The position numbers and the translations under genes are program-made. Shown one piece after another: positions 1 through 64,000 of a DNA stretch of 64,000 bases. The stretch's first letter is position 1. The number at the start of each line of letters is the position of its first letter. The notes below the pieces were generated by a model. It saw only the letters and a program-made list of their open reading frames with translations. It was not told the DNA's origin and did no database searches. Origin of the DNA: Flavobacteriales bacterium (lineage in GTDB: Bacteria > Bacteroidota > Bacteroidia > Flavobacteriales_F > PHOS-HE28); assembly GCA_016705955.1 (NCBI GenBank), contig JADJKO010000010.1, positions 6,280 through 70,279 of the forward strand, in the 5' to 3' direction.

Positions 1-64
1 GGTCCGCGCCAGCGGGGCAAGCACCACGAAGAGCGCGGCTACCTTCGCCCACGAACTTCCCCTC

Positions 65-1006
65 ATGCTCCAAGTAGAAGGCGTCAGCAAACGGTTCGGT
101 GACTTCACCGCGCTGGATGGCATCACCATGGACGTGCCGCCCGGACAGGTCTTCGGCTTGTTGGGCCCGAACGGTGCGGGCAAGACCACGTTGATCCGCA
201 TCATCACCCGCATCACCGGTCCGGATGAAGGACGCGTGTTGCTGGACGGCAAACCGATGCGCGATGCCGATGTGGCACGCATGGGCTACCTGCCGGAGGA
301 GCGTGGACTGTACAAGAAGATGAAGGTGGGCGAGCAGGCGCTCTACCTCGCGCGGTTGAAAGGACTCACGAAGGCGGACGCGACCAAACGCTTGAAGGCG
401 TGGTTCGAACGGTGGGGGATCGATGGCTGGTGGAACAAGAAGGTGGAGGAACTGAGCAAGGGCATGGCGCAGAAGGTGCAGTTCATCACCACGGTGCTGC
501 ATGAACCGAAGCTGATCATCCTCGATGAACCGTTCAGCGGCTTCGATCCCATCAACGCCGACCTGATCCGTACGGAGATCATCCGCCTGCGCAATGAGGG
601 CGTCACGGTGATGCTGAGCACGCACAGCATGCCGAGCGTGGAGGAGTTGTGCGACAACATCGGCCTCATCGACAAGGCGCGGCTGATGCTCCACGGCAAC
701 GTGAAGGAGATCCGGAAGCAGTACGCCACGAACACGTACCGGATCGAATACGACGGCAATCGCGTGGCGCTGGGCAACGCCCTCTCCTTCACCGGTGAAC
801 TCGTCGGCGCCGAGGACCGCGATGACCACCACATGGCCCGTGTGCGCATCGCGAAAGGATCCACGGTGAATGATGTGCTGCGCCAACTGTTGCCGACCGT
901 GGCGATCCATGGCGTACAAGAAGAAGTGCCCCGCATGCACGACATCTTCATCCGCGCGGTGAGCGAACACCAGCCGGAGAACTTGGTCGTTGGAATGACA
1001 GAGTGA
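65..1006 (+). CDS. ABC transporter ATP-binding protein
   Basis: 313-aa ORF with Walker A GPNGAGKTT, ABC signature LSKGMAQK and Walker B LIILDEP; followed directly by an ABC-2 permease gene. Confidence 0.85.
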   Translation: MLQVEGVSKRFGDFTALDGITMDVPPGQVFGLLGPNGAGKTTLIRIITRITGPDEGRVLLDGKPMRDADVARMGYLPEERGLYKKMKVGEQALYLARLKGLTKADATKRLKAWFERWGIDGWWNKKVEELSKGMAQKVQFITTVLHEPKLIILDEPFSGFDPINADLIRTEIIRLRNEGVTVMLSTHSMPSVEELCDNIGLIDKARLMLHGNVKEIRKQYATNTYRIEYDGNRVALGNALSFTGELVGAEDRDDHHMARVRIAKGSTVNDVLRQLLPTVAIHGVQEEVPRMHDIFIRAVSEHQPENLVVGMTE

Positions 1007-1034
1007 TGCACACACACCGGCCCGCCGCACGTTG

Positions 1035-1080
1035 CGCGTTACGTGTTGACGGGTTGCGGGTTGACCCAACACGTAACGCG
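1035..1080. repeat. Near-perfect palindromic intergenic hairpin (14-bp stem cgcgttacgtgttg / caacacgtaacgcg, 18-nt loop); second family member at 24646-24705
   Basis: Inverted repeat read directly in the sequence between the ABC ATPase stop and the permease start; shares the core gcgttacgtgttgacgggtt-cgggtt with the copy between cysD and cysN. Confidence 0.6.
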
Positions 1081-1106
1081 TAACCGCCCAACACGCAACC
1101 CCTCGC

Positions 1107-2429
1107 ATGAACAAGACCCGGCTCATCATCTGGCGCGAATTCACCACGCGTGTGCGCAAGCCCAGCTTCCTGATCATGACGATCCTGGGGCCGCTCCTCA
1201 TCGCCGGTGGCATCCTGGCCATGGCGTGGATCGGATCACAGGAAAGCACCAAGCACCAGGTGCTGGTGATCGACACCGAAGGCGTGATCGGTCGCCGGTT
1301 GGAGGACACCGACAAGGTGAGCTTCTTCATTGATGGCAACCAGTGGCCGGACCCGGTCTTCAAGGCCAGCCCGTACACCATCCGCATCAACCTGCTGCCG
1401 GACGTGTTGAACGACCCGAAGGCGGACCTCTACTACAAGACTGTTCCGAGCGAGTTCGTAATGAGCCACATCCGCAACCAGTTGGACAAGACCATTGAAT
1501 TGGCACGCTTGAAGAAGGAACAGATCGACCCGGAAGCGTTCGAGCGCATCCGCAAACCGGTGGATATCGACTCCTTCGACATCGAGAAGGTGGGCACGCA
1601 ATCGTATGCGCAGGAGCGCGCGATGATCGGCTTCTTCTTCGGCTACTTCATGTTCATCTTCATCTTCATGTACGGCGTGCAGGTGATGCGTGGCGTGATG
1701 GAGGAGAAGCAGAATCGCGTGGTGGAAGTGCTCATCAGCAGTGTGAAGCCGTTCCAGTTGATGATGGGCAAGATCATCGGGATCGCCCTCGTCGGCTTCA
1801 CGCAGTTCATCCTGTGGATCGTGATCACCGGCACGCTCACCGTGGTAGGCATGTCCGTACTCGGCGCCGACCGGTACGATCCATCCGAGCTCGCACAACA
1901 AGGGATGACCACCGAGGTACGCGACCAGCTCATCAAGCAACAGATGCCTGCCGCCGACTCCGGGTTCGACCAGGAGAAGGTCGCGGACATCATCAAACAG
2001 GTGAACATCCCGCTCGTGCTGGTCACCTTCCTCTTCTACTTCATCTGCGGGTACCTGTTGTACAGTTCACTCCTTGCCGCCATCGGCAGCGCGGTGGACA
2101 GCGAGACGGACACGCAACAGTTCATGTTCCCGGTCACCTTGCCCATGATCATCGCCATCATCGTGGCGCAGATCGCCGTGATGAACCCGGCAAGTCCTGC
2201 GGTGATCTGGTGCAGCTTCATCCCTTTCACCAGCCCGATCGTGATGATGGTGCGCGTGGCGATGGGCAGCGCGCCGCTCTGGCAATTGCTGCTCAGCATG
2301 GGCCTGCTGGTGATCACCTTCATCGGTACCACGTGGTTGGCTGGACGGATCTACCGCACAGGCATCCTCATGTACGGCAAGAAGATCAGCTGGAAGGAAC
2401 TGGGGAAGTGGTTGTTCTACAAAGGATAG
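1107..2429 (+). CDS. ABC-2 family transporter permease
   Basis: 440-aa ORF with an N-terminal TM helix, a large extracytoplasmic loop and a C-terminal cluster of hydrophobic helices, typical of ABC-2/NatB-like permeases; co-oriented with the upstream ATPase. Confidence 0.75.
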   Translation: MNKTRLIIWREFTTRVRKPSFLIMTILGPLLIAGGILAMAWIGSQESTKHQVLVIDTEGVIGRRLEDTDKVSFFIDGNQWPDPVFKASPYTIRINLLPDVLNDPKADLYYKTVPSEFVMSHIRNQLDKTIELARLKKEQIDPEAFERIRKPVDIDSFDIEKVGTQSYAQERAMIGFFFGYFMFIFIFMYGVQVMRGVMEEKQNRVVEVLISSVKPFQLMMGKIIGIALVGFTQFILWIVITGTLTVVGMSVLGADRYDPSELAQQGMTTEVRDQLIKQQMPAADSGFDQEKVADIIKQVNIPLVLVTFLFYFICGYLLYSSLLAAIGSAVDSETDTQQFMFPVTLPMIIAIIVAQIAVMNPASPAVIWCSFIPFTSPIVMMVRVAMGSAPLWQLLLSMGLLVITFIGTTWLAGRIYRTGILMYGKKISWKELGKWLFYKG

Positions 2430-2534
2430 AACGCTGCAGGCTGCACGCTTCACGCTCGATCGACCATGAGAGAACGATCACCTTCGACCGATCACGCGTG
2501 CAGCGTGCGGCGTCCCGCCTGAAGCGTACCCATC

Positions 2535-3446
2535 ATGCGCGAAGCCATCATCGATCTCGGCACGAACACTTTCAATTTATTGGTCTTCGAGCGCGGTGAT
2601 GCAGGCTTGAACGTCGTGCATAGTGCGGAGCTTCCTGTCTTCCTAGGGAAAGGCGGCATCGAGAACCGAAGAATCGCGGAGGATGCGTTCACGCGAGGGA
2701 TGGAAGCGTTGCGAACACACAAGGCCACAGCGCAAGAATACGGAGCAACGCACATGCGTGGTTTCGGAACCTCGGCGTTGCGGAGTGCGCGCAACGGCAA
2801 GGACTTCGTGGAACAGGTTCGGCGTGAATTGGACATCGCGATCACGGTGATCCCCGGTGAAGAGGAAGCCGACCTGATCCTTGCTGGCGTTCGGCAAGCG
2901 GTGCCCTTCGGCAAGCAGCCTTCGTTGGTGATGGACATCGGCGGCGGCAGCATCGAGTTCATCCTCGCCACCAACAGGGCGCTGATGTGGAAGCGCAGTT
3001 TCGAACTCGGCGTGACGCGTTTGCGCGAGCGGATCCCGATCAGCGATCCGATCACGGTGGACGAGGAAGCACGCATCGCGCAATACCTCGACAGTCAGTT
3101 GGAAGGGCTCTACGCCGTGGTGGAGCGCCAAGAGCCGCATGTCCTCGTGGGCAGCGCAGGCAGCTTCGATACGCTCGCGCACATCATCGCTGCGGATCGC
3201 GGCATCACCATCCCATCGGACACGAACAAGCTCGCGTTCACAGCACTCGAGTTCGACGCGCTGCGTGATCGCATTTTACGCTTGACCTGCAGTGAACGCT
3301 CACGTGTACCCGGCCTGCCGGAGCATCGCGTGGAGACCATCCCCTATGCCCTCATCGCCATCGAACGCGTCCTGATCGCGGGCGGCATCCGCGAACTGGC
3401 GTGGAGCCGGTATGCACTGAAGGAGGGCGCCGCGATGCGCTCGTAG
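2535..3446 (+). CDS. Ppx/GppA family phosphatase (exopolyphosphatase / pppGpp phosphohydrolase)
   Basis: 303-aa ORF; N-terminus IIDLGTNTFNLLV and later DIGGGSIEF match the ASKHA-fold Ppx/GppA motifs. Confidence 0.8.
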   Translation: MREAIIDLGTNTFNLLVFERGDAGLNVVHSAELPVFLGKGGIENRRIAEDAFTRGMEALRTHKATAQEYGATHMRGFGTSALRSARNGKDFVEQVRRELDIAITVIPGEEEADLILAGVRQAVPFGKQPSLVMDIGGGSIEFILATNRALMWKRSFELGVTRLRERIPISDPITVDEEARIAQYLDSQLEGLYAVVERQEPHVLVGSAGSFDTLAHIIAADRGITIPSDTNKLAFTALEFDALRDRILRLTCSERSRVPGLPEHRVETIPYALIAIERVLIAGGIRELAWSRYALKEGAAMRS

Positions 3447-3620
3447 CCGCAACGGCCGAACCGGTACCTTGGCGGAATGCCGCTGAAGCAGCACCACACT
3501 CTCATCCGGCAATTGCCGATCCCCTCCAGGATCGGGAAGGAGGAATCGCAGTACCGGCGTGCGAAGAAGCTCCACGCATTCCGAGTTGGCGCGCGACGGC
3601 GAGTGAAGGATGTGGCGTTC

Positions 3621-4442
3621 ATGACCGTGGGTGTGTTCAGCGCCGCGTTCGGGCTGGAGGGCTTCCTTTTGCCGAATGATTTCATCGATGGTGGCGCAAC
3701 GGGTATCGCACTGCTCGTTTCGAGCCTGACGGGCTGGCCGCTCTCCGCCTTGCTCGTGTTGATCAATGCCCCGTTCATCATCATCGCGTACCGGTCGATC
3801 AGTCGGGAGTTCGCGATCAAGACCATGGTCGCCATCCTCGGCTTGGCTGCGGTCACGGCCAGTGTGCCATTCCCGGATATGACCCATGATAAGTTGCTGG
3901 TGGCCATCTTCGGCGGCTTCTGTCTCGGCGCAGGTATCGGCCTCTCGGTGCGCGGTGGCAGCGTGATCGACGGGACGGAAGTGGTGGCACTGGCCGCCAG
4001 TCGCAAACTCGGCAGTACCATCGGTGATGTGATCATGGGGATCAACCTGATCATCTTCGGCGTAGCGGCATGGTTGCTCGGTGTGGAAACCGCCATGTAC
4101 GCCATGGTCACCTACCTCGCGGCAAGCAAGACGGTGGACTTCGTAGTGGAAGGCATCGAGGAGTACACGGGCATCACCATCATCAGCCCGCACCATGATG
4201 AAGTGCGCCGCATGATCACGCACGTCATGGGCCGTGGGCTCACGGTGTACACCGGTCGGCGCGGCTACGGCAAGGACACGCACAGCATCGAGACGGAGAT
4301 CATCTATTGTGTGATCACGCGCTTGGAGATCAGCAAGCTGCTCACCGAAGTGGAGAAGATCGACCCGAATGCCTTCGTGGTGATGAGCCCGGTGAAGGAC
4401 ACGCGCGGGGGAATGATCAAGAAGCGGCCGTTGGAGCACTAG
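3621..4442 (+). CDS. YitT family membrane protein (DUF161/DUF2179)
   Basis: Multi-TM protein with the YitT-like pattern and a C-terminal DUF2179-like soluble domain; start placed at an internal Met (3621), the ORF's 5' extension from 3477 looks non-coding. Confidence 0.7.
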   Translation: MTVGVFSAAFGLEGFLLPNDFIDGGATGIALLVSSLTGWPLSALLVLINAPFIIIAYRSISREFAIKTMVAILGLAAVTASVPFPDMTHDKLLVAIFGGFCLGAGIGLSVRGGSVIDGTEVVALAASRKLGSTIGDVIMGINLIIFGVAAWLLGVETAMYAMVTYLAASKTVDFVVEGIEEYTGITIISPHHDEVRRMITHVMGRGLTVYTGRRGYGKDTHSIETEIIYCVITRLEISKLLTEVEKIDPNAFVVMSPVKDTRGGMIKKRPLEH

Positions 4443-4519
4443 CTGCGGCCGGAACCCGCAATTGGTCGTTCATATCATCCGGGCGGATCTCACGCCGCAT
4501 CTTTGCCCATCCCCTACCC

Positions 4520-5695
4520 ATGGCCAACATCCTGATCATCGACGACGAGAAAGCGATCCGCGCGGCACTGCGCGACATCCTGGAGCACGAGAAGCACAAG
4601 GTGGAGGAGGCCGAGGACGGTGCTGCCGGATTGGACAAGGCGAAGAAGACCAAGTTCGACCTGGTGCTGTGCGACATCAAGATGCCCAGGATGGACGGCA
4701 TCGAGGTGCTGGAGAAACTACAGGCCCACGACCCCGACCTGCCCGTGGTAATGATCAGCGGACACGGCAACATCGACACCGCCGTGGACGCCTTGAAGAA
4801 GGGCGCCTTCGATTTCATCCAGAAACCACCGGACATCAATCGGATCCTGGTAAGCGTGCGCAACGCGCTGGACCGCGGCGACCTGGTGCAGGAGACCAAG
4901 GTGCTGCGCCAGAAGGTGGGCAAGTCCAAGGGCAACGGCGTGCAGATGATCGGCGAGAGCAAGTCGCTCGAAGCGATCCGCGAGATGATCGAGAAGGTGG
5001 CGCCGAGCGATGCGCGCGTGTTGATCACCGGCGGCAACGGAGCGGGCAAGGAAGGCGTGGCGCGGTTGATCCACCAGAAGAGCCAGCGCGCCAACGGACC
5101 CTACATCGAAGTGAACTGCGCGGCGATCCCCGGCGAACTGATCGAGAGCGAACTCTTCGGACACATGAAAGGCAGCTTCACCAGTGCGATCAAGGACCGC
5201 AAAGGCAAGTTCGAACTGGCCGATGGCGGGACGCTCTTCCTCGACGAGATCGGCGATATGGCATTGGCCGCGCAAGCGAAGGTGTTGCGCGCGTTGCAGG
5301 AAGGGCGCATCACTCCCGTGGGTGGCGACAAGGACGTGAGCGTGAACGTGCGCGTGATCGCCGCTACGAACAAGGACCTGAAGAAGGAGATCGCCGAGGG
5401 GCGCTTCCGCGAGGATCTCTTCCACCGCCTGAGCGTGATCCCGATCCACGTGCCCAGCCTGAGCGAGCGCTTGGATGATGTGCCTCTTCTGGCGGACCAT
5501 TTCATCGGACTGGTCTGCGCGGAGCAAGGCATTGCCCCGAAGAAGATCGCGGACAAAGCCGTGAAGGAATTGCAGAAGCTGCCTTGGACCGGGAACGTAC
5601 GTGAGTTGCGCAACGTGATCGAACGTCTGGTGATCCTCAGCGGCAAGGAGATCACGGATGCGGATGTGAAGACCTACGCCTCTCCGAAGGGCTGA
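4520..5695 (+). CDS. Sigma-54-dependent response regulator (receiver + AAA+ activator domain, no C-terminal HTH)
   Basis: MANILIIDDEKAIR receiver with phospho-acceptor region LVLCDIKMP; AAA+ domain with Walker A GGNGAGKE and the sigma-54 contact motif ESELFGHMKGSFTSA (GAFTGA variant); the ORF ends right after the AAA+ domain. Confidence 0.85.
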   Translation: MANILIIDDEKAIRAALRDILEHEKHKVEEAEDGAAGLDKAKKTKFDLVLCDIKMPRMDGIEVLEKLQAHDPDLPVVMISGHGNIDTAVDALKKGAFDFIQKPPDINRILVSVRNALDRGDLVQETKVLRQKVGKSKGNGVQMIGESKSLEAIREMIEKVAPSDARVLITGGNGAGKEGVARLIHQKSQRANGPYIEVNCAAIPGELIESELFGHMKGSFTSAIKDRKGKFELADGGTLFLDEIGDMALAAQAKVLRALQEGRITPVGGDKDVSVNVRVIAATNKDLKKEIAEGRFREDLFHRLSVIPIHVPSLSERLDDVPLLADHFIGLVCAEQGIAPKKIADKAVKELQKLPWTGNVRELRNVIERLVILSGKEITDADVKTYASPKG

Positions 5696-5823
5696 TCGCG
5701 GGCTCATCAGAGCCTTTTCCCGGTTCGGCCGATCGACCTTTCCATCTGGTCGAACCCACATGCGAATGGGGAAAGTTCCGCGTTGACACAGGCAACTGGG
5801 CCGGATTACGCGCGTCTCTTTGC

Positions 5824-6327
5824 ATGGAACCTCCTGCATTTCGGGCACTTATCGTCCCACCAATCCTGCACGTCATGGACTTCATCATGGGTATTCACAA
5901 GTACTTCTATACCACGCTGGGCATGGGTAGCGCGTTCTACTATGCCATCGGCTTCATCGCGGTCACTGCGCTAATGGCGCAGTGGCGGCTGTATGAGAAG
6001 TGCCGCTTGCCCGGTCTTGCGGCCTTCGTGCCGATCTGGAACATCAAGGTCTTCCTGCAGATCGTTGGTCGTCCGGCATGGCAGGGCTGGTTGTTCTTCG
6101 TCCCGGTCTGGGGCCAACTCTACTTCCTGCCCAAGGTCTGGATCGAGGTGGTGCAGTGCTTCGGCAAGAAGAGCATCATGGATTACGTGTTGGTACTCGC
6201 GCTCAACGGCCTGTATGTGATGAACCTGGCCTTCGGCGAGAGCGAACAATACCTCGGCCCGAAGTACAACGCGACCCCGCTGCCTCCGCCCACCAAACTG
6301 AAGGGTGCGCGCGCCCAGATGGCGTGA
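5824..6327 (+). CDS. Hypothetical small membrane protein (DUF5684-like)
   Basis: 167-aa ORF with 3-4 predicted TM helices; start uncertain (alternative Met at 5877). Confidence 0.45.
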   Translation: MEPPAFRALIVPPILHVMDFIMGIHKYFYTTLGMGSAFYYAIGFIAVTALMAQWRLYEKCRLPGLAAFVPIWNIKVFLQIVGRPAWQGWLFFVPVWGQLYFLPKVWIEVVQCFGKKSIMDYVLVLALNGLYVMNLAFGESEQYLGPKYNATPLPPPTKLKGARAQMA

Positions 6328-6336
6328 AGTATCTCC

Positions 6337-6382
6337 GGTTGCCACGAAGCCCCTCCTGAGCGGATCATGAGGGGCTTCGTCA
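6337..6382. terminator. Putative bidirectional terminator hairpin between convergent genes
   Basis: 10-bp stem gaagcccctc / gaggggcttc with a 13-nt loop between the 5824..6327(+) and 6528..7889(-) genes; no strong T-tract. Confidence 0.35.
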
Positions 6383-6527
6383 TTCCAGGTCTTGAAGGAA
6401 GGGACCCGACTTCTCGACGCTTTCCCTTGGCCGATCGGAGATCCGATCTCCAAGGAAGGATCAAGATCCCGAACTCATCCGAGCGGATCCTGTCATGCGC
6501 ACACGTTCCGGATCGATGTCCTTGACA

Positions 6528-7889
6528 TCATATGCAGGCTTCGTCCGCAATGCTGATCGCCTTACTGATGATCTCCATCCCCTCATCCACACCCGCCTCA
6601 TCGATGCACAGCGGCGGCGCGACGAAGATCCAGTTCCAGCGCACGAAGGTGAACATGCCCAGCTCGTTGATCCTGGCGGCCACCTTGTTCATCACGCCCA
6701 TCTCCTCGGGCTTCGCATTCCACGGTGCCATCGGTTCCTTGGTGTCGCGGTTCTTCACCAGTTCGATGCAACCCAGCAGGCCGGTGTTGCGGAAGTCGCC
6801 GATGCTCGGGTGCATCCTCGCGAGCGCAGCGACGCGATCCTCCACGTACTTGCCCATGCGCGCGGCGTTCTCCACCAGCTTCTCCTCCTCGTAGATGTCG
6901 ATCACCGCGTTGGCAGCGGCGCAGGCCACAGCGTGCGCGCTGTACGTGAGCCCGATCGGTAGCGGCTTGTCATCGAAGTGTTTGATGATCTCTTCGCGCA
7001 CGATGATGCCGCCGAGCGGAATGTAGCCGCTGGTGAGGCCCTTCGCCATGCACAGGATGTCCGGCACCACACCGTGGTGATCGATGCCGAACCATTTGCC
7101 GGTGCGACCGAAGCCGCTCATCACCTCATCGCAGATGGTGAGGATGCCGTACTTGTCGGCAATCGCCTTCACGCCCTTCCAGTAGCCCGGCGGGTACTTG
7201 ATGCAGCCGCTGCTGCCGCTCTCCCCTTCCATCATGATCGCCGCGACGTATTGCGGGCCTTCGTACTTCACCACGCGCTCAAGGTGCGCCAGCGCGTTCT
7301 CCGTGCATTCCTCCGGCGTCCTGCTGTTCCACGGACAGCGATAGAAGTACGGGTTCTCCACATGGATGATGTTCGGCACGCCTTGGCTGTCATGCGGCAG
7401 ACCGCGGGGATCACCACCCGCGCTGAGCGCGCCGTACGTAGCGCCGTGGTAGCTCTGGTACAGCGTGATGATCTTGTGGCGACCGGTGTACAGGCGCGCG
7501 AGCTTCATGGCGTGCTCCACCGCTTCGGTACCGCCGTTGGTGAAGAAGGTGCGGTTGAGCGAGCCGGGTGTGATCTCCGCCAGCTTCTTACCCAATTTGC
7601 CGCGCGCCTCGGTGATCATACCCGGATGCACGTAACTCACCTCGGCCATCTGCTTCGCCACGGCCTCCGCCACTTTCGGATGCCCATGCCCGATGTTCAC
7701 GTTCATCAACTGCGAACTGAAATCGAGAAAGCGCTTGCCGCTCCGCTCGTAGATGTGGATGCCTTTGGCCTTCTCGATGTTCAACGGGTTCAAGCCGCTC
7801 TGCTTGCTCCACGAAAAGATGGTGTGCTCGAGGTTGTCCTTGAGGATCTCGGCGGGGTTGGTCTTGGTGGTCGTGCTCATGGTGTGCAA
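6528..7889 (-). CDS. Class-III (omega) PLP-dependent aminotransferase
   Basis: 453-aa ORF with the aspartate aminotransferase family / class III pattern (NGGTEAVEHAMKLAR, CDEVMSGFGRTGKWF with the PLP-binding Lys context). Confidence 0.85.
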   Translation of the reverse strand: MHTMSTTTKTNPAEILKDNLEHTIFSWSKQSGLNPLNIEKAKGIHIYERSGKRFLDFSSQLMNVNIGHGHPKVAEAVAKQMAEVSYVHPGMITEARGKLGKKLAEITPGSLNRTFFTNGGTEAVEHAMKLARLYTGRHKIITLYQSYHGATYGALSAGGDPRGLPHDSQGVPNIIHVENPYFYRCPWNSRTPEECTENALAHLERVVKYEGPQYVAAIMMEGESGSSGCIKYPPGYWKGVKAIADKYGILTICDEVMSGFGRTGKWFGIDHHGVVPDILCMAKGLTSGYIPLGGIIVREEIIKHFDDKPLPIGLTYSAHAVACAAANAVIDIYEEEKLVENAARMGKYVEDRVAALARMHPSIGDFRNTGLLGCIELVKNRDTKEPMAPWNAKPEEMGVMNKVAARINELGMFTFVRWNWIFVAPPLCIDEAGVDEGMEIISKAISIADEACI

Positions 7890-8048
7890 CTACAGAAAGA
7901 ATGGAACGCTGATAACGCGGAAAGGTCTGATGGTCACTGATGGAATGAAGATCCAGGATCCGCGTTGATCCACTGAACCTGCATCAACTGCGTTCCATTC
8001 ATCTCATCCGGTCGGGTATTGAGGATCACGCGCGGAACATCCTCCGCA

Positions 8049-8483
8049 TCAATTTCCGCTGATGATGTTCGGGCCGGCGGAGGTGGGGTGCATGCTGATG
8101 ACGCTGTCCACGATGTACACGCTCATACCACGCCATGGTAGCGCCCTTACGTACTCCTTGTAATGCAGGTTGAAGTGCATGCCGCTGTTCCCCATCATGG
8201 TCTTCGCGATCTCCGGATCCTCCACCGAGAAAATGAACTCGTTGCTCTGCATGGAACCCTGCGTCCCCTTCAACCCGGTCTGGATGAGTTTGCCTTCGTA
8301 GGTCTTGAAGACCATGCCCTTGTACACCACATAGTTCAACTCGCCCGCTTTGGCGCCTTCCCCGAAGACCCAGAAGTACCGGAAATAGAAGAACACCGCC
8401 CCGAAGACCACCACGAGCAAGAGCGCCCAACGCATCATCTTCCGGAAAACGCTGGTCTTCTTGGGTACCGGTTGGTCGCTCAT
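8049..8483 (-). CDS. Hypothetical membrane-anchored protein
   Basis: 144-aa ORF with a single N-terminal TM helix (WALLLVVVFGAVFFYF); no recognised domain. Confidence 0.4.
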   Translation of the reverse strand: MSDQPVPKKTSVFRKMMRWALLLVVVFGAVFFYFRYFWVFGEGAKAGELNYVVYKGMVFKTYEGKLIQTGLKGTQGSMQSNEFIFSVEDPEIAKTMMGNSGMHFNLHYKEYVRALPWRGMSVYIVDSVISMHPTSAGPNIISGN

Positions 8484-8801
8484 GCCAGCTAAGATAGCGT
8501 CGGCTTTGCCATTCCAATGTGGTTCGTTCCCCCGTTAACATCCGCCGGATGATCAGTGCGTTCGCGGATCCTGATCGGCCGGGATCCGCGATCGGATCAG
8601 CAGTACGCGAGCCAGTGGTCCGCGAAGCGCCCCGATCCGCACGAAGTCGGTGGTGAAAGTGACGACCGTGGGATCATGGTCCATGGCTGAAGAATGTTCA
8701 AGCGAGGATGGGCCGGAGAGCATTGTCGTGAACCGACCGGCTGTTACTCCGCACCCATGGAGTTCTCCGCTGGATCGGATCAGCCAGCGGTTGGATCCCG
8801 C

Positions 8802-9788
8802 TCAGACCTTCTCGAACACCATGCGGTAGTGCTCGAAGATCTCGCGCTCGAACACCTGTAGGTTGGGTGCGATCCGGTAGCGCCGTACCCACTTGCGGAA
8901 GTTGCTATTGAAGAGCTTGGGAAGCAATGTGGCGTAGAGCCCGTACTTCTGGAGATCGAACTTGTTGAAGGCGGCTGTCCATCGGTGGATCGTTTCGATG
9001 TAGTCCAAACGGCCACTGTCGGAGTGGATCAATTTGAAGCGCTCCTTCGCGGGTTCCACCATGCCTTCCTGGCCATAGGGCAGCCACGATCCAGGGAAGA
9101 CATCACAGACGAGGTCCATCAACTCTTCACCGGAGTAGCTCTTCCTGTCCTTCCACACATTCGTCTCGCCGAACTTGATGTCCTCGAACTTCACCATGTT
9201 CGGACCGAACACCATGGTCTGGCAGTAGAAGCGACCTCCCACTGGCAAGAGTTCCGCGACCTGCTTGAAGTACGTGCGGTAGATCTCCTCTTGCTTCCCC
9301 GCACGATATTCCTCCACGGAACAGAGGTGCTCCGGGCTGCCCATTGCGCAGACGGCATCGAAGAGGCCGAAGGTCTCCGGGGTGATGGACTTGCTATCCA
9401 TGTGGTGTACGTTCAATCCGTTCGCACGGCATGCATCGGCCTGGCCCTTCGCCAGCACCACTCCGGTGGTGTGTACACCGCGCTTGTTCAGATAGTCGAT
9501 GAAGGCGCCCCAGCCACATCCGATGTCCAGCACCTTATCGCCGGGTTTGATGCGGCAGTGCTCCATGATGAACGCGTGCTTGCGCTCCTGTGCCTGCTCC
9601 AAGCTCAAGGAGAAGTCGCCATCGAAGCGTGCGCCGCTATACCCGCCCTTCTCGCCCAAGCTCAGGCGGAAGATCTTGTCCATGGTGGTGTAGTGCGCGT
9701 CGAGTTCCTGCTGATCGGCCATGCGAACAAGGTAAGTGTGACCGTACCGCCCCTCGAAGTTGACGTCCTCTTCGGTGGTTCTTATCAC
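8802..9788 (-). CDS. Class I SAM-dependent methyltransferase (cyclopropane-fatty-acyl-phospholipid synthase family)
   Basis: 328-aa ORF; SAM-binding motif VLDIGCGWGAF and overall CMAS-family architecture. Confidence 0.75.
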   Translation of the reverse strand: MIRTTEEDVNFEGRYGHTYLVRMADQQELDAHYTTMDKIFRLSLGEKGGYSGARFDGDFSLSLEQAQERKHAFIMEHCRIKPGDKVLDIGCGWGAFIDYLNKRGVHTTGVVLAKGQADACRANGLNVHHMDSKSITPETFGLFDAVCAMGSPEHLCSVEEYRAGKQEEIYRTYFKQVAELLPVGGRFYCQTMVFGPNMVKFEDIKFGETNVWKDRKSYSGEELMDLVCDVFPGSWLPYGQEGMVEPAKERFKLIHSDSGRLDYIETIHRWTAAFNKFDLQKYGLYATLLPKLFNSNFRKWVRRYRIAPNLQVFEREIFEHYRMVFEKV

Positions 9789-9811
9789 ACTACGAGGTCC
9801 ATCACTTAGTT

Positions 9812-9901
9812 GACCTCTTTCCTAATTCAGTCACGCCCCTTTGCACCTCATCCTTTATCCTTCTCCCAAGGAGAAGGAGTGGATGAATTAGGAAAGAGGT
9901 C
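9812..9901. repeat. Large nested stem-loop (18-bp perfect outer stem, 8-bp inner stem)
   Basis: gacctctttcctaattca (9812-9829) pairs perfectly with tgaattaggaaagaggtc (9884-9901); inner ccttctcc / ggagaagg (9859-9877). Confidence 0.55.
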
Positions 9902-9993
9902 TAGTGTGGGACAAGCCCAGAGCGCGCGGGAGCGGGAGATAAGTTCGGGGGGTGGTGATCCGGAACACCGATCACAGATCCGCGTGAGCGCGA

Positions 9994-10347
9994 TCAAGCA
10001 GCCTTGAAGCGGTCGTTGGCCTCCCGAATGAAGGCTTCCATGTCCTTGGCTGAGAGCCTGCGCGCCAATGCATGGAGATCAGCAACCCCTTTGTCCTTGG
10101 TGAGGAAGGCGAGGTGGTCATTGCCTGCAATGGCAACGGCTTGGGCGGGCCGATAATCGTACAGGTCATGCGGCTCACAGCGGAAGATGCGACAGAGTTT
10201 CTCCAGATCCGAGAAGTGAAGGCGCTTCATGGTACCCGCGATGAGCTTCTTGGCGGTGTGATGCGAGAACCCGTTGCTGGTAAGGAACGAGTACGGACGC
10301 TGAACGCCTTTGAGGCGAGCGATGCGGGGAATGTCGAGGGTGATCAT
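9994..10347 (-). CDS. XRE-family helix-turn-helix transcriptional regulator
   Basis: 117-aa product from an internal Met (MITLDIPRIARLKGV...FSDLEKLCRIFRCEPHDLYDY), a typical Cro/C1-type HTH; the ORF's upstream extension to 10434 is unlikely to be coding. Confidence 0.55.
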   Translation of the reverse strand: MITLDIPRIARLKGVQRPYSFLTSNGFSHHTAKKLIAGTMKRLHFSDLEKLCRIFRCEPHDLYDYRPAQAVAIAGNDHLAFLTKDKGVADLHALARRLSAKDMEAFIREANDRFKAA

Positions 10348-10808
10348 GGCAGGTGCTCGTTGGAATTCAGTGTGTGCGTTGATGTGATCGCGGCTTGGAA
10401 CGTGGATATCCGATCGGAGGTTGCAGAAGATCAATGGGAAGGTGTGCCATGGGGATCTTCGGGTGTAGGAGAACAGGCTTCGGGTGCCCTAGCCGGGATG
10501 GCGGATGCAGGAACCGAACACGGCGGTGTGATGATCAAGGTATCATGCGCCGAACTTGAAGCTTGGGGTGCTGCGATGAACGGACCGGGTGTGGCAATGG
10601 AAGCTTCGGGTGCCTTTTTGAAGATCAGCGGGACGCGGATGACCGCACGCGACCGGTTATGCCCAGGTGCGAATGGTGAAACGCCTACTGGAGTGCAAAA
10701 AGCAGGCGCACGGTTCGCAGATCCGCGTGAGCGGGGGCCCGGCCCCGCGCCGGCCCCGCGCGGCGCCGCGGGCGGGGGGCGCCGGGGGGGCCGGGGGGGC
10801 CGCGGAAC

Positions 10809-10910
10809 GATATAAAGCTCCTGATCATCGAGCATCAAGGCCAAAGCCATGTCTCCTTTCAGCGCGTAGCGGACGATGTTGGTATCGACCAACAACCTAC
10901 TTCCATCCAT
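10809..10910 (-). pseudogene. Truncated PIN-domain (VapC-like) toxin fragment
   Basis: First 34 codons MDGSRLLVDTNIVRYALKGDMALALMLDDQELYI match PIN N-termini (LLVDTNI...); the reading frame then runs into a GC-rich low-complexity tract (10734-10808) encoding PRPPRPPRRPPP; start overlaps the upstream antitoxin stop by 14 nt. Confidence 0.55.
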
Positions 10911-11070
10911 CGCGCATCTTCTTCTGGATGGCCAGCGGATCGCACTCCAACTTCAGCTTACCGGCGAAGCTCTTCACGTCAACGCCCTTCCTCATCCGTG
11001 TTCGCTTCTTGCTCTTCAGCAGCACTGCGAGCTGTTTCCGCGTGGTGGATCGTTTCACGATGATGGTCAT
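10897..11070 (-). CDS. Small VapB-like antitoxin (57 aa; below the ORF-track size cut-off)
   Basis: Hand-translated minus-strand ORF MTIIVKRSTTRKQLAVLLKSKKRTRMRKGVDVKSFAGKLKLECDPLAIQKKMRDGWK; its 3' end overlaps the PIN fragment start (ATGGATGGAAGTAG), the classic TA gene overlap. Confidence 0.5.
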   Translation of the reverse strand: MTIIVKRSTTRKQLAVLLKSKKRTRMRKGVDVKSFAGKLKLECDPLAIQKKMRDGWK

Positions 11071-11098
11071 GCGGCGCGTGGATGAACAAATGTAGCGT

Positions 11099-12082
11099 TC
11101 AATACCCCCCGCCCCCGCCCTGCCCGCGTTCGATCGGGTGCCAGGTGGTTTTCACCTCTTGGGTATCGAGGATCATGTAGGGTGACTGCGCATCGGCGCT
11201 CATCCAGTCCTTCACCTTGGGAACTACCACACGCTTCATGTTCGTAGCAGCTTCGGTGTCGAGCATCGTCTTCTCCTCCTTGTCCTCGGCTCCGCTCGGA
11301 CTGACAGTCGGGGCAACGACGATCGCGTTGATGTCCATGTGCGACACGAGGGGCTTGAGCAATTCGCTGCGGAAGCCGGTGAGCAGGTTCACCACGCCGC
11401 CGGGCAGGTCGCTGGTGGCGAGCACTTCGGCGAAGGTGACGGCGGGTAAGGGATGCTTCTCACTGGCCACTACCACGGCTGTGTTGCCGCCTGTGATCAC
11501 AGGAGCGATCAAGCTCACCAGTTCCAGCAGGCCGTTGCTTCCGCCAGCCATTACGCCCACCACGCCGGTGGGTTCCTCCACGCTGAAGTTGAAGTGCGAA
11601 CTGTTGGTGGGGTTCACGCTGCTGAAGAGTGCTTGGTACTTGTCACACCAGCCGGCGTAGTGTATCCAGCGATCGATCGCTGCACTCACTTCTTCATTCG
11701 CTTGTTGCGCTGTTGATCCGTGTAGTACAAGCTCATGCACGAACTGTGCGCGGCGGCCTTCGAGCATCTCGCCGATGCGGTAGAGGATCTGCCCGCGGTT
11801 GAAGGCGCTGCGGTTGGCCCAATCGCCCAAGGCCTTGCGCGCGGCGATCACGCTCTCGCGGACATCCTTACGACTGCTGCGGCAGATGTTCGCCAGCGCT
11901 TTACCGTCCGTGCCTTTCGGCTGGTAGTAGCGGCCACTCTCCGTGCGCGGGAATTTGCCGCCGATGAAGATCTTGTAGGTCTTCATCACGGGAACGCGCT
12001 CCGCCTTCTTAGCGGTGCCGTTGGTGCCGTGGCCGTTGAGGTCGGCTTTGACAGCGGTCGTCTTCGTGATCGTCTTGCTCAT
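11099..12082 (-). CDS. Aldehyde dehydrogenase-like protein, N-terminal (NAD-binding) half only
   Basis: 327-aa product from an internal Met (MSKTITK...KTYKIFIGGKF...GGNTAVVVASEKHPLPAVTFAEVL...GGVVNLLTG) aligns to the ALDH N-terminal domain but lacks the catalytic Cys/ELGGK region; ends in GQGGGGGY, encoded by a C/G homopolymer tract. Confidence 0.55.
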   Translation of the reverse strand: MSKTITKTTAVKADLNGHGTNGTAKKAERVPVMKTYKIFIGGKFPRTESGRYYQPKGTDGKALANICRSSRKDVRESVIAARKALGDWANRSAFNRGQILYRIGEMLEGRRAQFVHELVLHGSTAQQANEEVSAAIDRWIHYAGWCDKYQALFSSVNPTNSSHFNFSVEEPTGVVGVMAGGSNGLLELVSLIAPVITGGNTAVVVASEKHPLPAVTFAEVLATSDLPGGVVNLLTGFRSELLKPLVSHMDINAIVVAPTVSPSGAEDKEEKTMLDTEAATNMKRVVVPKVKDWMSADAQSPYMILDTQEVKTTWHPIERGQGGGGGY

Positions 12083-12144
12083 TAGTACTGACTGTGCGTA
12101 GCCAAAGCTACGGCCCGGCTGACGAGGATCTATTTGGGACCGGA

Positions 12145-12726
12145 TCAAGCATCCTCCAATCCCTTCCCTTCCAGGATCCGCTCCACGCATTTCTCGATCC
12201 TCGCCTCGCGGGTCTTCGCTTGTTTGGCCGATGAGAAGTGAAGCAGGTAGCCGCGCTGGCGACCCGGTGTCAGCGCGTTGAATGCCTTCTTCAAGGCAGG
12301 TATCGAAGCCAACTTGTTCTTGAACTCTTCGGGCATGTCGAAGGCCGCCGTTGGCTTGAGCTTCACTTCCAGACCGGCCTTTTCCACCTCGATGGCTTCG
12401 TGGGTATACGCCTTCACGATGCGCTCCAGCTTCACGATCTCCTTCAAGTCGGTAAACCGGATCTGGCGCGCGGCCTGCACGTTCTTGGTTTGTTGCACCA
12501 GGATCCCGTGATCGTCCTTGAGCAAGGCGCCCTTGTGGAAGAGCAACGCGCAGTAGTCCTTGAAGGCATGGATCAGCACGACGTTCTTCTTCTTGAGCGT
12601 GTAGCACGGATGGCCCCACTTCATCTCCTCTTCGAGGCCGCAGTCCAGTAGGATCATCCGGAGCTTCTCCTGCTCTTGCTGCCACTTGCCGGCTTTGTTG
12701 AAGTACCAGTCAACGGTGGGGTTCAT
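12145..12726 (-). CDS. YdeI/OmpD-associated family protein (DUF1801)
   Basis: 193-aa ORF with the characteristic MNPTVDWYFNKAGKWQQE... N-terminus of this family. Confidence 0.75.
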   Translation of the reverse strand: MNPTVDWYFNKAGKWQQEQEKLRMILLDCGLEEEMKWGHPCYTLKKKNVVLIHAFKDYCALLFHKGALLKDDHGILVQQTKNVQAARQIRFTDLKEIVKLERIVKAYTHEAIEVEKAGLEVKLKPTAAFDMPEEFKNKLASIPALKKAFNALTPGRQRGYLLHFSSAKQAKTREARIEKCVERILEGKGLEDA

Positions 12727-12803
12727 GCCACGAACTTATGCCGAACCGAACTTTGCGTGATCACAGTTGGCCCACATACCTTGGTCCGACAGATCACGAA
12801 CCC

Positions 12804-13160
12804 ATGTCACGACACGTCACCGGTATCGGCGGATTCTTCTTCCGCTCGGACGATCACAAGGCACTTGCCGCGTGGTACAACAAACACTTCGGCATCAACG
12901 ACCAGGAGAACGGCTGGATCTGGCAACAGGATGCCGGCCCCACGGTGTTCTCGCCGTTCAAGCGCGACACCGACTACTTCGGCAACGACAAGCAGCAGTT
13001 CATGCTGAACCTGCGCGTGCAGGACATGGATGGCCTGCTGAAGAAACTCGAGGCCGACGGTGTGCGCATCGACCCCAAGCGCATGGATGAGGACTACGGC
13101 CGCTTCGCGTGGGTCTTCGATCCGGACGGGAACAAGATCGAATTGTGGGAGCCGAAGTAG
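12804..13160 (+). CDS. VOC family protein (glyoxalase/bleomycin-resistance fold)
   Basis: About 118 aa from an internal Met (MSRHVTGIGGFFFRSDDHKALAAWYNKHFG...IELWEP), the typical VOC beta-alpha-beta-beta-beta motif. Confidence 0.75.
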   Translation: MSRHVTGIGGFFFRSDDHKALAAWYNKHFGINDQENGWIWQQDAGPTVFSPFKRDTDYFGNDKQQFMLNLRVQDMDGLLKKLEADGVRIDPKRMDEDYGRFAWVFDPDGNKIELWEPK

Positions 13161-13277
13161 GTGGGGTCGGAAACCGATGCACTCGAACCTCGCTGGATCT
13201 GAGACCATTCGTGCCGTGAGCATCGATCCCATATTTCGTTCAGCTACGGCTTCTTTACATCACAACTTCGGAGCCTC

Positions 13278-13835
13278 ATGCGCCCCCTTCGCTTCTCCAT
13301 CAACGTCACCTTGGACGGATGCTACGACCATACCGTCGGGCTCGCGGACGAGGACCTGCACCGCAACGCGATGGAGTACATCGCCGGGTGCGACGCCTTG
13401 CTCTTCGGCCGGGTGACCTACGACATGATGTTGGCCGCGTGGCGCATGCCACCGAACGGGATATGGCCGGAGTGGATGCCACCGTGGATGCAGCCGTTCG
13501 CCAAGACCATCGATGCGGCCAGGAAGTACGTGGTGTCGAGCACGCTGAAGGAAGTGGATTGGAACGCGGAACTCGTGCGTGGAGATCTCGAGAAGACCGT
13601 TCAGCAACTCAAGCAGCAACCGGGCAAGGGCATCGGTGTGGGCGGCGTGCAACTCGCGATGGCCTTGACGGAATTGGGCCTGATCGATGAGTACCAGATC
13701 GTGGTACACCCGCGGATCGTGGGTCGCGGGCCAACCTTGTTCGCAGGACTATCGAAGATGGTGGACCTGAAGCTTGTGGGCCGACAGGAGTTCGGCTCGG
13801 GGGCGGTGGCGATGCGGTATGAAGTGAAGCGGTAG
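13278..13835 (+). CDS. Dihydrofolate reductase family protein (RibD C-terminal domain)
   Basis: 185-aa ORF; FSINVTLDG...LLFGRVTY...IVVHPRIVGRG pattern of YwjB/RibD_C proteins. Confidence 0.8.
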   Translation: MRPLRFSINVTLDGCYDHTVGLADEDLHRNAMEYIAGCDALLFGRVTYDMMLAAWRMPPNGIWPEWMPPWMQPFAKTIDAARKYVVSSTLKEVDWNAELVRGDLEKTVQQLKQQPGKGIGVGGVQLAMALTELGLIDEYQIVVHPRIVGRGPTLFAGLSKMVDLKLVGRQEFGSGAVAMRYEVKR

Positions 13836-13910
13836 GTTGACTTCGTCCGGGTCGTATCCATCTCCTTTCCTTTTGCCATTCATCCATCAGCGGCCCTTTA
13901 TCTTTGCAAC

Positions 13911-14213
13911 ATGGAACTTAGCGAGTCTACACGGGAGCAACTGCGCCGCTTCTTCGCGGCGTATCCGGTGGACCGTGCCTACGTCTTTGGGTCATTCGCG
14001 CGTGGTGAGGCCAGGCCGGATAGCGACATGGACATCCTTGTGGACCTGGACCGATCCAAGCCCTTCGGATTGGGCTTTGTGCAAATGCAGCTCGACCTGG
14101 AGGAATTGCTCGGCCGCAAAGTGGACGTGGTGACCCGTAGTGCACTGAGCAAGTACATCGCGCCGTTCGTGACGAAGGACCTACAACTGATCTATGCGCG
14201 AGCGGCGGCGTGA
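13911..14213 (+). CDS. Nucleotidyltransferase antitoxin (MntA-like)
   Basis: 100 aa; GSFARGEARPDSDMDILVD minimal nucleotidyltransferase motif (GS...D.D); overlaps the downstream HepT gene by 20 nt. Confidence 0.8.
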   Translation: MELSESTREQLRRFFAAYPVDRAYVFGSFARGEARPDSDMDILVDLDRSKPFGLGFVQMQLDLEELLGRKVDVVTRSALSKYIAPFVTKDLQLIYARAAA

Positions 14214-14553
14214 CCGACTTCGCTTGCAACATATGCTCGATGCGTGTGATGCCCTGATCGAGTTCATGCGCGGCAAAAACGAGGATGACCTCGTGACGGA
14301 CAAGCTGCTCGTCTCGGGTGTTACACGACAGATCGAGATCATTGGAGAAGCCGCGAACATGCTCACCATCGAGCTACGGAATGAGCACCCCGATGTGCCG
14401 TGGAGACAGATCATTGGTATGCGCAACAACGTCATTCACGAATACTTCGCCGTGCAGACCGAAACCGTGTGGGACGTGGTGACGAACGATGTTCCCGTGC
14501 TGCGGGACCAGCTCGTCGCGATCATCGCCAAGTTGCCGGAAGCCGGTTTCTGA
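14194..14553 (+). CDS. HepT-like (DUF86) RNase toxin
   Basis: 119 aa; R(X)4HEY-type HEPN motif (MRNNVIHEYF); forms an MntA/HepT pair with 13911..14213. Confidence 0.8.
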   Translation: MRERRRDRLRLQHMLDACDALIEFMRGKNEDDLVTDKLLVSGVTRQIEIIGEAANMLTIELRNEHPDVPWRQIIGMRNNVIHEYFAVQTETVWDVVTNDVPVLRDQLVAIIAKLPEAGF

Positions 14554-14558
14554 ATGGC

Positions 14559-14962
14559 TCACGTCCTCAGGATCGACTCCATCTTCTTGCCCTTGGCCAG
14601 TTCATCCACCAACTTATCCAGGTAGCGGATCTGTTGCATCAGCGGGTCCTCGATGTCCTCTACGCGGTAGCCGCAGGACCTGTCCCGTGAAGCGGGATCA
14701 TACCCGTGATCCTGTTGACGTTCGGGTTCAATTCGGGTGCCTTGGCGAAGAAGGTCTCGAAGTCGATCTTCTTGTCGAGCACGTTCTGCAAGCCCTTCTC
14801 CGTGTAGCCCGTGAGCCAGTGGATGACGGTGTGCAGCTCTGCCTTCGTGCGGCCGTCATCCCGGCCACCGAGCCGGGACTTCTCCACCTTGGTAACGTAG
14901 TGCGGGTACACGCTTGCGAAGGCCATGCGATAGACCCTTTCGTTGTTCTCTCCTGGTTTCAT
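14559..14962 (-). pseudogene. DUF2200 family gene with an internal frameshift
   Basis: N-terminal part (MKPGENNERVYRMAFASVYPHYVTKVEK...HWLTGY...[24 protein letters not shown]) is in the frame of ORF 14660..14992; the conserved C-terminus ([37 protein letters not shown]) is in another frame ending at 14559; frame switch near 14676-14700. Confidence 0.6.
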
Positions 14963-14966
14963 GATC

Positions 14967-15260
14967 TTAAAATGGCTTGCCCTTCGGATCACGTTTCACA
15001 TGCCAGATCGAAAGAACATGTATCACGGTGGCATTGTACGAATAGAACATCATGTGATCACCGATGGTCTTTAAGCGCACGTCGGCATCACTTGTGGGTC
15101 GGCCTAGTTTGGGCTGTGCGGCGATCACGCGCAACGCCGCCCGGAACATGCCGTCCAACTTCTCGCTGTATAGGGTGGAACCACTGCGGTCCGCCCAATA
15201 GCGCAGGATCACCAAGCGCTCACGCTGGGCGTTGGCGGACCAGACTATTTGCCGAGCCAT
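14967..15260 (-). CDS. Type II toxin-antitoxin system RelE/ParE family toxin
   Basis: 97 aa; matches the RelE/ParE fold pattern (…RVIAAQPKLGRP…IHVLSIWH…); overlaps the upstream antitoxin gene. Confidence 0.75.
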   Translation of the reverse strand: MARQIVWSANAQRERLVILRYWADRSGSTLYSEKLDGMFRAALRVIAAQPKLGRPTSDADVRLKTIGDHMMFYSYNATVIHVLSIWHVKRDPKGKPF

Positions 15261-15481
15261 TCATCCACGGCCTTGTTCGCGTCGCGTTCGGAAAGCGTGC
15301 GGCCCGCCTTGATATCCTTCTTACCCCTGTTGACGGAAGTCTGCTGCTCCTTTGTGAGCTTGTATGGCTCCAAGCCCGCAGCATCGGTGCCCATCAGCCG
15401 GTATGCCTCACGCAGCAACGCGCTATCGCGAGATCGCATGATGCGGTTGATCAGTCGCTTCTTGAGTTCCACTTCGGACAT
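15245..15481 (-). CDS. Putative antitoxin (addiction module component)
   Basis: 78-aa product from an internal Met (MSEVELKKRLINRIMRSRDSALLREAYRLM...); 16-nt overlap with the RelE/ParE toxin gene. Confidence 0.55.
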   Translation of the reverse strand: MSEVELKKRLINRIMRSRDSALLREAYRLMGTDAAGLEPYKLTKEQQTSVNRGKKDIKAGRTLSERDANKAVDEWLGK

Positions 15482-15646
15482 GGGACGCGGTTTGGTCTTG
15501 CTAAGGTATGGCGAGCGCGAAACCTTTCCCTCTGGTGCATTGCTGCGAACGCACCACTGGTCCGTGAGCCTGTTAGATGATGGCATCGTCCTGCTGGCCG
15601 TCCATCCGGTGCTGTTGGGTACGGGCAAGCGCCGCACACATTCGAG

Positions 15647-15728
15647 CTCATCAGCACGAAGGCATTCCCATCCGGCAGCATCTTCAATGCCTGCAAGGTC
15701 GCCGGGGCTTAAAAGGCGGGGTAGTTCG
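15647..15728. repeat. 82-bp direct repeat, copy 1 (about 88% identical to 17512-17593)
   Basis: ctcatcagcacgaaggcattcccatccggcaGcatcttcaatGcctGcaaggtcgCCggggcttAAaaggcggggtagttcg versus copy 2; the two copies bracket the ImmA/IrrE-DUF4411 cassette. Confidence 0.8.
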
Positions 15729-15734
15729 AGGATG

Positions 15735-16238
15735 CTACAGAGTACAGGTGAACTTGATACCCAACTCCTCGATCATCTTGAAGTCATCGATGCACCGAAC
15801 ACCCATTGCGTCACAGACATGCGGGATCTTCACTCGCTTGTTGTTCGCGGCTGTCGGTTTCTCCTCCTTGGACACGACGCAAGCGTTCTCGGCCATAGCA
15901 TGGGCGATCAGCCATGGATCCGCAAGTGATCGCTGCTTCGTGTTGTCCACAAGCAGCTGGTGCTTCGGGTCCTTCGCATAGATCTCTTTCAACTTGATGC
16001 CGACTTCCTCTGTAACACTCCGAACCTTGACGCGACTTTTCTTCAACCATTTCGACAAGTCGTCGTCGGTGCGATGGATCTCCTCGGCTACCCAACTCGG
16101 AACGAATAACTGACCGTGAGCGCCAAGCTCATCCAGGACATTCCAATAGGTAGGGCAAACGTTCGGTGAGTAGTAGCTCTCCCATGCTTTGATGAGCACG
16201 TTCGCATCGAGGCAGTATATGGTCGACTGCAAGCTCAT
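15735..16238 (-). CDS. DUF4411 family protein (PIN-like nuclease fold)
   Basis: 167 aa; MSLQSTIYCLDANVLIKAW...LVPSWVAEEI motif characteristic of DUF4411, usually found downstream of ImmA/IrrE genes; 4-nt overlap with the upstream gene. Confidence 0.8.
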   Translation of the reverse strand: MSLQSTIYCLDANVLIKAWESYYSPNVCPTYWNVLDELGAHGQLFVPSWVAEEIHRTDDDLSKWLKKSRVKVRSVTEEVGIKLKEIYAKDPKHQLLVDNTKQRSLADPWLIAHAMAENACVVSKEEKPTAANNKRVKIPHVCDAMGVRCIDDFKMIEELGIKFTCTL

Positions 16239-17416
16239 CGGTACATGATGGCCTCGAACTTCGAGAAGTTGTTCACCGGCGTGTTGAGCAGGCTACTCGC
16301 CAATGTGGGTTGGATCACACCTCCGCGAAAGGCATCCAGAACGACCTGGGTGAAGAGTCGCCCATTCTTGTTCAAGCGAAGCAGATAGGGATCCGGGCCG
16401 CCCTTGGACCGCTCCTTCTCCTTGTTCTTCTCCGACAATGCACGCAGGTATTCCTTGAAGTCCTTGTCCAAGGTCGCCTTCATGGAATGGTAGCCCGCGT
16501 CGGTGACGAGACCACGACCATGAGCGCGCACTAGCAAAGCCCACGAACTCACACCGGATCTCTCAGAGATCTGAGCGATCGATCTGGGATCCGAGAATTG
16601 AGAAGCGGTCAATGACGCCATCACCCGATCCGGCATCAGCGCATGAGCCGCAACCGCATTGCAGAAACGTTCGATGGGATCGGCGTTAGTAACGTTCGTT
16701 ACCTCTGGCTCGATCTCGCTTGAGATCCCGGTAGCCGCGATCCAGATATGTGCCAACTCATGCACTAGCGTGAACAGCTGCGCTTTGTCCCAATCCTCGG
16801 TATTGATGAAGACGAAAGGAGCGTGCGGGTCAGCGATGGCAAAGCCTTGGAACTCATCGCTGTCCAGTTTCAACCGTGTGTGAATGAAGCTCGTACGTGA
16901 AATGAAAATACCTGCGGCCTCCGCCTTGGTCATCCATTCGCGGATCGGCTCCTTCTCCTGGTAGGCTTCGGGATCAATGCCCAGCGTATAGAGGATGTCC
17001 TGCGCCACGGCGCTAGATTCATCGTTCGCCGTGTAGCGGCCAACGAACGGCAGGGCCGGTTCTTCGTTCTCGCGCTGCAATTCACTTATCCAACTATGCT
17101 TCTGTTGGATATCCCGAAGTATGAAGACCGCCGCAGTTGTCAACTCCTTGGAGCCGGAGCGACGGAAGTCGTTAAGCGGCGTGAAGTCATACGGAACATC
17201 AGGCAGGAACAGCATGGCGAACGGCCTGCGGTAAGCCTTCGCAAGCGTCTCCGCCTGTCTGATGGTCGGCTGTTCGGTTCCTTCCTCCCATTTAGCCAAA
17301 CGCTCAGGTGTAAGCCTCGTGACTTTCTTGGCCGCTTGCTCAAGAGTGAGGCGCGCTGTTTCGCGCGCCCACTTCAAGACCTTAGGAGTTATGTAGGCTT
17401 TCTCTGCCACTGGCAA
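16235..17416 (-). CDS. XRE-HTH / ImmA-IrrE family zinc metallopeptidase fusion
   Basis: 393 aa; N-terminal HTH (LKWARETARLTLEQAAKKV) and HEXXH zinc motif (LVHELAHIW) typical of ImmA/IrrE proteases. Confidence 0.85.
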   Translation of the reverse strand: MPVAEKAYITPKVLKWARETARLTLEQAAKKVTRLTPERLAKWEEGTEQPTIRQAETLAKAYRRPFAMLFLPDVPYDFTPLNDFRRSGSKELTTAAVFILRDIQQKHSWISELQRENEEPALPFVGRYTANDESSAVAQDILYTLGIDPEAYQEKEPIREWMTKAEAAGIFISRTSFIHTRLKLDSDEFQGFAIADPHAPFVFINTEDWDKAQLFTLVHELAHIWIAATGISSEIEPEVTNVTNADPIERFCNAVAAHALMPDRVMASLTASQFSDPRSIAQISERSGVSSWALLVRAHGRGLVTDAGYHSMKATLDKDFKEYLRALSEKNKEKERSKGGPDPYLLRLNKNGRLFTQVVLDAFRGGVIQPTLASSLLNTPVNNFSKFEAIMYR

Positions 17417-17511
17417 GGGAGCAAGGTGCTTCGCTACTGAACTAGATCGACGGGTTTCTTGGCTAGATTTTCGACAGCAAGGTATGATCGTCTTCTGAAC
17501 CGTTGTCGAGA

Positions 17512-17593
17512 CTCATCAGCACGAAGGCATTCCCATCCGGCATCATCTTCAATACCTACAAGGTCGTTGGGGCTTTGAAGGCGGGGTAGTTCG
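17512..17593. repeat. 82-bp direct repeat, copy 2
   Basis: See copy 1; lies just upstream (on the minus strand) of the ImmA/IrrE gene. Confidence 0.8.
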
Positions 17594-17696
17594 GCGAGTG
17601 GATTGGCAGTGAATACCGGAGCTCCGGACGGAAGAACCTTGCGTTGTACTTTGCGACTGCCGGTCCTGCACCCCTAACCGGACCTCAAAACAAGAA

Positions 17697-18143
17697 ATGT
17701 CTGTCGTGTTCTGCCTTGTCAAAGTCGCGTGTGCTTGGTTGGCAATGATGTTTATCGGAACCAACCTACTGGGCTTCATCGTGCGAGGCTTCTTGGAACA
17801 GGTGGTCCCGGCCGAACCTCCCGATGACGGCAGAGCCGTGAACACCTGGATCGCTCGTGAGCGCAAGAGGATGAAAGCGTCCAATCTCGTGATGACAGCA
17901 TTGGCCATTGGTGCCTGCGCTGGCTATTACTGGGCGCTCTTCCACTACCTCGGAGGTGCGCTTGCCGTGACCGCAGGAGCCATGCTTATGGTATCTCGGC
18001 TACCTGACCTGTTAGTCGAAATCAGGACCGGGAAGCCTACGACACGTAGATCCATGTCACAAACCCCACTCGACTTCTTCATGACGGCCCTGATTTGGGC
18101 GGCTCTACCAGTGATGTGGTTCGCCTTGTGTTATCAGAAATAA
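17697..18143 (+). CDS. Hypothetical membrane protein
   Basis: 148-aa ORF with 4 hydrophobic helices; no recognised domain. Confidence 0.4.
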   Translation: MSVVFCLVKVACAWLAMMFIGTNLLGFIVRGFLEQVVPAEPPDDGRAVNTWIARERKRMKASNLVMTALAIGACAGYYWALFHYLGGALAVTAGAMLMVSRLPDLLVEIRTGKPTTRRSMSQTPLDFFMTALIWAALPVMWFALCYQK

Positions 18144-18229
18144 GCGACCGGGATTGGATGCTGGCGTCTATTGCGTGGTGCTCTCCCGTCGGAGAAATCA
18201 GCCGTGATGCTGACTGATTGATGCGCGAT

Positions 18230-18790
18230 TCAAGTCCAGGGCACCTTAACAGATCGTTCTCGACTTTGAACTAGCACGTTCAGCGTGGGGTGAATACGGT
18301 CGTACAAACCCTTGAATACATCAGGCCATTTCCCTCCTAGTTGGATGGATGTGACTTGCAAATCATGAGACTTCGGAACTGGATAGCGAAATTCTGTCTC
18401 CATCATCCGTTGGACTTGATCACAGAAAATGTCTTCGTTCTGACTAAGGGAGATTTTCGCCATACGGGCCAACTTCTTCAACTGGTGCGTTTGAATCTTT
18501 CGTGCTAAGGCACCATTCGAAATGAGCGTTTTATCCTCGAGGATAATCTTGCCCTTGAACAGACATTCAACGCTGTAACCAAGCAGCGCACCGTAAATGT
18601 GAAGCGTAGAAACCATTGAGCGCGTATCGTCGGTTGCCTCTCCCCGAACACGCTTCATTAAATCCTCCAGCTGCCGTTCGCATTCTGGCCAAAGCAACTT
18701 TGCGGCATGGCGGAGATCGGAAGCTTTGCGTCCCCAGAAGTAAGGGCTGGCTTCCATTCTGAAATACTGATGCTCCTTTGGTTCAGGCAT
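18230..18790 (-). CDS. Hypothetical protein (island-encoded)
   Basis: About 186 aa from an internal Met (MPEPKEHQYFRMEASPYFWGR...); no recognised family. Confidence 0.4.
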   Translation of the reverse strand: MPEPKEHQYFRMEASPYFWGRKASDLRHAAKLLWPECERQLEDLMKRVRGEATDDTRSMVSTLHIYGALLGYSVECLFKGKIILEDKTLISNGALARKIQTHQLKKLARMAKISLSQNEDIFCDQVQRMMETEFRYPVPKSHDLQVTSIQLGGKWPDVFKGLYDRIHPTLNVLVQSRERSVKVPWT

Positions 18791-18932
18791 TTCGCGTGAG
18801 CGATTGAAGCGGAAACCCCGCAAGCCCGGTAATCCGGGCGCGGAGTTGCAGCGGAAAGCGCGACCCGGCTGCATTTGAGCCGGGGCACGCCCACATCTCG
18901 ACTACGCTCGATGTGACAACGCTCCGCATCCC

Positions 18933-20396
18933 TCAATTCAAATTCAAGTACGCGCTCAAGCCGTGCACGCCACCCTCTCTTCCATACCCACTTTCCTTGT
19001 AGCCGCCGAAGGGTGAGGTGGGATCGAACTTGTTGAAGGTGTTGGCCCAGATGACGCCCGCGCGCAATTTGCTGGTGAGGTTGAAGATCTTGGAGCCTTT
19101 GTCCGTCCACACGCCGGCGCTGAGGCCGTAGGGCGTGTTGTTGGCCTTCTGGATCACTTCGTCCACGGTGCGGAAGGTCTGCACGGCGAGCACGGGGCCG
19201 AAGATCTCTTCCTGTGAGATGCGCGCGCTTTGGGCTACGTTGGTGAAGAGCGTGGGGCGGCACCAGAAGCCTTTGCCGGGCAGGTCGCACGCGGGTTGGA
19301 ACATCTCCGCGCCGTCGGCTTGGCCGATCTTGAGGTACTTGTTGATGGTGCCGAGTTGCTCGCGGCTGTTGATGGCGCCGATGTCGGTGTTCTTGTCGAG
19401 CGGATCGCCCACGACGAGCGAGCGCATGCGGTGCTTGAGCTTGCGGATCACTTCGTCGTACACGCCTTCTTCCACGAAGAGGCGGCTGCCGGCGCAGCAC
19501 ACGTGGCCCTGGTTGAAGTAGATGCCGTTGATGATGCCTTCGACGGCCTGGTCGATGGCGGCGTCGGCGAAGATGATGTTGGCCGCTTTGCCGCCGAGTT
19601 CGAGGGTGAGCTTCTTACCTGATCCCGCCGTGGCGCGCTGGATGAGCTTGCCCACATTGGTGCTGCCGGTGAAGGCGACCTTGTTGACATCGGGATGGTT
19701 GACGACCGCCGCGCCCGTGGCACCCGCACCGGTGACGATGTTGACGACGCCATCGGGGAGCTCGGCTTCCTGCAGAAGTTCGGCGAGCTTGAGTGCGGTG
19801 AGCGGTGTGGTCTCGGCGGGTTTCAGCACCACGGTGTTACCGCAGGCGAGGGCGGGCGCGAGTTTCCACGCGGCCATGAGCAGCGGGAAGTTCCACGGGA
19901 TCACTTGACCGGCAACGCCCAGCGGTGTCGGGTTCTTTCCCGGGAAGGCGTAGTTGAGCTTGTCCGCCCAACCGGCGTAGTAGAAGAAGTGCGCGGCGGC
20001 GAGCGGCACGTCCACGTCGCGGCTTTCGCGGATGGCCTTGCCGCCGTCCATGCTTTCGATGACGGCGAACTCGCGGGCCTTTTCCTGCAACAAGCGCGCG
20101 ATGCGGTAGATGTACTTGGCGCGTTCGCTCGCGGGCATCTTACCCCAGTGCCCTTTGTATGCCTTGCGCGCGGCCTTCACGGCGGCGTCCACATCGGCGT
20201 CATTGGCCTCGGCGATGCGCGCGAGCTTCTGCTCATTGGCCGGGTTGATGGTGTCGAAGTACTTGCCGCTCTTCGGTTTCTGCCACTTGCCGTTGATGAA
20301 GAGCTCGTACTGGGGGGAGATCTTGACGTGGTCCTTGGACTCGGGGGCGGGGGCGAGGGTCCAGTCGAGGGGTTTCTTCTTGGTCTTGGTGGCCAT
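18933..20396 (-). CDS. Aldehyde dehydrogenase family protein (NAD(P)+-dependent)
   Basis: 487 aa; full ALDH motifs: VIPWNFPL, GNTVVLKPAE, ELGGKA, catalytic-Cys region NQGHVCCAGSR. Confidence 0.9.
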   Translation of the reverse strand: MATKTKKKPLDWTLAPAPESKDHVKISPQYELFINGKWQKPKSGKYFDTINPANEQKLARIAEANDADVDAAVKAARKAYKGHWGKMPASERAKYIYRIARLLQEKAREFAVIESMDGGKAIRESRDVDVPLAAAHFFYYAGWADKLNYAFPGKNPTPLGVAGQVIPWNFPLLMAAWKLAPALACGNTVVLKPAETTPLTALKLAELLQEAELPDGVVNIVTGAGATGAAVVNHPDVNKVAFTGSTNVGKLIQRATAGSGKKLTLELGGKAANIIFADAAIDQAVEGIINGIYFNQGHVCCAGSRLFVEEGVYDEVIRKLKHRMRSLVVGDPLDKNTDIGAINSREQLGTINKYLKIGQADGAEMFQPACDLPGKGFWCRPTLFTNVAQSARISQEEIFGPVLAVQTFRTVDEVIQKANNTPYGLSAGVWTDKGSKIFNLTSKLRAGVIWANTFNKFDPTSPFGGYKESGYGREGGVHGLSAYLNLN

Positions 20397-20473
20397 GGTT
20401 TGTTCGTCGTAGCTGAGTGAGCGAAGGCGCAGCGACGAAGATAGCCCCGGCCTTGCTGTAACTTGGCGGCACC

Positions 20474-20737
20474 ATGGGACGCCTCATCATCGACATTCAC
20501 GATCCGAAGAAGGAGAAGGAGGTGGCCGAGATCCTGCTGGGCATCGACGGCGTGGTGGTCGAGCGGGCCATGGCCATCCCGAAGAGATCCGCAAAGGGGA
20601 AGAAGGTCGCCCGGAAACTTACTCCTGGGGAGAAACGGTTCGTGAGCGAACTGAGGCAGGCATTGAAGGAATTGAACGACCACATCACGGGCAAGAAGAA
20701 ATTCCAGTCGGCCCGCGCGTTCCTGCATGAGCTATAG
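20474..20737 (+). CDS. Putative antitoxin of a RelE/ParE pair
   Basis: 87-aa ORF whose 3' end overlaps (11 nt) the ATG of the downstream RelE-like gene. Confidence 0.5.
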   Translation: MGRLIIDIHDPKKEKEVAEILLGIDGVVVERAMAIPKRSAKGKKVARKLTPGEKRFVSELRQALKELNDHITGKKKFQSARAFLHEL

Positions 20738-21078
20738 GGTCGGTGTTTCGCCAACCTTCAAGAAGAAGGCGAAGCGGTTGGTGAAGATGTTTCATCCCGC
20801 TTAGCGGGAAGTATGCCTCCCTGAAGGGGGAACTACTGGAGCTGATCGGCCTGCTGGAACAGGACCCCGAACAAGGCACTCCGATCGGCAAGCGATGCTT
20901 CAAGGTGCGACTTTCGATCAAGTCCAAAGGTGGCGGAAAGTCCGGTGGTGCGCGGGTGATCACATGCGTGCTGCATGTTGCCAAGGAAGTTCACCTGCTG
21001 ACGATCTACGACAAATCGGAACAAGGCACGGTCACGGCCAGTGAGCTTGACACGTTATTGAAGGAGGTCCCACGTTGA
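20727..21078 (+). pseudogene. RelE/ParE family toxin gene with a +1 frameshift
   Basis: N-terminus MSYRVGVSPTFKKKAKRLVK in frame 0 stops at 20802; the conserved core SLKGELLELIGLL...KVRLSIKSKGGGKSGGARVITCVLHVAKEVHLLTIYDKSEQGTVTASELDTLLKEV continues in frame +1 to 21078. Confidence 0.6.
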
Positions 21079-21116
21079 TCATTGACCGAGACCAACATCG
21101 TTCAATTGGCCGAACA

Positions 21117-21389
21117 ATGCCCATCCGCCCCAACCCCTTCGCCTCGGTGACCTGGCGCACCACGTCGGGTGCCACCGAAGCGACACCTTCGGACGATGAC
21201 TTCGTTGCCGGGACGGAGGACGGTTACCTGCTGCGCGTGGAGAAGATGGACCGCAAGAAGTGGTGGTGGCAGGTGTACGGTCCGGATCGCAAGGAGGTCA
21301 TCGATTCACCGTGGATGATGAACACGATGGAGGACGCGTTCACGATCGCGGAGACGGTGTACGAGGTCCATCGCCGGGCAAGCCGTTGA
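21117..21389 (+). CDS. Hypothetical protein
   Basis: About 90 aa from an internal Met (MPIRPNPFASVTW...); no recognised domain. Confidence 0.35.
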   Translation: MPIRPNPFASVTWRTTSGATEATPSDDDFVAGTEDGYLLRVEKMDRKKWWWQVYGPDRKEVIDSPWMMNTMEDAFTIAETVYEVHRRASR

Positions 21390-21973
21390 TACCATCGCAA
21401 CATCTGTCGCGGTCCTTCGGCGATCACATGCTGATGTGAACGGCCCTTCGGACGTGCAGACGAAGGCTCCTCTTGCTCCCGGGCGCTCGCACGAGTTGCC
21501 GGTCGATCCTTCTGATCCTGGCCGCTGTTCAGGGTCCATTGGATCCAACGCTCTTCAACTCGTCGTGGTCGTCTGATGACAGGTCCCTCATCCCCCTCTT
21601 TCCGACCGGCTGAGCGGTGTAATGGGAAAATAATCCGTTCGGGACCCTGTGAAAAATACGTGGTCGCTTAGGGTGAAAAGACCGGTATTGCGGATCATCC
21701 GCTCGCGCCAACTTGCCCCCATGGATCTGACAGGCCATAGCGCACCGCCGAGGTTACCCCGCCAGAACGAGGAACCACCCTCCTCCAAGGGCGGGAAGTG
21801 GACCATGGTGCTTTGGTGGATCGGACTCCTCGTCTTCCTGATCGGGCTCTTGGGAATACATACGTACATGAACCCTCAATAAAGGGGTAGCAGGACGTAC
21901 TTGAGCGATACGACCTCCTCCTGATCCGGGCCCGGAAGCTAGCAATGGCGGCCGGGTCCGCCTTTTCAGGGGG

Positions 21974-22831
21974 TCAATCAATGCTGAAGTAATCCGCGCT
22001 CTGGTAGTGCCCATCGGCCTCCTTCTGCAACTGCATCAGGATGTCGTTGGCGAGGCTGCTGGCGCCGAAGCGGAACCAGTGGTTGCTGAGCCACTCGGGG
22101 CCGAGCTCCTCCTTCACCATCATGAGATAGTGTAGCGCCTGCTTGCTCGTGCGAATGCCACCTGCGGGCTTCATGGCGATCATCTCGCCGGTCTTCAGGT
22201 AGTGATCACGGATGGCGTGCAACATCACTAGCGTCACTTCCATCGTTGCAGCTGGATTGATCTTGCCGGTGCTGGTCTTGATGAAATCGGCGCCTGCCGC
22301 AATGGCGATATCGCTCGCTAGGCGCACTTTATCGTACGTACCGAGTTCGCCGGTCTCGAGGATCACTTTCAAACGCGCTTCACCGCAGGCTTCCTTGATC
22401 GCAGCGATCTCGTCGAACACGAAGTTGTATTCACCGCTGTGGAAATGCCCGCGGCTGATGACCATGTCGATCTCGTCGGCGCCTTGGCTCACGGCGTATT
22501 TGGTGTCCGCGATCTTCACGCTCTTCGGTGCTTGTCCGCTTGGGAAGGCGGTTGATACCGACGCGACCTTCACGCCACTATCGCCCAATGCCTTCCTCGC
22601 GACTTTCACCATGGTCGGGTAAACACAAATGGCAGCGACGGTCGGTAGACCCGGAAGGCTGTCGTGCAAGTGCATGCCTTTGTAGCAGAGCTGCTTCACT
22701 TTGCTGGGTGTGTCGGCGCCCTCCAACGTGGTGAGGTCGATCATGCTCAGGGCCATTTTCATGCCCTGCACCTTTGTTTCCTTCTTGATGCTGCGCGCCT
22801 TGATGCGGGCCACGCGCTCCTCGATACCCAC
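21974..22831 (-). CDS. deoC: Deoxyribose-phosphate aldolase
   Basis: 285 aa; LSMIDLTTLEG, AAICVYP, active-site Lys context FIKTSTGK and GASSLAN tail align to DeoC. Confidence 0.85.
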   Translation of the reverse strand: MGIEERVARIKARSIKKETKVQGMKMALSMIDLTTLEGADTPSKVKQLCYKGMHLHDSLPGLPTVAAICVYPTMVKVARKALGDSGVKVASVSTAFPSGQAPKSVKIADTKYAVSQGADEIDMVISRGHFHSGEYNFVFDEIAAIKEACGEARLKVILETGELGTYDKVRLASDIAIAAGADFIKTSTGKINPAATMEVTLVMLHAIRDHYLKTGEMIAMKPAGGIRTSKQALHYLMMVKEELGPEWLSNHWFRFGASSLANDILMQLQKEADGHYQSADYFSID

Positions 22832-22998
22832 TGATCGATCCTGGGCGAATTACGGCGGTCCGGTAAGCGAGGTGCAGGAGCGGTCTTGGTGGTCATGGTC
22901 GGGATGCGGCCAAAGATAGGCGCGGGCTGCGCTGGACGGGGCTTTGATCCACCGACCCCTCCGTTCAAAAGCCTACTTTCGCGCTCCATTCCAAGATC

Positions 22999-23604
22999 GT
23001 GTCGAACGAACGCCATTTGCATCCCGTCCAGGACCGCTTGCTTCAGCGCTCCGATAAGGAAGGCCTGCTCGGGCAACGGGGTTGCGCGATCTGGATGACC
23101 GGTTTGAGCGGAAGCGGGAAGAGCACGATCGCGATCGCCTTGGAGCGTGAACTGCATGAGCAGGGTCGATTTTGCGTGGTGCTGGACGGTGACAATGTCC
23201 GCACGGGCATCAACAACAACCTCGGTTTCTCCGATGCCGACAGAACCGAGAACATTCGCAGGATCGCTGAGGTGGCGAAGCTCTTTGTTCAACAAGGCTC
23301 AGTGGTGATCTGCTGCTTCGTTTCGCCTACGATCGTGATCCGGGAACAAGCGAAAGCGATCATCGGCGGAGTGGACTTCATCGAGGTTTTCATTGACACT
23401 CCGTTGGAGGTTTGTGAAGCGCGCGATGTGAAGGGGCTCTACGCGAAGGCGCGTGCTGGCGAGGTGAAGGACTTCACGGGGATCAGCGCACCTTTCGAAG
23501 TGCCACCATCACCGGCCATTCGCATCGTTACAGCTGATCGGAGCGAAGAAGCCAGCACCGCCGAACTCTTGAACTTCATCCTGCCGCGCATATCGCGTAG
23601 TTGA
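22999..23604 (+). CDS. cysC: Adenylyl-sulfate (APS) kinase
   Basis: 201 aa; P-loop GLSGSGKST and the FISP motif (FVSPT) of APS kinases. Confidence 0.9.
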   Translation: MSNERHLHPVQDRLLQRSDKEGLLGQRGCAIWMTGLSGSGKSTIAIALERELHEQGRFCVVLDGDNVRTGINNNLGFSDADRTENIRRIAEVAKLFVQQGSVVICCFVSPTIVIREQAKAIIGGVDFIEVFIDTPLEVCEARDVKGLYAKARAGEVKDFTGISAPFEVPPSPAIRIVTADRSEEASTAELLNFILPRISRS

Positions 23605-23615
23605 TCAAATGCATT

Positions 23616-23706
23616 CACCACAGAGGCACAGAGGACACAGAGGAATGCACTGCTCCCATTCAGCAGCTCGATCGACTTTCTCCGTGCCCTCTGTGCCTCT
23701 GTGGTG
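23616..23706. promoter_or_regulatory. 19-bp perfect inverted repeat spanning the cysC-cysD junction; the right arm overlaps the cysD start region
   Basis: caccacagaggcacagagg (23616-23634) is the perfect reverse complement of ccctctgtgcctctgtggtg (23687-23706); a partial direct copy of the left arm lies at 26006-26048. Confidence 0.5.
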
Positions 23707-23721
23707 AAAAAGAACCGACCC

Positions 23722-24627
23722 ATGCATTCGTACAGACTCACACACCTCAAGGAACTCGAAAGCGAGAGCATGCACATCCTGCGGGAAGTGGCTGCGCAGT
23801 TCGAGAACCCCGCGCTGCTCTTCAGCGGCGGCAAGGACAGCATCGTGTGCTTCCACCTCGCACGCAAGTCCTTCTTTCCGAGCAAGGTCCCGTTCCCTCT
23901 GGTCCATGTGGACACCGGCCACAATTTCCACGAGACCATCAAGTTCCGCGATGAGCTGGTGGTCGAGCACGGCGCGAAGCTGATCGTGGGCAGCGTGCAG
24001 GAAAGCATCGACCAAGGCAAAGTGCAGGAGGAGACGGGCTACTATGCCAGCCGCAACAAACTGCAAACGGTCACTTTGCTCGATACCATCGAGAAGCACA
24101 AGATCGACTGTGCCATCGGCGGCGGTCGTCGCGATGAAGAGAAGGCTCGCGCGAAGGAGCGCGTTTTCAGTCATCGCGATGATTTCGGCCAATGGGACCC
24201 GAAGAACCAGCGACCGGAATTGTGGAACCTCTACAACGGCAAGAAGCGCCCTGGTGAACACTTCCGCGCGTTCCCGATCAGCAACTGGACGGAGATGGAT
24301 GTGTGGCAGTACATCCTGTTGGAGAACATCGCCATCCCTAACATCTACTTCAGCCACGAGCGCGAAGTGTTCGATCGTGATGGTGTGATCTACGCGAACA
24401 GCGACTTCATGCACCTGAAGCCGGAAGAGAAGCCGTACACCATGCGCGTGCGCTTCCGCACGATCGGTGATATGAGTTGCACCGGCGCTGTGGATTCACC
24501 GGCGGCCACATTGGAAGAGATCATCGAAGAGGTGGCTTCATCGCGCGTAACGGAGCGTGGTAGCAGACAGGATGACAAGCGCAGCGAAGCGGCCATGGAG
24601 GACAGGAAGAAGGAAGGATATTTCTGA
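23722..24627 (+). CDS. cysD: Sulfate adenylyltransferase subunit 2
   Basis: PAPS-reductase-like fold with LFSGGKDS and HVDTGHNF motifs; ATG at 23722 preferred over the GTG at 23701. Confidence 0.9.
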   Translation: MHSYRLTHLKELESESMHILREVAAQFENPALLFSGGKDSIVCFHLARKSFFPSKVPFPLVHVDTGHNFHETIKFRDELVVEHGAKLIVGSVQESIDQGKVQEETGYYASRNKLQTVTLLDTIEKHKIDCAIGGGRRDEEKARAKERVFSHRDDFGQWDPKNQRPELWNLYNGKKRPGEHFRAFPISNWTEMDVWQYILLENIAIPNIYFSHEREVFDRDGVIYANSDFMHLKPEEKPYTMRVRFRTIGDMSCTGAVDSPAATLEEIIEEVASSRVTERGSRQDDKRSEAAMEDRKKEGYF

Positions 24628-24645
24628 GCACACGCTCACCCGCCG

Positions 24646-24705
24646 CGCGTTGCGTGTTACGTGTTGACGGGTTACGGGTTCGACAACACGCAACACGTAA
24701 CGCGC
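24646..24705. repeat. Near-palindromic intergenic hairpin (22-bp stem with 2 mismatches), second member of the 1035-1080 family
   Basis: gcgcgttgcgtgttacgtgttg ... caacacgcaacacgtaacgcgc, between the cysD stop and the cysN start. Confidence 0.6.
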
Positions 24706-24723
24706 CAACGCGCAACAAGAAGA

Positions 24724-25998
24724 ATGAAGGATACTTCCACCCACGGTTACTTGGATATGGACCTGCTCCGCTTCACCACAGCGGGAAGCGTTGACGACGG
24801 CAAGAGCACGCTGATCGGGCGCTTGCTCTATGACACCAAGCAGATCTTCGAGGACCAGATGGAGGCCGTGACCAAGGCCAGTGCCAAGCGCGGCAATGGC
24901 GACGTGGATCTCTCGCTGCTCACCGACGGCCTGCGCGCCGAACGCGAACAAGGCATCACCATCGATGTGGCCTACCGCTACTTCGCCACACCGAAGCGCA
25001 AGTTCATCATCGCCGATACACCGGGCCACATCCAGTACACACGCAACATGGTCACCGGCGCGAGTACGGCCAACCTCGCGATCATCCTCGTGGACGCACG
25101 CAAGGGGATCCTGGAACAAACCTGCCGACACTCCTTCATCGCTGCGTTGCTGGGGATCCCGCACGTGGTCTTCTGCATCAACAAGATGGACCTCGTGGAA
25201 TACAGCGAGGAGGTCTTCGAGAAGCTCCAGAAGGAGTTGGAGGATTTCAGCAGCAAGCTCGAGGTGCGCGACATCCGCTTCATCCCCATCAGCGCGCTGA
25301 AGGGCGACATGGTGGTGGATCGTGGCGACCGCATGCCGTGGTACCAAGGCCCGACCCTGATGTACCTCTTGGAGCACATCCACATAGCGGGTGATATCAA
25401 CCACATCGACCGGCGCTTCCCGGTGCAATACGTGGTGCGGCCCATGACCAATGAGCATCACGACTTCCGCGGCTTCGCAGGGCGCGTGGCCGGTGGCGTG
25501 TTCCGCCAGGGTGACACTGTGCAGGTGCTACCGAGCGGTTTCGAGAGCAAAGTGAAGAGCATCCACATCGGTGAACAGCGATCCATGGAAGCCTTCGCGC
25601 CGCAGAGCGTGGTGATGACGCTCGCGGATGAGATCGACATCAGTCGTGGCGATATGATCGTGGGCGCGAACAGTTTGCCGGAGAGTTCACAGGAGATCGA
25701 TGCGATGATCTGCTGGTTCCACGAGCGGCCGATGCAGGCGAACGGCAAGTACGCGATCAAGCACACCAGCCGCGATGCGCGCTGTGTGGTGAAGGAGATC
25801 AAGTACCGCATGGACATCAGCACCCTTCGCAAAGCGGACGGTGAACCCACGTTGAAGATGAACGACATCGGTCGTGTACACTTGCGGACCACGGTGCCGC
25901 TCCACTTCGATAAGTACCAGCGCAACCGCATCACCGGCAGCTTCATCCTGATGGATGAGAGCACCAACGAGACAGTGGCGGCGGGGATGATCGTGTAG
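24724..25998 (+). CDS. cysN: Sulfate adenylyltransferase subunit 1 (GTPase)
   Basis: 424 aa from an internal ATG; GTPase motifs GSVDDGKST, DTPGH and NKMD. Confidence 0.9.
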   Translation: MKDTSTHGYLDMDLLRFTTAGSVDDGKSTLIGRLLYDTKQIFEDQMEAVTKASAKRGNGDVDLSLLTDGLRAEREQGITIDVAYRYFATPKRKFIIADTPGHIQYTRNMVTGASTANLAIILVDARKGILEQTCRHSFIAALLGIPHVVFCINKMDLVEYSEEVFEKLQKELEDFSSKLEVRDIRFIPISALKGDMVVDRGDRMPWYQGPTLMYLLEHIHIAGDINHIDRRFPVQYVVRPMTNEHHDFRGFAGRVAGGVFRQGDTVQVLPSGFESKVKSIHIGEQRSMEAFAPQSVVMTLADEIDISRGDMIVGANSLPESSQEIDAMICWFHERPMQANGKYAIKHTSRDARCVVKEIKYRMDISTLRKADGEPTLKMNDIGRVHLRTTVPLHFDKYQRNRITGSFILMDESTNETVAAGMIV

Positions 25999-26047
25999 CT
26001 CATGTCACCGCAGAGGCGCGGAGACACCGAGAACGCGGAGGAATGCC

Positions 26048-26440
26048 CTAGCGCAGAAAAGCGATCGGCACAATGGACCGCTCCTTTTTCAACCGCCAAC
26101 GCACATAGACCGCAGCGAGCAATGCGCCTACACTGTTCGCTATCATATCGTTGATATCGGTGCGGCGGCCGAGGGCCTCAAGACCTTGCATGATCTCCGT
26201 GGCCAGTCCGTAGCCGATGCTGATCACGCACGCCCACAGCAAGTAGCGGACAGGCGTACCACGTACGATGAAGGCTTGAGCCAACAGGACGGCGAGCACG
26301 AAGAACATGAATGCGTGAACGAGCTTATCCAGATCCAGCAACGCGAACCAATCCCATTCGGGAAGCGCGGCGCCGGGCATCAAGCAGAGGACGAGGATCA
26401 CCACGGCCCACAGCAGGGCCCAGCGCAACGCGCGCAGCAT
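26048..26440 (-). CDS. VanZ family protein
   Basis: 130-aa, 4-TM protein with the VanZ-like pattern. Confidence 0.7.
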   Translation of the reverse strand: MLRALRWALLWAVVILVLCLMPGAALPEWDWFALLDLDKLVHAFMFFVLAVLLAQAFIVRGTPVRYLLWACVISIGYGLATEIMQGLEALGRRTDINDMIANSVGALLAAVYVRWRLKKERSIVPIAFLR

Positions 26441-26445
26441 GGCAC

Positions 26446-26826
26446 TTACGCGCCGACGACGGCCTTATACTGATCGGCGGTCAGCAGGTCGTTCACCTGT
26501 GCCGCATCGGCGATCTTGATCCGTACCATCCATCCTTTGCCATAAGGATCGCTGTTCACGCCCGCCGGGTCGTTGGCGAGATCCGGGTTCAGTTCCACCA
26601 CGGTCCCACTCAATGGCATGAAGAGATCACTTACCGTCTTCACCGCTTCCACGGTGCCGAACACGGTTTCGCGATCCAGGGTCTGTCCTTCGGTGCCGAT
26701 ATCCACGAAGACGATGTCACCGAGTTCGCCTTGCGCGAAGTCCGTGATTCCGACAACGGCGTGGTCGCCTTCCACACGGATCCACTCGTGGTCCTTGGTG
26801 AAGCGTAGTTCTGCTGGGATGTTCAT
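26446..26826 (-). CDS. gcvH: Glycine cleavage system protein H
   Basis: 126 aa; lipoyl-Lys motif [10 protein letters not shown] and overall H-protein alignment. Confidence 0.9.
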
Positions 26827-26916
26827 GGTTGTTTGGTCGGAGTCCGAGGGAATGGTCCCGTGCGGTGAATGAGTTGGCGAATGTAAAAGGATGGGTGATC
26901 CGTGGATCCGTTCCGG

Positions 26917-29900
26917 TTATTGCGCCAAGGTGAAGCGCAGGCTGATACCCAAATTGGTGTTGGCGCTCGGGAAGCTGGTGGAGATCACCGGGGTATTCAC
27001 CACGCGCTCATAGAAGGCGCGCACGTTCAGGCGCTGGTTCAGCACGTAGTCCGCGCTTGTCTTGATCGAGAGCACTTTCTGTCCGGCAGTGACCTGGTTC
27101 TGCAACTCCTGCATCTTGCGGATGACCGTGAAGTTGTCGCGTAGGCTCAGGTCCACGCGCAGGTTCAGGTCGCTGTTCGGCTTCACGGCGCCAACCATGA
27201 AGGGCAGCTTCACGTTCTTGAAGCGATAGCCCGTGCCGATCACGTATTCCTGTCCACGAACCTCGGTCACTTGGTAGTTCGTCAGGCCCAAGCTCAGGTT
27301 GCGGTCCCTGTTGTACTCCACCTTGGCGAGCAAGCCGTTCTTCAACGTCCCATCGAAACTCATCAGCGGTCGCATGGACTCCTGCACGGTGATCACCGAG
27401 ATCTGGCGGGCGGGGATGAAGTTGCCGGCGGCATCCACTTCGCTTCCCCCGGGGACATAAAGGAGGTTCGTCTGGAAGTTGGAGATGTTGAAGCTGGAGC
27501 GGTAGCTATGCTTCAGCGTGAAGGTCCGGAACCACTTCGCGAAGAGCGGGATCTTGGTCAACCCATCATAGGTCACGTCCCAGTTCGGGGCGGGCACCAT
27601 CTTGAAGGGATCGAGCTTCATGTTGCTCGCATTCCGCCCGGTGTACGCAGCGAGGAACGCGGGGATCACCACGTCCTGGTTCGTTGGGCCGAAGCCGGTG
27701 TAGAAGCCGGTGTCATCGAGCACCGAGTTGGTGTTGGTGTGGCTCAAGCGTTCGCTGATGATCGGACGGTTCGCAATGAGGTCCTGAAAGACCTGGTTCA
27801 CGAAGTTGCCGTCGTCCTTGGTAAAGGCCGTGCGCCATGTGATCATGCTCACACTGAAACTGCCGAACTCGTTCGGGCTGTCGTTCACGTACTCGCCCAA
27901 GGTGCTGTTCCAGCGGAAGAAGGAACGGCGATTCTCAGCAATGGTGCGGTTCGCATTCATCTCCACCCGCATGCCGCGGAAGGGCTCCAAGGACAAGCGC
28001 GCGTTGATCGTCTCGGTGCGGGTGTTGGTGTATGCGTTGAAGATCGAATTGTTCTGCACGAGCCATCCGTTCTCGGCCGCCGTGCGCGCGAAATCACGGT
28101 TGATGTCGCCACTGAGGTCGTGGTTCTGCTGGCCGGTGACGAAGCCGAAGCCCGGTGCCCCGAAGTTGTCCATCCCGATGATGTTCGTCTTCCGGTCATA
28201 GCCGGGTAACAGCATACCGGAGTTCTGGCTGTACGTCACGGAGCCTGTCCGGATCACCATCATCACGCGGGCAAGGCCTTCCAGGATATTGATGTTGCCG
28301 CCCTTCTGTGGAGGTTCATCCGGCTTGGGTTCTGCTCCGCCACGGGCCGGGGTGGTGGTGGGTTTGCGGCCACTTCCCTTGGCCTTGTCGTTGATCTTCT
28401 TCAACCACTTGCTCTTGTTGTAGAGGCTTACGAAGTTGAACTGCCCGCTCACGGAGATGTTCTGCGAGTTCTGGATCACATGGCCCAGGGTGTCCTGGGT
28501 GAACGGCGCCCGGTCCCACTGGTAACCGGCGGTGTAGGAGGTGTTCGCTGTGATCCAATCGGTGAATGGCAATTTGTCCAACGGCAGTGTGTATGTGAGC
28601 GCGATCGTGTGGTCGTAGCGTGTGACCTCGCCGAATCGTTGGATGCTGGTGAGCACGCTGTCCTTCCACAACTGGTACTCATCCCGGTCGTGCCTCGGAT
28701 TCACACGCCCCGGGGTTTCCCCGATCACCGCCAGGTTGTTCGCGTTGAAATCGAGCTTCAACGATCGCGTGAGGTCGTATTTGAAGCCGTACTGGCTGAT
28801 CCAGTTGAAGTTCTTGTTGTAGGTGGGTGTAGGTGGAAGTGATTCGATATTGGGGTTGGGCCGGACCAGTCGTTCCAGGTATTGGCGATCAACGGAGGTG
28901 CGCATGCTCACCTGCTTGAAACCCATATTCACGTTGAAGTCCTTGATCAGCTTCAACCACTTGCTCTTGCTCACGAAGCCGATGTCCTTGAACGGTTCGA
29001 TCGGCCGCGGCTTCGGGTTGTGCAGGTACGCGAGGGAACCGCGATAGGTCCGCGTGTTCTCGAAGGCCGTGTTCACATCGAAGTATTCCTGGTCGGTGTA
29101 GGCATAGGAAAGGCTCAGGTTCTGCACGTCCCACAAGTGCTCGTCACCACCACCCTGCGCCCGATCGATGCGGACGTTGGTGAAGTTGAGGCTTCGCCTT
29201 CGGGTGTACGTGCGTGATTCCTTCAGGCGTTGTCGTCGCTCATCACGCGATAGCGTTCGCGTCGCATCATTCCATTCAATGTCCGGGTTCAGCGGATCGA
29301 ACTGCGGATTGCTCACCTGCTCCGAGTAACCGATGTACATCGGGATGCGCACGTTGCTGCTCTCGGGCAGGAATTTGCCCATCTCCAGGTTCGCGCTGAT
29401 GTCCACACCGTACTTCGTTTCACGTTGGCGTTCGCTCACGCGCTTGTCGATGCTACCCCAGAACGGTGTGCTGTAGTTCGCGGCGACGCTCACGGTACCG
29501 AGATCGGCGAGCTGCGCGTTCATCCGTGCGATGGCCGCCCACCCTCCGCTCTGATCGAAATCGGTCAATCGCAATTCGTTCACCCACACTTCCAAGCAGC
29601 GCGGAAGACCGTTGTCCGCCGCCCAAGGGTTGGCCTCCTCGCCATCGCGTTTCGGATTGCGGATACCGATCATGATGCTCCGCATCTGGCTCAGGTTCGG
29701 GCTGCCCTTCACGAATACGCGTCGGCTGCCATCGGTGCCCGCATAGCGCAGGTTGCGGGCGTATCCGGCCTGGTCGCGTTGCAGCTTCAGGTCGTTCAGC
29801 TTCGCGAATTCGATGATGAGGTCGTTCGCCTCGGGCCATACGTTGTAAGGGTCCGGATTGAAGAAGGTGGATGGCTGGACGGGCACCTCGTACTCGTAGT

Positions 29901-32900
29901 AGTTCGCGTCGAGGTCATTGCCCAGACGGATGAAGACCGTGGCATCGCCGTAAGTGATCGGGTTGGCCGGGTCGCTGCTCTCCGCGTGGATGAACATGCG
30001 CATCTTCTTGTAGCTCCGGATATCGAAGCTCACGTTGCGGAAGGCGCCGCGCGCATCACCATCGCGCAGGTTGCACACCTTCAACTGGAGCGATTGCTCA
30101 TTGAGGTTGCGCAGGTTGGCACTGGCCACATCGATCTCCTTGTTGATCCCCGGAGGGAGCACGTAGTTGATCGGATAGCGATTGCCGTTCTCCTCCACGT
30201 TCACGGCCGCGACGGAGAAACTCGTGGGGTCGGGGTCCCCGCCGGGAACTTCACCCGGCGATTCCAGGCTCGACTGGTACTTGCGCCATTCACCGCGCAC
30301 GAATTCGAGGCGTGCGAAACGCAGCGTCGCCTCTTGCGACCAACCATGCATGTACATCCGCATGAAGCGGATGCTCCGATAATCCTGGATGCCATTGACC
30401 ACTTCGGTGGGTTGCCGCACCGGAACCTTGAACTGGTACCAGTACACGCGCTTGGTTCCATCCGGCGTGAAGGCTTCACCGAGGATCCGGTCCGTGATGA
30501 AGTTCTGGCCCACCACCATATCCTGCGGGCGCAAGGGGATCTTGTAGTGGAAGTAGCTCTCCCCTTCCGCGAGGTTCTGGTCCAGGTTGATGTCCTCCGT
30601 GGTAGGGATCGTGGTCTGCTGCGTGGGGTAGCTCTCCGGACTATCCTCGTCGGTCACGCTGTTGCCATCCGGGTTGTTGAAGTACTTGTAGCGCTGTAGG
30701 ATGCTGAGTTGTTGTGAATCCTGTTGGTCCCCCCGGAAGTACATGTAATTGTCGCCGCTCGGGTCGTTCTGGATCCGTGCCAGTGCCGTGGGGTTGGTCA
30801 CGTTCGCGGCCGCTGCGGCGAGGAAGGGAGCGAACGAAGCAAAGTTCTTCTCGTTCCGCCCATCGAAGTTCAGCAGGTCGGTGGGCAAGCCATCCAATCC
30901 CACATCCTGGTAGCGGTTGCTGTTCGAGGAGAGCAGGGCGAATGCGTTCACCACATTCTGCGTGGTCGGAACCACACCCCACGCCGTGACGTCCGTTGCT
31001 GCCGCTTGGTCCTGGTCATCCTTCGGCAATCCGTTCTCGAAGGACTTCCGGCCATCGCGCAGCACATCCTCGCTCAGGTTCCCGAGGTCGATGTAGAGAT
31101 AGCCACCGGTGGTGTTGCTTGAACTGCTGTTGCTCGCACCGAACACGCCTTCCTGGAAGGGGTCCATCACCCAGAACTGGATGCTTTCGATGTTGCTGCT
31201 CTCGAAATCCGTGGTGGTGATCCGGCGCATCATACCGCCCCAGTTGTTCTCCGGCGTGGGCAACAGGCCTTGGTCGGTAAGGTCCGGGTTGTAGTTGTAC
31301 GGTCCGCGTTCGTTCGGATAGAAGGAGATGTCCAGAACAGGAATGTTGTTCGGCGTACCTGCAGGAAGTTGGCGGAATGGGAAGACCTCGCGCTCCAACA
31401 CTTCGCGCATGCGGTTGTCCCCGCGCATCACCGAGTTGTTGGCGATGTGGCTCGGCGTAAGGTTGTTCTGCCGGAAGAAGAGCGGATCGATCACATACCA
31501 AGCGATCAAGGCGCGACGATAACCGGTCGAAATGTTGTTCACCAGATTACCTTCCGGGAAAAGGCTGGGCAATCCTTGTGGCGTGCTGGCATGGAACCAC
31601 AGGCTTTGCGTGCGCAGGTCGATCACGCTCACGCTGCCCTCGAAGTCATCGATGTAGCTGGTGCCGCTCTGCCCGATGGCACGGCTGTGGCCGGGGATCA
31701 GGTACGCGCCTTCGATGCTCGCCTGCACGTTGCTCTCCGCCTTGGTGGCATAGAATGGTAAGCGGTCCACCATGGTGGTGAGCCACTGGGACTTGGTCTG
31801 CCAGCTCGCATCCAATCCGATCACCGTGTTCGCGATCGGTTCATCACCCACGTTCACCTTCTGCGTAAGCGGACGCTCGTAGAGGTTCATCACGGTGCCA
31901 CCGATCACGAGGTCGCGATTCACCTTGTAGTCGAAGCGTGCACCCGCGAGTGTGCGCGTTTGGATGCTGAAGAGTGAATTGCTCTCCAGTGCGATGTTCA
32001 CCGGCGTGCCGCTTTCCAGGATTCCTTGGTTCAGGATCCGCACGCGACCGAGGTTGTAATCCACCGTGTAATCCTGGTTCTCGATCAGGCGCACACCACC
32101 GGCGGTGACCACCACGGACCCCTGCGGAATGTTCACGGAGTTCAGACTGATCACATCGCTGCTCGCGCTGCGGTAACTGCCCTTCAACTTGAAGCGGTTC
32201 AACTCGGGCAGGTTCTGCGCGGCGATCTTGGTGCTGTCATAGAGCTGTTGGTACACGATCGTGCGGCGGATATTCTCCGGCTGGATCGGGTTGTTCGGAT
32301 CGGGTCCGATCAGTTGGCGATCAATGTAGGAGCCGAAGGGTTCCAGCACCGGGAAGTAGATGCGCCCCGATTGCGTTTGGATGGTACCACCAGCGGTGGC
32401 CGCGCCGTCCAGGAAGTCGAACCAACCATCCGGATTGGGCGCATTGTTCGGGTCGAGCCGGTCCAAGGCCACGGTCTGCAGCATCGGGATCTGGTCCAGC
32501 GGCGCTCGTGGGATGTAGTTGATGTCCACACCCGTGGTGGGGTTGTTGTAGATCACATCCAACCGGAACTTCTCGCGGTTCACTTGGAAGGCCCCGAGCG
32601 CATAGACGTTCTTCATCATCAGGTCCCACAGCGGAATGCGCGGGTTGGTGATGGTCGCCTTGAGCAACCGGAGCATCAGCGCATCGGGCGGACTGATGCC
32701 ATCCGTACTGAATTCACCCACTTGATAGGTCACACCATTCAGGGTGTACTGGAACGCGACACCGAGTACCTCGTCGTTGTTCAGCGCTTGGTTCAATGTG
32801 ATGAAACCGAGGCGTGGGTTGAAGGAGAATTCGCTCGGCGTGAGCAAGCGTGCGCTTTCCAGCTTTTCGAAGTGGCGCGCGGCGATAAGGCCGAGTGCTT

Positions 32901-34185
32901 GCAAGGCTCCGCTCGCATTCACGAAACTACGGATGCCCGGATTCGCGCTCACCGTCGCATAGAGTGAGTTCGCGCCATTGTTCGCTTCTATGCCAGCCCC
33001 ATCGATCATTAGGCCGGGCGGCAGATCCCCGCTCACTCTTCCCGCCAGGATCGCTTCCGGACTGGCATCCTCGCCGAGATCGGTAAAGGCCACCACGTTC
33101 CGGTTCTGTTGGTAATCCTGCCGTGTGTTGGTCACCCACACTTCCACGCGCGTGATCTGTACCCCGCTGTTCACGGTGGGCAGTGTGCGCAGTGCGTTCT
33201 CGTACTGCTGCCGGAAGAAGTAGCTCAGGAAGTAGTGCTTGTTCGCCTCGTACTCGTCCGCCTTGATGTCGAAGTTGGTGGTCTGTGCGCCTCCTTGGGT
33301 CTGTACGTTGCGCCGCTGCCCTTTCTCCTGGCTGAAGATGGCGGTGGCGGTGAGGCGCCCGAACTTCAGTTGTGTCTTCAGGCCGAACAGGCTCTGGCTT
33401 CCTTGGATCAAGGTGCCGCGCAGCGGTAGGCTCACATTGCCCGCTTCGATCTTCTGGATGATCTCGTCCTCGTACCCGGTGTAGTCCAGCTTCACCTGGT
33501 TCTCGAAATCGAAAGTGGCCTGGGTGTTATAGTTCGTGTTGATCTTCAGCTTTTCCCCGATGCTTCCCACCAGGTTCAACTGGATGCGCTGGTCGAAGTT
33601 GAAAGTGGTCACCCTCCGCTGCGCGACAGGGATCCGTGGGTTGTCCGTCCGGCTGATGTTCAACCCGAAGATCACTTCCGCGGATCCGCGTGGTTTGATG
33701 TCGATCGTATTCCCTCCGAAGATCCGATCGAACATCTTGCCCCGGATCTTGATCTGCGGTATGAGGCTCTTCTGCGCGCTTTCGCTGTCCTGTTCCACCC
33801 GGTCCAGCCAGTAGGTCTGCATGGATCGCTCCATGTCGTAGTTCAGGTACTCGTCCAGACTCATGCTCATGGGCGGCCTGTAATCGAAGGTGCCTCCCAC
33901 GGTGCTCTGCACCACATACTGCCCGGTCACTGGGTCGTAGAGGACGTCGTTCTGGATGTTGTCCGGGTTCTGTAGGTTGATCGCCCCGCCCGGTTGGCCG
34001 CCCGGCGCCAAGGGATCGGTGATCGGCCAAATCAGGTCCACTTCAGGGGTATCCGCTTGAAGAACGAGTACGGTGTAGAACAAGGAACGTCCCTTGGCGT
34101 CATCCGTCGAGAAGGCCATGACCGCCCCGACCACCAGCAACCGGGGGATCAACGACCAATGACGATGGATGCGGAAAAAGGACAT
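26917..34185 (-). CDS. sprA: Cell-surface protein SprA (T9SS translocon / gliding motility)
   Basis: Single 2422-aa ORF with a signal peptide and beta-rich composition; size and sequence match SprA of Bacteroidota. Confidence 0.9.
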   Translation of the reverse strand: MSFFRIHRHWSLIPRLLVVGAVMAFSTDDAKGRSLFYTVLVLQADTPEVDLIWPITDPLAPGGQPGGAINLQNPDNIQNDVLYDPVTGQYVVQSTVGGTFDYRPPMSMSLDEYLNYDMERSMQTYWLDRVEQDSESAQKSLIPQIKIRGKMFDRIFGGNTIDIKPRGSAEVIFGLNISRTDNPRIPVAQRRVTTFNFDQRIQLNLVGSIGEKLKINTNYNTQATFDFENQVKLDYTGYEDEIIQKIEAGNVSLPLRGTLIQGSQSLFGLKTQLKFGRLTATAIFSQEKGQRRNVQTQGGAQTTNFDIKADEYEANKHYFLSYFFRQQYENALRTLPTVNSGVQITRVEVWVTNTRQDYQQNRNVVAFTDLGEDASPEAILAGRVSGDLPPGLMIDGAGIEANNGANSLYATVSANPGIRSFVNASGALQALGLIAARHFEKLESARLLTPSEFSFNPRLGFITLNQALNNDEVLGVAFQYTLNGVTYQVGEFSTDGISPPDALMLRLLKATITNPRIPLWDLMMKNVYALGAFQVNREKFRLDVIYNNPTTGVDINYIPRAPLDQIPMLQTVALDRLDPNNAPNPDGWFDFLDGAATAGGTIQTQSGRIYFPVLEPFGSYIDRQLIGPDPNNPIQPENIRRTIVYQQLYDSTKIAAQNLPELNRFKLKGSYRSASSDVISLNSVNIPQGSVVVTAGGVRLIENQDYTVDYNLGRVRILNQGILESGTPVNIALESNSLFSIQTRTLAGARFDYKVNRDLVIGGTVMNLYERPLTQKVNVGDEPIANTVIGLDASWQTKSQWLTTMVDRLPFYATKAESNVQASIEGAYLIPGHSRAIGQSGTSYIDDFEGSVSVIDLRTQSLWFHASTPQGLPSLFPEGNLVNNISTGYRRALIAWYVIDPLFFRQNNLTPSHIANNSVMRGDNRMREVLEREVFPFRQLPAGTPNNIPVLDISFYPNERGPYNYNPDLTDQGLLPTPENNWGGMMRRITTTDFESSNIESIQFWVMDPFQEGVFGASNSSSSNTTGGYLYIDLGNLSEDVLRDGRKSFENGLPKDDQDQAAATDVTAWGVVPTTQNVVNAFALLSSNSNRYQDVGLDGLPTDLLNFDGRNEKNFASFAPFLAAAAANVTNPTALARIQNDPSGDNYMYFRGDQQDSQQLSILQRYKYFNNPDGNSVTDEDSPESYPTQQTTIPTTEDINLDQNLAEGESYFHYKIPLRPQDMVVGQNFITDRILGEAFTPDGTKRVYWYQFKVPVRQPTEVVNGIQDYRSIRFMRMYMHGWSQEATLRFARLEFVRGEWRKYQSSLESPGEVPGGDPDPTSFSVAAVNVEENGNRYPINYVLPPGINKEIDVASANLRNLNEQSLQLKVCNLRDGDARGAFRNVSFDIRSYKKMRMFIHAESSDPANPITYGDATVFIRLGNDLDANYYEYEVPVQPSTFFNPDPYNVWPEANDLIIEFAKLNDLKLQRDQAGYARNLRYAGTDGSRRVFVKGSPNLSQMRSIMIGIRNPKRDGEEANPWAADNGLPRCLEVWVNELRLTDFDQSGGWAAIARMNAQLADLGTVSVAANYSTPFWGSIDKRVSERQRETKYGVDISANLEMGKFLPESSNVRIPMYIGYSEQVSNPQFDPLNPDIEWNDATRTLSRDERRQRLKESRTYTRRRSLNFTNVRIDRAQGGGDEHLWDVQNLSLSYAYTDQEYFDVNTAFENTRTYRGSLAYLHNPKPRPIEPFKDIGFVSKSKWLKLIKDFNVNMGFKQVSMRTSVDRQYLERLVRPNPNIESLPPTPTYNKNFNWISQYGFKYDLTRSLKLDFNANNLAVIGETPGRVNPRHDRDEYQLWKDSVLTSIQRFGEVTRYDHTIALTYTLPLDKLPFTDWITANTSYTAGYQWDRAPFTQDTLGHVIQNSQNISVSGQFNFVSLYNKSKWLKKINDKAKGSGRKPTTTPARGGAEPKPDEPPQKGGNINILEGLARVMMVIRTGSVTYSQNSGMLLPGYDRKTNIIGMDNFGAPGFGFVTGQQNHDLSGDINRDFARTAAENGWLVQNNSIFNAYTNTRTETINARLSLEPFRGMRVEMNANRTIAENRRSFFRWNSTLGEYVNDSPNEFGSFSVSMITWRTAFTKDDGNFVNQVFQDLIANRPIISERLSHTNTNSVLDDTGFYTGFGPTNQDVVIPAFLAAYTGRNASNMKLDPFKMVPAPNWDVTYDGLTKIPLFAKWFRTFTLKHSYRSSFNISNFQTNLLYVPGGSEVDAAGNFIPARQISVITVQESMRPLMSFDGTLKNGLLAKVEYNRDRNLSLGLTNYQVTEVRGQEYVIGTGYRFKNVKLPFMVGAVKPNSDLNLRVDLSLRDNFTVIRKMQELQNQVTAGQKVLSIKTSADYVLNQRLNVRAFYERVVNTPVISTSFPSANTNLGISLRFTLAQ

Positions 34186-34197
34186 CGGACTACTTTC

Positions 34198-34806
34198 CTA
34201 AAGGTTCTTGAGTGAGAGCTTGATCAGTTCCTCCAAGGGTGGTTGCTCCTCCCGGTCCTGCATCACCTTTTGTAGTGCACGCTCGGCTTTCATGCGGTCC
34301 AGTCCAAGGGAAACCAAGGCCGATAACGCTTCACTCCGCAACGTATTGCCCGCACCTCCAGCTACACCGACCGCCGCGGGGAAGGCACCAGCGACCAGCT
34401 TGCCTTGTAGTTCGGCGATGATCCGCTGTGCCAGCTTCGGACCGATGCCCTTGATCCCGCGCAACATCGCTTCATCGCCTTGCATGATCGCGGTTTGGAT
34501 CTCCTGCACATTGCGTGCGCCCATGATCGCCATACCGATCGTGGCGCTCACGCCCTGCACCTCGATGAGCTTGCGGAATAGTTGTCGCTCACTTCGATCG
34601 CTGAAGCCGAAAAGGCGGTGCTCGCTGGCCCCGGAGCGCACGTCCACGCTCACCGCATAGTGGATATGCAATCGGCAACGCCCCGTCTCCGGTAATCTTC
34701 CGATCACCGCCGTCGGCACATGGACCAGATAGCCCACGCCGTGGCAATCAATGACCACATGGTCAATGCCTTTGTCCAAAAGCTCACCGTTCAGGCTGTC
34801 GATCAT
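34198..34806 (-). CDS. ruvA: Holliday junction DNA helicase RuvA
   Basis: [31 protein letters not shown] aligns to the RuvA N-terminus; HhH motifs [12 protein letters not shown]; ends 13 nt before the sprA start. Confidence 0.85.
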
Positions 34807-34957
34807 CCTGTCCCTTCGGGCCAACGCAATAATTAGAAGGGGGTCGAATCGCTACGATAGGCAGGTGATTGGCAGGGAGGGCTCCCGTTTGAAGGGTCCG
34901 AAAATAAGTGAAAGCCTCGAACGTGCATCCCGTATTGTCAATGGGCTACTTTGCAAC

Positions 34958-35661
34958 ATGGCCAAAGAACGGATCGTGGTGTTCACCGGCGCGGGGATCA
35001 GCGCGGAGAGCGGCCTGCGAACTTTCCGGGATAGCGATGGGTTGTGGGAGGAATACCGGATCGAGGAGGTGGCCACCCCGAAGCGTGGATCGCGGACCCC
35101 GAACGGGTCCTGCGCTTCTATGATCTGAGGCGCGAGCAGGTCATCAAGGCCGAACCGAATACAGCCCACCATGCGATCGCTGCGCTCGAGAAGGGATACC
35201 ATGTTGATGTGGTCACACAGAACATCGATGACCTCCACGAACGCGCCGGAAGCTCCCGTGTACTCCACTTGCATGGCGAGATCCGCAAAGTGCGCAGCAC
35301 CTCCGACCCCGCCCTCATCACGGAATTGAACAGTACGTCCCTTCGTCTCGGTGATCGCTGCGCGCTGGGATCCCAACTACGACCCCATATCGTATGGTTC
35401 GGGGAGGAGGTTCCTGGACTTCCACTAGCGGCTTCACTGGTGGAACGTGCGGATCGGTTGCTCGTGATCGGCACCTCACTTCAGGTCTACCCGGCCGCAG
35501 GGATCATCCATTACGCCAGCCCGGAATGTCCTGTTGTCCTGATCGATCCGAATGCCGTGGACATCCGCCTCGGACGGGTGCTGCACATTCTTGCCACCGC
35601 TACAGCCGGGGTTCCGTCGTTGGTGGATCGGTGGCTGGCCGAAAGCGGTATCAGCGAGTGA
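34958..35661 (+). pseudogene. SIR2-family NAD-dependent protein deacylase, interrupted by an apparent 1-nt deletion
   Basis: N-terminal [36 protein letters not shown] (frame of ORF 34751..35128) continues as [14 protein letters not shown]...VVTQNIDDLHERAGS...HLHGE in ORF 35044..35661; the frames differ by one nucleotide near 35080 (accccg^aagcg). Confidence 0.6.
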
Positions 35662-36400
35662 TCACCAAACGCCGGGTCGTCAACATGCGACCTTGACGTT
35701 CGAGATTAGCGAAGTACACACCAGGAACCAGAACGCCGGTCGGAAGGACCACTCGGCCCTGTCGACCTTGTACCGCAACCTGATGCACCGGTTCGCCAAG
35801 GACGTTATACAGAACGACGCGGGTGCCGACCTGGTTCCTATCCAGGTTGAAGGAGACTTGGACATCCTGGCCATCACTCGGACTCGGCCAAATGGACAAT
35901 CCGTTCGTGTTGTTCAACTCTTCAAGACCCACAAAGCCGCAGTGGTCCAAGTCCACCCAACTGCTATCCGGTCCGTTGGGGTTGGCCGTATCGAACCACA
36001 CGAACCGGAACCGGCTCGTGGTGCTCGTGTTCCCCATGGGTTGATAGTACGCATGGAAATTGTTGTAGGAAATGGCAGGAGCCATATCTACAGCGTCCTG
36101 TGATAACCACGTCGGGTGCGTCCCCGAGGAAACCGGGAGATTGCACACCCCCCAGCAAAAGAAATCGAAACTCCCGGCAACCGGCCACACCTCGTAACGG
36201 CGAACATTCACAGTGCGGGCGGTACCCCCGGACAGGGTGGTGAACAGACTCACCGTATCCGTGCTGGACGGGCAGGGTGAGAAGATCACCGTACCGTTCA
36301 CATTGTGGCCATCTTCGTCTGTTAGGCTCACAATGCCTTGAGCGTTTGTTGAGAATGCGAACAGGGTGGCGGCAACGACCTGGAGGTAACGCTTTGTCAT
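35651..36400 (-). CDS. T9SS type A sorting domain-containing secreted protein
   Basis: Signal peptide MTKRYLQVVAATLFAFSTNAQ; C-terminal about 80 aa (…RVVLYNVLGEPVHQV…GVYFANLERQGRMLTTRRLVI) matches the Por/T9SS C-terminal sorting domain. Confidence 0.65.
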   Translation of the reverse strand: MTKRYLQVVAATLFAFSTNAQGIVSLTDEDGHNVNGTVIFSPCPSSTDTVSLFTTLSGGTARTVNVRRYEVWPVAGSFDFFCWGVCNLPVSSGTHPTWLSQDAVDMAPAISYNNFHAYYQPMGNTSTTSRFRFVWFDTANPNGPDSSWVDLDHCGFVGLEELNNTNGLSIWPSPSDGQDVQVSFNLDRNQVGTRVVLYNVLGEPVHQVAVQGRQGRVVLPTGVLVPGVYFANLERQGRMLTTRRLVITR

Positions 36401-36648
36401 TCGCTTCGTGTTTTCTATATTGGGGCTTATCGTCCCAAGGGCCAAAACTAACCACCCCGAAAGTGACGTGTTACCCACAGCGTTGCTTTTCAAGGTCATT
36501 AGGATCCCAACAGCACCTTGGATCGGTCCTTTCTGCGAAGTGACGAGCAACTAAGTTCGGCCATTCGGAAGGTCTAAGAACGACGGAGTCCTGTCATGAC
36601 CGAAGCCTTCTGTTCAACTCAAAATACCAGAAACCAACTCCCCGCCAC

Positions 36649-38094
36649 ATGAACGTAAGATCACTACTCGCTGTACCGGCCCTGTTGACCGGCTTGCTCG
36701 TTGGGGCCCAGAACCAAAGCTGGACCGCCACGGATATCGACGGCAACTCGATCCACCTCCAAGATTATCTGGATCAAGGCAAAACCGTATTGGTGGACAT
36801 CAGTGCCTATTGGTGTGGACCCTGCTGGGCGTGGCATACCAGCGGGATCATGGAGAAGCTCTATCATGAATTCGGCCCTGAAGGAACCAATGACCTCGTG
36901 ATCATCTGGGTGGACGGTGATGCCGCCACCACTTCCGCTCTCCTGCATGGCGCCACAGGCTCACAAGGCGATTGGGTGACCGGTACGCCTTATCCCATTA
37001 TTGGACCCAATGGGCAAGGAAATACGCTGGCCAACCTGTATGGGATTACGGCTTACCCTACATTGTTCATGCACTGCCCCGGCGCAAATGCTGGTGTTGA
37101 GATCCAGCGCCAGAGCACTTGGCAAGCGTTCTTCAATAGCTGGCGGACCGCTTGCCCAGCTCCGTTCAACAACGGTGCGAACGATGCCACGTTGATGCGA
37201 ACGGAGAGCGGGGTCCTTTGCCCCGGTGAACACCCCAAGGTGGAACTCTACAACCAAGGAACAAGCACCCTCACCAGCGCTACCGTGAAACTCATGCAAG
37301 GCACAACCGTGCTCCAGACCGTTAACTGGACCGGTAGCTTGGCCCGGTGGGCCAGCACGAACGTCAGCTTCGACAACGTGAACGTGGTGGGAACGCAGAC
37401 CTACACCGGCGTTGTGAGCATGCCGAACGGAACGGCCGATGAGCACCCCGAGGGCGATGAGGAGGATTATGAGTACTCACCGGCTCCGCAGGCACTGTTG
37501 GCCACCGTTCAACTGGAACTCAAGACCGATAACTACTGCGAAGAGACCTCGTGGAAATTGTACAACGCCGCGAACCAGGTCATTCAGCAAGCCGGACCGT
37601 ACACTGCGAACACCCAGGACAATACCGTGTTCAACTATTGGTGGAACCTGAACCCGAATGAGTGCTACCGCTTGGAAATACTGGACGCATACGGCGATGG
37701 CTTCTGCTGCTCCTATGGCAACGGATACTACAAAGTGCGGAGCGGTGGCGTGATCATAGCTCAAGGTGGCCAGTTCGGTGCGGTCGCCAAGGCTCCGTTC
37801 GCTGCGGGTGCAGTTGTGGGTATCGAAGAGAACAGTTTGGAGGAAGGCCTCAGCATGTTCCCGAACCCGACCAACGGAACCTTGAACGTGCGGTTCAACA
37901 TGACCAGCGCGGCTACGGTGCGCATCAAGGTGCTGGACCTGATGGGCGCTGAAGTGATGACCATGACCAAGGGCTTCGGCACGGGTGATCAACAGACCAC
38001 CTTGGACCTGAGCGCACTTGCCAATGGTAGCTACATCGTGAACATCCTGGCCGACGGCCTCACCGCCACGCGCAAAGTGACCGTGAACCAATAA
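36649..38094 (+). CDS. Thioredoxin-fold (WCGPC) secreted protein with a T9SS C-terminal sorting domain
   Basis: Signal peptide; thioredoxin active site YWCGPCW; C-terminal LNVRFNM...VKVLDLMGAEV...GSYIVNILADGLTATRKVTV matches the T9SS C-terminal domain. Confidence 0.7.
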   Translation: MNVRSLLAVPALLTGLLVGAQNQSWTATDIDGNSIHLQDYLDQGKTVLVDISAYWCGPCWAWHTSGIMEKLYHEFGPEGTNDLVIIWVDGDAATTSALLHGATGSQGDWVTGTPYPIIGPNGQGNTLANLYGITAYPTLFMHCPGANAGVEIQRQSTWQAFFNSWRTACPAPFNNGANDATLMRTESGVLCPGEHPKVELYNQGTSTLTSATVKLMQGTTVLQTVNWTGSLARWASTNVSFDNVNVVGTQTYTGVVSMPNGTADEHPEGDEEDYEYSPAPQALLATVQLELKTDNYCEETSWKLYNAANQVIQQAGPYTANTQDNTVFNYWWNLNPNECYRLEILDAYGDGFCCSYGNGYYKVRSGGVIIAQGGQFGAVAKAPFAAGAVVGIEENSLEEGLSMFPNPTNGTLNVRFNMTSAATVRIKVLDLMGAEVMTMTKGFGTGDQQTTLDLSALANGSYIVNILADGLTATRKVTVNQ

Positions 38095-38188
38095 GCCAGT
38101 TGCGATAGACGTTCATTCGAAAGGTCAGCGATCCGGAGCAATGTTTGCCAACGATCGCTGACCTTTCATTTGAACCCAACCCAAGACC

Positions 38189-38686
38189 ATGAGACTAACG
38201 ACCACTTTGCTCCTTGTCGGAGTCCTTTCGATCCCCGCATTCGCCCAACAGCGTCTACCCAATGTTACGGTCCAGACCCTTGATGGCAAGAAAGTGGACA
38301 GTCGTACATTCAGCAACGACGGAAAGCCTGTGATCGTGAATTTCTGGGCGACCTGGTGTGCTCCATGCAAGAAGGAATTGAACGCCATTGCGGAGAAGTA
38401 CGCCGACTGGCAAGCAAGAACCGGCGTGAAGCTCATCGCGGTGAGCATTGATGATGCCCGCAGTATGGCGCGCGTGAAACCCTATGTTAGCGGCCAGGAT
38501 TGGGATTACGAAGTCTACCTTGATCCCAACGGCGACCTCAAGCGTGCATTGAATGTCAACAATGTCCCACATACATTTCTGCTGAACGGGAATGGCGAGA
38601 TCGTCTATCAGCACAACAATTATGAGCCAGGGGACGAGAACGTGTTGTTCGAGCAAGTGCTTGAACTTGTGGGCAAGAAGAAGTGA
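38189..38686 (+). CDS. TlpA family thiol-disulfide oxidoreductase (redoxin)
   Basis: 165 aa; signal peptide, FWATWCAPCKKE active site, TlpA/ResA-like length and pattern. Confidence 0.85.
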   Translation: MRLTTTLLLVGVLSIPAFAQQRLPNVTVQTLDGKKVDSRTFSNDGKPVIVNFWATWCAPCKKELNAIAEKYADWQARTGVKLIAVSIDDARSMARVKPYVSGQDWDYEVYLDPNGDLKRALNVNNVPHTFLLNGNGEIVYQHNNYEPGDENVLFEQVLELVGKKK

Positions 38687-38690
38687 TCCG

Positions 38691-40376
38691 ATGATCCGTA
38701 TTCCGTGTGGCGCATGGGCGCTGCTTTGCTTGGCTTTCCTGCTGGCCACCCATTCGGCGGCCCAGGACAATGGCCAACTGCATGGCAACTTCAGCATGGA
38801 TGCGCAGTACTACAACGAGGACGATGTTATCGGCGCCGTTGTTCCGCTGGAGCGACTGGCTGCGAATTCATGGATGAATCTGATCTATTCGCGGGACCGG
38901 TTCGAGATCGGCGGGCGATTCGAGGCTTATGAGCCGCGCCTTGCAGGCTATCCTGCAGGGCAGCCGTACATCGGATCAGGGATCGGATACCGGTATGCGA
39001 AGTACACCCAGAGCGATCTTGAAGTAACCGCGGGGAATTTCTTCGAACAGTTCGGCCAAGGCTTGATCTTCCGGAGCTACGAGGAACGTTACCTCGGCGT
39101 GGATAATGCCATGGAGGGCGTGCGCGTGAAATACCAGCCATATCCGGGGATCCGTTTGAAAGGGATCATCGGGCGCCAGCGTTTCGGTTTCGATAATGGA
39201 CTTGTGAATGGTGCCGGTCTTGTGCGTGGTGTCGATGCGGAATTGGACATGGCCGAATTGCTCGACACCTCATGGACCTGTGTCGGCAACCTGTTGATCG
39301 GTGGCAGCTTCGTGAGCAAATACCAGCAGGACCGGGATCCCTTGCTCGTGCTTCCGGAGAATGTCGGTTGCTATGGCATCCGGTTGAACTACATCTCCCC
39401 GCGTTGGAACCTGTACACAGAGTACGCCTACAAGATCAATGATCCGAACGGCAAGAACGGGTTCATCTACAAACCCGGTCAGGCCGTGATGTTCAATATC
39501 ACTTACGCGGTGAAGGGTTTCGGGGCCACATTCGGTGCGCATAGTTTCGACAACATGTTCTACCAGAGCGATCGCGCCGCTCCGACACCCTTCGACCTGA
39601 ACATCAACTACCTACCACCGCTGACGAAGCAGCATACCTACAACTTGCCTGCAACGCTCTACCCCTACGCCACACAACCCAACGGCGAGGTAAGCACGCA
39701 AGGGGAGGTCTTCTACAAGTGGAAGAAAGGGACGGCCTTGGGCGGAACCTATGGAACCAAGATCGCGGTAAACTATTCCACCGCGTTCGCCCTGGATACC
39801 ACCAAGCTCGGTATTGCCGACGACACCACGGCACGCATGGGTTACACCACCAAGTTGTTCTCCAAAGGCAAGCGCCAATACTTCCAGGACTTCAATATCG
39901 AGATCCGCAAGAAGGTGAGCGCCGATTGGGAGTTCGCACTGACCTGGCTCAACTTCACCTACGACATCGACATCATCCAAGGCAAACCCGGAAAGCGGAC
40001 CGTTTACGCTGACATCCTGGTCCTGGAAGGTCTTCACCATTTCAATGACCGGCATTCGATCCGATTCGAACTGCAACACCTGAACACCAAACAGGATCAT
40101 GGCAACTGGGCCACCGGCCTTGCCGAGTTGACCTTCAGTCCGCACTGGTTCCTGGCTGCCATGGACCAGTTCAATTATGTGACCACATCGCCAGAGGAAG
40201 GGGTGACACCGGACCGGATCCATTATCCGATAGGGTCGGTAGGCTATATCCGGGGCGGCAACCGTTTCCAAGTGAACTACGGCCGTCAGCGAGCGGGCAT
40301 ATTCTGCGTGGGTGGAGTTTGCCGACAGGTACCAGCGGCCAATGGACTCACTCTTTCCATTACGAGTACGTTCTAG
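38691..40376 (+). CDS. Putative outer-membrane beta-barrel protein (DUF6029-like)
   Basis: Signal peptide MIRIPCGAWALLCLAFLLATHSAAQ; alternating beta-strand pattern, C-terminal aromatic residue (…LTLSITSTF); start at an internal ATG of ORF 38592..40376. Confidence 0.5.
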   Translation: MIRIPCGAWALLCLAFLLATHSAAQDNGQLHGNFSMDAQYYNEDDVIGAVVPLERLAANSWMNLIYSRDRFEIGGRFEAYEPRLAGYPAGQPYIGSGIGYRYAKYTQSDLEVTAGNFFEQFGQGLIFRSYEERYLGVDNAMEGVRVKYQPYPGIRLKGIIGRQRFGFDNGLVNGAGLVRGVDAELDMAELLDTSWTCVGNLLIGGSFVSKYQQDRDPLLVLPENVGCYGIRLNYISPRWNLYTEYAYKINDPNGKNGFIYKPGQAVMFNITYAVKGFGATFGAHSFDNMFYQSDRAAPTPFDLNINYLPPLTKQHTYNLPATLYPYATQPNGEVSTQGEVFYKWKKGTALGGTYGTKIAVNYSTAFALDTTKLGIADDTTARMGYTTKLFSKGKRQYFQDFNIEIRKKVSADWEFALTWLNFTYDIDIIQGKPGKRTVYADILVLEGLHHFNDRHSIRFELQHLNTKQDHGNWATGLAELTFSPHWFLAAMDQFNYVTTSPEEGVTPDRIHYPIGSVGYIRGGNRFQVNYGRQRAGIFCVGGVCRQVPAANGLTLSITSTF

Positions 40377-40378
40377 CC

Positions 40379-41236
40379 ATGAAGTCCACTTTCCTCTTCT
40401 TTTTCATCGCCCTCGCTATTGCCGGGTGCGATTACGTGGACGACCCCACTCCACCAGGCACCGGTGGCGGCGGTAACAATGGCGGGGATACGGTGAAACG
40501 TCGCGCACTCCTGGAGGAATTCACCGGTCACCGCTGCAATACTTGTCCGGCCGCACACGCGGTCGCTGCGAACCTCACCACCGCTTATGGCGAGGACTTG
40601 ATCGTGGTGGCCATCCATGCGACCAACTTCTTTGCTGCTCCTGTGGATCCGCCTGCTGCCAACGGCTCTTATTCAACGGACTTCCGTACGCCTGCCGGAG
40701 ATGCCTACGCGACCACGTTCAATGTGAGCTTCCTGCCTACCGGGTTGGTGAACAGGGTGCCTTTCAACTCGAGCACCACCATTGGTAGCGGAAATTGGAG
40801 CAGCGCGATCGCGGAGATCGTGGATGCTGACGCCGCGTGCGATATCTGGGTGGATGAATTGGTTTACAACTCCGGTGCGAACACCGTTTCCGCAGTGGTG
40901 AAGGTGGCCGTGTTGCAAGCGATCACAGGCGCCCACAACCTCACGATCTACCTCACCGAGGACCATGTGATCGACTGGCAACTCAATTCGTTGGTCTCGC
41001 CCCCCGATGTCCCGAACTACGACCACAGGCATGTGCTTCGGACCAATCTCACCGGGACTTGGGGTAGCTCGCTCATTACGGCGTCCGCTGCGGTCGGAGA
41101 TACCCTGACCCTTTCGGTGCCGCCGGTGAGCATGGACCCTGCTTGGAATGGTACCGAATGCGCCTTGGTCGCCTACCTGTACAACGTTTCCAGTAACGAG
41201 ATCCTGCAAGCCACGGAGCGGAAGTTCCAACCCTGA
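40379..41236 (+). CDS. Omp28-related outer-membrane lipoprotein with a CxxC motif
   Basis: Lipoprotein signal MKSTFLFFFIALAIAGC; LLEEFTGHRCNTCPAAH resembles the conserved EEFTG-x-C-xx-CP motif of Omp28-related proteins. Confidence 0.55.
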   Translation: MKSTFLFFFIALAIAGCDYVDDPTPPGTGGGGNNGGDTVKRRALLEEFTGHRCNTCPAAHAVAANLTTAYGEDLIVVAIHATNFFAAPVDPPAANGSYSTDFRTPAGDAYATTFNVSFLPTGLVNRVPFNSSTTIGSGNWSSAIAEIVDADAACDIWVDELVYNSGANTVSAVVKVAVLQAITGAHNLTIYLTEDHVIDWQLNSLVSPPDVPNYDHRHVLRTNLTGTWGSSLITASAAVGDTLTLSVPPVSMDPAWNGTECALVAYLYNVSSNEILQATERKFQP

Positions 41237-41332
41237 TCCGGCTGCTCGGCCGACGCGGATACGGATCGTCCTTCTGCGCCGTTAGCTTTGTCCGGGGAAC
41301 GTGCCGTTTGTGGAAAACCGCCCCCCTGACAA

Positions 41333-41361
41333 GTGACAAAAGCCCTGCACTGGTATATATT
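41333..41361 (+). promoter_or_regulatory. Sigma-70-like -35/-10 pair (GTGACA-N17-TATATT)
   Basis: Read directly in the sequence upstream of the small ORF at 41386; note that Bacteroidota primary promoters usually follow a TTTG/TAnnTTTG consensus, so this is tentative. Confidence 0.25.
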
Positions 41362-41385
41362 CAACCTCGCTTAACCCGAACGGTG

Positions 41386-41601
41386 ATGATGGACCAAGGA
41401 AGGAAGATGATGGAGTTCAGCAAGCAAGTGCTCCAGAAGGTGAGTTTCGATAAGTTATTGTTCAGGAAGGAATTGATCAAGGCCCGCCGTTGGGTGGGAC
41501 AGAGCGACCAGTTGGTGTTGAAGGCATGGTGCCTCGCGACCTTCGGTCATATGTACAAGGACGTGATCATGGAGGTGTTCAAGAACACCATGCGCAGCTG
41601 A
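41386..41601 (+). CDS. Small hypothetical protein
   Basis: About 71 aa (MMDQGRKMMEFSKQVLQKVSFDKLLFRKELIKARRW...); no recognised domain; start uncertain. Confidence 0.3.
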   Translation: MMDQGRKMMEFSKQVLQKVSFDKLLFRKELIKARRWVGQSDQLVLKAWCLATFGHMYKDVIMEVFKNTMRS

Positions 41602-41630
41602 TCCCGCAAGGGCGTTCCACCGATCTCCGT

Positions 41631-42572
41631 TCACGCTTCTTCTCGCTTCGGCAACCCTAAGGATCGGATGTTCCGGGTAAGGCCGGCGTACTTGGCACGC
41701 TTGACCGGACTGCCTTGGAAGATCCGATCGAAGGTCATCTCGGTCATGCCTTTCCAGTCCGCCGAGGTCAGACCAGCGAGCTCCTCCTTCGGAGTGAATT
41801 CCGGTTCACCATGGGGCTGGCTGAAGCGGTTCCACGGACAGACCTGCTGGCAGATGTCACAACCGAAGACCCAGTTCTCCATGCGTCCCGCGAACTCCTC
41901 CGGGATCGCGTTCTTCAATTCGATCGTGAGGTAGCTGATGCATCTACTTCCGTCCACACCGTAAGGCGTGATCGCATCCGTGGGGCACGCATCAATGCAA
42001 CGTCGGCAGGTACCGCAGTGATCGGTTGCTGGAGGATCCGGTTCGAATTCCAGATCGGTGATCAGCTCGCAGAGGAAGAAGAACGACCCCGCTCCTTGGC
42101 GGATCACGTTGGTGTGCTTCCCCACCCAACCGATGCCTGATCGTTGTGCCCAGGCCTTCTCCATCACCGGTGCGCTATCCACGAATGCGCGCAGGGCCAC
42201 ATCCCCGAAATTCTCGTGGATGAATGAAATGAGCGGCTTCAGTCGGTTGCGGACGACCTTGTGGTAATCACGACCGTATGCGTACATGCTCAGCTTCGGG
42301 GCTTCCGGATCCTGTTGCTTGGGTCCGGTGAAGTAGTTGTACGCGAGGCTGATCACACTCTTCGCGCCGGGCACCAACTTCCGTGGGTCCAACCGCAGGT
42401 CGAAGTGGTTGGCCATGTAGCCCATCTCGCCGTGCTTGCCCTGTTGAAGCCACTGCTCAAGACGAGGAGCTTCATCCGCGAGGAAGTCGGCGCGTGCGAC
42501 ACCGCAGGCCAGGAACCCGAGTTCCAAAGCGCGGGCTTTGATACGCTCGGATCTTTCACGCGAGGACTGCAT
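41631..42572 (-). CDS. queG: Epoxyqueuosine reductase
   Basis: 313 aa; two 4Fe-4S ferredoxin motifs (CGTCRRCIDACPT, CDICQQVCPWN) and overall QueG alignment. Confidence 0.9.
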   Translation of the reverse strand: MQSSRERSERIKARALELGFLACGVARADFLADEAPRLEQWLQQGKHGEMGYMANHFDLRLDPRKLVPGAKSVISLAYNYFTGPKQQDPEAPKLSMYAYGRDYHKVVRNRLKPLISFIHENFGDVALRAFVDSAPVMEKAWAQRSGIGWVGKHTNVIRQGAGSFFFLCELITDLEFEPDPPATDHCGTCRRCIDACPTDAITPYGVDGSRCISYLTIELKNAIPEEFAGRMENWVFGCDICQQVCPWNRFSQPHGEPEFTPKEELAGLTSADWKGMTEMTFDRIFQGSPVKRAKYAGLTRNIRSLGLPKREEA

Positions 42573-42592
42573 GCCGGGAAGATAGCCGGTGG

Positions 42593-43618
42593 CTACTCGA
42601 ACAATCCGCCCGGCTTCGTACTGGGCACGCGCCCCAAGTGCTTGTACGCGCGCTCGGTGGCTTGTCGTCCACGAGGGGTGCGCTGTAGGTAACCTTCCAT
42701 GATCAGGAAGGGTTCGTACACCTCTTCGATCGTGCCGGCCTCCTCTCCCACAGCTGTGGCCACCGTGGTAAGGCCGACCGGTCCTCCACTGAATTTTTCA
42801 ATGATGCAAAGCAGGATCCGGTTGTCCATCTCATCGAGGCCGTGTGCGTCCACATTCAGTGCTTTCAACGCATGCTGCGCGATGCCGAGATCGATCGTAC
42901 CATCACCTTGGATCTGTGCGAAGTCCCTGACGCGCCGAAGCAAGGCGTTCGCGATCCGTGGCGTCCCCCGGCTTCGCCGTGCGATCTCATCGGATGCATC
43001 CTCCACAATGGGGACGTTCAAGAGACCCGCACTCCGTTTAATGATCCCCTTCAACGTGGCCGCGTCGTAATAATCCAAGCGACTGTTGATCCCGAAGCGG
43101 GCACGCAACGGTGCGGTGAGCAAGCCGCTTCGCGTGGTGGCACCCACCAGCGTGAACGGATTCAACGCGATCTGAACCGTGCGCGCATTCGGCCCGGAAT
43201 CGATCACCAGATCGATGCGGTAATCCTCCATCGCACTGTACAGGTACTCCTCGATCACCGGAGTGAGCCGATGGATCTCATCGATGAAGAGCACGTCGTT
43301 CGGTTCCAAGTTGGTGAGCAAGCCGGCCAGATCCGCAGGTTTGTCCAACACGGGTCCACTGGTGATGCGGATCCCCACGCCCATCTCCTGGGCAATGATG
43401 TTCGCGAGGGTGGTCTTGCCCAAGCCGGGTGGGCCATGCAGGAGAACGTGGTCAAGGGCCTCGTTCCTCCCCTTCGCTGCTTGAACGAATACCTTCAAGT
43501 TGTCGGTCACCGCCCTCTGGCCAGCGAACTCGCCGAAGCGCCGAGGGCGCAACACCTGTTCCATCTCCTTATCGGAGGTGGAGCGTTGTTCGTTGCGTAC
43601 ATCGAAGCCGTCAGGCAT
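42593..43618 (-). CDS. ruvB: Holliday junction branch migration helicase RuvB
   Basis: 341 aa; Walker [10 protein letters not shown], Walker B LFIDEIHR, full-length RuvB alignment. Confidence 0.95.
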
Positions 43619-43696
43619 TTGTGATCCCTTTCTTCACAGGATGTGCGAAGGTAGGCGGCCTGCCTGCGGTTGGAGAATGACGCTCTGCTTAGGCGG

Positions 43697-44317
43697 TCAT
43701 CTCGACTCCGCATCCCGGATCATCTCGCCGGGAAAGATCCGGAGACCAAGGATGTAGATCGGCGCGGTCAGGTCCTCGCCAAGGTCATTGCTGGAATGAA
43801 TGGCCAGCCGAAAGCCCCAACCCGCTCCAATGCCGAAGTACTTCAAGAAGCGATACTGGACCGTCATGGCCGGTTCGTAGAAGAACACCATGCTTCGCGC
43901 ATAGTGTTTCGTACGCCCTTCCGCATCATCGTACACCACCGATCCGGACCCGATCCCGATCTGGACCGGTAAACGCACCTCCCACGGCCCGCGCTGGTAG
44001 AATGCATAGTCCACATACGGTGATACATAACCCAAGCGAAGACGTGCCGTCGTTGTCACACCATCCACCATGACCTCCTGTTCCACCGGCGTGATGAGGA
44101 AGCTGTAGCCGACGCCATATTGGAATCGACGCGCGTGTTGCAAACCCACCTTCGCCCCGAGAAAGCGCACGTTGCTGTTGCTGATGAATGATCCGCGGAC
44201 ATCGAGGCGCACCACCAAGCGCGGCGGCTCCTGAAGGAAGAGTCCGATGCTGTCCAAGAGCTGCGCGCTCATGCTGAATGGCAGGAGCAGGAGCAAGAGC
44301 AGGAGCCGTGATCGCAT
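43697..44317 (-). CDS. Hypothetical outer-membrane beta-barrel protein
   Basis: 206 aa; signal peptide MRSRLLLLLLLLPFSMSAQ and an amphipathic beta-strand pattern. Confidence 0.5.
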   Translation of the reverse strand: MRSRLLLLLLLLPFSMSAQLLDSIGLFLQEPPRLVVRLDVRGSFISNSNVRFLGAKVGLQHARRFQYGVGYSFLITPVEQEVMVDGVTTTARLRLGYVSPYVDYAFYQRGPWEVRLPVQIGIGSGSVVYDDAEGRTKHYARSMVFFYEPAMTVQYRFLKYFGIGAGWGFRLAIHSSNDLGEDLTAPIYILGLRIFPGEMIRDAESR

Positions 44318-44384
44318 CCGGTGGAAAAAGAAGAATGTCCGCCACCAAAGGTGCGGACATTCCCAAGTTGTGCTGGGGTCGAGG

Positions 44385-46184
44385 TCAGTTGTCCTCGGTC
44401 TCGCCCGGCTCCATGGGCGTGATCTGGCTCACCCAATCCTCGGCCTTGCCCGGCTTGCTGTAATCATACGGCCAGCGATGCACCACGGGAAGCGGGCCCG
44501 GCCAGTTGCCATGCATGTGCTCGACCGGTGTGGTCCATTCCAAGGTGTTGCTCTTCCATGGGTTCTGCACCGACTTGGGTCCACGGAACACGCTATAGAA
44601 GAAGTTGCCGGTGAAGATCAACTGGGCCAGCGCGCCGGTGATGGCGAAGATGGTCACCAGGACATTCAGGTCCACCACGCCGTTGAACATGGTGAACTCG
44701 GTGTAGCTGTAATACCGACGAGGCGCACCTGCCAGACCGATGAAGTGCATAGGGAAGAAGACACCGAAGGCACAGATGAAGGTGATCCAGAAATGGAGGT
44801 AGCCCAACTTGGTGTTCATCATTCTGCCGTACATCTTCGGGAACCAATGGTAGATACCCGCGAACATGCCGAAGATGGCGCTCATCCCCATCACGATGTG
44901 GAAGTGGGCGATCACGAAATAAGTGTCGTGGACCATGATGTCCAGCGCGCTATCCGCAAGGATGATCCCGGTGAGGCCACCAGCGATGAAGGTGGCCACC
45001 AGACCGATGCTGAAGAGCATGGCCGGCGTGAAGATGATGTTCCCACGCCATAGCGTAGTGAGGTAGTTGAACACTTTCACAGCGGACGGGATCGCGATCA
45101 ACAAGGTGGTGAACACGAACACGCTGCCCAGGAAGGGGTTCATGCCCGTGATGAACATGTGGTGACCCCACACGAGGAAGCTGAGGAAGGCGATCGCCAT
45201 GATCGATCCGATCATGGCCCTGTAGCCGAAAATGGGCTTGCGCGCATTGGTGGAGATGATCTCCGAGGTGATCCCCAACGCGGGTAACAACACGATGTAC
45301 ACTTCCGGATGGCCCAGGAACCAGAAGAGGTGCTGGAACAGGATCGGGCTACCGCCGGTATTCTCCAAGGCCTCGCCCGCGATATGGATGTCACTGAGGT
45401 AGAAGCTCGTGTGCATGCTACGATCCAGCAGCAACAGCAAGGCTGCACTCAGCAGGACAGGGAAACTGAGGATACCGATCACGGCTGTAAAGAAGATGGC
45501 CCAGATCGTCAGCGGCATACGGGTCATCTTCATGCCCTTGGTCCGCAGGTTCAGGATGGTGACCACGTAATTGAGTCCGCCCATGAGGGAGGATGCGATG
45601 AAGAGCGCCATGCTCACCAGCCACAGCGTCATGCCCGCCCCGGACCCGGGTATGGCCTTCGGTAGTGCGCTAAGCGGCGGGTAGATGGTCCACCCGGCAC
45701 TTGCAGGCCCACCTTCCACGAAGAGCGATGCCAGCATGATCACACTGCTCGTGAAGAAGAACCAATAGCTGAGCATGTTGATGAAGCCGCTGGCCATATC
45801 ACGCGCGCCCAACTGCAATGGGATGAGCATGTTCGCGAAGGTGCCCGAAAGCCCCGCCGTCAGTACGAAGAATACCATGATGGTCCCGTGGATGGTGACC
45901 AAGGCCAGGTACATGTTCGGGTCGATCACCCCGCCCGGTGCCCACTTATCGCCCAGGAAGAAATTCGTGAAGGCGAAGCCCTCACCTGGCCAAGCCAGTT
46001 GCAACCGGAAGATCACGGACATGATCACAGCCACCCAGGCCATGAGGATGGCCGTGACCAGGAATTGCTTCCCGATCATCTTGTGATCCTGCGTGAAGAC
46101 GAACTTCGAAATGAAGCTCTCCTCGTGGTGGTGCTGGTGGTCAGCTCCGTGATCGGCGTGTGCGGCGTGCGCGTGTGCACCCAT
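44385..46184 (-). CDS. ctaD: Cytochrome c oxidase subunit I
   Basis: 599-aa, 12+ TM protein with heme-copper oxidase His ligands (…WFFGHPEVYI…, HHMF). Confidence 0.9.
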   Translation of the reverse strand: MGAHAHAAHADHGADHQHHHEESFISKFVFTQDHKMIGKQFLVTAILMAWVAVIMSVIFRLQLAWPGEGFAFTNFFLGDKWAPGGVIDPNMYLALVTIHGTIMVFFVLTAGLSGTFANMLIPLQLGARDMASGFINMLSYWFFFTSSVIMLASLFVEGGPASAGWTIYPPLSALPKAIPGSGAGMTLWLVSMALFIASSLMGGLNYVVTILNLRTKGMKMTRMPLTIWAIFFTAVIGILSFPVLLSAALLLLLDRSMHTSFYLSDIHIAGEALENTGGSPILFQHLFWFLGHPEVYIVLLPALGITSEIISTNARKPIFGYRAMIGSIMAIAFLSFLVWGHHMFITGMNPFLGSVFVFTTLLIAIPSAVKVFNYLTTLWRGNIIFTPAMLFSIGLVATFIAGGLTGIILADSALDIMVHDTYFVIAHFHIVMGMSAIFGMFAGIYHWFPKMYGRMMNTKLGYLHFWITFICAFGVFFPMHFIGLAGAPRRYYSYTEFTMFNGVVDLNVLVTIFAITGALAQLIFTGNFFYSVFRGPKSVQNPWKSNTLEWTTPVEHMHGNWPGPLPVVHRWPYDYSKPGKAEDWVSQITPMEPGETEDN

Positions 46185-46256
46185 GGTGATCGATCCTTTT
46201 AAGGTCAGTGGCCGGTAGAGGGCGCTTGCGTTACGCCTGTGCTATCCCCCACGAGG

Positions 46257-47474
46257 TTAACGGTACTGTCCGGCAAAATAGCCATTGCCCCCCGGCTGCG
46301 TTCCGGCAGGCTCGAACGGCTTCTTGTTGGCTTCAGCCACCCAAGCAGTGAACTCACTGGCCGTTACCACGGTCAATGGCATCTGCATATTGAAGTGACT
46401 GGCACCGCAGATCTTGTTGCACAAGAGGATGAAGTCGAAGGCCTCGTCATGCATCACATGCGTGCGCATGCTGTCGGTGGTGATGGTGGGCGTGACCTTC
46501 ATGTGGGTGGTCATACCGGGCACCGCGTTCATCTGGATCCGCAAATGCGGCATGTAAGCACTGTGGATGACGTCGCGCGCACGGATCAGGATGTCCACCT
46601 CCTTGTGTACGGGAAGCACGAAATCCTTCGTCACCACATCATCCGCCCCGTGCAAATACGTGCTTGCTTCACCATTCTCCTTGATATCCTGCTCCATAAC
46701 GACACGGAGGTTCACGATCCGGCTGGCCATCCGGCCGAGGTACCCGATGTGGTCCTCGATCTCCGCGACCTTGTCATCTGGAAGAACACCTTGCAGCCGA
46801 GCCTCTTCCTCGGCGATCTCCGTATCGATCTCGGCGAGGCGTGTGGCAATGGACTTTGCTGTTACGATACCCAGTGGGTTGTCCCCATTGATCAGGCGGT
46901 AATCCGTGGCACCCATACGGCCATCCTGGCCAGGGTAGCGTGCGGTCCAATCGAATTGCTTGGCGTAGAGTTCCACCACGACAGCATCCGGCGATGCCGG
47001 GCTGGTGATGTTGTTCCAGGAGTTGAGGCCGTAAATGATGATCACCGCCAGAACCGCTGCGGGCACTATCGTCCAGAGCAATTCCAACTTGTTGTTGTGC
47101 GGGAACCAGAACGCCCGACGGTCCTTGCTGTACACATACTTCCCGGCAAAGAAGAACAGCAGCACGTTGGTAACAACGAACATCACCGCGAGGATCGCCC
47201 AGTTGAAGTTCATCAACCAATCCGTTTCCACGCCTTGCGTACTCGCGGCAACGGGGAGCATCTTGTCCTTGTAGGCCACGATCAGCCAGATGAAGAACGC
47301 GAAATAGGCCACCAGGAACGCCCACATCAACCGGGCGTTCATCCGGTTGTCCGCCGGAGAAATATCCTCCTCGCGCTTGCCACGCAACCGTGATGTGAGC
47401 TCGTACACGCGAGCCACTTGGGCCACGGCGAGGGCGCCCACCAGAACTACGATCAGGATCAACAGCTTGCTCAT
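46257..47474 (-). CDS. ctaC: Cytochrome c oxidase subunit II
   Basis: 405 aa; CuA-site motif H…CNKICGASHFNM; two N-terminal TM helices. Confidence 0.85.
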   Translation of the reverse strand: MSKLLILIVVLVGALAVAQVARVYELTSRLRGKREEDISPADNRMNARLMWAFLVAYFAFFIWLIVAYKDKMLPVAASTQGVETDWLMNFNWAILAVMFVVTNVLLFFFAGKYVYSKDRRAFWFPHNNKLELLWTIVPAAVLAVIIIYGLNSWNNITSPASPDAVVVELYAKQFDWTARYPGQDGRMGATDYRLINGDNPLGIVTAKSIATRLAEIDTEIAEEEARLQGVLPDDKVAEIEDHIGYLGRMASRIVNLRVVMEQDIKENGEASTYLHGADDVVTKDFVLPVHKEVDILIRARDVIHSAYMPHLRIQMNAVPGMTTHMKVTPTITTDSMRTHVMHDEAFDFILLCNKICGASHFNMQMPLTVVTASEFTAWVAEANKKPFEPAGTQPGGNGYFAGQYR

Positions 47475-47531
47475 TGTCCGCTCTCAGGTTCGATCCGCCA
47501 AGGGCGGAGGCTGTGGTTCATAGGGCCGTTA

Positions 47532-48740
47532 TCAGATCTGGTGGTGTACGCTCTCCTCCAGGTAGGGATGGTTCACGGGCGTTAGCGGTGCGCGGGCCAA
47601 TGCGCGGAATACCGTGGTGATGAGGATGCCAAGGAACATGACGAACATGCCGAGATCGAGCAATTCGATCCCATGGTGGAAATCATGACCGGCCGCTCCG
47701 GGCATCACGATCATGTTCACATCCAGCCAATGTCCGAAGAAGATCACCGCACACACACCAATGAGGAAACGCGGGTTGCGCTTGGCATCGCGGCTCATGA
47801 GCAACACCATGGGTATGGCGAAGTTGATGAAGAAGGTGGTCCACAACAAAATCGGGTGTTCGTCGATGCGAAGCTTGAAATAGGTCACCTCCTCGGGGAT
47901 GTTCGCGAACCAGATCAACATGAACTGGCTGAAGTAGAGGTAGGACCACAAGAAGCTGACAGCGAAGACCCACTTGCCCATATCATGGATGTGGCTGTTG
48001 TTCACCTGTGGCAGGTAGCCCTTCCGCTTCAAGTAAAGCACCAGCACCACGCCGGTGATCATGGCGCTCACCCACATGCCGGAGAACACATACCAACCGA
48101 ACAGGGTACTGAACCAATGTGCATCAATGCTCATGAGCCAGTCCCACGCCAGCGTGCTGCTGAACACCGCGAAGAAGACCAGGAACAAGGCACCGCGACG
48201 GTAGGTGAGCAGGTGCGTCTTCAGCAAGCTGTCCCCGGTGAGGCCATCCATCTCCAAGCTCTTCTTGCGGAACCACCGCGCGAAGAGGATGAATACCGCC
48301 AAGTACGCGATCGTGCGGATCCAGTAGAATGGCAGGTTCAGGAAGGCCTGCTTCCCGGCCATGGCCTCGTCGTAGTTCGGGTCGTTCACATCATACAGCG
48401 ATGCATCCATCCAATGGTAGATGTGGTGCAGGTGCATGCTACCGGCCGCCAGGACCAGCACCATCACCCCCGCGCCGATCGGCAGAAAGGCCATGATGCC
48501 TTCGAAGACGCGCTTCACCAACACGCTCCACGCGGTCTCGGTGGCGTTCTGCAAGGCATAGAAGAAGAGCGCACCCAAGCTGATGCCGAGGAAAAAGAAG
48601 CCGTTCACGAGCAACGCAGACCACGTCCGTTGATGGTGCTCGGAGTGATCGCCGACCACGCCGTACACGGTGGCGATCGCGCCGACCGCGATCAGCGCCA
48701 TGCTCAAGGTGCGGGCCCGTTTGCTGATGGTGAAGTTCAT
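47532..48740 (-). CDS. actF: Alternative complex III subunit ActF (NrfD-like membrane subunit)
   Basis: About 402-aa polytopic membrane protein from an internal ATG (MNFTISKRARTLSMALIAV...); position after actE and before the cox genes. Confidence 0.7.
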   Translation of the reverse strand: MNFTISKRARTLSMALIAVGAIATVYGVVGDHSEHHQRTWSALLVNGFFFLGISLGALFFYALQNATETAWSVLVKRVFEGIMAFLPIGAGVMVLVLAAGSMHLHHIYHWMDASLYDVNDPNYDEAMAGKQAFLNLPFYWIRTIAYLAVFILFARWFRKKSLEMDGLTGDSLLKTHLLTYRRGALFLVFFAVFSSTLAWDWLMSIDAHWFSTLFGWYVFSGMWVSAMITGVVLVLYLKRKGYLPQVNNSHIHDMGKWVFAVSFLWSYLYFSQFMLIWFANIPEEVTYFKLRIDEHPILLWTTFFINFAIPMVLLMSRDAKRNPRFLIGVCAVIFFGHWLDVNMIVMPGAAGHDFHHGIELLDLGMFVMFLGILITTVFRALARAPLTPVNHPYLEESVHHQI

Positions 48741-48766
48741 CGATGCTGTTCCGTTGTCGTCCTGGT

Positions 48767-49450
48767 TCAGTTCCCGGCCGGTGCCACTGCGGCCACCGGT
48801 CCACGCTCCATTTTGCCGCCGTTCTGCAGGAATTGCACGTAGCGCGTTACCAGCCAGCGTTCCTCCTTGTTCAGCTGCGAAGCATGCGCGCCCATGGCAA
48901 TGTTCTTCCCATAAGTGATGGAGTGGAAGATCTTGCCTTCCGGCAGATCCTTCAACTGCGCACCGTCGTAAGCCGGCGGTGCAGGGTAGTTCCCATTGTT
49001 CACCACCGGACCATCGCCCATGCCTTGCTCGCCGTGGCATGCTTGGCAGAACTTCATGAAGATCACCTTGCCTTTCTCCACGTTCGCCTCGGTCATCGCG
49101 ATCGGGTCCTTCAATGAGACACCTGCTGCTTCATAACCCTCCACGGTATTCGGATACGGATACGGCATGTTGAAGCCCGCCTTGGCCGGATCGCTGCTGA
49201 ACGGGATCGTGCCTGCCACTGGTTGGCGGGCACTCGGGCGCTCCCGCTGGGAAACCGCCAATTCCTCGCTGCGGGTGTATGGGTCCTGGCCGTAATCCAC
49301 ATAGGCTTCCACCGCCGGGCCGCGATACATATCCGGCATGTATTCCACACCGGGGCTGTTCTTATCGCCGCCGCCGCAGGAGGCCAACAACATCACGGTC
49401 GCCAACATGCTGCCTAGTGCGATACCGTGGGAGTGCGTACGCTTGCTCAT
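48767..49450 (-). CDS. actE: Alternative complex III monoheme cytochrome c subunit ActE
   Basis: 227 aa; lipoprotein-like N-terminus (LLASCGG), single heme motif CQACHG. Confidence 0.75.
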   Translation of the reverse strand: MSKRTHSHGIALGSMLATVMLLASCGGGDKNSPGVEYMPDMYRGPAVEAYVDYGQDPYTRSEELAVSQRERPSARQPVAGTIPFSSDPAKAGFNMPYPYPNTVEGYEAAGVSLKDPIAMTEANVEKGKVIFMKFCQACHGEQGMGDGPVVNNGNYPAPPAYDGAQLKDLPEGKIFHSITYGKNIAMGAHASQLNKEERWLVTRYVQFLQNGGKMERGPVAAVAPAGN

Positions 49451-49453
49451 GGT

Positions 49454-49987
49454 TCAGTACTGGCGTTCGTTGATCTCGAACACCGGGGTGGTACGCAGCA
49501 GGCCGGTGATCTCATCGGAGCTGTGCCCGTGGTTATCGCCCGTGCGCACTTCAATGATGAACTTGTCGTCCGTGGTCCGTGGGTCCGGGTTGCGGGCAGG
49601 CATACCGGGCAGGGTCTTGTTGCGGATCAAGTAGGTGATGGCCATCCCGTGCGCGGCGCAAAGTACCGTGAACTCGAAGATCACGGGGATGAAGGCCGGG
49701 ATGTTCTGGTAGAGGTGGAAGCTGGGCTTACCACCGATGTTCATCGGCCAATCGAAGATGTTGAAGTACCAGATGCCGAACGTGGCCAGCACAGTGCCGG
49801 TGATACCGAACATGAACGCTGCGATGCCCAAGCGGGTGCGCTTCACCCCGATGATCGGGTCGATACCGTGGACAGGGAATGGCGAGAATACGTCCTTCAC
49901 CCGGATACCGCTCGTCACGAGCGTGCGCGCTCCCTCCTTCAGTTGCTCGGGGTCCTCGTAGACCGCGTAGATGACCTTGTTCGCCAT
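49454..49987 (-). CDS. actD: Alternative complex III subunit ActD (DUF3341)
   Basis: 177-aa, 2-TM protein; MANKVIYAVYEDPEQL N-terminus typical of ActD. Confidence 0.75.
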   Translation of the reverse strand: MANKVIYAVYEDPEQLKEGARTLVTSGIRVKDVFSPFPVHGIDPIIGVKRTRLGIAAFMFGITGTVLATFGIWYFNIFDWPMNIGGKPSFHLYQNIPAFIPVIFEFTVLCAAHGMAITYLIRNKTLPGMPARNPDPRTTDDKFIIEVRTGDNHGHSSDEITGLLRTTPVFEINERQY

Positions 49988-49990
49988 GGA

Positions 49991-51382
49991 TCAATGATGC
50001 TGATCGGCAGTAGCCTGTTGTTGCTTGTAGCTCTCGCCGCTGGACTTCAGGATGGACTTCAACTCATTCAACGCCACCACCGGGAAGTAGCGGGCGAAAA
50101 GGAGGTAAAGCGTGAAGAAGATACCGATGGTTCCCAGGAACACGCCCACATCCACCCAAGTGGGGTGGAACATGGTCCATGAACTGGGCATATAGTCGCG
50201 GTGCAAGCTGGTCACGATGATCACGAAGCGCTCGAACCACATCCCCACGTTCACCACGATGCTCATGAAGAAGGTGAACGCCAGGTTCGTCCGCAGTTTC
50301 TTGAACCAGAAGAGCTGGGGGCTGATCACGTTGCAGGTCATCATGCTCCAGTAGGCCCACCAGTAGGGTCCGGTCGCACGGTTGATGAAGGCGTAGCTCT
50401 CGTACTCCACCCCGCTGTACCAGCTGATGAAGAGCTCGGTGATGTACGCCACACCCACGATGGACCCCGTGACGATGATCACGATGTTCATGTACTCCAC
50501 ATGTTTCACATTGATGTAGCTCTCGAGCTTCATCACCTTGCGCAGGACGAGCAATAAGGTCTGCACCATGGCGAAGCCACTGAACACGGCACCGCTCACG
50601 AAATAGGGTGGGAAGATGGTGGTGTGCCAACCGGGGATGATCGACGTGGCGAAGTCCATGCTCACCACGGAGTGTACCGAGAACACCAGCGGTGTGGCCA
50701 CCCCGGCCAGCACCAAGCTCACCTCCTCGAAGCGTGTCCACGCCTTGGCGTTGCCGGTCCAGCCGAAGCTGAGAATGCTGTAGGCCTTCTTCCAGGCCGG
50801 TTTGGTCAGGCGGTCGCGGATGGTGGCGAAATCGGGAATGAGGCCGATGTACCAGAACACCAACGACACACTGAAGTAGGTGCTGATCGCGAATACGTCC
50901 CAAAGCAAAGGGCTGTTGAAATTCACCCAGAGCGAACCGAACTGGTTGGGCAGCGGGAACACGTAATAAGCCATCCAGATCCGGCCCATGTGGATCATGG
51001 GGAAGGTGGCGGCCATGATCACCGCGAAAATGGTCATCGCCTCAGCGCTACGGTTGATGGCCATGCGCCACTTCTGGCGGAATAGCAGGAGCACCGCGCT
51101 GATGAGCGTGCCGGCGTGACCGATACCGACCCACCACACGAAGTTGGTGATGTCCCACGCCCAATCCACGGTCTTGTTCAAGCCCCAAGTACCGATGCCC
51201 TCACCGATGAGATAGAGGATGCAGCCGATGCCATAAGCGGCGATCAGCGCGGCGATGCTGGTGAGGATGTACCAACCGCGCGGCGCCTTGTTCTCGATCG
51301 GACCCACGATATCGACCGTGATATCGTGATAGGTCTTGTGACCCAGGATGAGCGGTTCGCGGATCGATGATTCGGAATGCAT
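49991..51382 (-). CDS. actC: Alternative complex III quinol-oxidising membrane subunit ActC (NrfD/PsrC family)
   Basis: 463-aa polytopic membrane protein of the NrfD family, placed between actB and actD. Confidence 0.85.
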   Translation of the reverse strand: MHSESSIREPLILGHKTYHDITVDIVGPIENKAPRGWYILTSIAALIAAYGIGCILYLIGEGIGTWGLNKTVDWAWDITNFVWWVGIGHAGTLISAVLLLFRQKWRMAINRSAEAMTIFAVIMAATFPMIHMGRIWMAYYVFPLPNQFGSLWVNFNSPLLWDVFAISTYFSVSLVFWYIGLIPDFATIRDRLTKPAWKKAYSILSFGWTGNAKAWTRFEEVSLVLAGVATPLVFSVHSVVSMDFATSIIPGWHTTIFPPYFVSGAVFSGFAMVQTLLLVLRKVMKLESYINVKHVEYMNIVIIVTGSIVGVAYITELFISWYSGVEYESYAFINRATGPYWWAYWSMMTCNVISPQLFWFKKLRTNLAFTFFMSIVVNVGMWFERFVIIVTSLHRDYMPSSWTMFHPTWVDVGVFLGTIGIFFTLYLLFARYFPVVALNELKSILKSSGESYKQQQATADQHH

Positions 51383-51402
51383 GGGGTCCTGATCGTTATT
51401 CC

Positions 51403-54400
51403 TTAGGCGTGTTGGGCCTCCTCTTCCGAGTTGCGCACCTTCACGAGATAGTTCACATTGGGCTTCACTCCGATCTCCTCCAGCATGTAGTAGCTCCGGT
51501 CGCTGCCCGCCAGGCCCTTCACCATGCTCTTCTTGTCGTTCAGGTCGCCGAAGACGATCGCACCGGTACCGCAGGCCGCACTACAAGCGGTCTCGATGCT
51601 GCCATCCATCACCGGGGTACCGGCTTCCTTGGCGGCGAGCTTGCCGGCCTGGATGTTCTGTACGCACATGCTGCACTTCTCGATGACGCCGCGGCTACGC
51701 ACGGTCACATCGGGGTTCAGCACCATGCGGCCGAGATCATCCCAAGCCGGGTTCACTTCCGCGAACTTGTCCGAGACGTAGTTGAACCAGTTGAAGCGGC
51801 GCACCTTGTACGGGCAGTTGTTCGCGCAGTACCGTGTGCCGATGCACCGGTTATAGGTCATCTGGTTCAGACCCTCGTTGCTGTGTGTGGTGGCCGCTAC
51901 CGGGCACACCGTTTCACACGGCGCGTGGTTGCAGTGCTGGCACATCACCGGCATGAAGAACACCTTGGGACTGCTCGAAGGCACTTCCATCTTCGCGTAG
52001 AGCGCGATCTTGGACTCCCCTGCTTCACGTCCTTCCTCCCAATGGGTATCGCTGGAGTAATAGCGGTCCAAACGCAACCAGTGCATTTCGCGACTGCGGC
52101 GCACCTCGTCCTTGCCCACCACGGAAATGTTGTTCTCGCTGTTGCACGCAGTGATGCACGCACCGCAACCGATACAGGAGTTCAGGTCGATGCTCAAGCC
52201 CCAGCGGTGCCCAACACCTTCCACCGGATGCTCGGCCCACAGGTCGAACTCCGCCACGGGTGCCTTGTCCCGTGAATCGATCACGCCATCGCCGTTGGTA
52301 TCCTCATGGATCGGCAATGTGTGCGGTGGGTTGTAAGCGTTCTTGTCGCCCGCAGCGAAGGTCGCGAGGGAGGTCTCCCTCACGATGCTATGGCGGTCCA
52401 TGTGCGTGAGGTGCGTCTGCGTGATCGCGATCGGGTACTCCTCCCCGGTGGCGGTCACCGTCACATTCAACGCGTCGTAACTGATGGCACCATTCACCAA
52501 GCTGGTGAAGGGGTAGGCGTTGCGGCCCACCGGTCCGTACACGCCGTTGTGATCCGTGGTACAAGCGGCCATGCCCACCTTTTCGCCGTTGGCACCACGG
52601 CCGTAACCGAGTGCGATGGCGATCGTGCCGGACTTCTGGCCGGGGCTAGGCACCACCGGCAACGTGATCTGCTGATCACCGGCCTTCACCGTTACGAGGC
52701 TGGCTGGAGCCTGCTCACCCAAGTGATCGTTCAGGCCGAGCTTGGCCACATCGGCGAAGCTCATGCACACGTAGTTGTCCCACGTGATCTTGGCCAACGG
52801 ATCGGGCATCTCCTGCAACCAAGGGTTGTTGGCATGCTGGCCGTCGCCAATGGCTTCGGTGGTGTAGAGCGTGAGTTCGAAATCACCGGCACCGGAGGCG
52901 GCCTGCTTGGCGGCCGCCCCTGCTGTTGGGATCAGGGTGGCATCGAATGTCAAAGCGGTGGCCGCCACCGGGATGGTGACACCGGCCGGAGGATAGACCC
53001 CATCATGTACGGACTGGTTCCATACATCTCCGAAGAGCCCCGCTACCGCACCGTGTGATGCGAGGTTCGCCTGCCAGGTCTGTTCGATCAGGTCGCGGTA
53101 TTTCACGTCGGAGCCGCCCCACTTCAACAGGCTCCCTTGCCAGCTACGGGTATTGAAGAGTTTGCCGATGGTCGGTTGGCCCAGCGCGTAGCTGCCCACC
53201 TTCGGCATGTAGTCGTTCCAGCTTTCCAAGTAGTGGTTGTCCGGGCAGTTCCACTGGCACAGGCTGGCGGTCTCGTCCGCGTAGCGGCTGCAACTCACCG
53301 TGAGTCCGACCTTGGCAAGACCCGCTTTGAATTCCGCAGCGTTCGGTAGGCTATAGATAGGATTCACCCCTGCCATGATCAGCGCACCGATGCTACCGGC
53401 GTTCATGTCCGTGATCAACTGCGCCATGGCAGCATCATCACCTTGGTACAGCATACTGTGCCGGTCCAGGTCGATGGTGGTTCCATAGTTCCCCAACATC
53501 AGGTTGATGTTGTTCACCAGGATCTGCACGCCCTCATTGTTGCTGCCCGCGATCACCACACAGCGACCCTTGGCATTCACTAGAGCGTCAGCAGCCTGCG
53601 ATACGTGTTCATTGTCCAAACCACCACCCACGGCAGTTCCTCCGGTCTTGTTGGCGACGGCGTCGTGCAACGCGATCACCGCCAAGGGCAGTTCGCTCTG
53701 CTTCACCGGGATCCGCACATCGGCGTTCGCTCCGGTGATGCTCATGCGCGCTTCCACCTGGAAGTGCTTGCTCATACCCGCACTCGGGTTGCGCTTGAGG
53801 GCGTATTGCCACGTGGTCTCGGTGGTCGGTCCCCAGCTGCTGAGGAAGTCCGCATCCACGCTCACGATCACATCGGCCTTCGTGAAGTCATAGCCCGGGA
53901 AGACCCGCTTGCCGAAGCTCTTCAGGTTCGCACCCGTCACCCCACAATAGCTGATGGCATCCACCTGTACATGCTCCACGGTGGCATGCTTCACTTTCAG
54001 TGCTGCAATAGCAGCGGATGTACTGGGACTTGCTAAGGTGTTCGAAAGGACCACGATCCGCTTCCCGGCGGTATCCGCTGCGGCCAGGCCATCGCCAATG
54101 GCCTTGTCGGCGGTGGACCAATCCACCCCTTCATGGGTGTTCGCGCTATCACCCAGCACGTTCTTGCGGGGGCCTTTCACGCGCTCGCCATCGTAGAGCG
54201 AAAGCACGGATCCGATGATCCGCGCATTCACCACGCCCTTGTCCAGGCCGGGGTTGCGATTGATACCGAATTGTGGGTTGCCCTTGATGTGGATGGGGCG
54301 TCCCTCACGGGTCTTCACCAGGATGCTGGCGAAGTCCTGTCCATCATAGAACGTGCTCGCGTACCAGTTCGCCACACCGGGGGTGATGTCCTCCGGCTTG

Positions 54401-54642
54401 TTGACGTATGGAATGCTTTTGATCACCGGCGTTTCACAAGCGGCCAGCGTGGCGGCGCCCAAGGAGAAGCCGAGGAATTTGAGGAAATCACGACGGCCCG
54501 TGTTGGCACCGGCGAAGGTCTTATCGCCCAACACCTGGTCGATGGCGAGTTCCTGAGGGAACTCCTGTTCCCGGCCCTTCATCACCTCGGGGTCCTTGTT
54601 CAGGTCCGCGGCATCCATCCAGTATCGCTTCGTGCTCGACAT
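51403..54642 (-). CDS. actB: Alternative complex III subunit ActB (Tat-exported molybdopterin-oxidoreductase-like + 4Fe-4S ferredoxin domains)
   Basis: 1079 aa; twin-arginine signal RRDFLKFLGFSLGAATLAAC; multiple Cys clusters (CIGCGACITAC, CQHCNHAPCETVCPV, CIGTRYCANNCPYKVRRFNWF). Confidence 0.85.
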   Translation of the reverse strand: MSSTKRYWMDAADLNKDPEVMKGREQEFPQELAIDQVLGDKTFAGANTGRRDFLKFLGFSLGAATLAACETPVIKSIPYVNKPEDITPGVANWYASTFYDGQDFASILVKTREGRPIHIKGNPQFGINRNPGLDKGVVNARIIGSVLSLYDGERVKGPRKNVLGDSANTHEGVDWSTADKAIGDGLAAADTAGKRIVVLSNTLASPSTSAAIAALKVKHATVEHVQVDAISYCGVTGANLKSFGKRVFPGYDFTKADVIVSVDADFLSSWGPTTETTWQYALKRNPSAGMSKHFQVEARMSITGANADVRIPVKQSELPLAVIALHDAVANKTGGTAVGGGLDNEHVSQAADALVNAKGRCVVIAGSNNEGVQILVNNINLMLGNYGTTIDLDRHSMLYQGDDAAMAQLITDMNAGSIGALIMAGVNPIYSLPNAAEFKAGLAKVGLTVSCSRYADETASLCQWNCPDNHYLESWNDYMPKVGSYALGQPTIGKLFNTRSWQGSLLKWGGSDVKYRDLIEQTWQANLASHGAVAGLFGDVWNQSVHDGVYPPAGVTIPVAATALTFDATLIPTAGAAAKQAASGAGDFELTLYTTEAIGDGQHANNPWLQEMPDPLAKITWDNYVCMSFADVAKLGLNDHLGEQAPASLVTVKAGDQQITLPVVPSPGQKSGTIAIALGYGRGANGEKVGMAACTTDHNGVYGPVGRNAYPFTSLVNGAISYDALNVTVTATGEEYPIAITQTHLTHMDRHSIVRETSLATFAAGDKNAYNPPHTLPIHEDTNGDGVIDSRDKAPVAEFDLWAEHPVEGVGHRWGLSIDLNSCIGCGACITACNSENNISVVGKDEVRRSREMHWLRLDRYYSSDTHWEEGREAGESKIALYAKMEVPSSSPKVFFMPVMCQHCNHAPCETVCPVAATTHSNEGLNQMTYNRCIGTRYCANNCPYKVRRFNWFNYVSDKFAEVNPAWDDLGRMVLNPDVTVRSRGVIEKCSMCVQNIQAGKLAAKEAGTPVMDGSIETACSAACGTGAIVFGDLNDKKSMVKGLAGSDRSYYMLEEIGVKPNVNYLVKVRNSEEEAQHA

Positions 54643-54657
54643 AGTCCGCGCGTATTC

Positions 54658-56024
54658 TTAGTAGTGACACTTGGAGCATTCCCAGCCGCCAAGTTCCTTC
54701 ACGGTGATCTTGCCGTCCTCCAAATACTTCTTCAGTTCGGCGTGCCCCAGGTTCTCATCGCCGTTCAGCCGGGCCATCACTTCATCATAGTAGCCGTTCC
54801 CTGCCATCTTCACTTCCTTCTGGGCGTGGCATTGGATGCACCAGCCCATGGTGAGCGGACTCCATTGCTCTGCCACGTCCATCTGCACATCAATGGGTCC
54901 GTGGCACTCCTGACACTCCAGTTTGCCTACGGCGACATGCTGGGCGTGACTGAAGAACGCAAGGTCCGGCAGGTTATGCACCTTGATCCAGCGGATGGGT
55001 TGCTCCTTGCCGGTGAAGGCCATCTTCCCGGGGTCCCATCCGGTGGCCGCGTAGATCTTGGCGATCTCCGTCTTGCCGGTGTTCCTGCCGGTATCCACGG
55101 CCTTGTGGCAGTTCATACACACGTTGGTGCTGGGGATACCAGCGTGTTTGCTCTTCTCCGCACCGCTGTGGCAGTACTGGCAGTTGATCGCGAGGTTGCC
55201 CTGATCCACTTTCCCCGCGTGCAGGGTGTGGTTGAACAGGATGGGTTGCTCCGGCTTGTAGTGCGGTACTTCGTCGCCACCATAAACACCGATCACCCAT
55301 GCGGCATCCCACGCCAACATCATGAGCCATACCGTAATGAACAGACTACCCAAGCCGACGATCACCTTGTGCTCACCGACCCAATTGCTGATCCGCTGCA
55401 TGCGCGGCAGGTCCGGCACGGGTGCCTTGCCTTCGGCCTCCAACACACTGTTCCGCAGATCACGCTTCACCCCGGCCAAGGATAGGCCCACGACCAGGAA
55501 GAGCAAAGCCACGATCACCAGCCAGAGCCAATTGTTGTCATTGGCTGCTACCGGTTCCACCACGACCTCCTTCTTGGCGGTCACAGCAGGCGCATAATTG
55601 TCCACGTAGTAGAAAGCCGCATCGATCTCCTCGTTGGAAAGCGCCATCGGGGTCATCGGCGTGGGCTTGTATTCCTCCCAAATGGCGGTGGCCATGGAGT
55701 TGCCCGTTTTCAAATAGACCTGGCTGTTCTTCACCCAAGCATAGATGTCGCCTTTGCCCTCCCACTTCGCTTTGATCCCCTTCAGTGCGGGGCCGACCAA
55801 CTTCACGTCCGGCTTGTGGCAGGCACCGCAATTCCCCTTGAAGATCTTCTCCCCTGATGCGTAAAGGCCGCATCGGCGGGCTGGGCCTGCAATGCAGTGG
55901 TTCCAAAAAGAAGAAAGAGTGCGAGAATAGCGTGGACAAGCCCGGGCGATCGTTCTGTAATCCTTGCTAGCAGCGGCATTCCGAGCAAATTAGTGTGGAC
56001 AAGGGTCCGTTTGTCCGGCGGCAA
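54658..56024 (-). CDS. actA: Alternative complex III multiheme cytochrome c subunit ActA (apparent frameshift in the 5' region)
   Basis: Five CxxCH motifs in 54658..55806 (CQYCH, CMNCH, CQECH, CIQCH, CSKCH); the in-frame upstream part lacks a start, but a sixth heme domain (GEKIFKGNCGACHKPDVKLVGPALKG) follows a signal peptide (…ILALFLLFGTTALQAQPADAA) encoded in a different frame from 56024; the frames rejoin if the C4 tract at 55851-55854 were C5. Confidence 0.75.
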
Positions 56025-56180
56025 AAATAAACGGCGAAGCGTACGAAGGGCGGTAGGTAGGGGTGCATGTCACACCGTAGTCATTATTTAGAGTCGTTCT
56101 AAATTGCACGGACCGCGCATGTCCGTCCGCATCGCCCCGTCCACCGCGACGAGCGGCATACTTTTGGACCCGCCGCGACG

Positions 56181-56660
56181 ATGCGTTCCCTTCCGTTCCT
56201 CTTCCTCCTTCTTTGCTCCCCGAACATTTTCGGGCAGAACAGTGGAACGCGGTCGGTCCTGGTCTTCGAGCCTTACCACGGAACAGTGGAACCTGTTGCT
56301 GTGGATACACCCCCGACGATCGGACCCCATCCGGGAAATGTGGAGATCCACGCCGACCCGAAGGTGGAGCAGCTGATGCGGCGCTACACCGAACACAAGC
56401 ACCCCCGAAAAGGGTATCGTGTGCAGATCTTCCTCGGCGACCGCAGGACTGCGGAGGACACCAAGCGCGCATTCCTCCTGAAGAATCCGGACAGCCCGGC
56501 CTACCTGAGCTGGTTCGCACCGAACTGGCGCTTGCGCATCGGAGACCTGCGCACGCGCCTCGAAGCCGAGCGCATGTTGCACGAACTCCGGGCGATCCAT
56601 CCGGGCTGCTACATCGTGCCGGACGAGATCGAGATGCCGCGTTTGGCGACGGCGCCGTAA
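56181..56660 (+). CDS. SPOR domain-containing protein
   Basis: 159 aa; signal peptide; C-terminal GYRVQIFLGDRRTAEDTKRAFL…HPGCYIV resembles SPOR (peptidoglycan-binding) repeats. Confidence 0.65.
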   Translation: MRSLPFLFLLLCSPNIFGQNSGTRSVLVFEPYHGTVEPVAVDTPPTIGPHPGNVEIHADPKVEQLMRRYTEHKHPRKGYRVQIFLGDRRTAEDTKRAFLLKNPDSPAYLSWFAPNWRLRIGDLRTRLEAERMLHELRAIHPGCYIVPDEIEMPRLATAP

Positions 56661-56776
56661 GGATCGGAGTTCACCGCAGAGTCGCAAAGGCGGGGAGAAC
56701 GCGGAGGTTACTGTCGCTGTTCACTTTCACGACGCGGAGGATCCGCGGAGGCGGATCAGTTGGTCCGAAATGAGAA

Positions 56777-56800
56777 CGGGGAGGAACAAGATCCTCCCCG
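56777..56800. terminator. Putative terminator hairpin between convergent SPOR-domain gene and infB
   Basis: cggggagg-aacaagat-cctccccg (8-bp stem) followed on the + strand by a T-rich tract ctcctttccattttcg. Confidence 0.4.
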
Positions 56801-56822
56801 CTCCTTTCCATTTTCGTTCGGA

Positions 56823-59516
56823 TCAATCCGCCAATGTCCGCTTCACCTCTTCCACGATGAAGGCCTCGACGTTGTCGCCGACCTTGATGTCGTTGAAGTT
56901 CTTGATGGAGAGGCCGCACTCGTAACCGTGTGTCACTTCCTTCACCTCGTCCTTGAAACGCTTCAGCGTGTCGAGGTCGCCGGTGTACACCACGATGCCG
57001 TCGCGGATCAGGCGCACCTTGTTCTTGCGGTCGATCTTGCCATCGAGCACGTAGGCCCCGGCCACGGTACCCACCTTGCTGATCTTGAAGGTCTCGCGTA
57101 CCTCAGCGGTACCCATGATCTTCTCCACCTCCTTGGGCGCGAGCAGGCCTTCCATGGCCTGCTTGATCTCCTCGATGGCGTTGTAGATGATGGAGTACAT
57201 CCGGATGTCGATCTCCTCGTTCTCGGCCAGCTTGCGCGCACCGGGTGTGGGGCGCACTTGGAAACCGACGATGATGGCGTTGGATGCGGTGGCGAGCAAT
57301 ACATCGCTCTCGGCGATCGGACCCACCGCGCGGTGGATCACGTTCACCTTGATGCTCTCGGTGCTGAGCTTCAACAACGAATCGGTGAGCGCTTCCACGG
57401 AACCGTCCACATCGCCCTTGACAATGAGGTTGAGTTCCTTGAAGTCGCCGATCGCCAAACGACGACCGATCTCATCCAACGTGATGTGCTTGTGTGTGCG
57501 GATGCCCTGCTCGCGCTGCAACTGCTGGCGACGCGTGGCGATGGTCCGCGCTTCACGTTCATCCTCGAAGACCTGGAAGGTGTCGCCCGCATTCGGGGCA
57601 CCATCGAGACCGAGGATCGAAACGGGTGTGGAAGGCGGTGCCTCGCTCACTTGCTGTCCGCGCTCGTTGAACATGTTCCGCACACGTCCACTGAACTGGC
57701 CGGAAAGAATGATGTCGCCTTTGCGCAAGGTGCCGGCATCCACGAGTAGTGTGGTGACATAACCACGACCCTGCTCCAAGGTGCTCTCCACGACCACACC
57801 GTGCGCGCGCTTGCCGGGATCGGCCTTGAGGTCGAGCAGTTCGGCTTCAAGCAACACCTTCTCCAGGAGTTGCTCCACACCGGTGCCCTTCTTCGCGCTG
57901 ATCTCCTGCGTCTGGAACTTGCCGCCCCACTCCTCCACGAGGATGTTCATGCGGGACAGTTCGTCGCGGATCTTCTCGGGATCCGCCCCTGCCTTATCGA
58001 TCTTGTTGAAGGCGAAGACCATGGGCACATTCGCCGCTTGCGCGTGGTTGATGGCCTCGCGCGTCTGCGGCATCACGCTGTCATCCGCCGAGATCACGAT
58101 GATCGCGATGTCGGTGATCTGCGCACCACGTGCACGCATGGCGGTGAAGGCTTCGTGACCGGGTGTATCGAGGAAGGTGATCTGCTTGCCGTTCGGCAGC
58201 GTCACGCCGTAGGCACCGATGTGCTGGGTGATGCCACCGGCTTCACCGGCCACCACGTTGGCGCTGCGCACGTAATCAAGCAAGGAGGTCTTACCGTGGT
58301 CCACGTGACCCATGACGGTGACGATGGGCGGGCGGGAGATCACGCGTTCCGGATCGTCCTCATCCTGCGTCACGTTCTCCTGCACATCCGCACCGACGAA
58401 CTCCACTTTGAAGCCGTATTCCTCAGCGATCACCGCGAGCGTTTCCGCATCGAGGCGTTGGTTGATGCTCACCATCATGCCCAGCGCGAAGCAGGCCTTG
58501 ATGATGTCGGTGACAGGCACGCTCATCATGCTCGCCAACTCGGCGGCGGTCACGAATTCGGTGACCTTCAATGTTTGTCCGGCGAGTTCGCGTGCGGCTT
58601 GCTCCTCCTCCATGCGCTGGTAGCGCTGGTCGCGTTTGTCGCGGCGGATGCGGGAGCCCTTGCTCTTGCCGGTACTGGTGAGGCGAGCGAGTGTTTCGCT
58701 CACCTTCTTCTTCACCGCGTTCTCATCCAACTCGCCCGGACGACCGGTCGGTGTGACGCGCTTCTCCTGCTGAACGGCACGGTCCACATTCACCGGACCG
58801 GGTTTTACGATCCGCTTGCGCTTGCCGCGTTCGCTGGAGTCGCCACGATCGGTGGGTTTGCGTTCGCGTACAGCAGGCAATTCGATCTTGCCGATCGACT
58901 TCACACCAGTGAGCTTCGCCACGTTCACGCGGATGGTCTCCGGCTCGGTAGGTACTTCCGGCACTGCGGGTGCTTTCACTTCCGCAGGTGCTGGTGCTGC
59001 TGCCTCCGCCTTCTCTTCCTCCGCTTTCTTGGCGGCCTTCGTTGCTTTCTTCTTGGGCGCGTCGAGGTCGATCTTACCGACGGTCTTGGGACCGACGGTC
59101 TTCTCGGCCTTCGCCTTGATAAGTTCCGGCTCGATCGGTGCCGGTGTTGCTGGTGCTACTGGAGCGGGTGCCGGGGTAAGCGGCACCACCTCGGTGGGCT
59201 GCACGTTGTGGATGATCACCTCCGCCTCATCCTTCACCTTGGCGCGGATCTCCGCTTTGCTTGGCGTGGAGGCGAGCGTGATGGTCTCGCGCTCTTGGCG
59301 CATGGCCACCACTTGCTGGCTCTTCTCCTTGATCTCCTTGTCCTTGCCGAATTCCTCCAGCAGGAGATCGTACATCCCTCCGTCGATCTTCGAGTTCGGG
59401 TTGCTGTCCACCTCGTGGCCCTTGCCTTCGAGGAATTCCACGACGGTCCTCACGGCCAAGTTGAATTCCTTGGCCACCTTGCTCAATCGTATGCTCTTTT
59501 CCGTCGCTTCGCTCAT
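56823..59516 (-). CDS. infB: Translation initiation factor IF-2
   Basis: 897 aa; GTPase motifs [22 protein letters not shown] and NKID; full-length IF-2 alignment including the Ala/Lys-rich N-terminal region. Confidence 0.95.
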
Positions 59517-59557
59517 GCGGTGGGTTGTTCGGCTTTCTTCTTTGTTCTTCTCGTTCG

Positions 59558-59610
59558 TCCGCCGTCACGGGCGGTTTTCATCCGCCGTCACGGGCGGACG
59601 ATCGTCCGCC
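59558..59610. repeat. Tandem hairpins in the nusA-infB intergenic region
   Basis: Two copies of tccgccgtcacgggcgg (59558-59574, 59581-59597; 5-bp stem ccgcc/ggcgg) followed by the 18-nt perfect palindrome ggcggacgatcgtccgcc (59593-59610). Confidence 0.6.
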
Positions 59611-59611
59611 C

Positions 59612-60850
59612 CTACGCCTCCAATTCGGTCTTCAGGATCCGCAACACTTCGTTGATCGTCTCCTCCTCCAGGTCGGTGCGCTTCGCCAATTCATCGGCCG
59701 GGATGTCCATCACGCTGCGTGCGGTATCACACCCGATCGCCTTCAATTCGTCAATGATCCACTGATCGATCTCGTCCGCGAAATCGTCCAAGCTCACGTC
59801 GTCGCTCACTTCATCGGTATCGCGATACACATCGATGTCGAAGCCCGTGAGGCGACCCGCCAACTTGATGTTGTGGCCGCCTTTCCCGATAGCGAGTGCC
59901 ACCTGGTCCGGCTTCATGTACACCTCGGCGCGTTTGTTCACCTGATCCAACTTGATGTCGCCCACTTTCGCCGGACTCAACGCACGTTGGATGAGCAGGA
60001 CCTCGTTCGTGGTGAAGTTGATCACGTCGATGTTCTCGTTGCGCAACTCGCGCACAATGCCATGGATGCGGCTTCCCTTCATGCCCACGCACGCGCCCAC
60101 TGGATCGATGCGGTCATCGTAGCTCTCCACGGCGACCTTGGCACGTTCGCCGGGTTCGCGCACGATGCGTTTGATGGTGATGAGGCCGTCGGCCACTTCG
60201 GGTACTTCCTGCTCGAACAGCTTCGCGAGGAACTCCGGTGCCGTGCGGCTCAGGATCACCTTGGGGCTGTTGTTGATCATCTCCACCTTCCACACCACGG
60301 CGCGCACGGTGTCGCCCTTCTTGAAGAAGTCGATCTTGATCTGCTGGTCCTTGGGCATGATCAGCTCATTGCCCTCGTCATCGAGGATCAGCGTTTCGCG
60401 CTTCCACACCTGGTACACTTCACCGGTGATGATCTCGCCCACGCGCTCTTTGTACTTGTTGTACAAGTGGTCCTTCTCCAGCTCCATGATCCGGCTCTGG
60501 AGGTTCTGCTTGAGGGAAAGGATGTTGCGGCGACCGAAGTCCTCGATCTTCACTTCCTGGCTCACCTCCTCGCCCACTTCGAAGTCGGGTTCGATCTTCC
60601 GCGCTTCGGTGAGTTCGATGTCGAGGTTATCGTCCTCGCTGAAGCCGTCCTCCACGATCACGCGGTTCAGCCACACCTCCAGGTCGCCCTTATCGGGGTT
60701 GATGATGATGTCCACCTTGGCCTCTTCGCCAAAGCGCTTCAGTACCACACCGCGGAAGACATCCTCCAGGATGCCCATCATGGTGACGCGATCGATGTTC
60801 TTGATGTCCTTGAAATCGCCGAAGGACTCGATGAGGTTCACAGTGGCCAT
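59612..60850 (-). CDS. nusA: Transcription termination/antitermination factor NusA
   Basis: 412 aa; N-terminal domain, S1 and two KH domains (…GEIITGEVYQV…, KVAVESYDDRIDPVGACVGMKGSRI). Confidence 0.95.
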   Translation of the reverse strand: MATVNLIESFGDFKDIKNIDRVTMMGILEDVFRGVVLKRFGEEAKVDIIINPDKGDLEVWLNRVIVEDGFSEDDNLDIELTEARKIEPDFEVGEEVSQEVKIEDFGRRNILSLKQNLQSRIMELEKDHLYNKYKERVGEIITGEVYQVWKRETLILDDEGNELIMPKDQQIKIDFFKKGDTVRAVVWKVEMINNSPKVILSRTAPEFLAKLFEQEVPEVADGLITIKRIVREPGERAKVAVESYDDRIDPVGACVGMKGSRIHGIVRELRNENIDVINFTTNEVLLIQRALSPAKVGDIKLDQVNKRAEVYMKPDQVALAIGKGGHNIKLAGRLTGFDIDVYRDTDEVSDDVSLDDFADEIDQWIIDELKAIGCDTARSVMDIPADELAKRTDLEEETINEVLRILKTELEA

Positions 60851-60857
60851 GTGCCGA

Positions 60858-61322
60858 TCAATTGAACGTGATTGTTGACTGGGTTGACTTGATATCCGAA
60901 CGCGGGATCACCGTGATCTCCTCGTCCAATTTGGGTAAGCGGCCCTTCACCTTGCTGGGGTGTTGGATCCGCAAACCGATGTTGCTTTCGTTGGCGCTGG
61001 CGAGCTGCCCACGCAGATTGCGGCCATCGGTGAGCAGCACGTCCACAATGCGGTCCAGGTGTTTCTGGTACTGGCGCATCACCTTGAACGGGCGGCCCAT
61101 GCCGGGGCTACTGAATTGCATTTCGAAGTTGTCCGCCTCGTCGCCGAGCTCATCGCGCACGGCGCGGTTCAGGTCGGCGAGCTCCTGCAAGGTGATGGCG
61201 CGGTCGTTATCCACCTCCACCACCAGCTTGTTGCCGGGGCGCAATTCCACCGCCACGAGGAAGTGCGTGGTACCCTCCAAGTGGTGTTGAACGATGTGTT
61301 TCACGTGTTCCGCAGTGATCAT
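60858..61322 (-). CDS. rimP: Ribosome maturation factor RimP
   Basis: 154-aa product from an internal ATG (MITAEHVKHIVQHHLEGTTHFLVAVEL…), DUF150/RimP pattern; immediately upstream of nusA as in the conserved rimP-nusA-infB operon. Confidence 0.85.
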   Translation of the reverse strand: MITAEHVKHIVQHHLEGTTHFLVAVELRPGNKLVVEVDNDRAITLQELADLNRAVRDELGDEADNFEMQFSSPGMGRPFKVMRQYQKHLDRIVDVLLTDGRNLRGQLASANESNIGLRIQHPSKVKGRLPKLDEEITVIPRSDIKSTQSTITFN

Positions 61323-61351
61323 AACCTCCTTGTCCCTCAATGTGGTGGAAC

Positions 61352-61374
61352 AAAAAAGAGGGGCGGTCCCCTCT
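61352..61374 (-). terminator. Rho-independent terminator-like hairpin in the rimP leader (minus strand)
   Basis: Minus-strand reading: agagggg-accg-cccctct followed by TTTTTT (the run of A at 61352-61357 on the + strand), 30 nt upstream of the rimP start codon. Confidence 0.5.
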
Positions 61375-61827
61375 TCCTCATCCGCCGACTTTCGCGGGCA
61401 AATGTAGGGTTTGAGGATGAATGACGAGCGCATGAAGGCGAAGTGCGCAACTGATATGACCGCGTGCGGCGAGGATGGGGCGCGGCCTACTGGACGATCA
61501 AGCGCTCGGTGGTGACGCACTCGGCACCATCCCATACCTCCAACATATATACACCGCTGTGCGCGAAAGAGAGTGTGGTGTAGTGGCCGGTGATTCCTTG
61601 TCGACAAGCCTCACTACTCAATGCGTCGCACATAACAAGTCGCCCATCCAATGGCACTTATTTCAAGTTCACCGGGCTGCTCGTCGGGTTCGGGGCACGC
61701 CACGGAGGTGTGGGAGAAAATCCTGCGTGGTCGATTGCTTGGAGGAATACTGAATCTTGTGTGGTTGAATGCGGTTCGTTCCCTTTGTGCAACGTGCCAC
61801 TTGATTAACGGACTGGCGGCGATTTCA

Positions 61828-63663
61828 ATGACAGTATCAATTGACAAGTACAATGGTGAGCTCGCTTGGCTGACCAAGGTGGATGTGATCGCCCCGCTAG
61901 CGAAGTCCCGCTACAAATGGCCCATTCACTATGCTTCGGCTTATGCGGCAGCGGCTAGGGATGCGATAAAGGAGAACCGAGCTGAAGAAGGAATCGTGTA
62001 TCGATTCATGCAGGGAGTGTTCGAGATCTACCCCAAGTTCGAGCGCAAGAGCGAGCCATATGAACGTCACGGTGGTATGGGCTGGTTGCCTCGCGATTTC
62101 ACCGAGAAGGATATCGAGGTAATTCGAGCGCTGATACCCCGAACCGATGATGCTGCCTATCAAGCCCACTTGCTGGACCTCCTTTTCGAGAGCCGAGCTA
62201 AGGACGGGCGAGCCGCTGCGCAGGCAGCACCACTATTTCTTGAAGTGGGAATCGGCCTATCCAGCACCAATGAGTCCTACCGAATGGACGACGCTTTCAG
62301 AAGGGCGATCCAACTAGCCCGACGATCCGGATGGCGGAACGAACTCGGTGGACGAATACGCACAGGAATAATCGACCATGTGCAGGAGCTTTCTAGAGAA
62401 CCGTACGACTTCGCACTTTTCATCGGCCTCGAGGTGGTGCATGAGGCAGACCTAGGTGAAGCAGCAGCATGGTGTGAAATCGCCAAGGCCGCGGGGCAGT
62501 ACCACGCGAATATTGGAGACGAGGATAACGTTCAGCGCTTTTTCTCGCTAGTGGGGCGATTCTCTCAGAAATTGAACGATGCCGATACCGAACACGAGGC
62601 GCATCGCCAGGTTGGGGAGTCATACGTTAGACAAGGACAGAAGAGCACTGAGGGGAAAAGCAGCAGTTATCTGGCCGCTGAGATGTTCATCAAGAAAGGC
62701 ATCACAGCATTGCAGCGAGGCAAGGCATCTAGGGAACGAATCGCCCAGGTTCAGGGTATGCTGAGAGAATTCCAAGGCAGGATCCCGGACGAATTGGGAC
62801 TGGTGCGCGAAAGTGTGGACGTCGGTGATCTAATCAAGGAAAAAGTGGAAGCCGTCAAGGGCAAGGGGCATCTGGACGTTTTGAAGGTCATGCTATTCGG
62901 CTTCCCCCTAGTTGACCCGGATAAGATCCGAACGGAAGTGCTGGACGAAGTGCGGGAGCATCCTTTCCTGCACTTGTTCCAGACTAGCATTCTTGATGCT
63001 GATGGCAGGACAAGAGAAATACACAAAGGCATTCTCGACCTCCAGGGCGACGAATTGGAGGAGGAGCTAAAGAAGCGGATGCTTCATCGTGCGCAGCACC
63101 ACTGGAAATGGAGAGGCCAGACGCACATCCTGCCAATCTGGGAACGGTTACGTGAGGACCACACGATTAGGCAGGAAGACCTGAGGTGGCTGGTCACGCA
63201 CAATCCTTGGATCCCCGGCGGGCACGAGGGGATAGTTCTGCGCGGACTTCAGGCTGGTTTTGATGGGGATTTCCTGGTTGCCGGTCACCTGCTCACCCTT
63301 CAATTCGAGGCGTGCGTTCGGCACGTCCTCGTGAACGCCGGTGCACATGTTTCTCTACTGGAAAAAGACGGGACTGAATTGCTGAAGACTTGGGGCGGTT
63401 TGATGTCGCTACCAATGGCCGCGCAGCTCTTTGGTCCCGAGTTAGTCTTCGAAATGTCCGGTTTGCTGTTCGAGGAATCGGGATATGGCGTACGACACAA
63501 GGTCGCCCATGGAATGCTGAAGGCTGATGAGTTCGACAACTACGCGACCCTCAACATCTGGTGGCTGATGCTATATATGTGCTTCATACAGGTGGCTTCT
63601 AGGTCCGACGCAGCCAAGGTTGGCGGACCCGAAAGACGACCACCAGAGGCGTCGAGTCAATAA
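61828..63663 (+). CDS. Large uncharacterised protein with a C-terminal Rx4HG (HEPN-like) motif
   Basis: About 611 aa from an internal ATG of ORF 61651..63663; no family recognised by eye; C-terminal GYGVRHKVAHGMLKADEFDN carries R-x4-H; local GC looks lower than the window average. Confidence 0.6.
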   Translation: MTVSIDKYNGELAWLTKVDVIAPLAKSRYKWPIHYASAYAAAARDAIKENRAEEGIVYRFMQGVFEIYPKFERKSEPYERHGGMGWLPRDFTEKDIEVIRALIPRTDDAAYQAHLLDLLFESRAKDGRAAAQAAPLFLEVGIGLSSTNESYRMDDAFRRAIQLARRSGWRNELGGRIRTGIIDHVQELSREPYDFALFIGLEVVHEADLGEAAAWCEIAKAAGQYHANIGDEDNVQRFFSLVGRFSQKLNDADTEHEAHRQVGESYVRQGQKSTEGKSSSYLAAEMFIKKGITALQRGKASRERIAQVQGMLREFQGRIPDELGLVRESVDVGDLIKEKVEAVKGKGHLDVLKVMLFGFPLVDPDKIRTEVLDEVREHPFLHLFQTSILDADGRTREIHKGILDLQGDELEEELKKRMLHRAQHHWKWRGQTHILPIWERLREDHTIRQEDLRWLVTHNPWIPGGHEGIVLRGLQAGFDGDFLVAGHLLTLQFEACVRHVLVNAGAHVSLLEKDGTELLKTWGGLMSLPMAAQLFGPELVFEMSGLLFEESGYGVRHKVAHGMLKADEFDNYATLNIWWLMLYMCFIQVASRSDAAKVGGPERRPPEASSQ

Positions 63664-64000
63664 CGCGAAGCCCCCCTAACTCCAGCGGATTAGACCAAGG
63701 CAGGGTATCCTTCGCGGCGTGAGCCGCCACCCCAGACCTCCGCAGTTGCTCTAGTCTTGCCCATCGATGAGGATTCGTTCCTTGTCTGGGATAGATCACT
63801 GAAGAGAACTGAGCCGGGCCAGGGGTGAACCAACTCCGCAGCTAGGGCACAAGCCCTAAGAGACTTATGGGTACCTCTGGCCTTCTCAGGTCCTAGGCTC
63901 GGATAGAATTTCAGGCGTAAGGGCCTATTAGAGTCATGGAGCATCGGACCTGTCATTCAGCCTCTCCAGCGATCGTGTGTTGAACCAAAAGTAAACGAAC

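Follow-up and report, generated by a model that had tools for sequence, protein, structure and literature searches.

What is a cluster of toxin-antitoxin genes in an otherwise ordinary stretch of genome: one island, the wreck of an integrated element, or the sum of separate arrivals? The question is raised by a 64-kb stretch of DNA (the window) in which five modules of toxin-antitoxin type, two of them already dead, lie within 11.6 kb, while inspection by eye and a partial Pfam search recognised no such module in the other 52 kb. A first-pass annotation had seen a single island of addiction and defence genes between ordinary metabolic genes, possibly left by an integrated element. Every gene on its list was found in place (Table 1), and profile HMMs confirmed HTH_26, MntA, HepT, ParE, DUF4411, XRE-ImmA/IrrE and the frameshifted DUF2200; support for the PIN stub and for RelE, which is frameshifted, came only via intact homologues. 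The list had omitted Ald2, YdeI/DUF1801, VOC, RibD_C, a decayed RibD_C tail (15540-15728) and a 104-aa ORF (21075-21389). We find that the region consists of multiple insertions into an operon, interleaved with lineage-conserved YdeI, VOC, RibD_C and DUF2200 genes, and is not one island.

Table 1. Features of the variable region, in window coordinates.
Feature	Position	Strand	Support or remark
Orphan XRE/HTH_26 regulator	9994-10434	-	Pfam PF13443 (HTH_26), E = 4.8e-9
Palindromic insert, 66 bp, G and C only	10738-10803	.	sequence comparison with L081, L093
VapC/PIN toxin stub	~10806-10910	-	35 codons, then unrelated sequence (translation)
VapB-like antitoxin, 57 aa, intact	10897-11070	-	98% identical to gene upstream of L081 Pfam-PIN ORF
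Ald2, aldehyde-dehydrogenase-like, 328 aa	11099-12085	-	third trio gene
YdeI/DUF1801	12145-12726	-	Pfam
VOC/glyoxalase	12738-13160	+	Pfam
RibD_C	13278-13835	+	Pfam
Orphan DUF2200 tail, last ~17 codons	13840-13889	-	adjoins RibD_C stop codon; outer duplication copy
MntA, nucleotidyltransferase antitoxin, intact	13911-14213	+	PF01909, 3e-17
HepT, HEPN RNase toxin, intact	14194-14553	+	PF01934, 6e-25
DUF2200 pseudogene	14561-14962	-	inner tail copy 14561-14611; gene ~14570-14962
ParE toxin, intact	14967-15260	-	PF05016, E = 3.6e-8
ParE upstream partner, 78 aa, intact	15245-15481	-	no HMM match
Decayed 3' part of second RibD_C-family gene	15540-15728	+	reads ...HPVLLGTGKR / ELISTKAFPSGSIFNACKVAGA, then stop
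Repeat copy R1	15647-15728	+	last 82 bp of decayed RibD_C part
DUF4411 PIN-like nuclease, intact	15735-16238	-	PF14367, E = 4.6e-44
Fused XRE-ImmA/IrrE (HTH_3 + Peptidase_M78), intact	16235-17416	-	PF06114 + PF01381
Repeat copy R2, orphan RibD_C tail	17512-17593	+	repeat search
148-aa ORF, hydrophobic stretches	17697-18143	+	no family match
186-aa helical protein	18230-18790	-	no family match
Flavo-1 RNA motif	18789-18869	+	Rfam RF01705, 42.8 bits vs gathering score 42
Ald1, full-length aldehyde dehydrogenase	18933-20396	-	PF00171 (Aldedh), E = 9e-162; middle trio gene
Second antitoxin, 87 aa	20474-20737	+	part of deoC-Ald1 gap insertion 20474-21389
RelE-like toxin, frameshift near 20800	~20727-21078	+	PF06296 only E = 1.4e-3, below gathering score
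104-aa ORF	21075-21389	+	no assigned family; in deoC-Ald1 gap insertion
deoC	21974-22831	-	first gene of conserved trio; right-hand hotspot boundary

The operon is the trio deoC-Ald1-Ald2, whose genes are adjacent in 65-70 of 80 genomes spanning many phyla. deoC directly precedes Ald1 in 65 of the 80 (largest gap 876 bp) and Ald2 directly follows it in 70 (largest gap 1327 bp); the corresponding gaps in the window are 1577 and 6847 bp. Ald1 keeps 69-80% identity over many phyla, preceded there by deoC and followed by Ald2, so the full aldehyde dehydrogenase that had been counted as an island gene is core, not cargo. The PF00171 match of Ald2 is limited to profile positions 15-210 of 461 (E = 2.8e-32). 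Because Ald1 belongs to the trio, foreign DNA lies in at least three separate gaps and the trio itself is split, which removes the picture of one island between metabolic flanks. Nor is the content all toxin-antitoxin or defence: ~2.7 kb (11099-13835; Ald2, YdeI, VOC, RibD_C) is neither and is common to relatives, with YdeI, VOC and RibD_C orthologues at 76-91% amino acid identity in the related loci L081, L082 and L084 and a DNA-level match to the YdeI-VOC-RibD_C segment (85% and 79%) in L095. Third-codon-position GC is 0.68-0.74 in the cassettes vs 0.78-0.88 in core genes.

A single large integrated element (prophage, ICE or genomic island) that has decayed, its mobility genes lost and its addiction modules left, has some appeal as an explanation: the ends of prophages and ICEs typically carry toxin-antitoxin modules and an XRE-ImmA regulator, and decayed genes are frequent here. 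ImmA and DUF4411 match phage protein families (the pair hits phrog_2439 at 3e-53 and phrog_11126 at 5e-42 among PHROGs); both families are found in phages and on plasmids, with DUF4411 homologues on 49 plasmids. However, Ald1, Ald2 and the lineage-conserved small genes are interleaved with the modules, the slots vary independently between relatives, and the presence of several different local repeat pairs speaks for separate events. We found no integrase, transposase or tRNA in the 64-kb window and no repeats bracketing the island as a whole; the remnant of a single element, as first proposed, is therefore very improbable.

The relatives compared, all metagenome assemblies, bear out the claim that the region is accessory and variable. 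In L081, the closest of those found (93% identical to the window at the nucleotide level over 8.3 kb of flank), the flanks and the small-gene scaffold are preserved, with other modules in the same slots. Common to both, at 79-93% nucleotide identity, are the methyltransferase, XRE, VapB, the PIN N-terminus, Ald2, YdeI, VOC, DUF2200, both repeats and the Ald1 C-terminus. In place of the window's RibD_C and MntA-HepT, L081 carries a RelE pair; it also has a different 170-aa ORF (hydrophobic, a guessed membrane protein) in place of the two unexplained genes, and an extra DUF4357 gene, and its Ald1 is truncated by JetABC (Wadjet). More distant relatives follow the same pattern with Fic, AbiV, DUF433-DUF5615, KilA-N and ParE. 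The recognised defence genes at this locus in relatives (JetABC/Wadjet, HEPN_AbiV, Fic) support the label 'defence-type' there, but it is weak inside the window itself, where PADLOC found no complete known system, only a candidate-family match for MntA (PDC-S09, E = 7e-26) and RmrA-like matches for ImmA. The XRE-ImmA protein resembles RosmerTA (RmrT/RmrA) in matching many RmrA models (best E = 1.1e-17), but its DUF4411 partner matches neither RmrT nor any other PADLOC model, and membership in RosmerTA as PADLOC defines it was rejected for want of an RmrT partner.

The same comparisons bear on whether the locus is anything special, as it would not be if the gene order were ordinary and conserved or if the repeats and frameshifts were artefacts of metagenome-bin assembly. 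The source is evidently a metagenome-assembled genome, and the 66-bp G/C-only insert (10738-10803) is missing from another assembly of the same species (L093). Nevertheless both repeats and the DUF2200 lesion are reproduced in two independent assemblies (L087 matches 13581-19145 at 99.93%, L093 matches 8163-19150 at 99.5-99.8%), the repeats are 76-96% identical with indels rather than exact k-mer duplicates, and the content differs from that of the closest relative, so that we give this explanation next to no credence.

An insertion can be followed in most detail at MntA-HepT, two genes overlapping by 20 nt that form the cargo of a 671-bp insertion between two DUF2200 tails. The outer tail is 76% identical to 14561-14611 over 51 bp, a repeat that is marginal on its own (short, diverged, E = 0.005-0.08). 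In L095 the site is empty and the DUF2200 tail single-copy, and the alignment gives a target duplication of ~54 bp. Thanks to the duplication, the DUF2200 frame that the insertion interrupted still ends in a complete tail. Two smaller insertions mark that gene, one of 21 nt in frame and one of 20 nt that shifts the frame, the latter common to L081 and therefore old; its conceptually repaired protein matches PF09966 over 1-111/111 (E = 5e-47). In the type VII toxin-antitoxin system of this name, MntA adenylylates a HepT tyrosine. Read from its translations, the pair appears to be of this type, with a minimal nucleotidyltransferase (GSx10DxD), a HEPN motif Rx4HxY (RNNVIHEY), the antitoxin first and the genes overlapping; arrival as an insertion into a DUF2200 tail sets it apart.

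Between R1 and R2 (82 nt at 91%; blastn 88 nt, E = 1.5e-28, with no such match in shuffles) the cargo is the ImmA/IrrE and DUF4411 genes, which overlap by 4 nt. Longer versions of the fragment that ends in R1 read as RibD_C C-termini in L086 and L088, the fragment's matches carry PF01872, and the ~54 bp after R2 (17594-17647) are conserved in L081, L088 and L089; the sequence identifies the 82-bp repeats as tails orphaned by the loss of a RibD_C gene. An array of such tails separates different cassettes in L086, L088 and L089 (KilA-N, DUF433-DUF5615, RelB/RelE-like). Variable columns among the tails fall 14/14/13 by codon position, indicating no coding constraint, which is uninformative on the tails' origin. 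A search for the empty site of ImmA-DUF4411 among relatives found none. HTH-DUF955 (ImmA/IrrE, COG2856) with DUF4411 is a predicted three-component toxin-antitoxin system (Matelska et al. 2017, PMC5499597), and our pair has the exact DUF4411.1 architecture given there for cases outside Actinobacteria, a fused HTH and zinc-peptidase directly upstream, with function predicted only in both cases. Unlike that family, the pair has repeats on both sides, and the ImmA allele that L081 carries between these repeats is only 26% identical to the window's.

If these repeats were attC sites, the region could be an integron-like cassette array without its integrase; the cargo is like that of chromosomal integrons (toxin-antitoxin pairs, VOC/glyoxalase, DHFR-family and DUF genes), and a conserved repeat stands between cassettes. 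Yet the repeat forms no attC-like hairpin on either strand (folding z-scores +0.5 to -1.2) and reads as a RibD_C gene tail, other cassettes have unrelated repeats, genes run in both orientations, and the 64-kb window holds no IntI-like gene. We consider an integron origin hardly believable.

The other modules have left fainter traces. For the ParE pair, whose slot in L095 holds an Unstab_antitox and ParE pair, and for the RelE insertion between deoC and Ald1, flanking repeats were looked for and not found. The XRE gene, whose true start is likely 10347 (117 aa), is 95% identical to an L081 gene that, with its upstream region, is bracketed by 52-bp direct repeats (12503-12554 and 13290-13341, 96%); remnants of that repeat lie in the window at 9966-9990 and 10709-10733. 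The 66-bp insert marks the exact point at which 1.28 kb of L081 sequence (the remainder of PIN, an orphan Ald2 tail and the DUF4357 gene) is missing from the window. The PIN stub (35 aa, too short for an HMM match) is 94% identical to the N-terminus of its L081 orthologue, which continues as PF01850 PIN and has its own in-frame stop at codon 31; the VapB-like 57-aa protein also had no HMM match. Intact homologues of the RelE (59-67% identity) match PF06296, the L088 copy at 37 bits vs a cut-off of 27. The first-pass annotation was right about decayed toxins: PIN and RelE are both broken, with their antitoxins retained. The two ORFs at 17697-18143 and 18230-18790 had no family matches in profile searches that included Pfam, PADLOC and PHROGs; homologues of this segment form only 9 clusters, an AF2 model of an unexplained gene (pLDDT 69) had no PDB match, and the 148-aa product can be guessed to be a membrane protein. 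The 186-aa gene directly follows Ald1 in three lineages (contexts including L094 and L095), and the Flavo-1 motif lies between it and the Ald1 stop codon.

Several cassettes lie between direct repeats of 37-160 bp that duplicate the end of the neighbouring gene. Cassette-border repeats measure 86, 74 and 52 bp in L081, 158 bp in L082, 54 and 37 bp in L084, 146, 63 and 39 bp in L094, and 145 and 119 bp in L095; the window has just one local direct repeat beyond the region. We favor, at a probability of roughly 70%, a hotspot that has been receiving insertions over a long time in a high-GC Flavobacteriales lineage, with small cassettes arriving one at a time. The cassettes, mostly self-contained two-gene toxin-antitoxin modules, would have entered the deoC-Ald1-Ald2 spacers, the site downstream of Ald2, and positions beside the resident YdeI, VOC, RibD_C and DUF2200 genes. 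The entry route would have needed no element-encoded recombinase, being the one published for restriction-modification units under the name 'insertion with long target duplication', and homologous recombination at existing repeats could then swap, excise or re-insert cassettes among relatives. Against this hotspot model counts that an empty site was demonstrated for one cassette only, MntA-HepT.

The repeats are equally compatible with att scars left by a trans-acting recombinase. In that case a tyrosine or serine recombinase whose gene lies elsewhere or on a helper element would integrate small cassettes that have no integrase of their own (satellite- or CIME-like) into the ends of certain genes, each cassette bringing a surrogate gene end, and tandem accretion at one att site would yield the RibD_C-tail array. 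Different cassettes do reuse the same targets, namely the Ald2 tail (L081, L084), the DUF2200 tail (window, L094) and the RibD_C tail (window and four other loci), and their alternation with the same repeat resembles accretion at one att site. Moreover, the cassette-side R1 is only ~83-86% identical to its L081 counterpart Rb and the resident-side R2 identical to Ra over 75 nt, which is what cassettes that each arrived with a copy of their own would produce. But no recombinase occurs in the 64-kb window or next to cassettes in the 20-kb related loci, inner repeat borders vary by copy (35 to ~170 bp) with no one crossover point, at least four unrelated target sequences would need several specificities, and a search for the repeat in viral contigs found nothing; we hold att scars to be possible but rather unlikely.

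For the hotspot with target duplication, the closest known analogue is a small addiction-type selfish unit that likewise has no mobility gene, the restriction-modification unit (Furuta, Abe and Kobayashi 2010, PMC2853133, citing the same group's earlier H. pylori genome comparison). The insertions published there have direct repeats longer than 30 bp, of variable length and single-copy in an empty-site relative, and the MntA-HepT insertion fits all three of the paper's criteria; the published repeats are nearly identical, and some overlap the 3' end of a neighbouring gene. Here, by contrast, the cargo is type II toxin-antitoxin pairs, several insertions share one locus, related genomes show repeated hits on the same gene ends, one of the target tails has grown into a multi-copy array, and most repeats are old and diverged (76-91%).

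'Minimal mobile elements' are variable whole-gene cassettes between conserved flanks, exchanged by homologous recombination. Like these, and like defence islands and hotspots, the locus combines conserved flanks and scaffold with strain-variable cassettes and no mobility genes, and Wadjet, AbiV and Fic occupy it in relatives as they would a defence island. It differs from both in that its flanks are one operon conserved across phyla and pulled apart by insertions, and from minimal mobile elements in its many slots with duplication scars, which simple allelic exchange does not produce. We regard the region as a fairly ordinary accessory hotspot with an instructive footprint. Its modules would persist by addiction, through a stable toxin and a labile antitoxin; toxins would decay first, as by the PIN deletion and the RelE frameshift, with antitoxins retained; and the modules may give the host abortive-infection-type protection against phages.

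To gauge what belongs to the core at this locus we scanned for Ald1, the full aldehyde dehydrogenase, using one genome per species, and mapped the window's proteins onto the 80 loci found (Bacteroidota, Planctomycetota, Verrucomicrobiota, Myxococcota, Actinomycetota and others). Ald2, a short aldehyde-dehydrogenase-like gene, directly follows Ald1 in 70 of the 80 (largest gap 1327 bp) and deoC directly precedes it in 65 (largest gap 876 bp), while the corresponding gaps in the window are 6847 and 1577 bp. The exact Ald1 sequence had no entry in the contig index. The toxin–antitoxin genes are therefore spread over no fewer than three sites: between deoC and Ald1, between Ald1 and Ald2, and downstream of Ald2. 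The first-pass annotation had drawn a single toxin–antitoxin and defence island at 9790-21400, with the aldehyde dehydrogenase as part of its cargo; what we find instead is a hotspot of several insertions prising apart a conserved operon, of which Ald1 is a core member. Ald2 (~320 aa) matches the Pfam aldehyde dehydrogenase profile only at positions 15-210 of 461, the N-terminal cofactor-binding half, and judging by this match appears to be without the catalytic half; even so, in many phyla the gene keeps its position immediately downstream of a full-length aldehyde dehydrogenase and deoC.

The gene map, based on six-frame ORFs and profile searches, agreed with every gene that the first-pass annotation had listed, although that list had skipped 2.7 kb (11099-13835) and had left Ald2 unrecognised.

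Features of the hotspot and its flanks, in window coordinates
Feature	Position	Strand	Remark
CMAS-type methyltransferase	8802-9788	-	left flank
XRE/HTH_26, orphan regulator	9994-10434	-	passes Pfam cut-off
PIN stub	~10806-10910	-	35 codons
VapB-like gene	10897-11070	-	57 aa
Ald2, aldehyde-dehydrogenase-like	11099-12085	-	328 aa
YdeI/DUF1801	12145-12726	-	
VOC/glyoxalase	12738-13160	+	
RibD_C	13278-13835	+	
MntA	13911-14213	+	Pfam
HepT	14194-14553	+	Pfam; overlaps MntA
DUF2200, frameshifted	~14570-14962	-	
ParE	14967-15260	-	Pfam
ParE partner	15245-15481	-	78 aa
Decayed RibD_C tail, terminating in repeat R1	15540-15728	+	
DUF4411	15735-16238	-	Pfam
XRE-ImmA/IrrE	16235-17416	-	Pfam
Repeat R2	17512-17593	+	
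ORF, no assigned family	17697-18143	+	148 aa; hydrophobic, membrane protein a guess
Protein, no assigned family	18230-18790	-	186 aa
Flavo-1 RNA motif	18789-18869	+	Rfam RF01705
Ald1, full aldehyde dehydrogenase	18933-20396	-	
Antitoxin	20474-20737	+	87 aa
RelE-like gene, frameshifted	~20727-21078	+	
ORF, no assigned family	21075-21389	+	104 aa
deoC	21974-22831	-	right flank
cysC, cysD	from 22999	+	

Flavo-1, the sole Rfam match in the window at the gathering score (42.8 bits against 42), is located in the interval from the start of the 186-aa gene to the stop codon of Ald1; none reached that score in the related loci L081, L086, L094 and L095, and no function is known for the motif in the literature (PMC9723704). 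Farther off, just after rimP, a 670-aa ORF with DUF7380 and DUF4209 domains (61651-63663, + strand) falls in the part of the window with the lowest GC (0.54-0.56) and may be another accessory gene, possibly defence-related. Long, imperfect intergenic inverted repeats at 23614-23708, 24645-24705, 38111-38175 and 9812-9901, for example in the cysC-cysD spacer, have arms of at most 32 nt, 88-91% complementary where reported, one with the motif CACAGAGGCACAGAGG; either terminators or a dispersed palindromic element could account for them.

The closest relative, L081 (GCA_016721005.1), was found via Ald2 homologues, which also placed the lineage in a clade of Flavobacteriales MAGs; over 8.3 kb of left flank it is 93% identical to the window, and the proteins share 95-99% identity. 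The two share a scaffold (the methyltransferase, XRE, VapB, PIN N-terminus, Ald2, YdeI, VOC, the DUF2200 pseudogene, both 82-bp repeats and the Ald1 C-terminus) that carries other cargo. The slot of RibD_C and MntA-HepT is taken in L081 by a RelE pair; L081 also has ~1 kb with no called gene in the ParE slot, an ImmA-DUF4411 pair between the same repeats whose ImmA is 26% identical to the window's, a 170-aa hydrophobic ORF (by guess a membrane protein) in place of the two unassigned genes, and an extra DUF4357 gene. Its Ald1 is truncated at residue 165 and abutted by Wadjet (JetA/JetB/JetC-like; 1-2386 and 2926-3930 of L081), and there the conserved operon is being destroyed, beyond mere splitting.

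In more distant loci (L082, L084, L094, L095) these small, semi-conserved genes recur beside different cargo, including Fic, HEPN_AbiV, DUF433-DUF5615, KilA-N, ParE and DUF4160-DUF2442. This hotspot pattern of differing cargo between conserved genes, seen on comparing the window with L081, L082, L084, L086, L088, L094 and L095, bears out the proposal of a toxin–antitoxin-rich accessory region: gene order was not conserved as core, the slots differing among relatives. Third-position GC is lower in the cassettes than in core genes, and the arrangement recurs in two independent assemblies of the same organism, L087 (Ga0138256; 99.93% identity) and L093 (GCA_020853935.1; 99.5-99.8%). At 10738-10803, precisely where the window shows a 1.28-kb deletion against L081, stand 66 bp of only G and C, partly palindromic; they are missing from L093, where the junction is clean. 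A polymorphism between strains, filler DNA from repair and an assembly artefact are all possible explanations.

Profile HMMs placed HTH_26, MntA, HepT, ParE, DUF4411 and the HTH-M78 peptidase above Pfam cut-offs, as the first-pass calls had it. MntA (PF01909, E 3.2e-17; also PF18765) has a GSx10DxD motif, GSFARGEARPDSDMDILV, in its translation, and HepT (PF01934, E 5.9e-25, profile positions 1-119 of 120) the Rx4HxY motif RNNVIHEY; by motif and profile these are a nucleotidyltransferase antitoxin and HEPN toxin pair, with toxicity and neutralisation predicted. By family, HepT would be an RNase that MntA restrains. ParE (PF05016, E 3.6e-8 over 1-89 of 89), presumably a RelE/ParE-fold toxin as in its family, is preceded by a 78-aa ORF with a 16-nt overlap; that partner had no match in profile searches, and the small overlapping gene ahead of the toxin fits a ParDE (RelE-ParE superfamily) arrangement. 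The XRE-ImmA/IrrE gene (PF01381 and PF06114, with the HExxH motif HELAH in translation) overlaps DUF4411 (PF14367) by 4 nt, and we take the latter to be a PIN-like nuclease paired with its HTH-peptidase regulator. The fused HTH-M78/DUF955 gene directly upstream of DUF4411 fits the three-component toxin–antitoxin architecture predicted for HTH-ImmA/IrrE and the DUF4411 PIN-like nuclease by Matelska et al. 2017 (PMC5499597), which has the same fused gene in the same upstream position. PADLOC gave a match to the candidate family PDC-S09 for MntA and RmrA-like matches for ImmA (E 1e-17); DUF4411 had no match at E<=0.01 and so supplied no RmrT partner, and RosmerTA was rejected for want of a recognised toxin. 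The defence side of the island proposal came down to these matches, with no complete recognised anti-phage system found by PADLOC in the window.

Other genes of the region are decayed. DUF2200 is broken by a 20-nt insertion, CCCGCTTCACGGGACAGGTC, common to the window and L081, and has an additional 21-nt in-frame insertion; once conceptually repaired it covers the entire PF09966 profile (E 5e-47), upholding the first-pass call. The insertions in this pseudogene (14555-14970, - strand; 7770-8190 in L081) are short and GC-rich, the 21-nt in-frame one forming a hairpin, CCCGGCTCGGTGGCCGGG; L081 has a further 21-nt insertion 45 nt on, which is almost the reverse complement of the 20-nt one. For the PIN and RelE calls the window's own profile searches fell short, and family came from intact homologues. 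The PIN stub and the VapB-like gene, neither of which had an HMM match, share 94% and 98% identity with the L081 pair, whose toxin ORF is called PF01850. The window has no intact PIN-domain toxin, 35 codons being left, and the L081 ORF has an in-frame stop at codon 31; the toxin was therefore lost independently in two lineages, with the antitoxin kept. A frameshift interrupts the RelE-like gene, whose repaired protein scores 19.2 bits on PF06296 (cut-off 27) and matches PHROG phrog_5869 (E 4e-12); intact homologues in L081 and L088 (59-67% identity) match PF06296, that of L088 (59% identical) at 37.3 bits, over the cut-off. The locus shows the usual fate of such modules, in which the toxin is lost first, by different lesions in sister lineages, and the antitoxin is retained. 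All gene families concerned are known or uncharacterised, with no pointer to a new kind of system and no new family of demonstrated function.

The borders of the cassettes carry duplicated gene ends. MntA-HepT is bracketed by a 51-bp repeat only 76% identical, which we accept as a duplication because of the comparison with L095. There RibD_C and DUF2200 converge, only 2 nt separating the two stop codons, and the last ~54 bp of DUF2200 are single; in the window they are doubled, one copy beside the RibD_C stop and one on DUF2200, and the 671-bp MntA-HepT insert lies between the two tails. The two loci thus form a clean pair, one site empty and the other filled and flanked by a long target duplication. 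The same DUF2200 tail is duplicated (63 bp) around a different small gene in L094. In L081 the VapB-PIN pair is flanked on one side by the genuine tail of Ald2 and on the other by an orphan copy of 74 bp, and the XRE gene by 52-bp repeats (96%); in L084 Ald2 is followed by a DUF4160-DUF2442 pair and then by a 37-bp orphan. Further repeat pairs of 39-158 bp mark cassette borders in L082, L094 and L095. No repeats were found at E<0.01 around the deoC-Ald1 RelE insertion, the ParE pair or the two unassigned genes.

The second duplicated end in the window is the 82-bp direct repeat (R1, R2) around ImmA-DUF4411, a 1783-bp insert (15729-17511) with no other gene, for which no empty site was found (repeat of 82-88 bp). 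On the + strand the repeat reads ...LISTKAFPSGIIFNTYKVVGALKAG and then a stop; longer copies in L086 and L088 read LAVYPVLLGTGKRFFANGTPPRSFELISTRAFPSGIIFNTYKVV..., the C-terminus of RibD_C (dihydrofolate-reductase family). Scanning metagenomes with the repeat core gave four loci, one of them the same strain; the other three have 2-3 copies each with different cassettes between them (KilA-N and DUF433-DUF5615 in L086, an antitoxin-RelE pair in L088, a divergent ImmA in L089). Among 12 aligned copies the right part is common, through the stop codon and in most ~30 nt past it, and the left start points differ. Several copies contain stops and frameshifts, and variable columns fall 14/14/13 by codon position, with none of the third-position bias that different functional donor genes would leave, a pattern that does not bear on where the copies came from; the copies are orphan fragments. 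An integron or attC array was rejected: no hairpin was better than shuffles on either strand (z +0.5 to -1.2), the repeat is itself a RibD_C C-terminus, inspection and partial Pfam searches showed no integrase-like ORF in the window, and the genes use both strands rather than being co-oriented.

A scan of viral contigs for the repeat was empty. Querying with the 55-aa RibD_C tail retrieved 87 proteins from several phyla, all of 36-96 aa and none a full-length RibD_C, which may come from the word index of the search or from a real proneness of the family to truncation; some appear to be frameshifted or truncated genes. We discarded the idea of the tail as a widespread mobile element, since L090-L092, from other phyla, show ordinary truncated or frameshifted RibD_C genes, set among small detoxification-type genes without toxin–antitoxin arrays. 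At L090 (7638-8222) a 115-aa ORF is followed directly by a 73-aa RibD_C-tail fragment.

Taken together, the loci show serial, independent insertions of small units with gene-end duplications of 37-160 bp, the same ends being reused. An integrated element (prophage, ICE or genomic island) was rejected: inspection and partial Pfam searches found no integrase or transposase among the window ORFs, and the 64 kb contain no tRNA and no island-wide bounding repeats. The precedent, insertion with long target duplication, is that of selfish, addiction-type restriction-modification units, with repeats >30 bp of variable length that are single-copy in empty-site relatives and with no other mobile element (PMC2853133). 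The MntA-HepT insert agrees with these in size (<20 kb), in having no mobility gene or other gene, in its repeat >30 bp and in its empty site, and the ImmA-DUF4411 insert in size and in having no mobility gene or other gene; our literature search on toxin–antitoxin cassettes flanked by gene-end duplications returned nothing direct, this being the only precedent found. Chief among the rivals is a recombinase that works in trans on gene ends, which would suit the reuse of the same targets and the greater divergence of the cassette-side repeat copy, but sits poorly with repeat borders that vary, with several unrelated targets and with none being encoded nearby. We prefer insertion of single cassettes by long target duplication, and infer that toxin–antitoxin cassettes here enter by the same route as restriction-modification units, after which the established repeats would recombine, allowing cassettes to be excised, swapped and re-inserted. 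Such swapping would account for conserved repeats that enclose an ImmA-DUF4411 allele of 26% identity.

Beyond the duplication footprint and the toxin-first decay, the locus is an ordinary accessory hotspot. How chromosomal toxin–antitoxin modules move without mobility genes is a long-standing question, for which the locus offers a compact case, comparable across genomes, with the conserved deoC-Ald1-Ald2 trio as a ruler for inserted DNA. It is conceivable, if unlikely, that the tails of RibD_C, DUF2200 and Ald2 serve as portable docking sites, where cassettes are inserted, excised as circles and swapped among related Flavobacteriales without an element-encoded recombinase; if so, the cassettes would belong to an integron-like platform driven by host recombination together with long target duplication, and the selfish-insertion route of restriction-modification units would apply generally to toxin–antitoxin modules. 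The preferred insertion model predicts that excised circles exist and that the source metagenomes contain reads across empty sites. The most useful part is the duplication scars and the repeat-separated array, a footprint that ties the spread of toxin–antitoxin modules to the long-target-duplication route known for restriction-modification systems and makes that spread testable.

Follow-up and report, generated by a model that had tools for sequence, protein, structure and literature searches.

We propose, with a probability of roughly 60%, that the two direct repeats flanking an ImmA/IrrE-DUF4411 gene pair are orphaned gene-end fragments that mark recombination joints in a hypervariable toxin-antitoxin (TA) and defence island of a Flavobacteriales chromosome. 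The initial annotation had placed two 82-bp direct repeats at 15647-15728 (copy 1) and 17512-17593 (copy 2) of the window, the 64,000-nucleotide stretch of DNA analysed here, and a repeat search recovered exactly this pair, the only two copies in the 64 kb, with a start-to-start distance of 1865 nt. Their high similarity was also borne out, although the figure of ~88% has to be replaced by 75 identical positions of 82 (91.5%). Both edges are sharp, and if one 1-nt indel is allowed the homology widens to 15642-15728 and 17506-17593 (88 columns, 90.9%). The seven mismatches all fall at repeat positions 31-66, leaving the first 30 and the last 16 nt identical; the leading 31 nt and the closing 16 nt of the repeat have exactly two occurrences each in the 64 kb, where shuffled sequence gives an expectation of ~0.

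The DUF4411 stop codon (15735) lies 6 nt past copy 1, and on the other side 96 nt separate copy 2 from the start of the HTH-M78 gene (TTG at 17416, or 17410 according to the gene callers), so the two-gene operon is bracketed exactly, as had been described. It is likewise true that on the minus strand each copy sits upstream of a TA-like operon, copy 2 at 96 nt from immA and copy 1 at 166 nt from the antitoxin gene of a ParE-family pair (78 aa, start at 15481). All other assemblies of this strain or species that extend to the repeats (L001-L005, L041-L043) have both copies. The features discussed below are collected in Table 1.

Table 1. Features in and around the repeat-flanked cassette (window coordinates).
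Feature	Position	Strand	Remarks
Intact RibD_C paralogue, 185 aa	13278..13835	+	PF01872, E 1e-16
DUF2200 gene, near-complete	14559..14962	-	frameshifted by a disrupting 20-nt hairpin insertion
ParE/RelE-superfamily toxin, 97 aa	14967..15260	-	PF05016, E 3.6e-8
Antitoxin of the ParE pair, 78 aa	15245..15481	-	unit common to L030 ends at 15511
Pseudogene remnant upstream of copy 1	15588..15646	+	frameshifted, reads ..DGIVLLAVHPVLLGTGKR; adjoins copy 1 only
Repeat copy 1	15647..15728	+	25 terminal codons, stop and 4 nt from a dead RibD_C-family gene
DUF4411 (PIN-like) putative toxin, 167 aa	15735..16238	-	PF14367, E 4.6e-44
HTH (Xre) and M78/ImmA-IrrE peptidase fusion, 393 aa (391 from 17410)	16235..17416	-	PF06114, PF01381
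Putative upstream control block of the cassette	17442..17489	-	minus strand GATCATACCTTGCTGTCGAAAAT..CGTCGATCTAG
Repeat copy 2	17512..17593	+	orphan 3' fragment, same RibD_C gene family; homology to 17506 with a 1-nt indel
DUF2200 decayed 5' fragment	17594..17650	-	directly abuts copy 2; alignment and matches in L024, L040, L048 and L030

Read on the plus strand, each copy is the last 25 codons and stop of a dead gene of the RibD_C family (dihydrofolate-reductase-like). Copy 1 translates as LISTKAFPSGSIFNACKVAGA up to a premature TAA (15710-15712) that precedes the original TAG (15722-15724), and copy 2 as LISTKAFPSGIIFNTYKVVGALKAG up to its TAG (17587-17589). Copy 2 has decayed least and is the nearest of all copies to the intact genes; it matches the C-terminus (residues 170-194) of a 194-aa protein of L015 at 21 of 25 residues (E 1e-12). 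For the remnant upstream of copy 1, which has suffered a ~22-nt deletion with frameshift preceding ..TFE, alignment to the same protein gives 35 identities over 57 positions (E 6e-19), and DNA matches between the remnant and the intact genes begin at 15587/15588. Intact homologues of ~195 aa with the same C-terminal residues occur elsewhere, in other taxa. Twelve homologous genes (nine complete at ~195 aa, three interrupted or frameshifted) end ..FEL(I/V/A)ST(K/N)A(F/L)PSG(I/V)IFN.Y.. and then stop, the first 11 codons of this shared ending being set by the search pattern itself.

Because the translated fragments (32-66 aa, too short or filtered) gave no Pfam match at E <=10, their RibD_C identity was established through the intact homologues, among which a 193-aa protein of L011 matches PF01872 (RibD_C) over residues 114-180, its C-terminal part, at 37.3 bits against a cut-off of 24.1. 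The intact RibD_C paralogue within the window was considered as the source of the repeat and rejected, as its 3' end differs. A wobble-tolerant pattern run against genome contigs matched a single genome, a Burkholderiales MAG with the intact gene; the pattern search of metagenome contigs returned 14 loci, with the fragment form only in the source strain and L024; and two patterns run against viral contigs gave no matches. The private changes of copy 1 are AGC, TGC and TAA. When the idea that copy 1 is a different functional allele was tested, only three of its seven differences from copy 2 were found to match states in intact genes.

The two genes between the repeats probably form a RosmerTA-type toxin-antitoxin of known architecture with an RmrA-like antitoxin or regulator. 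They are adjacent and co-oriented, the DUF4411 start overlapping the stop of the upstream gene by 4 nt (ATGA). The HTH-M78 protein matches the PADLOC RmrA model PDLC03949 (E 1.1e-17) and 13 further RmrA models, which together make up 14 of its 18 PADLOC matches. RosmerTA/RmrA-type modules combine an HTH with an M78 (ImmA/IrrE) domain in the antitoxin and belong to TA and defence systems (PMC10440598), and the DUF4411.1 architecture is described as an HTH-DUF955(M78) gene followed by an overlapping PIN-like gene (PMC5499597). The window pair resembles both in its N-terminal HTH fused to M78, its RmrA profile matches and its overlapping DUF4411; it differs from RosmerTA-type modules in that its DUF4411 gene has no PADLOC model match.

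Homologues of this cassette match the window from 15733 to 17491, which is exactly the DNA between the copies, and none of them has the repeat. They are 83% identical at the nucleotide level in L033-35 (another locus) and L036 (the same island type) and 69% identical in L037; the repeat is also absent beside the cassette homologues in L040 and L048. The block upstream of the HTH-M78 gene is conserved in all four other contexts of the cassette family, and homology to the cassettes elsewhere stops near 17491-17500, short of copy 2. Past the DUF4411 stop, conservation between contexts is lost. Both cassette junctions are very tight, lying 2-6 nt past the stop and ~10-20 nt beyond the control block. 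The match to exactly the DNA between the copies, the conserved upstream block and the missing repeat suggest that the cassette is autonomous, moving with its own control region, and that it is not tied to the repeat.

The converse is seen in relatives. In L024, L038 and L039, from a related Flavobacteriales lineage, the aldehyde dehydrogenase (ALDH) gene is 89-92% identical in nucleotides to that of the window, whereas the ImmA/DUF4411 pair, which lies between copies of the same repeat, is only 26% and 29% identical in amino acids. Judged from these sequences, the repeats belong to the site and not to the cassette. In L038 the order continues with the repeat, a Bro-N pseudogene and a third partial repeat; the middle and third copies there end ..ALKTG and the right copy ends ..ALKAG. 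L026 has one decayed copy with a longer gene remnant, which abuts a Fic gene, and its flanks differ.

Copy 2 and the right-hand copy of L038 and L024 are identical at 76 of 76 positions. Four-fold sites of the adjacent ALDH gene are 89.3% identical between these two lineages, a rate at which 76 unchanged positions have a chance of 0.893^76 = 2e-4, and the ~57 nt beyond copy 2 are about 72% identical to L038/L024. The conservation of copy 2 is too high for a pure neutral scar, which should have diverged. The copies form a star pattern, in which every other copy resembles copy 2 more than it resembles the other copies; copy 1 of the window, for example, is 84% identical to the middle copy of L038. 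The 5' truncation points of independent copies cluster within ~20 nt, and L026 has a 19-nt palindrome exactly at GAG^CTC, the left edge of the repeat. Together these clustered truncations and the palindrome may mark a site at which breaks or crossovers are favoured.

Other gene ends in these islands behave in the same manner. DUF2200 5' fragments adjoin copy 2, and in L040 and L048 they are found on the upstream side of ImmA, the full gene following at a distance; the near-complete DUF2200 gene of the window has, besides its disrupting insertion, a 21-nt in-frame hairpin insertion. In L036 a 125-aa gene is flanked by a 55-nt direct repeat (91%) that is the 5' end of another RibD_C paralogue, and the same 55-nt end recurs in L024, L030 and L040. 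An element 'X', considered as the original sequence downstream of the RibD_C gene, was rejected in that role, since it proved to be this 5' end. From these cases, duplication of gene ends around cassettes is general in the islands, the other RibD_C paralogue and DUF2200 being affected likewise. The orthologous ParE operon of L030 has only the 30 nt upstream of the antitoxin in common with the window and is without the repeat. In a separate Rfam search the only match in the window was Flavo-1 (18789-18869), with nothing in or near the repeats.

We hypothesize that cassette DNA recombined beside or into a RibD_C gene end, in a hypervariable TA/defence island downstream of the aldehyde dehydrogenase gene. 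Homology in the RibD_C gene would have been the anchor on one side, and the other junction would have fallen inside the resident gene end, which would thereby have been displaced and kept as copy 2. Later, the repeats may act as passive homology for RecA-dependent loss, excision or between-strain swapping of the cassette. The recombination route itself we infer. Homology-facilitated illegitimate recombination yields mostly deletions rather than duplications, which counts against the mechanism that we propose. So do the high conservation of copy 2, the star pattern, the clustered truncation points, the tight cassette junctions and the failure to find an empty site or a circular form. For the orphaned 3' regions of rhs/CDI loci and the displaced remnants of type VI secretion (T6SS) loci, one-sided homologous plus illegitimate recombination has been proposed (PMC5361080). 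The likeness to rhs/CDI and to the Vibrio T6SS effector-immunity arrays (PMC5361080) lies in the homology anchor in a conserved gene, in the resident end that is pushed downstream, and in repeated events, a sequential displacement, that build arrays in which orphan ends alternate with small genes of immunity or TA-like type, with no dedicated recombinase. The variable part in those arrays is the toxin 3' end plus the immunity gene; in the window, by contrast, the duplicated end comes from an unrelated conserved housekeeping-type gene (RibD_C) whose anchor is now dead, and the cargo is a complete TA operon that follows it.

Position is what favours the initial suggestion that the 82-mer is a promoter/operator module shared by two minus-strand TA operons, since immA has copy 2 on its upstream side and the ParE antitoxin has copy 1 there, and the conservation of copy 2 would suit some function. 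We nevertheless regard this reading as very improbable, because the repeat derives from coding DNA, on the opposite strand, and because neither copy contains sigma-70-like hexamers, the Bacteroidota TAnnTTTG motif or dyad symmetry. TAnnTTTG is absent from the whole of 15400-17750, promoter, terminator and Bacteroidota -7 scans returned nothing within the repeats, and a search of either copy for an inverted repeat or palindrome, which would be the place of the operator half-sites once envisaged, found none. Also against it, what is conserved upstream of the cassette homologues is another block (17442-17489) and not the repeat, the two ImmA proteins whose genes follow identical right-hand copies have only 26% of their residues in common, and the ParE unit of L030 is without the repeat. 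Even less credible, and close to negligible, is an integron-type attC or other hairpin recombination site in an integrase-less cassette array. The island is indeed built of small independent cassettes that include TA pairs, and in L038 the repeats separate successive cassettes, much as integron cassettes, some of them TA pairs, are separated by repeats of ~60-140 bp. However, neither copy has folding potential on either strand (z -0.26 to +0.92 against shuffles) or RYYYAAC/GTTRRRY core sites, no intI-like recombinase was found among the scanned ORFs or in the annotated 20-kb neighbourhood, most cassette boundaries in the window are without the repeat, and cassette orientations are mixed. Nothing attC-like travels with the cassette, as the DNA past the DUF4411 stop varies by context; the window repeat, unlike attC, is a recognisable gene fragment that does not accompany the cassette.

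Of greater weight, but still unlikely, is the possibility that the copies are the attL and attR of a small integrative cassette, inserted at the RibD_C 3' end by a recombinase acting in trans, so that the incoming DNA brings a substitute gene end (the left copy) and displaces the native end (the right copy). This would account for a left copy that is continuous with the gene body and a right copy that is an orphan, for a core-like pattern (100% over the first 30 nt, ~86% beyond), for left copies that differ between cassettes (84%, window copy 1 against the L038 middle copy) where right copies are identical, for the L038 tandem array with three copies, as repeated integration predicts, and for junctions that cluster at GAG^CTC. 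Phage 21 and e14 in the icd gene of E. coli provide a precedent for gene-3'-end duplications at prophage att sites. There, too, two direct repeats of the gene's last ~80-165 bp are about 90% alike, and one completes the gene while the other remains as a pseudo-fragment on the insert's far side, like the window. The icd prophages, however, carry their own integrase next to att, whereas the window insert is a 1.8-kb TA cassette without a recombinase, and members of its cassette family are found with no repeat beside them, also in islands of this type (L036, L040, L048). The gene content of the cassette is ImmA-like plus DUF4411 only. Neither the scanned ORFs of at least 220 aa nor the Pfam-annotated genes across ~2.2-22.7 kb of the window gave an integrase or transposase domain, and the annotated 20 kb around L026 and L038 gave no recombinase either. 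The window contains no tRNA by tRNA scan, which rules out a tRNA-type att. Two unrelated gene ends (the 5' ends of the other RibD_C paralogue and of DUF2200) behave alike, which would call for several specificities; the junction positions vary (-88, -82, -76, -65, -32); and the sequence is on no viral contig. Among the features expected of att sites, flanking direct repeats with one continuous with the target gene are present; a linked recombinase, an att that travels with the element and an unoccupied site were not found in the ORFs, loci and contigs covered. The empty site (one copy, no cassette) suggested by the initial annotation was not seen among the strain's contigs in exact-protein look-ups of DUF4411 and ParE, all long-enough contigs having the cassette and both copies, and L026 has its one copy between other flanks; no circular form was found. 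The earlier reading of the repeats as the scar of a site-specific insertion thus survives in part: a scar is indicated by copy 1 being continuous with the gene, by copy 2 being an orphan and by the different cassette of a relative, but site-specificity is not shown, because no recombinase was found and other gene ends behave alike.

Alternatively, the ~88-nt gene end may have been copied in place by local tandem duplication or template switch, with a cassette inserted or retained between the copies and later replaced by homologous recombination. Such an origin requires no machinery, both repeat edges are sharp, the private changes of copy 1 resemble the decay of a copy of copy 2, and a star pattern centred on copy 2 fits. 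We consider it improbable: a different cassette between the same repeats needs further events, the '..ALKTG' and '..ALKAG' endings in L038 suggest different source alleles, and the identity of the right-hand copies across lineages is left unaccounted for.

Recognizing the repeats as orphaned gene ends removes two tempting readings of this locus, a shared TA promoter and a novel repeat element, and supplies a concrete, dated-looking case of TA/defence cassette shuffling in Bacteroidota chromosomes. Short orphaned ends of neighbouring genes would mark the joints in such islands, and they may give homology for the next exchange. A bolder and rather doubtful extension is that the gene-end fragments (the 3' end of the repeat's RibD_C gene and the 5' ends of the other RibD_C paralogue and of DUF2200) are maintained joints of a system of TA/defence cassette exchange, either integrase-independent or served by a recombinase in trans, in which the right-hand 82-mer is the constant landing pad. 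Such a role would explain why the right-hand 82-mer is held constant (76/76 where neutral divergence is ~11%), least decayed and at the centre of the star. If the conservation of the right-hand copy is selective, it would be a landing site for cassettes that needs no linked integrase, and this, if true, would bear widely on how defence islands are built.

A repeat search of the window recovered the two 82-nt direct repeats around the ImmA-DUF4411 pair where the initial annotation had placed them. Their similarity holds as well, but in register they match at 75/82 positions (91.5%) rather than at ~88%. The copies are identical over their first 30 and last 16 nt and sharp at both edges, and allowing one 1-nt indel moves the beginning of homology 5-6 nt earlier. 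Sub-strings of the 82-mer occur exactly twice each in 64 kb, where chance would give none; the source species was not returned by the genome collection, and the copy count refers to the 64-kb window. The DUF4411 stop codon lies 6 nt from the end of copy 1, and the HTH-M78 gene starts 96 nt from the beginning of copy 2, which is upstream of it. Both copies are present in every other same-strain assembly covering the region, and none of these assemblies shows an empty site.

Features of the window and of related loci or contigs from other assemblies (L numbers)
Feature	Locus	Position	Remark
Copy 1	Window	15647-15728	82 nt
Copy 2	Window	17512-17593	82 nt
HTH + M78 (ImmA/IrrE) protein	Window, minus strand, between copies	16235-17416	393 aa; domain matches
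DUF4411 protein	Window, minus strand, between copies	15735-16238	167 aa; PIN match weak
Block upstream of HTH-M78 gene	Window	17442-17489	
Intact RibD_C paralogue	Window	13278-13835	
MNT/HepT pair	Window	13911-14553	
DUF2200 gene	Window, minus strand	14559-14962	
DUF2200 5' fragment	Window	~17594-17650	
Flavo-1 motif (RF01705)	Window, plus strand	18789-18869	
G + C stretch	Window	10738-10803	66 nt
RibD_C-paralogue 5' end	L036	2217-2271, 2698-2752	55-nt 91% direct repeat around 125-aa gene
RibD_C-paralogue 5' end	L024	356-398, 2134-2174	cassette boundaries
RibD_C-paralogue 5' end	L040	11678-11717, 13787-13826, 14758-14797	cassette boundaries
RibD_C-paralogue 5' end	L030	~14210-14254	cassette boundary
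Wadjet system and RES-Xre pair	L038	755-7476	
Cobalamin riboswitch	L026	11498-11689	
22-nt tandem array	L039	3346-3601	= L024 left end, 1-66
Region with hairpin inserts	L038	12874-13275	first window DUF2200 insert plus inverted second copy
Insert at 82-mer left edge	L026	19030-19048	CCTGCCTGCGGTAGGCAGG

Read on the plus strand, opposite both TA operons (the cassette and the adjacent ParE-family pair), copy 2 encodes LISTKAFPSGIIFNTYKVVGALKAG followed by a stop, and copy 1 encodes LISTKAFPSGSIFNACKVAGA, premature stop included. Codon-wobble scans of genomes and metagenomes, with a pattern that itself fixed part of the shared ending, found 12 homologous genes, nine of them complete (~195 aa), with the same terminal residues and the same stop position. 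Copy 2 matches the last 25 residues of one ~195-aa homologue at 21/25 positions (E 1e-12). The C-terminal part of one homologue protein matches Pfam RibD_C (the C-terminal, dihydrofolate-reductase-like domain of RibD) with a score above the cut-off. Homology continues upstream of copy 1 only (..DGIVLLAVHPVLLGTGKR, then a ~22-nt deletion and a frameshift, reaching back to 15588), which identifies copy 1 as the terminus of a decayed gene body and copy 2 as an orphaned gene end. The intact RibD_C paralogue in the window was ruled out as the source of the repeat, as its 3' end differs.

The HTH-M78 protein matches 14 PADLOC models of RmrA (best E 1e-17), the protease-domain antitoxin of RosmerTA defence systems (PMC10440598). 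Because RmrA-class antitoxins with PIN-like partners, and DUF4411 downstream of HTH-DUF955 fusions, have already been described (PMC10440598; PMC5499597), the cassette is a putative TA of a known kind. Its host, judging from the sources named for identical and near-identical proteins, is a wastewater Flavobacteriales MAG. Homologues of the cassette occur in L033-35 (88% protein identity, in a quite different locus), in L036 (86%, in the same kind of island) and, more distantly, in L037. Their DNA aligns to window positions 15733-17491 (15733-17485 for L036), exactly the inter-copy stretch, and none of them carries the 82-mer. The block at 17442-17489, immediately upstream of the HTH-M78 start, is kept in 4/4 contexts (..ATACCTTGCTGTCGA(A/T)AA.. 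..CGTCGATC..); a promoter and operator belonging to the cassette itself would most obviously lie there.

In L024, L039 and L038, whose aldehyde dehydrogenase gene (ALDH) is 89-92% identical to that of the window, another ImmA/DUF4411 pair (proteins only 26% and 29% identical) occupies the same position, also between 82-mer copies; relatives of this second cassette in L040 and L048 lack the 82-mer. The array in L038 runs from the right copy through ImmA/DUF4411, a middle copy, a frameshifted Bro-N gene and a third, partial copy to DUF2200, and in L026 a Fic gene is followed immediately by the only copy, which is decayed and retains more of the gene. Since cassette homologues are repeat-free and another cassette lies between the same repeats, the 82-mer goes with the site and not with the cassette. 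Beside the left copy in L039, a 22-nt unit, CCATCATGTAGGGCTACTTGGC, is repeated in tandem at least 12 times, and a DUF2200 fragment comes next.

The region downstream of ALDH is hypervariable, with quite different contents, mostly TA and defence genes, in six related genomes. Two other gene ends are repeated there like the 82-mer: the first ~40-55 nt of another RibD_C paralogue (CCATGCCCCGCCTCATCGTCCACGG.., MPRLIVHGFTISLDGY), intact in L036 (215 aa), recur at cassette boundaries, and a 5' fragment of DUF2200 abuts copy 2 and also occurs upstream of ImmA in L040 and L048, with the full DUF2200 further along. In L038 a complete Wadjet (JetABCD) system and a RES-Xre pair lie a short way upstream of ALDH, and in L026 a cobalamin riboswitch and then a TonB-dependent receptor cluster directly follow ALDH; these contents show that the locus is freely rebuilt. 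RibD_C(185) and DUF2200, adjacent in L040, are separated at their 3' ends in the window by an MNT/HepT (nucleotidyltransferase + HEPN) TA pair, apparently a further cassette insertion, in this case with no repeats at its sides. A Flavo-1 RNA match (42.8 bits, gathering score 42) just downstream of ALDH overlaps the called start of a 214-aa ORF and lies at the variable island's border, exactly where related genomes become homologous again (18787).

Smaller insertions were also observed. The window's DUF2200 gene contains a 20-nt hairpin-forming insert, CCCGCTTCACGGGACAGGTC, which causes a frameshift, and a second, in-frame one of 21 nt, TCCCGGCTCGGTGGCCGGGAT; the former recurs in L038, and the L026 insert falls precisely on the 82-mer's left edge. 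Such 19-21-nt hairpin-forming insertions inside genes might all belong to one family of miniature palindromic insertions. A stretch of only G and C (GGGCCCGGCCCCGCGCCGGCCCC...GGGGGGGCCGCGG) is missing from 4/4 other same-strain assemblies covering the site, with flanks 99.5-100% identical. It may be an artefact of the assembly or the sequence, or else a strain-specific insertion that falls in an ORF.

Copy 2 is identical at 76/76 positions to the right-hand copy of L038/L024. ALDH four-fold sites are 89.3% identical in the same comparison (0.893^76 = 2e-4), the probability under ALDH-like coding constraint is still 3e-3, and the ~57 nt after copy 2 are ~72% identical. Among the copies, copy 2 comes closest to the intact genes of other taxa, and the more diverged copies form a star around it. 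These features may reflect conversion during swaps, a master copy conserved somewhere else in the genome, or selection; there is a small chance that the right-hand copy is maintained as a landing site.

The initial annotation had read the repeats either as a promoter/operator shared by the TA operons or as an insertion scar. The former fails on every test run: the 82-mer derives from coding DNA on the opposite strand, contains no promoter-like motif, Bacteroidota -7 motif or dyad, and travels with neither TA operon. An integron-like attC fails as well, given that the 82-mer shows no folding potential and no core sites and that the sequence after the DUF4411 stop is not conserved across contexts. 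The scar reading is supported in its general form, and a recombinational origin of the repeats fits best. Its site-specific version, in which a recombinase acting in trans would insert DNA that brings a substitute gene end, as incoming DNA does at E. coli icd, is possible and would account for variable left copies and constant right copies. However, it lacks a recombinase, with no integrase or transposase domain among the window ORFs scanned or in the L026 and L038 neighbourhoods, the same cassettes occur repeat-free, and other gene ends behave alike. The 64-kb window has no tRNA gene.

The order of gene body, gene end, insert and orphan end, its tandem form in a relative, and the involvement of three unrelated gene ends fit homology-anchored insertion. 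We propose that homology in a neighbouring gene would anchor the insertion of cassette DNA, and that the resident gene end would be displaced and retained. The 82-bp repeats, with their 30-nt perfect stretch, would then offer homology through which the cassette could be deleted, excised or replaced. Homology-anchored displacement has been proposed to explain the strings of orphaned 3' regions at rhs/CDI loci, and also T6SS effector-immunity arrays (PMC5361080), which share this logic of a displaced and kept end. Overall, a gene end has been duplicated and orphaned around a TA cassette of known type, in an island where cassettes are shuffled, and the duplication adds a new example to a known kind of genome scar.

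Follow-up and report, generated by a model that had tools for sequence, protein, structure and literature searches.

We analysed a window of 64,000 nucleotides from a Flavobacteriales bacterium (GCA_016705955.1, JADJKO010000010.1:6280-70279), in which all positions are counted from the first letter. Near the end of this window, the conserved rimP-nusA-infB operon was bordered by inserted DNA. According to the ORF list, rimP, the first gene of the operon, occupied positions 60858-61322 on the minus strand. Beyond it lay a hairpin, a short probable gene remnant, and a coding sequence on the plus strand (61828-63663), which was followed by a spacer and an IS110-family transposase ORF. The coding sequence specified a protein of 611 aa with a DUF7380 domain, a TPR-like solenoid, and a DUF4209 domain of the HEPN type, and the protein belonged to the PADLOC family PDC-S39. 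On the ORF list, the plus-strand open frame extended over 61651-63663, and the 611 aa were counted from the start at 61828. This start agreed with where the homologues begin, and it was also the start called on four public contigs, each of which encodes the identical 611-aa protein. The ORF that had been proposed from the sequence alone was thus a real gene. The dN/dS of the gene relative to a 73%-identical homologue was ~0.08, with dS saturated, and therefore the gene was considered to be under constraint.

The insertion upstream of rimP

The base composition of the insertion was compared with that of its surroundings. The GC content was 0.546 for the ORF and 0.549 for 61401-64000, compared with 0.587 ± 0.0165 for segments of the same size elsewhere; only 1.5% of such segments in the remaining sequence were as low in GC. 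The third codon positions also differed from those of the flanking operon, with a GC3 of 0.61 for the HEPN gene and of 0.80-0.85 for rimP, nusA, and infB. The sequence-only reading had described a patch of lower GC against a background of ~62%; the drop was confirmed, whereas the background was actually ~59%. Two other stretches of the window were low in GC. One patch (15735-17416, minus strand, ~0.54) contained a gene for a 393-aa HTH and ImmA/IrrE (Peptidase_M78) protein, which was followed by a gene for a 167-aa DUF4411 PIN-like protein (4.6e-44). Such a pair of genes is probably reminiscent of toxin-antitoxin or defence-like modules. Near the pair, at 18230-18874, was an ORF of 214 aa that had no Pfam match. 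The composition scan gave a third lower-GC stretch (~0.55) at 37500-39000.

To place the gene among related genomes, rimP loci were scanned with one genome per species. We found rimP in 35 related loci from high-GC Flavobacteriales or Bacteroidota MAGs, at 52-94% amino acid identity, and the 611-aa protein was encoded beside rimP in none of them (0/35). Many of these loci carried a conserved MORN-repeat gene ~200 bp upstream of rimP. In other loci, rimP was preceded by a variable stretch of 1-8 kb, usually with genes for ~500-aa secreted proteins bearing a type IX secretion sorting domain. The interval between the MORN-repeat gene and rimP was a variable spot in L005, L008, L021, L030, L031, and L038, ranging from ~200 bp to 8 kb and usually holding differing type IX cargo genes; that of L005 included a gene for a 1792-aa beta-helix protein.

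The homology between the window and L005, its closest relative (100% amino acid identity in nusA), stopped at 61511. A 56-codon frame at 61490-61657 on the minus strand overlapped this point. Its last 23 residues (GVYMLEVWDGAECVTTERLIVQ) could be aligned over their full length with the very C-terminal ends of two Por_Secre_tail proteins from L005, a weak match with E values of 0.006-0.15, and a Pfam scan of the 56 aa gave no match, Por_Secre_tail included. At the same spot, relatives carried intact genes for secreted proteins of ~500 aa. Judging from these alignments, the frame is probably what is left of the 3' end of a type IX secretion cargo gene that was truncated, and the left edge of the acquired DNA would lie at this remnant. 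Between the remnant and rimP, 30 nt upstream of the rimP start codon, the minus strand contained a terminator-like hairpin (61352-61373, GAGGGG-ACCG-CCCCTC followed by T6). Its fold energy was -25.5 kcal/mol (z -4.3), and it was conserved in L005 and in the contig L001. A leader-region hairpin near the HEPN gene, as noted in the sequence-only reading, does exist. A consensus terminator scan did not flag this hairpin, which could either terminate the upstream cargo gene or act as a leader attenuator for rimP-nusA-infB. Neither a tRNA nor an integrase was found near the insertion.

On the other side of the gene, the spacer (63664-64000, plus strand) probably holds the left end of the insertion sequence, and its predicted fold was unremarkable (z -1.27). 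Two contigs, L001 and L002, extended the window. On L002, position 9884, which equals window position 64001, was the start of a 342-aa ORF in which the domains DEDD_Tnp_IS110 and Transposase_20 were recognised; this ORF lay 337 nt downstream of the HEPN gene. The IS110 coordinates were 9884-10912 on L002 and 12381-13562 on L001, where the MORN-repeat gene came after the IS110. No Rfam family was found in L001 or L002, the 5' region of the IS110 included. A homologue on a Klebsiella plasmid (L043) also had an IS110 transposase ~200 nt downstream; the shared neighbour may be a coincidence or may reflect a shared insertion preference.

The comparison with L001 showed that the flank on the side of rimP-nusA-infB was ~85% identical to the window, whereas 61400-64000 was 99-100% identical, and that the segment with the remnant, the HEPN gene, and the IS110 occupied L001 ~9575-13600. 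A clean transfer between species was considered on the basis of the 99-100% identity. This explanation was downgraded because the near-identical stretch began in native sequence upstream of rimP and the MORN-repeat protein of L001 was 94.6% identical to its counterpart in L005, the close relative of the window. Instead, L001 may reflect a recent homologous replacement between species or may be a chimeric MAG contig.

The 64-kb window contained neither hsd genes nor hsd remnants, and L001 (21.8 kb) contained no hsd genes. An origin from a decayed restriction-modification (R-M) operon was rejected since no hsdS or other R-M remnants were present beside the HEPN gene in the window. The neighbours here were rimP, the remnant, and the IS110, and none of them is a known defence system of the kind in or next to which PDC-S39 genes are embedded. 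Collectively, the gene is accessory and was horizontally acquired, next to an IS110, at a variable position on the upstream side of rimP, because it was missing from all of the related rimP loci, had an atypical GC3, and lay between the truncated cargo gene and the insertion sequence. The suggestion of an integrated accessory gene was thereby borne out.

Domain composition and family of the 611-aa protein

The 611-aa protein matched two Pfam families, and membership was accepted for scores above the gathering threshold. DUF7380 (PF24098) covered aa 15-173 (61870-62346, plus strand) with 70.7 bits against a cut-off of 27 (E 1.8e-19), and DUF4209 (PF13910) covered aa 494-582 with 31.3 bits against a cut-off of 22.3 (E 2.1e-7). 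An NCBIfam scan of the protein gave no match. In a PADLOC scan, the profile PDLC05012 of the defence candidate PDC-S39 was matched over its full length, with aa 23-597 aligned to positions 21-608 of the 615 in the profile (E 1.7e-98), and a second PDC-S39 profile, PDLC05011, was matched with an E value of 5.8e-96.

Word-indexed searches with the single protein or with a 4-sequence profile gave only 5 proteins, whereas an exhaustive HMMER search of 1.84 billion representatives revealed the family. This search gave 3021 related cluster representatives at E <= 1e-3, with 510 at E <= 1e-30; nearly all were ~600 aa long and matched end to end. Most relatives were only 23-43% identical to the protein, and one metagenomic relative was 73% identical. 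The sequence-only reading had called the protein an orphan with no recognised motif in its N-terminal ~450 aa. Neither statement holds, given the family, the Pfam and PADLOC matches, and an N-terminal part that comprises DUF7380 and a TPR-like fold. The protein adds one member to a family that had been predicted and catalogued before, and it does not represent a novel kind of system.

The motif GVRHKVAHG, which had been noticed in the C-terminal region, was present at aa 554-562, with R556 to H561 encoded by nt 63493-63510 (plus strand). The protein contained four Rx4H strings, compared with 1.8 expected by chance; at the level of sequence, such a string is by itself no evidence for a HEPN domain. 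The copy at 556-561 counts because it was invariant in the family and lay inside a HEPN fold. In an alignment of 130 relatives, the sole invariant positions were D117, R159, R556, and H561, each kept in 130/130 sequences. Near-invariant positions were Q492, E494, R498, G552, G562, and W578-W579, among which E494 and R498 were each conserved in 128/130 relatives. The family consensus around the Rx4H motif was GxNLRNxxAHG. Among the 130 relatives, 111 had N at residue 557, 14 had H, as does the 611-aa protein, and 4 had D. The C-terminal domains of 50 relatives all matched DUF4209 (50/50), and a relaxed Pfam scan of these domains matched no other family of the HEPN clan. The DUF7380 domain carried an invariant pair of its own, D117 and R159, together with a near-invariant R114 (aa 113-117 at ~62164-62178 and aa 159 at ~62302-62304). 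Position 114 was H in the 611-aa protein and in 4/130 sequences of the alignment overall. The set of D117, R159, and R114 may have a structural role as a salt bridge or may constitute another functional site.

The AF2 model of the 611-aa protein had a pLDDT of 96.3 and a pTM of 0.87. In this model, the N-terminal part had a TPR-like fold, with a helical-repeat region at ~aa 127-380 (62206-62967, plus strand) that is presumed to be the sensor or regulatory part, and the HEPN domain occupied ~aa 467-598 (63226-63621, plus strand). Structural matches were obtained for Csm6 (8.1 and 7.4), YutE (7.8), the HEPN domain of sacsin (7.2), and AbiA (7.1), and for the HEPN/MNT toxins 7ae2, 8xdj, and 5yep (7.3-7.6). 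KNTase-C, LsoA, RnlA, MtlR, Las1, and AbiV were lower in the list of matches. Sequence-profile searches of the PDB with the HEPN domain gave nothing significant. We found neither a Walker A motif nor a convincing transmembrane segment in the protein. According to these results, the product of the ORF is a cytoplasmic three-part protein consisting of DUF7380, a TPR-like alpha-solenoid, and a C-terminal HEPN domain (DUF4209).

Anantharaman et al. (2013, PMC3710099) described the hallmarks of the HEPN superfamily as an Rx4-6H motif, in which the R is directly followed by a polar residue ('mostly N, D or H'), and an acidic Ex3[KR] motif located further upstream. In the present study, the C-terminal domain showed the all-alpha, HEPN-type helical-bundle fold. 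Its predicted catalytic Rx4H motif was R556-H557-K-V-A-H561, in which H557 is the polar residue after the conserved R, and the upstream acidic motif was E494-A-C-V-R498 (63307-63321, plus strand), which was also conserved in the relatives. As far as can be judged from sequence, the DUF4209 domain carries the complete signature of a metal-independent endoribonuclease, and RNase activity is predicted. The HEPN-like interpretation of the C-terminal Rx4H motif was upheld by the fold and by the family-wide invariance of R556 and H561. In the same paper, DUF4209 was already placed in the HEPN superfamily under the name C6orf70 (ERMARD), a family that the authors characterised as 'fused to TPR', as 'Bacteria > Eukaryotes', and with the remark 'occurs in R-M related operons' (PMC3710099).

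Genomic context of the relatives and comparison with known systems

The 73%-identical homologue began 2 nt past the last base of an hsdS gene call, and a 40%-identical homologue was located in an hsdM-hsdS-X-GmrSD-hsdR operon on three contigs. Type I R-M genes were present in the mostly short flanks of at least 15/80 metagenomic loci. HsdS was the commonest Pfam family among 114 immediate neighbours (10 cases, in a census with no matched control); ResIII, Mrr, SIR2, BrxL, DarT, HipA, KAP NTPase, resolvase, and TnsA were also found there. Relatives were carried on plasmids of Klebsiella, Aeromonas, Natrinema, Chlorohelix, Deinococcus, and Bacillus. The Aeromonas plasmid relative was located beside recombinase genes, with a methyltransferase-helicase pair ~1.2 kb downstream. 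The E. coli relative (P2-EC46 ORF612) was present in 21 of 5426 complete genomes, and in the two loci examined it lay between the P2 replication gene A and the portal gene Q. Rousset et al. (PMC9122126) experimentally validated this gpA-gpQ interval as the old/tin anti-phage hotspot. Some relatives were located among housekeeping genes and had no defence neighbours. These results indicated that type I R-M operons and the P2 gpA-gpQ (old/tin) hotspot are habitual positions of the family. Embedding in a defence system was observed for the closest homologues and for many family loci. According to Payne et al. (2024), PDC systems trace back to genes that were found within BREX, DISARM, and type I R-M systems; the 145 PDC systems, with the PDC-S39 family among them, were described as untested candidates. 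Experimental tests of DUF4209, DUF7380, or PDC-S39 proteins were not found in the literature.

Among the known systems, the C6orf70/ERMARD HEPN family (PF13910 and PF24098, PDC-S39) agreed with the 611-aa protein in length, architecture, Rx4H motif, Ex3R motif, and predicted fold. That family is characterised by the TPR-like fusion and by embedding in R-M operons, whereas the gene analysed here was solo, chromosomal, located beside an IS110, and not accompanied by R-M genes. PrrC is a HEPN anticodon nuclease that is embedded in hsdMSR and fires once a phage disables the R-M enzyme (PMC3710099). In PrrC, as well as in RloC, a C-terminal HEPN RNase is part of a large single polypeptide, as in the 611-aa protein. 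PrrC is a latent second line of defence and lies inside a type I R-M operon (hsdMSR), as do the closest homologues of the 611-aa protein. By this analogy, PrrC appears to be the nearest mechanistic analogue. PrrC and RloC have an N-terminal ABC ATPase, in contrast to the DUF7380 domain and TPR-like solenoid found here. The 611-aa protein is not a member of the PrrC family because this ABC-type ATPase is absent: no Pfam or NCBIfam ATPase match, no Walker A motif, and no PADLOC PrrC match was obtained. HepT/MNT and minimal HEPN proteins (AF0298, YutE, and SO_3166) are ~130 aa long and have a paired gene for a nucleotidyltransferase antitoxin. Here, the HEPN domain instead forms the end of a 611-aa protein, and there was neither an adjoining MNT or other NTase ORF nor a HepT-like Pfam match. 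HEC-08/DUF3644, ApeA, AbiV, and the HEPN domain of AbiA belong to other Pfam/PADLOC families, to which the protein gave no profile match, and their N- and C-terminal partner domains differ from those of the 611-aa protein.

Predicted function and alternative explanations

We consider the gene product to be a latent, sensor-regulated defence RNase acting in abortive infection, with a probability of roughly 0.65. The idea of a single-gene abortive-infection or defence protein, which the sequence-only reading had put forward as a guess, is supported by the full-length PDC-S39 match, and on this sequence evidence a defence function is suggested. The other comparisons suggested with that reading, of GC with the flanks and of synteny with related genomes, also came out in its favour. 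In the proposed mechanism, the TPR-like solenoid, together with DUF7380, would keep the HEPN RNase latent and would sense a phage cue. For the relatives embedded in R-M operons, the condition of the R-M complex may serve as this cue, much as it does for PrrC. In HEPN proteins, the active site is usually shared between the two subunits of a dimer. Once activated, the HEPN site would cut RNA of the host or the phage and produce 2',3'-cyclic phosphate ends, and this cleavage would stop translation and abort the infection. The solo copy beside rimP would have to be controlled by an unlinked partner or by some different route.

A more specific proposal is that the DUF7380/TPR-HEPN family represents a second, ATPase-free, PrrC-like solution for guarding type I R-M. 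Here, the solenoid would dock the latent RNase on the type I R-M complex, and the RNase would fire when phage anti-restriction proteins disable the complex; solo copies would by now be autonomous sensors or guards of an unlinked R-M system. Since no hsd genes were present at the rimP locus, such a guard mechanism cannot be read off this locus, and we regard the proposal as possible but rather doubtful. In a weaker variant, the adjoining IS110 may carry or mobilise the HEPN gene as cargo.

Compared with a latent defence RNase, a selfish addiction or toxin module appears unlikely. In such a module, the HEPN RNase would stabilise the mobile DNA that carries it, the IS110-flanked patch included, by killing cells that lose it. 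This would agree with the distribution of the family on plasmids, in prophages and R-M cassettes, and near resolvases, transposases, and IS elements, as well as with the HEPN toxins of toxin-antitoxin systems (7ae2, 5yep, and 8xdj) among the structural matches. However, no small antitoxin-like gene adjoined the HEPN gene, which has the remnant upstream and the insertion sequence downstream. Moreover, the typical family member is a solo ORF of ~600 aa that includes a large sensor-like part, and the P2 site of the E. coli relative is an experimentally validated anti-phage hotspot. It is very improbable that the HEPN protein has no catalytic activity and serves only to bind RNA or a partner, as MtlR does, or that it is a decaying remnant of a lost R-M operon. 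An H replaces the usual N after the catalytic R and also replaces R114 in the N-terminal domain, and the gene has lost an R-M context or never had one. Nevertheless, H at the former position is an accepted variant (PMC3710099) and recurred in the 14 relatives mentioned above, R556, H561, E494, and R498 were all intact, and the ORF was unbroken and identical on four contigs, with its low dN/dS arguing against decay. Finally, the protein could be a housekeeping or regulatory RNA-processing factor, like ERMARD/C6orf70 or Las1, that came to lie beside rimP-nusA-infB by chance. Although it adjoins a translation/RNA operon and one of the DUF4209 proteins is a conserved eukaryotic one with a predicted role in ER-associated RNA degradation, the gene was missing at this locus in 35/35 related genomes, had an atypical codon GC3, was divergent from rimP, and was flanked by an insertion sequence and a truncated gene. 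The rarity of the E. coli relative among complete genomes and its location in P2 prophage at both loci examined also argue against this explanation, which we consider extremely unlikely.

For the window itself, this result has little import: an uncultured wastewater Flavobacteriales genome has one further accessory gene, probably a defensive one, at a variable spot. The DUF7380/DUF4209 family is more interesting than the locus. It comprises thousands of 50%-identity clusters, lies repeatedly between hsdS and hsdR, and ranges over Bacteria and at least one archaeal plasmid, with a eukaryotic offshoot (ERMARD). For mutagenesis, clear targets are available from the high-confidence model and from the four residues that are invariant in the family (D117, R159, R556, and H561).
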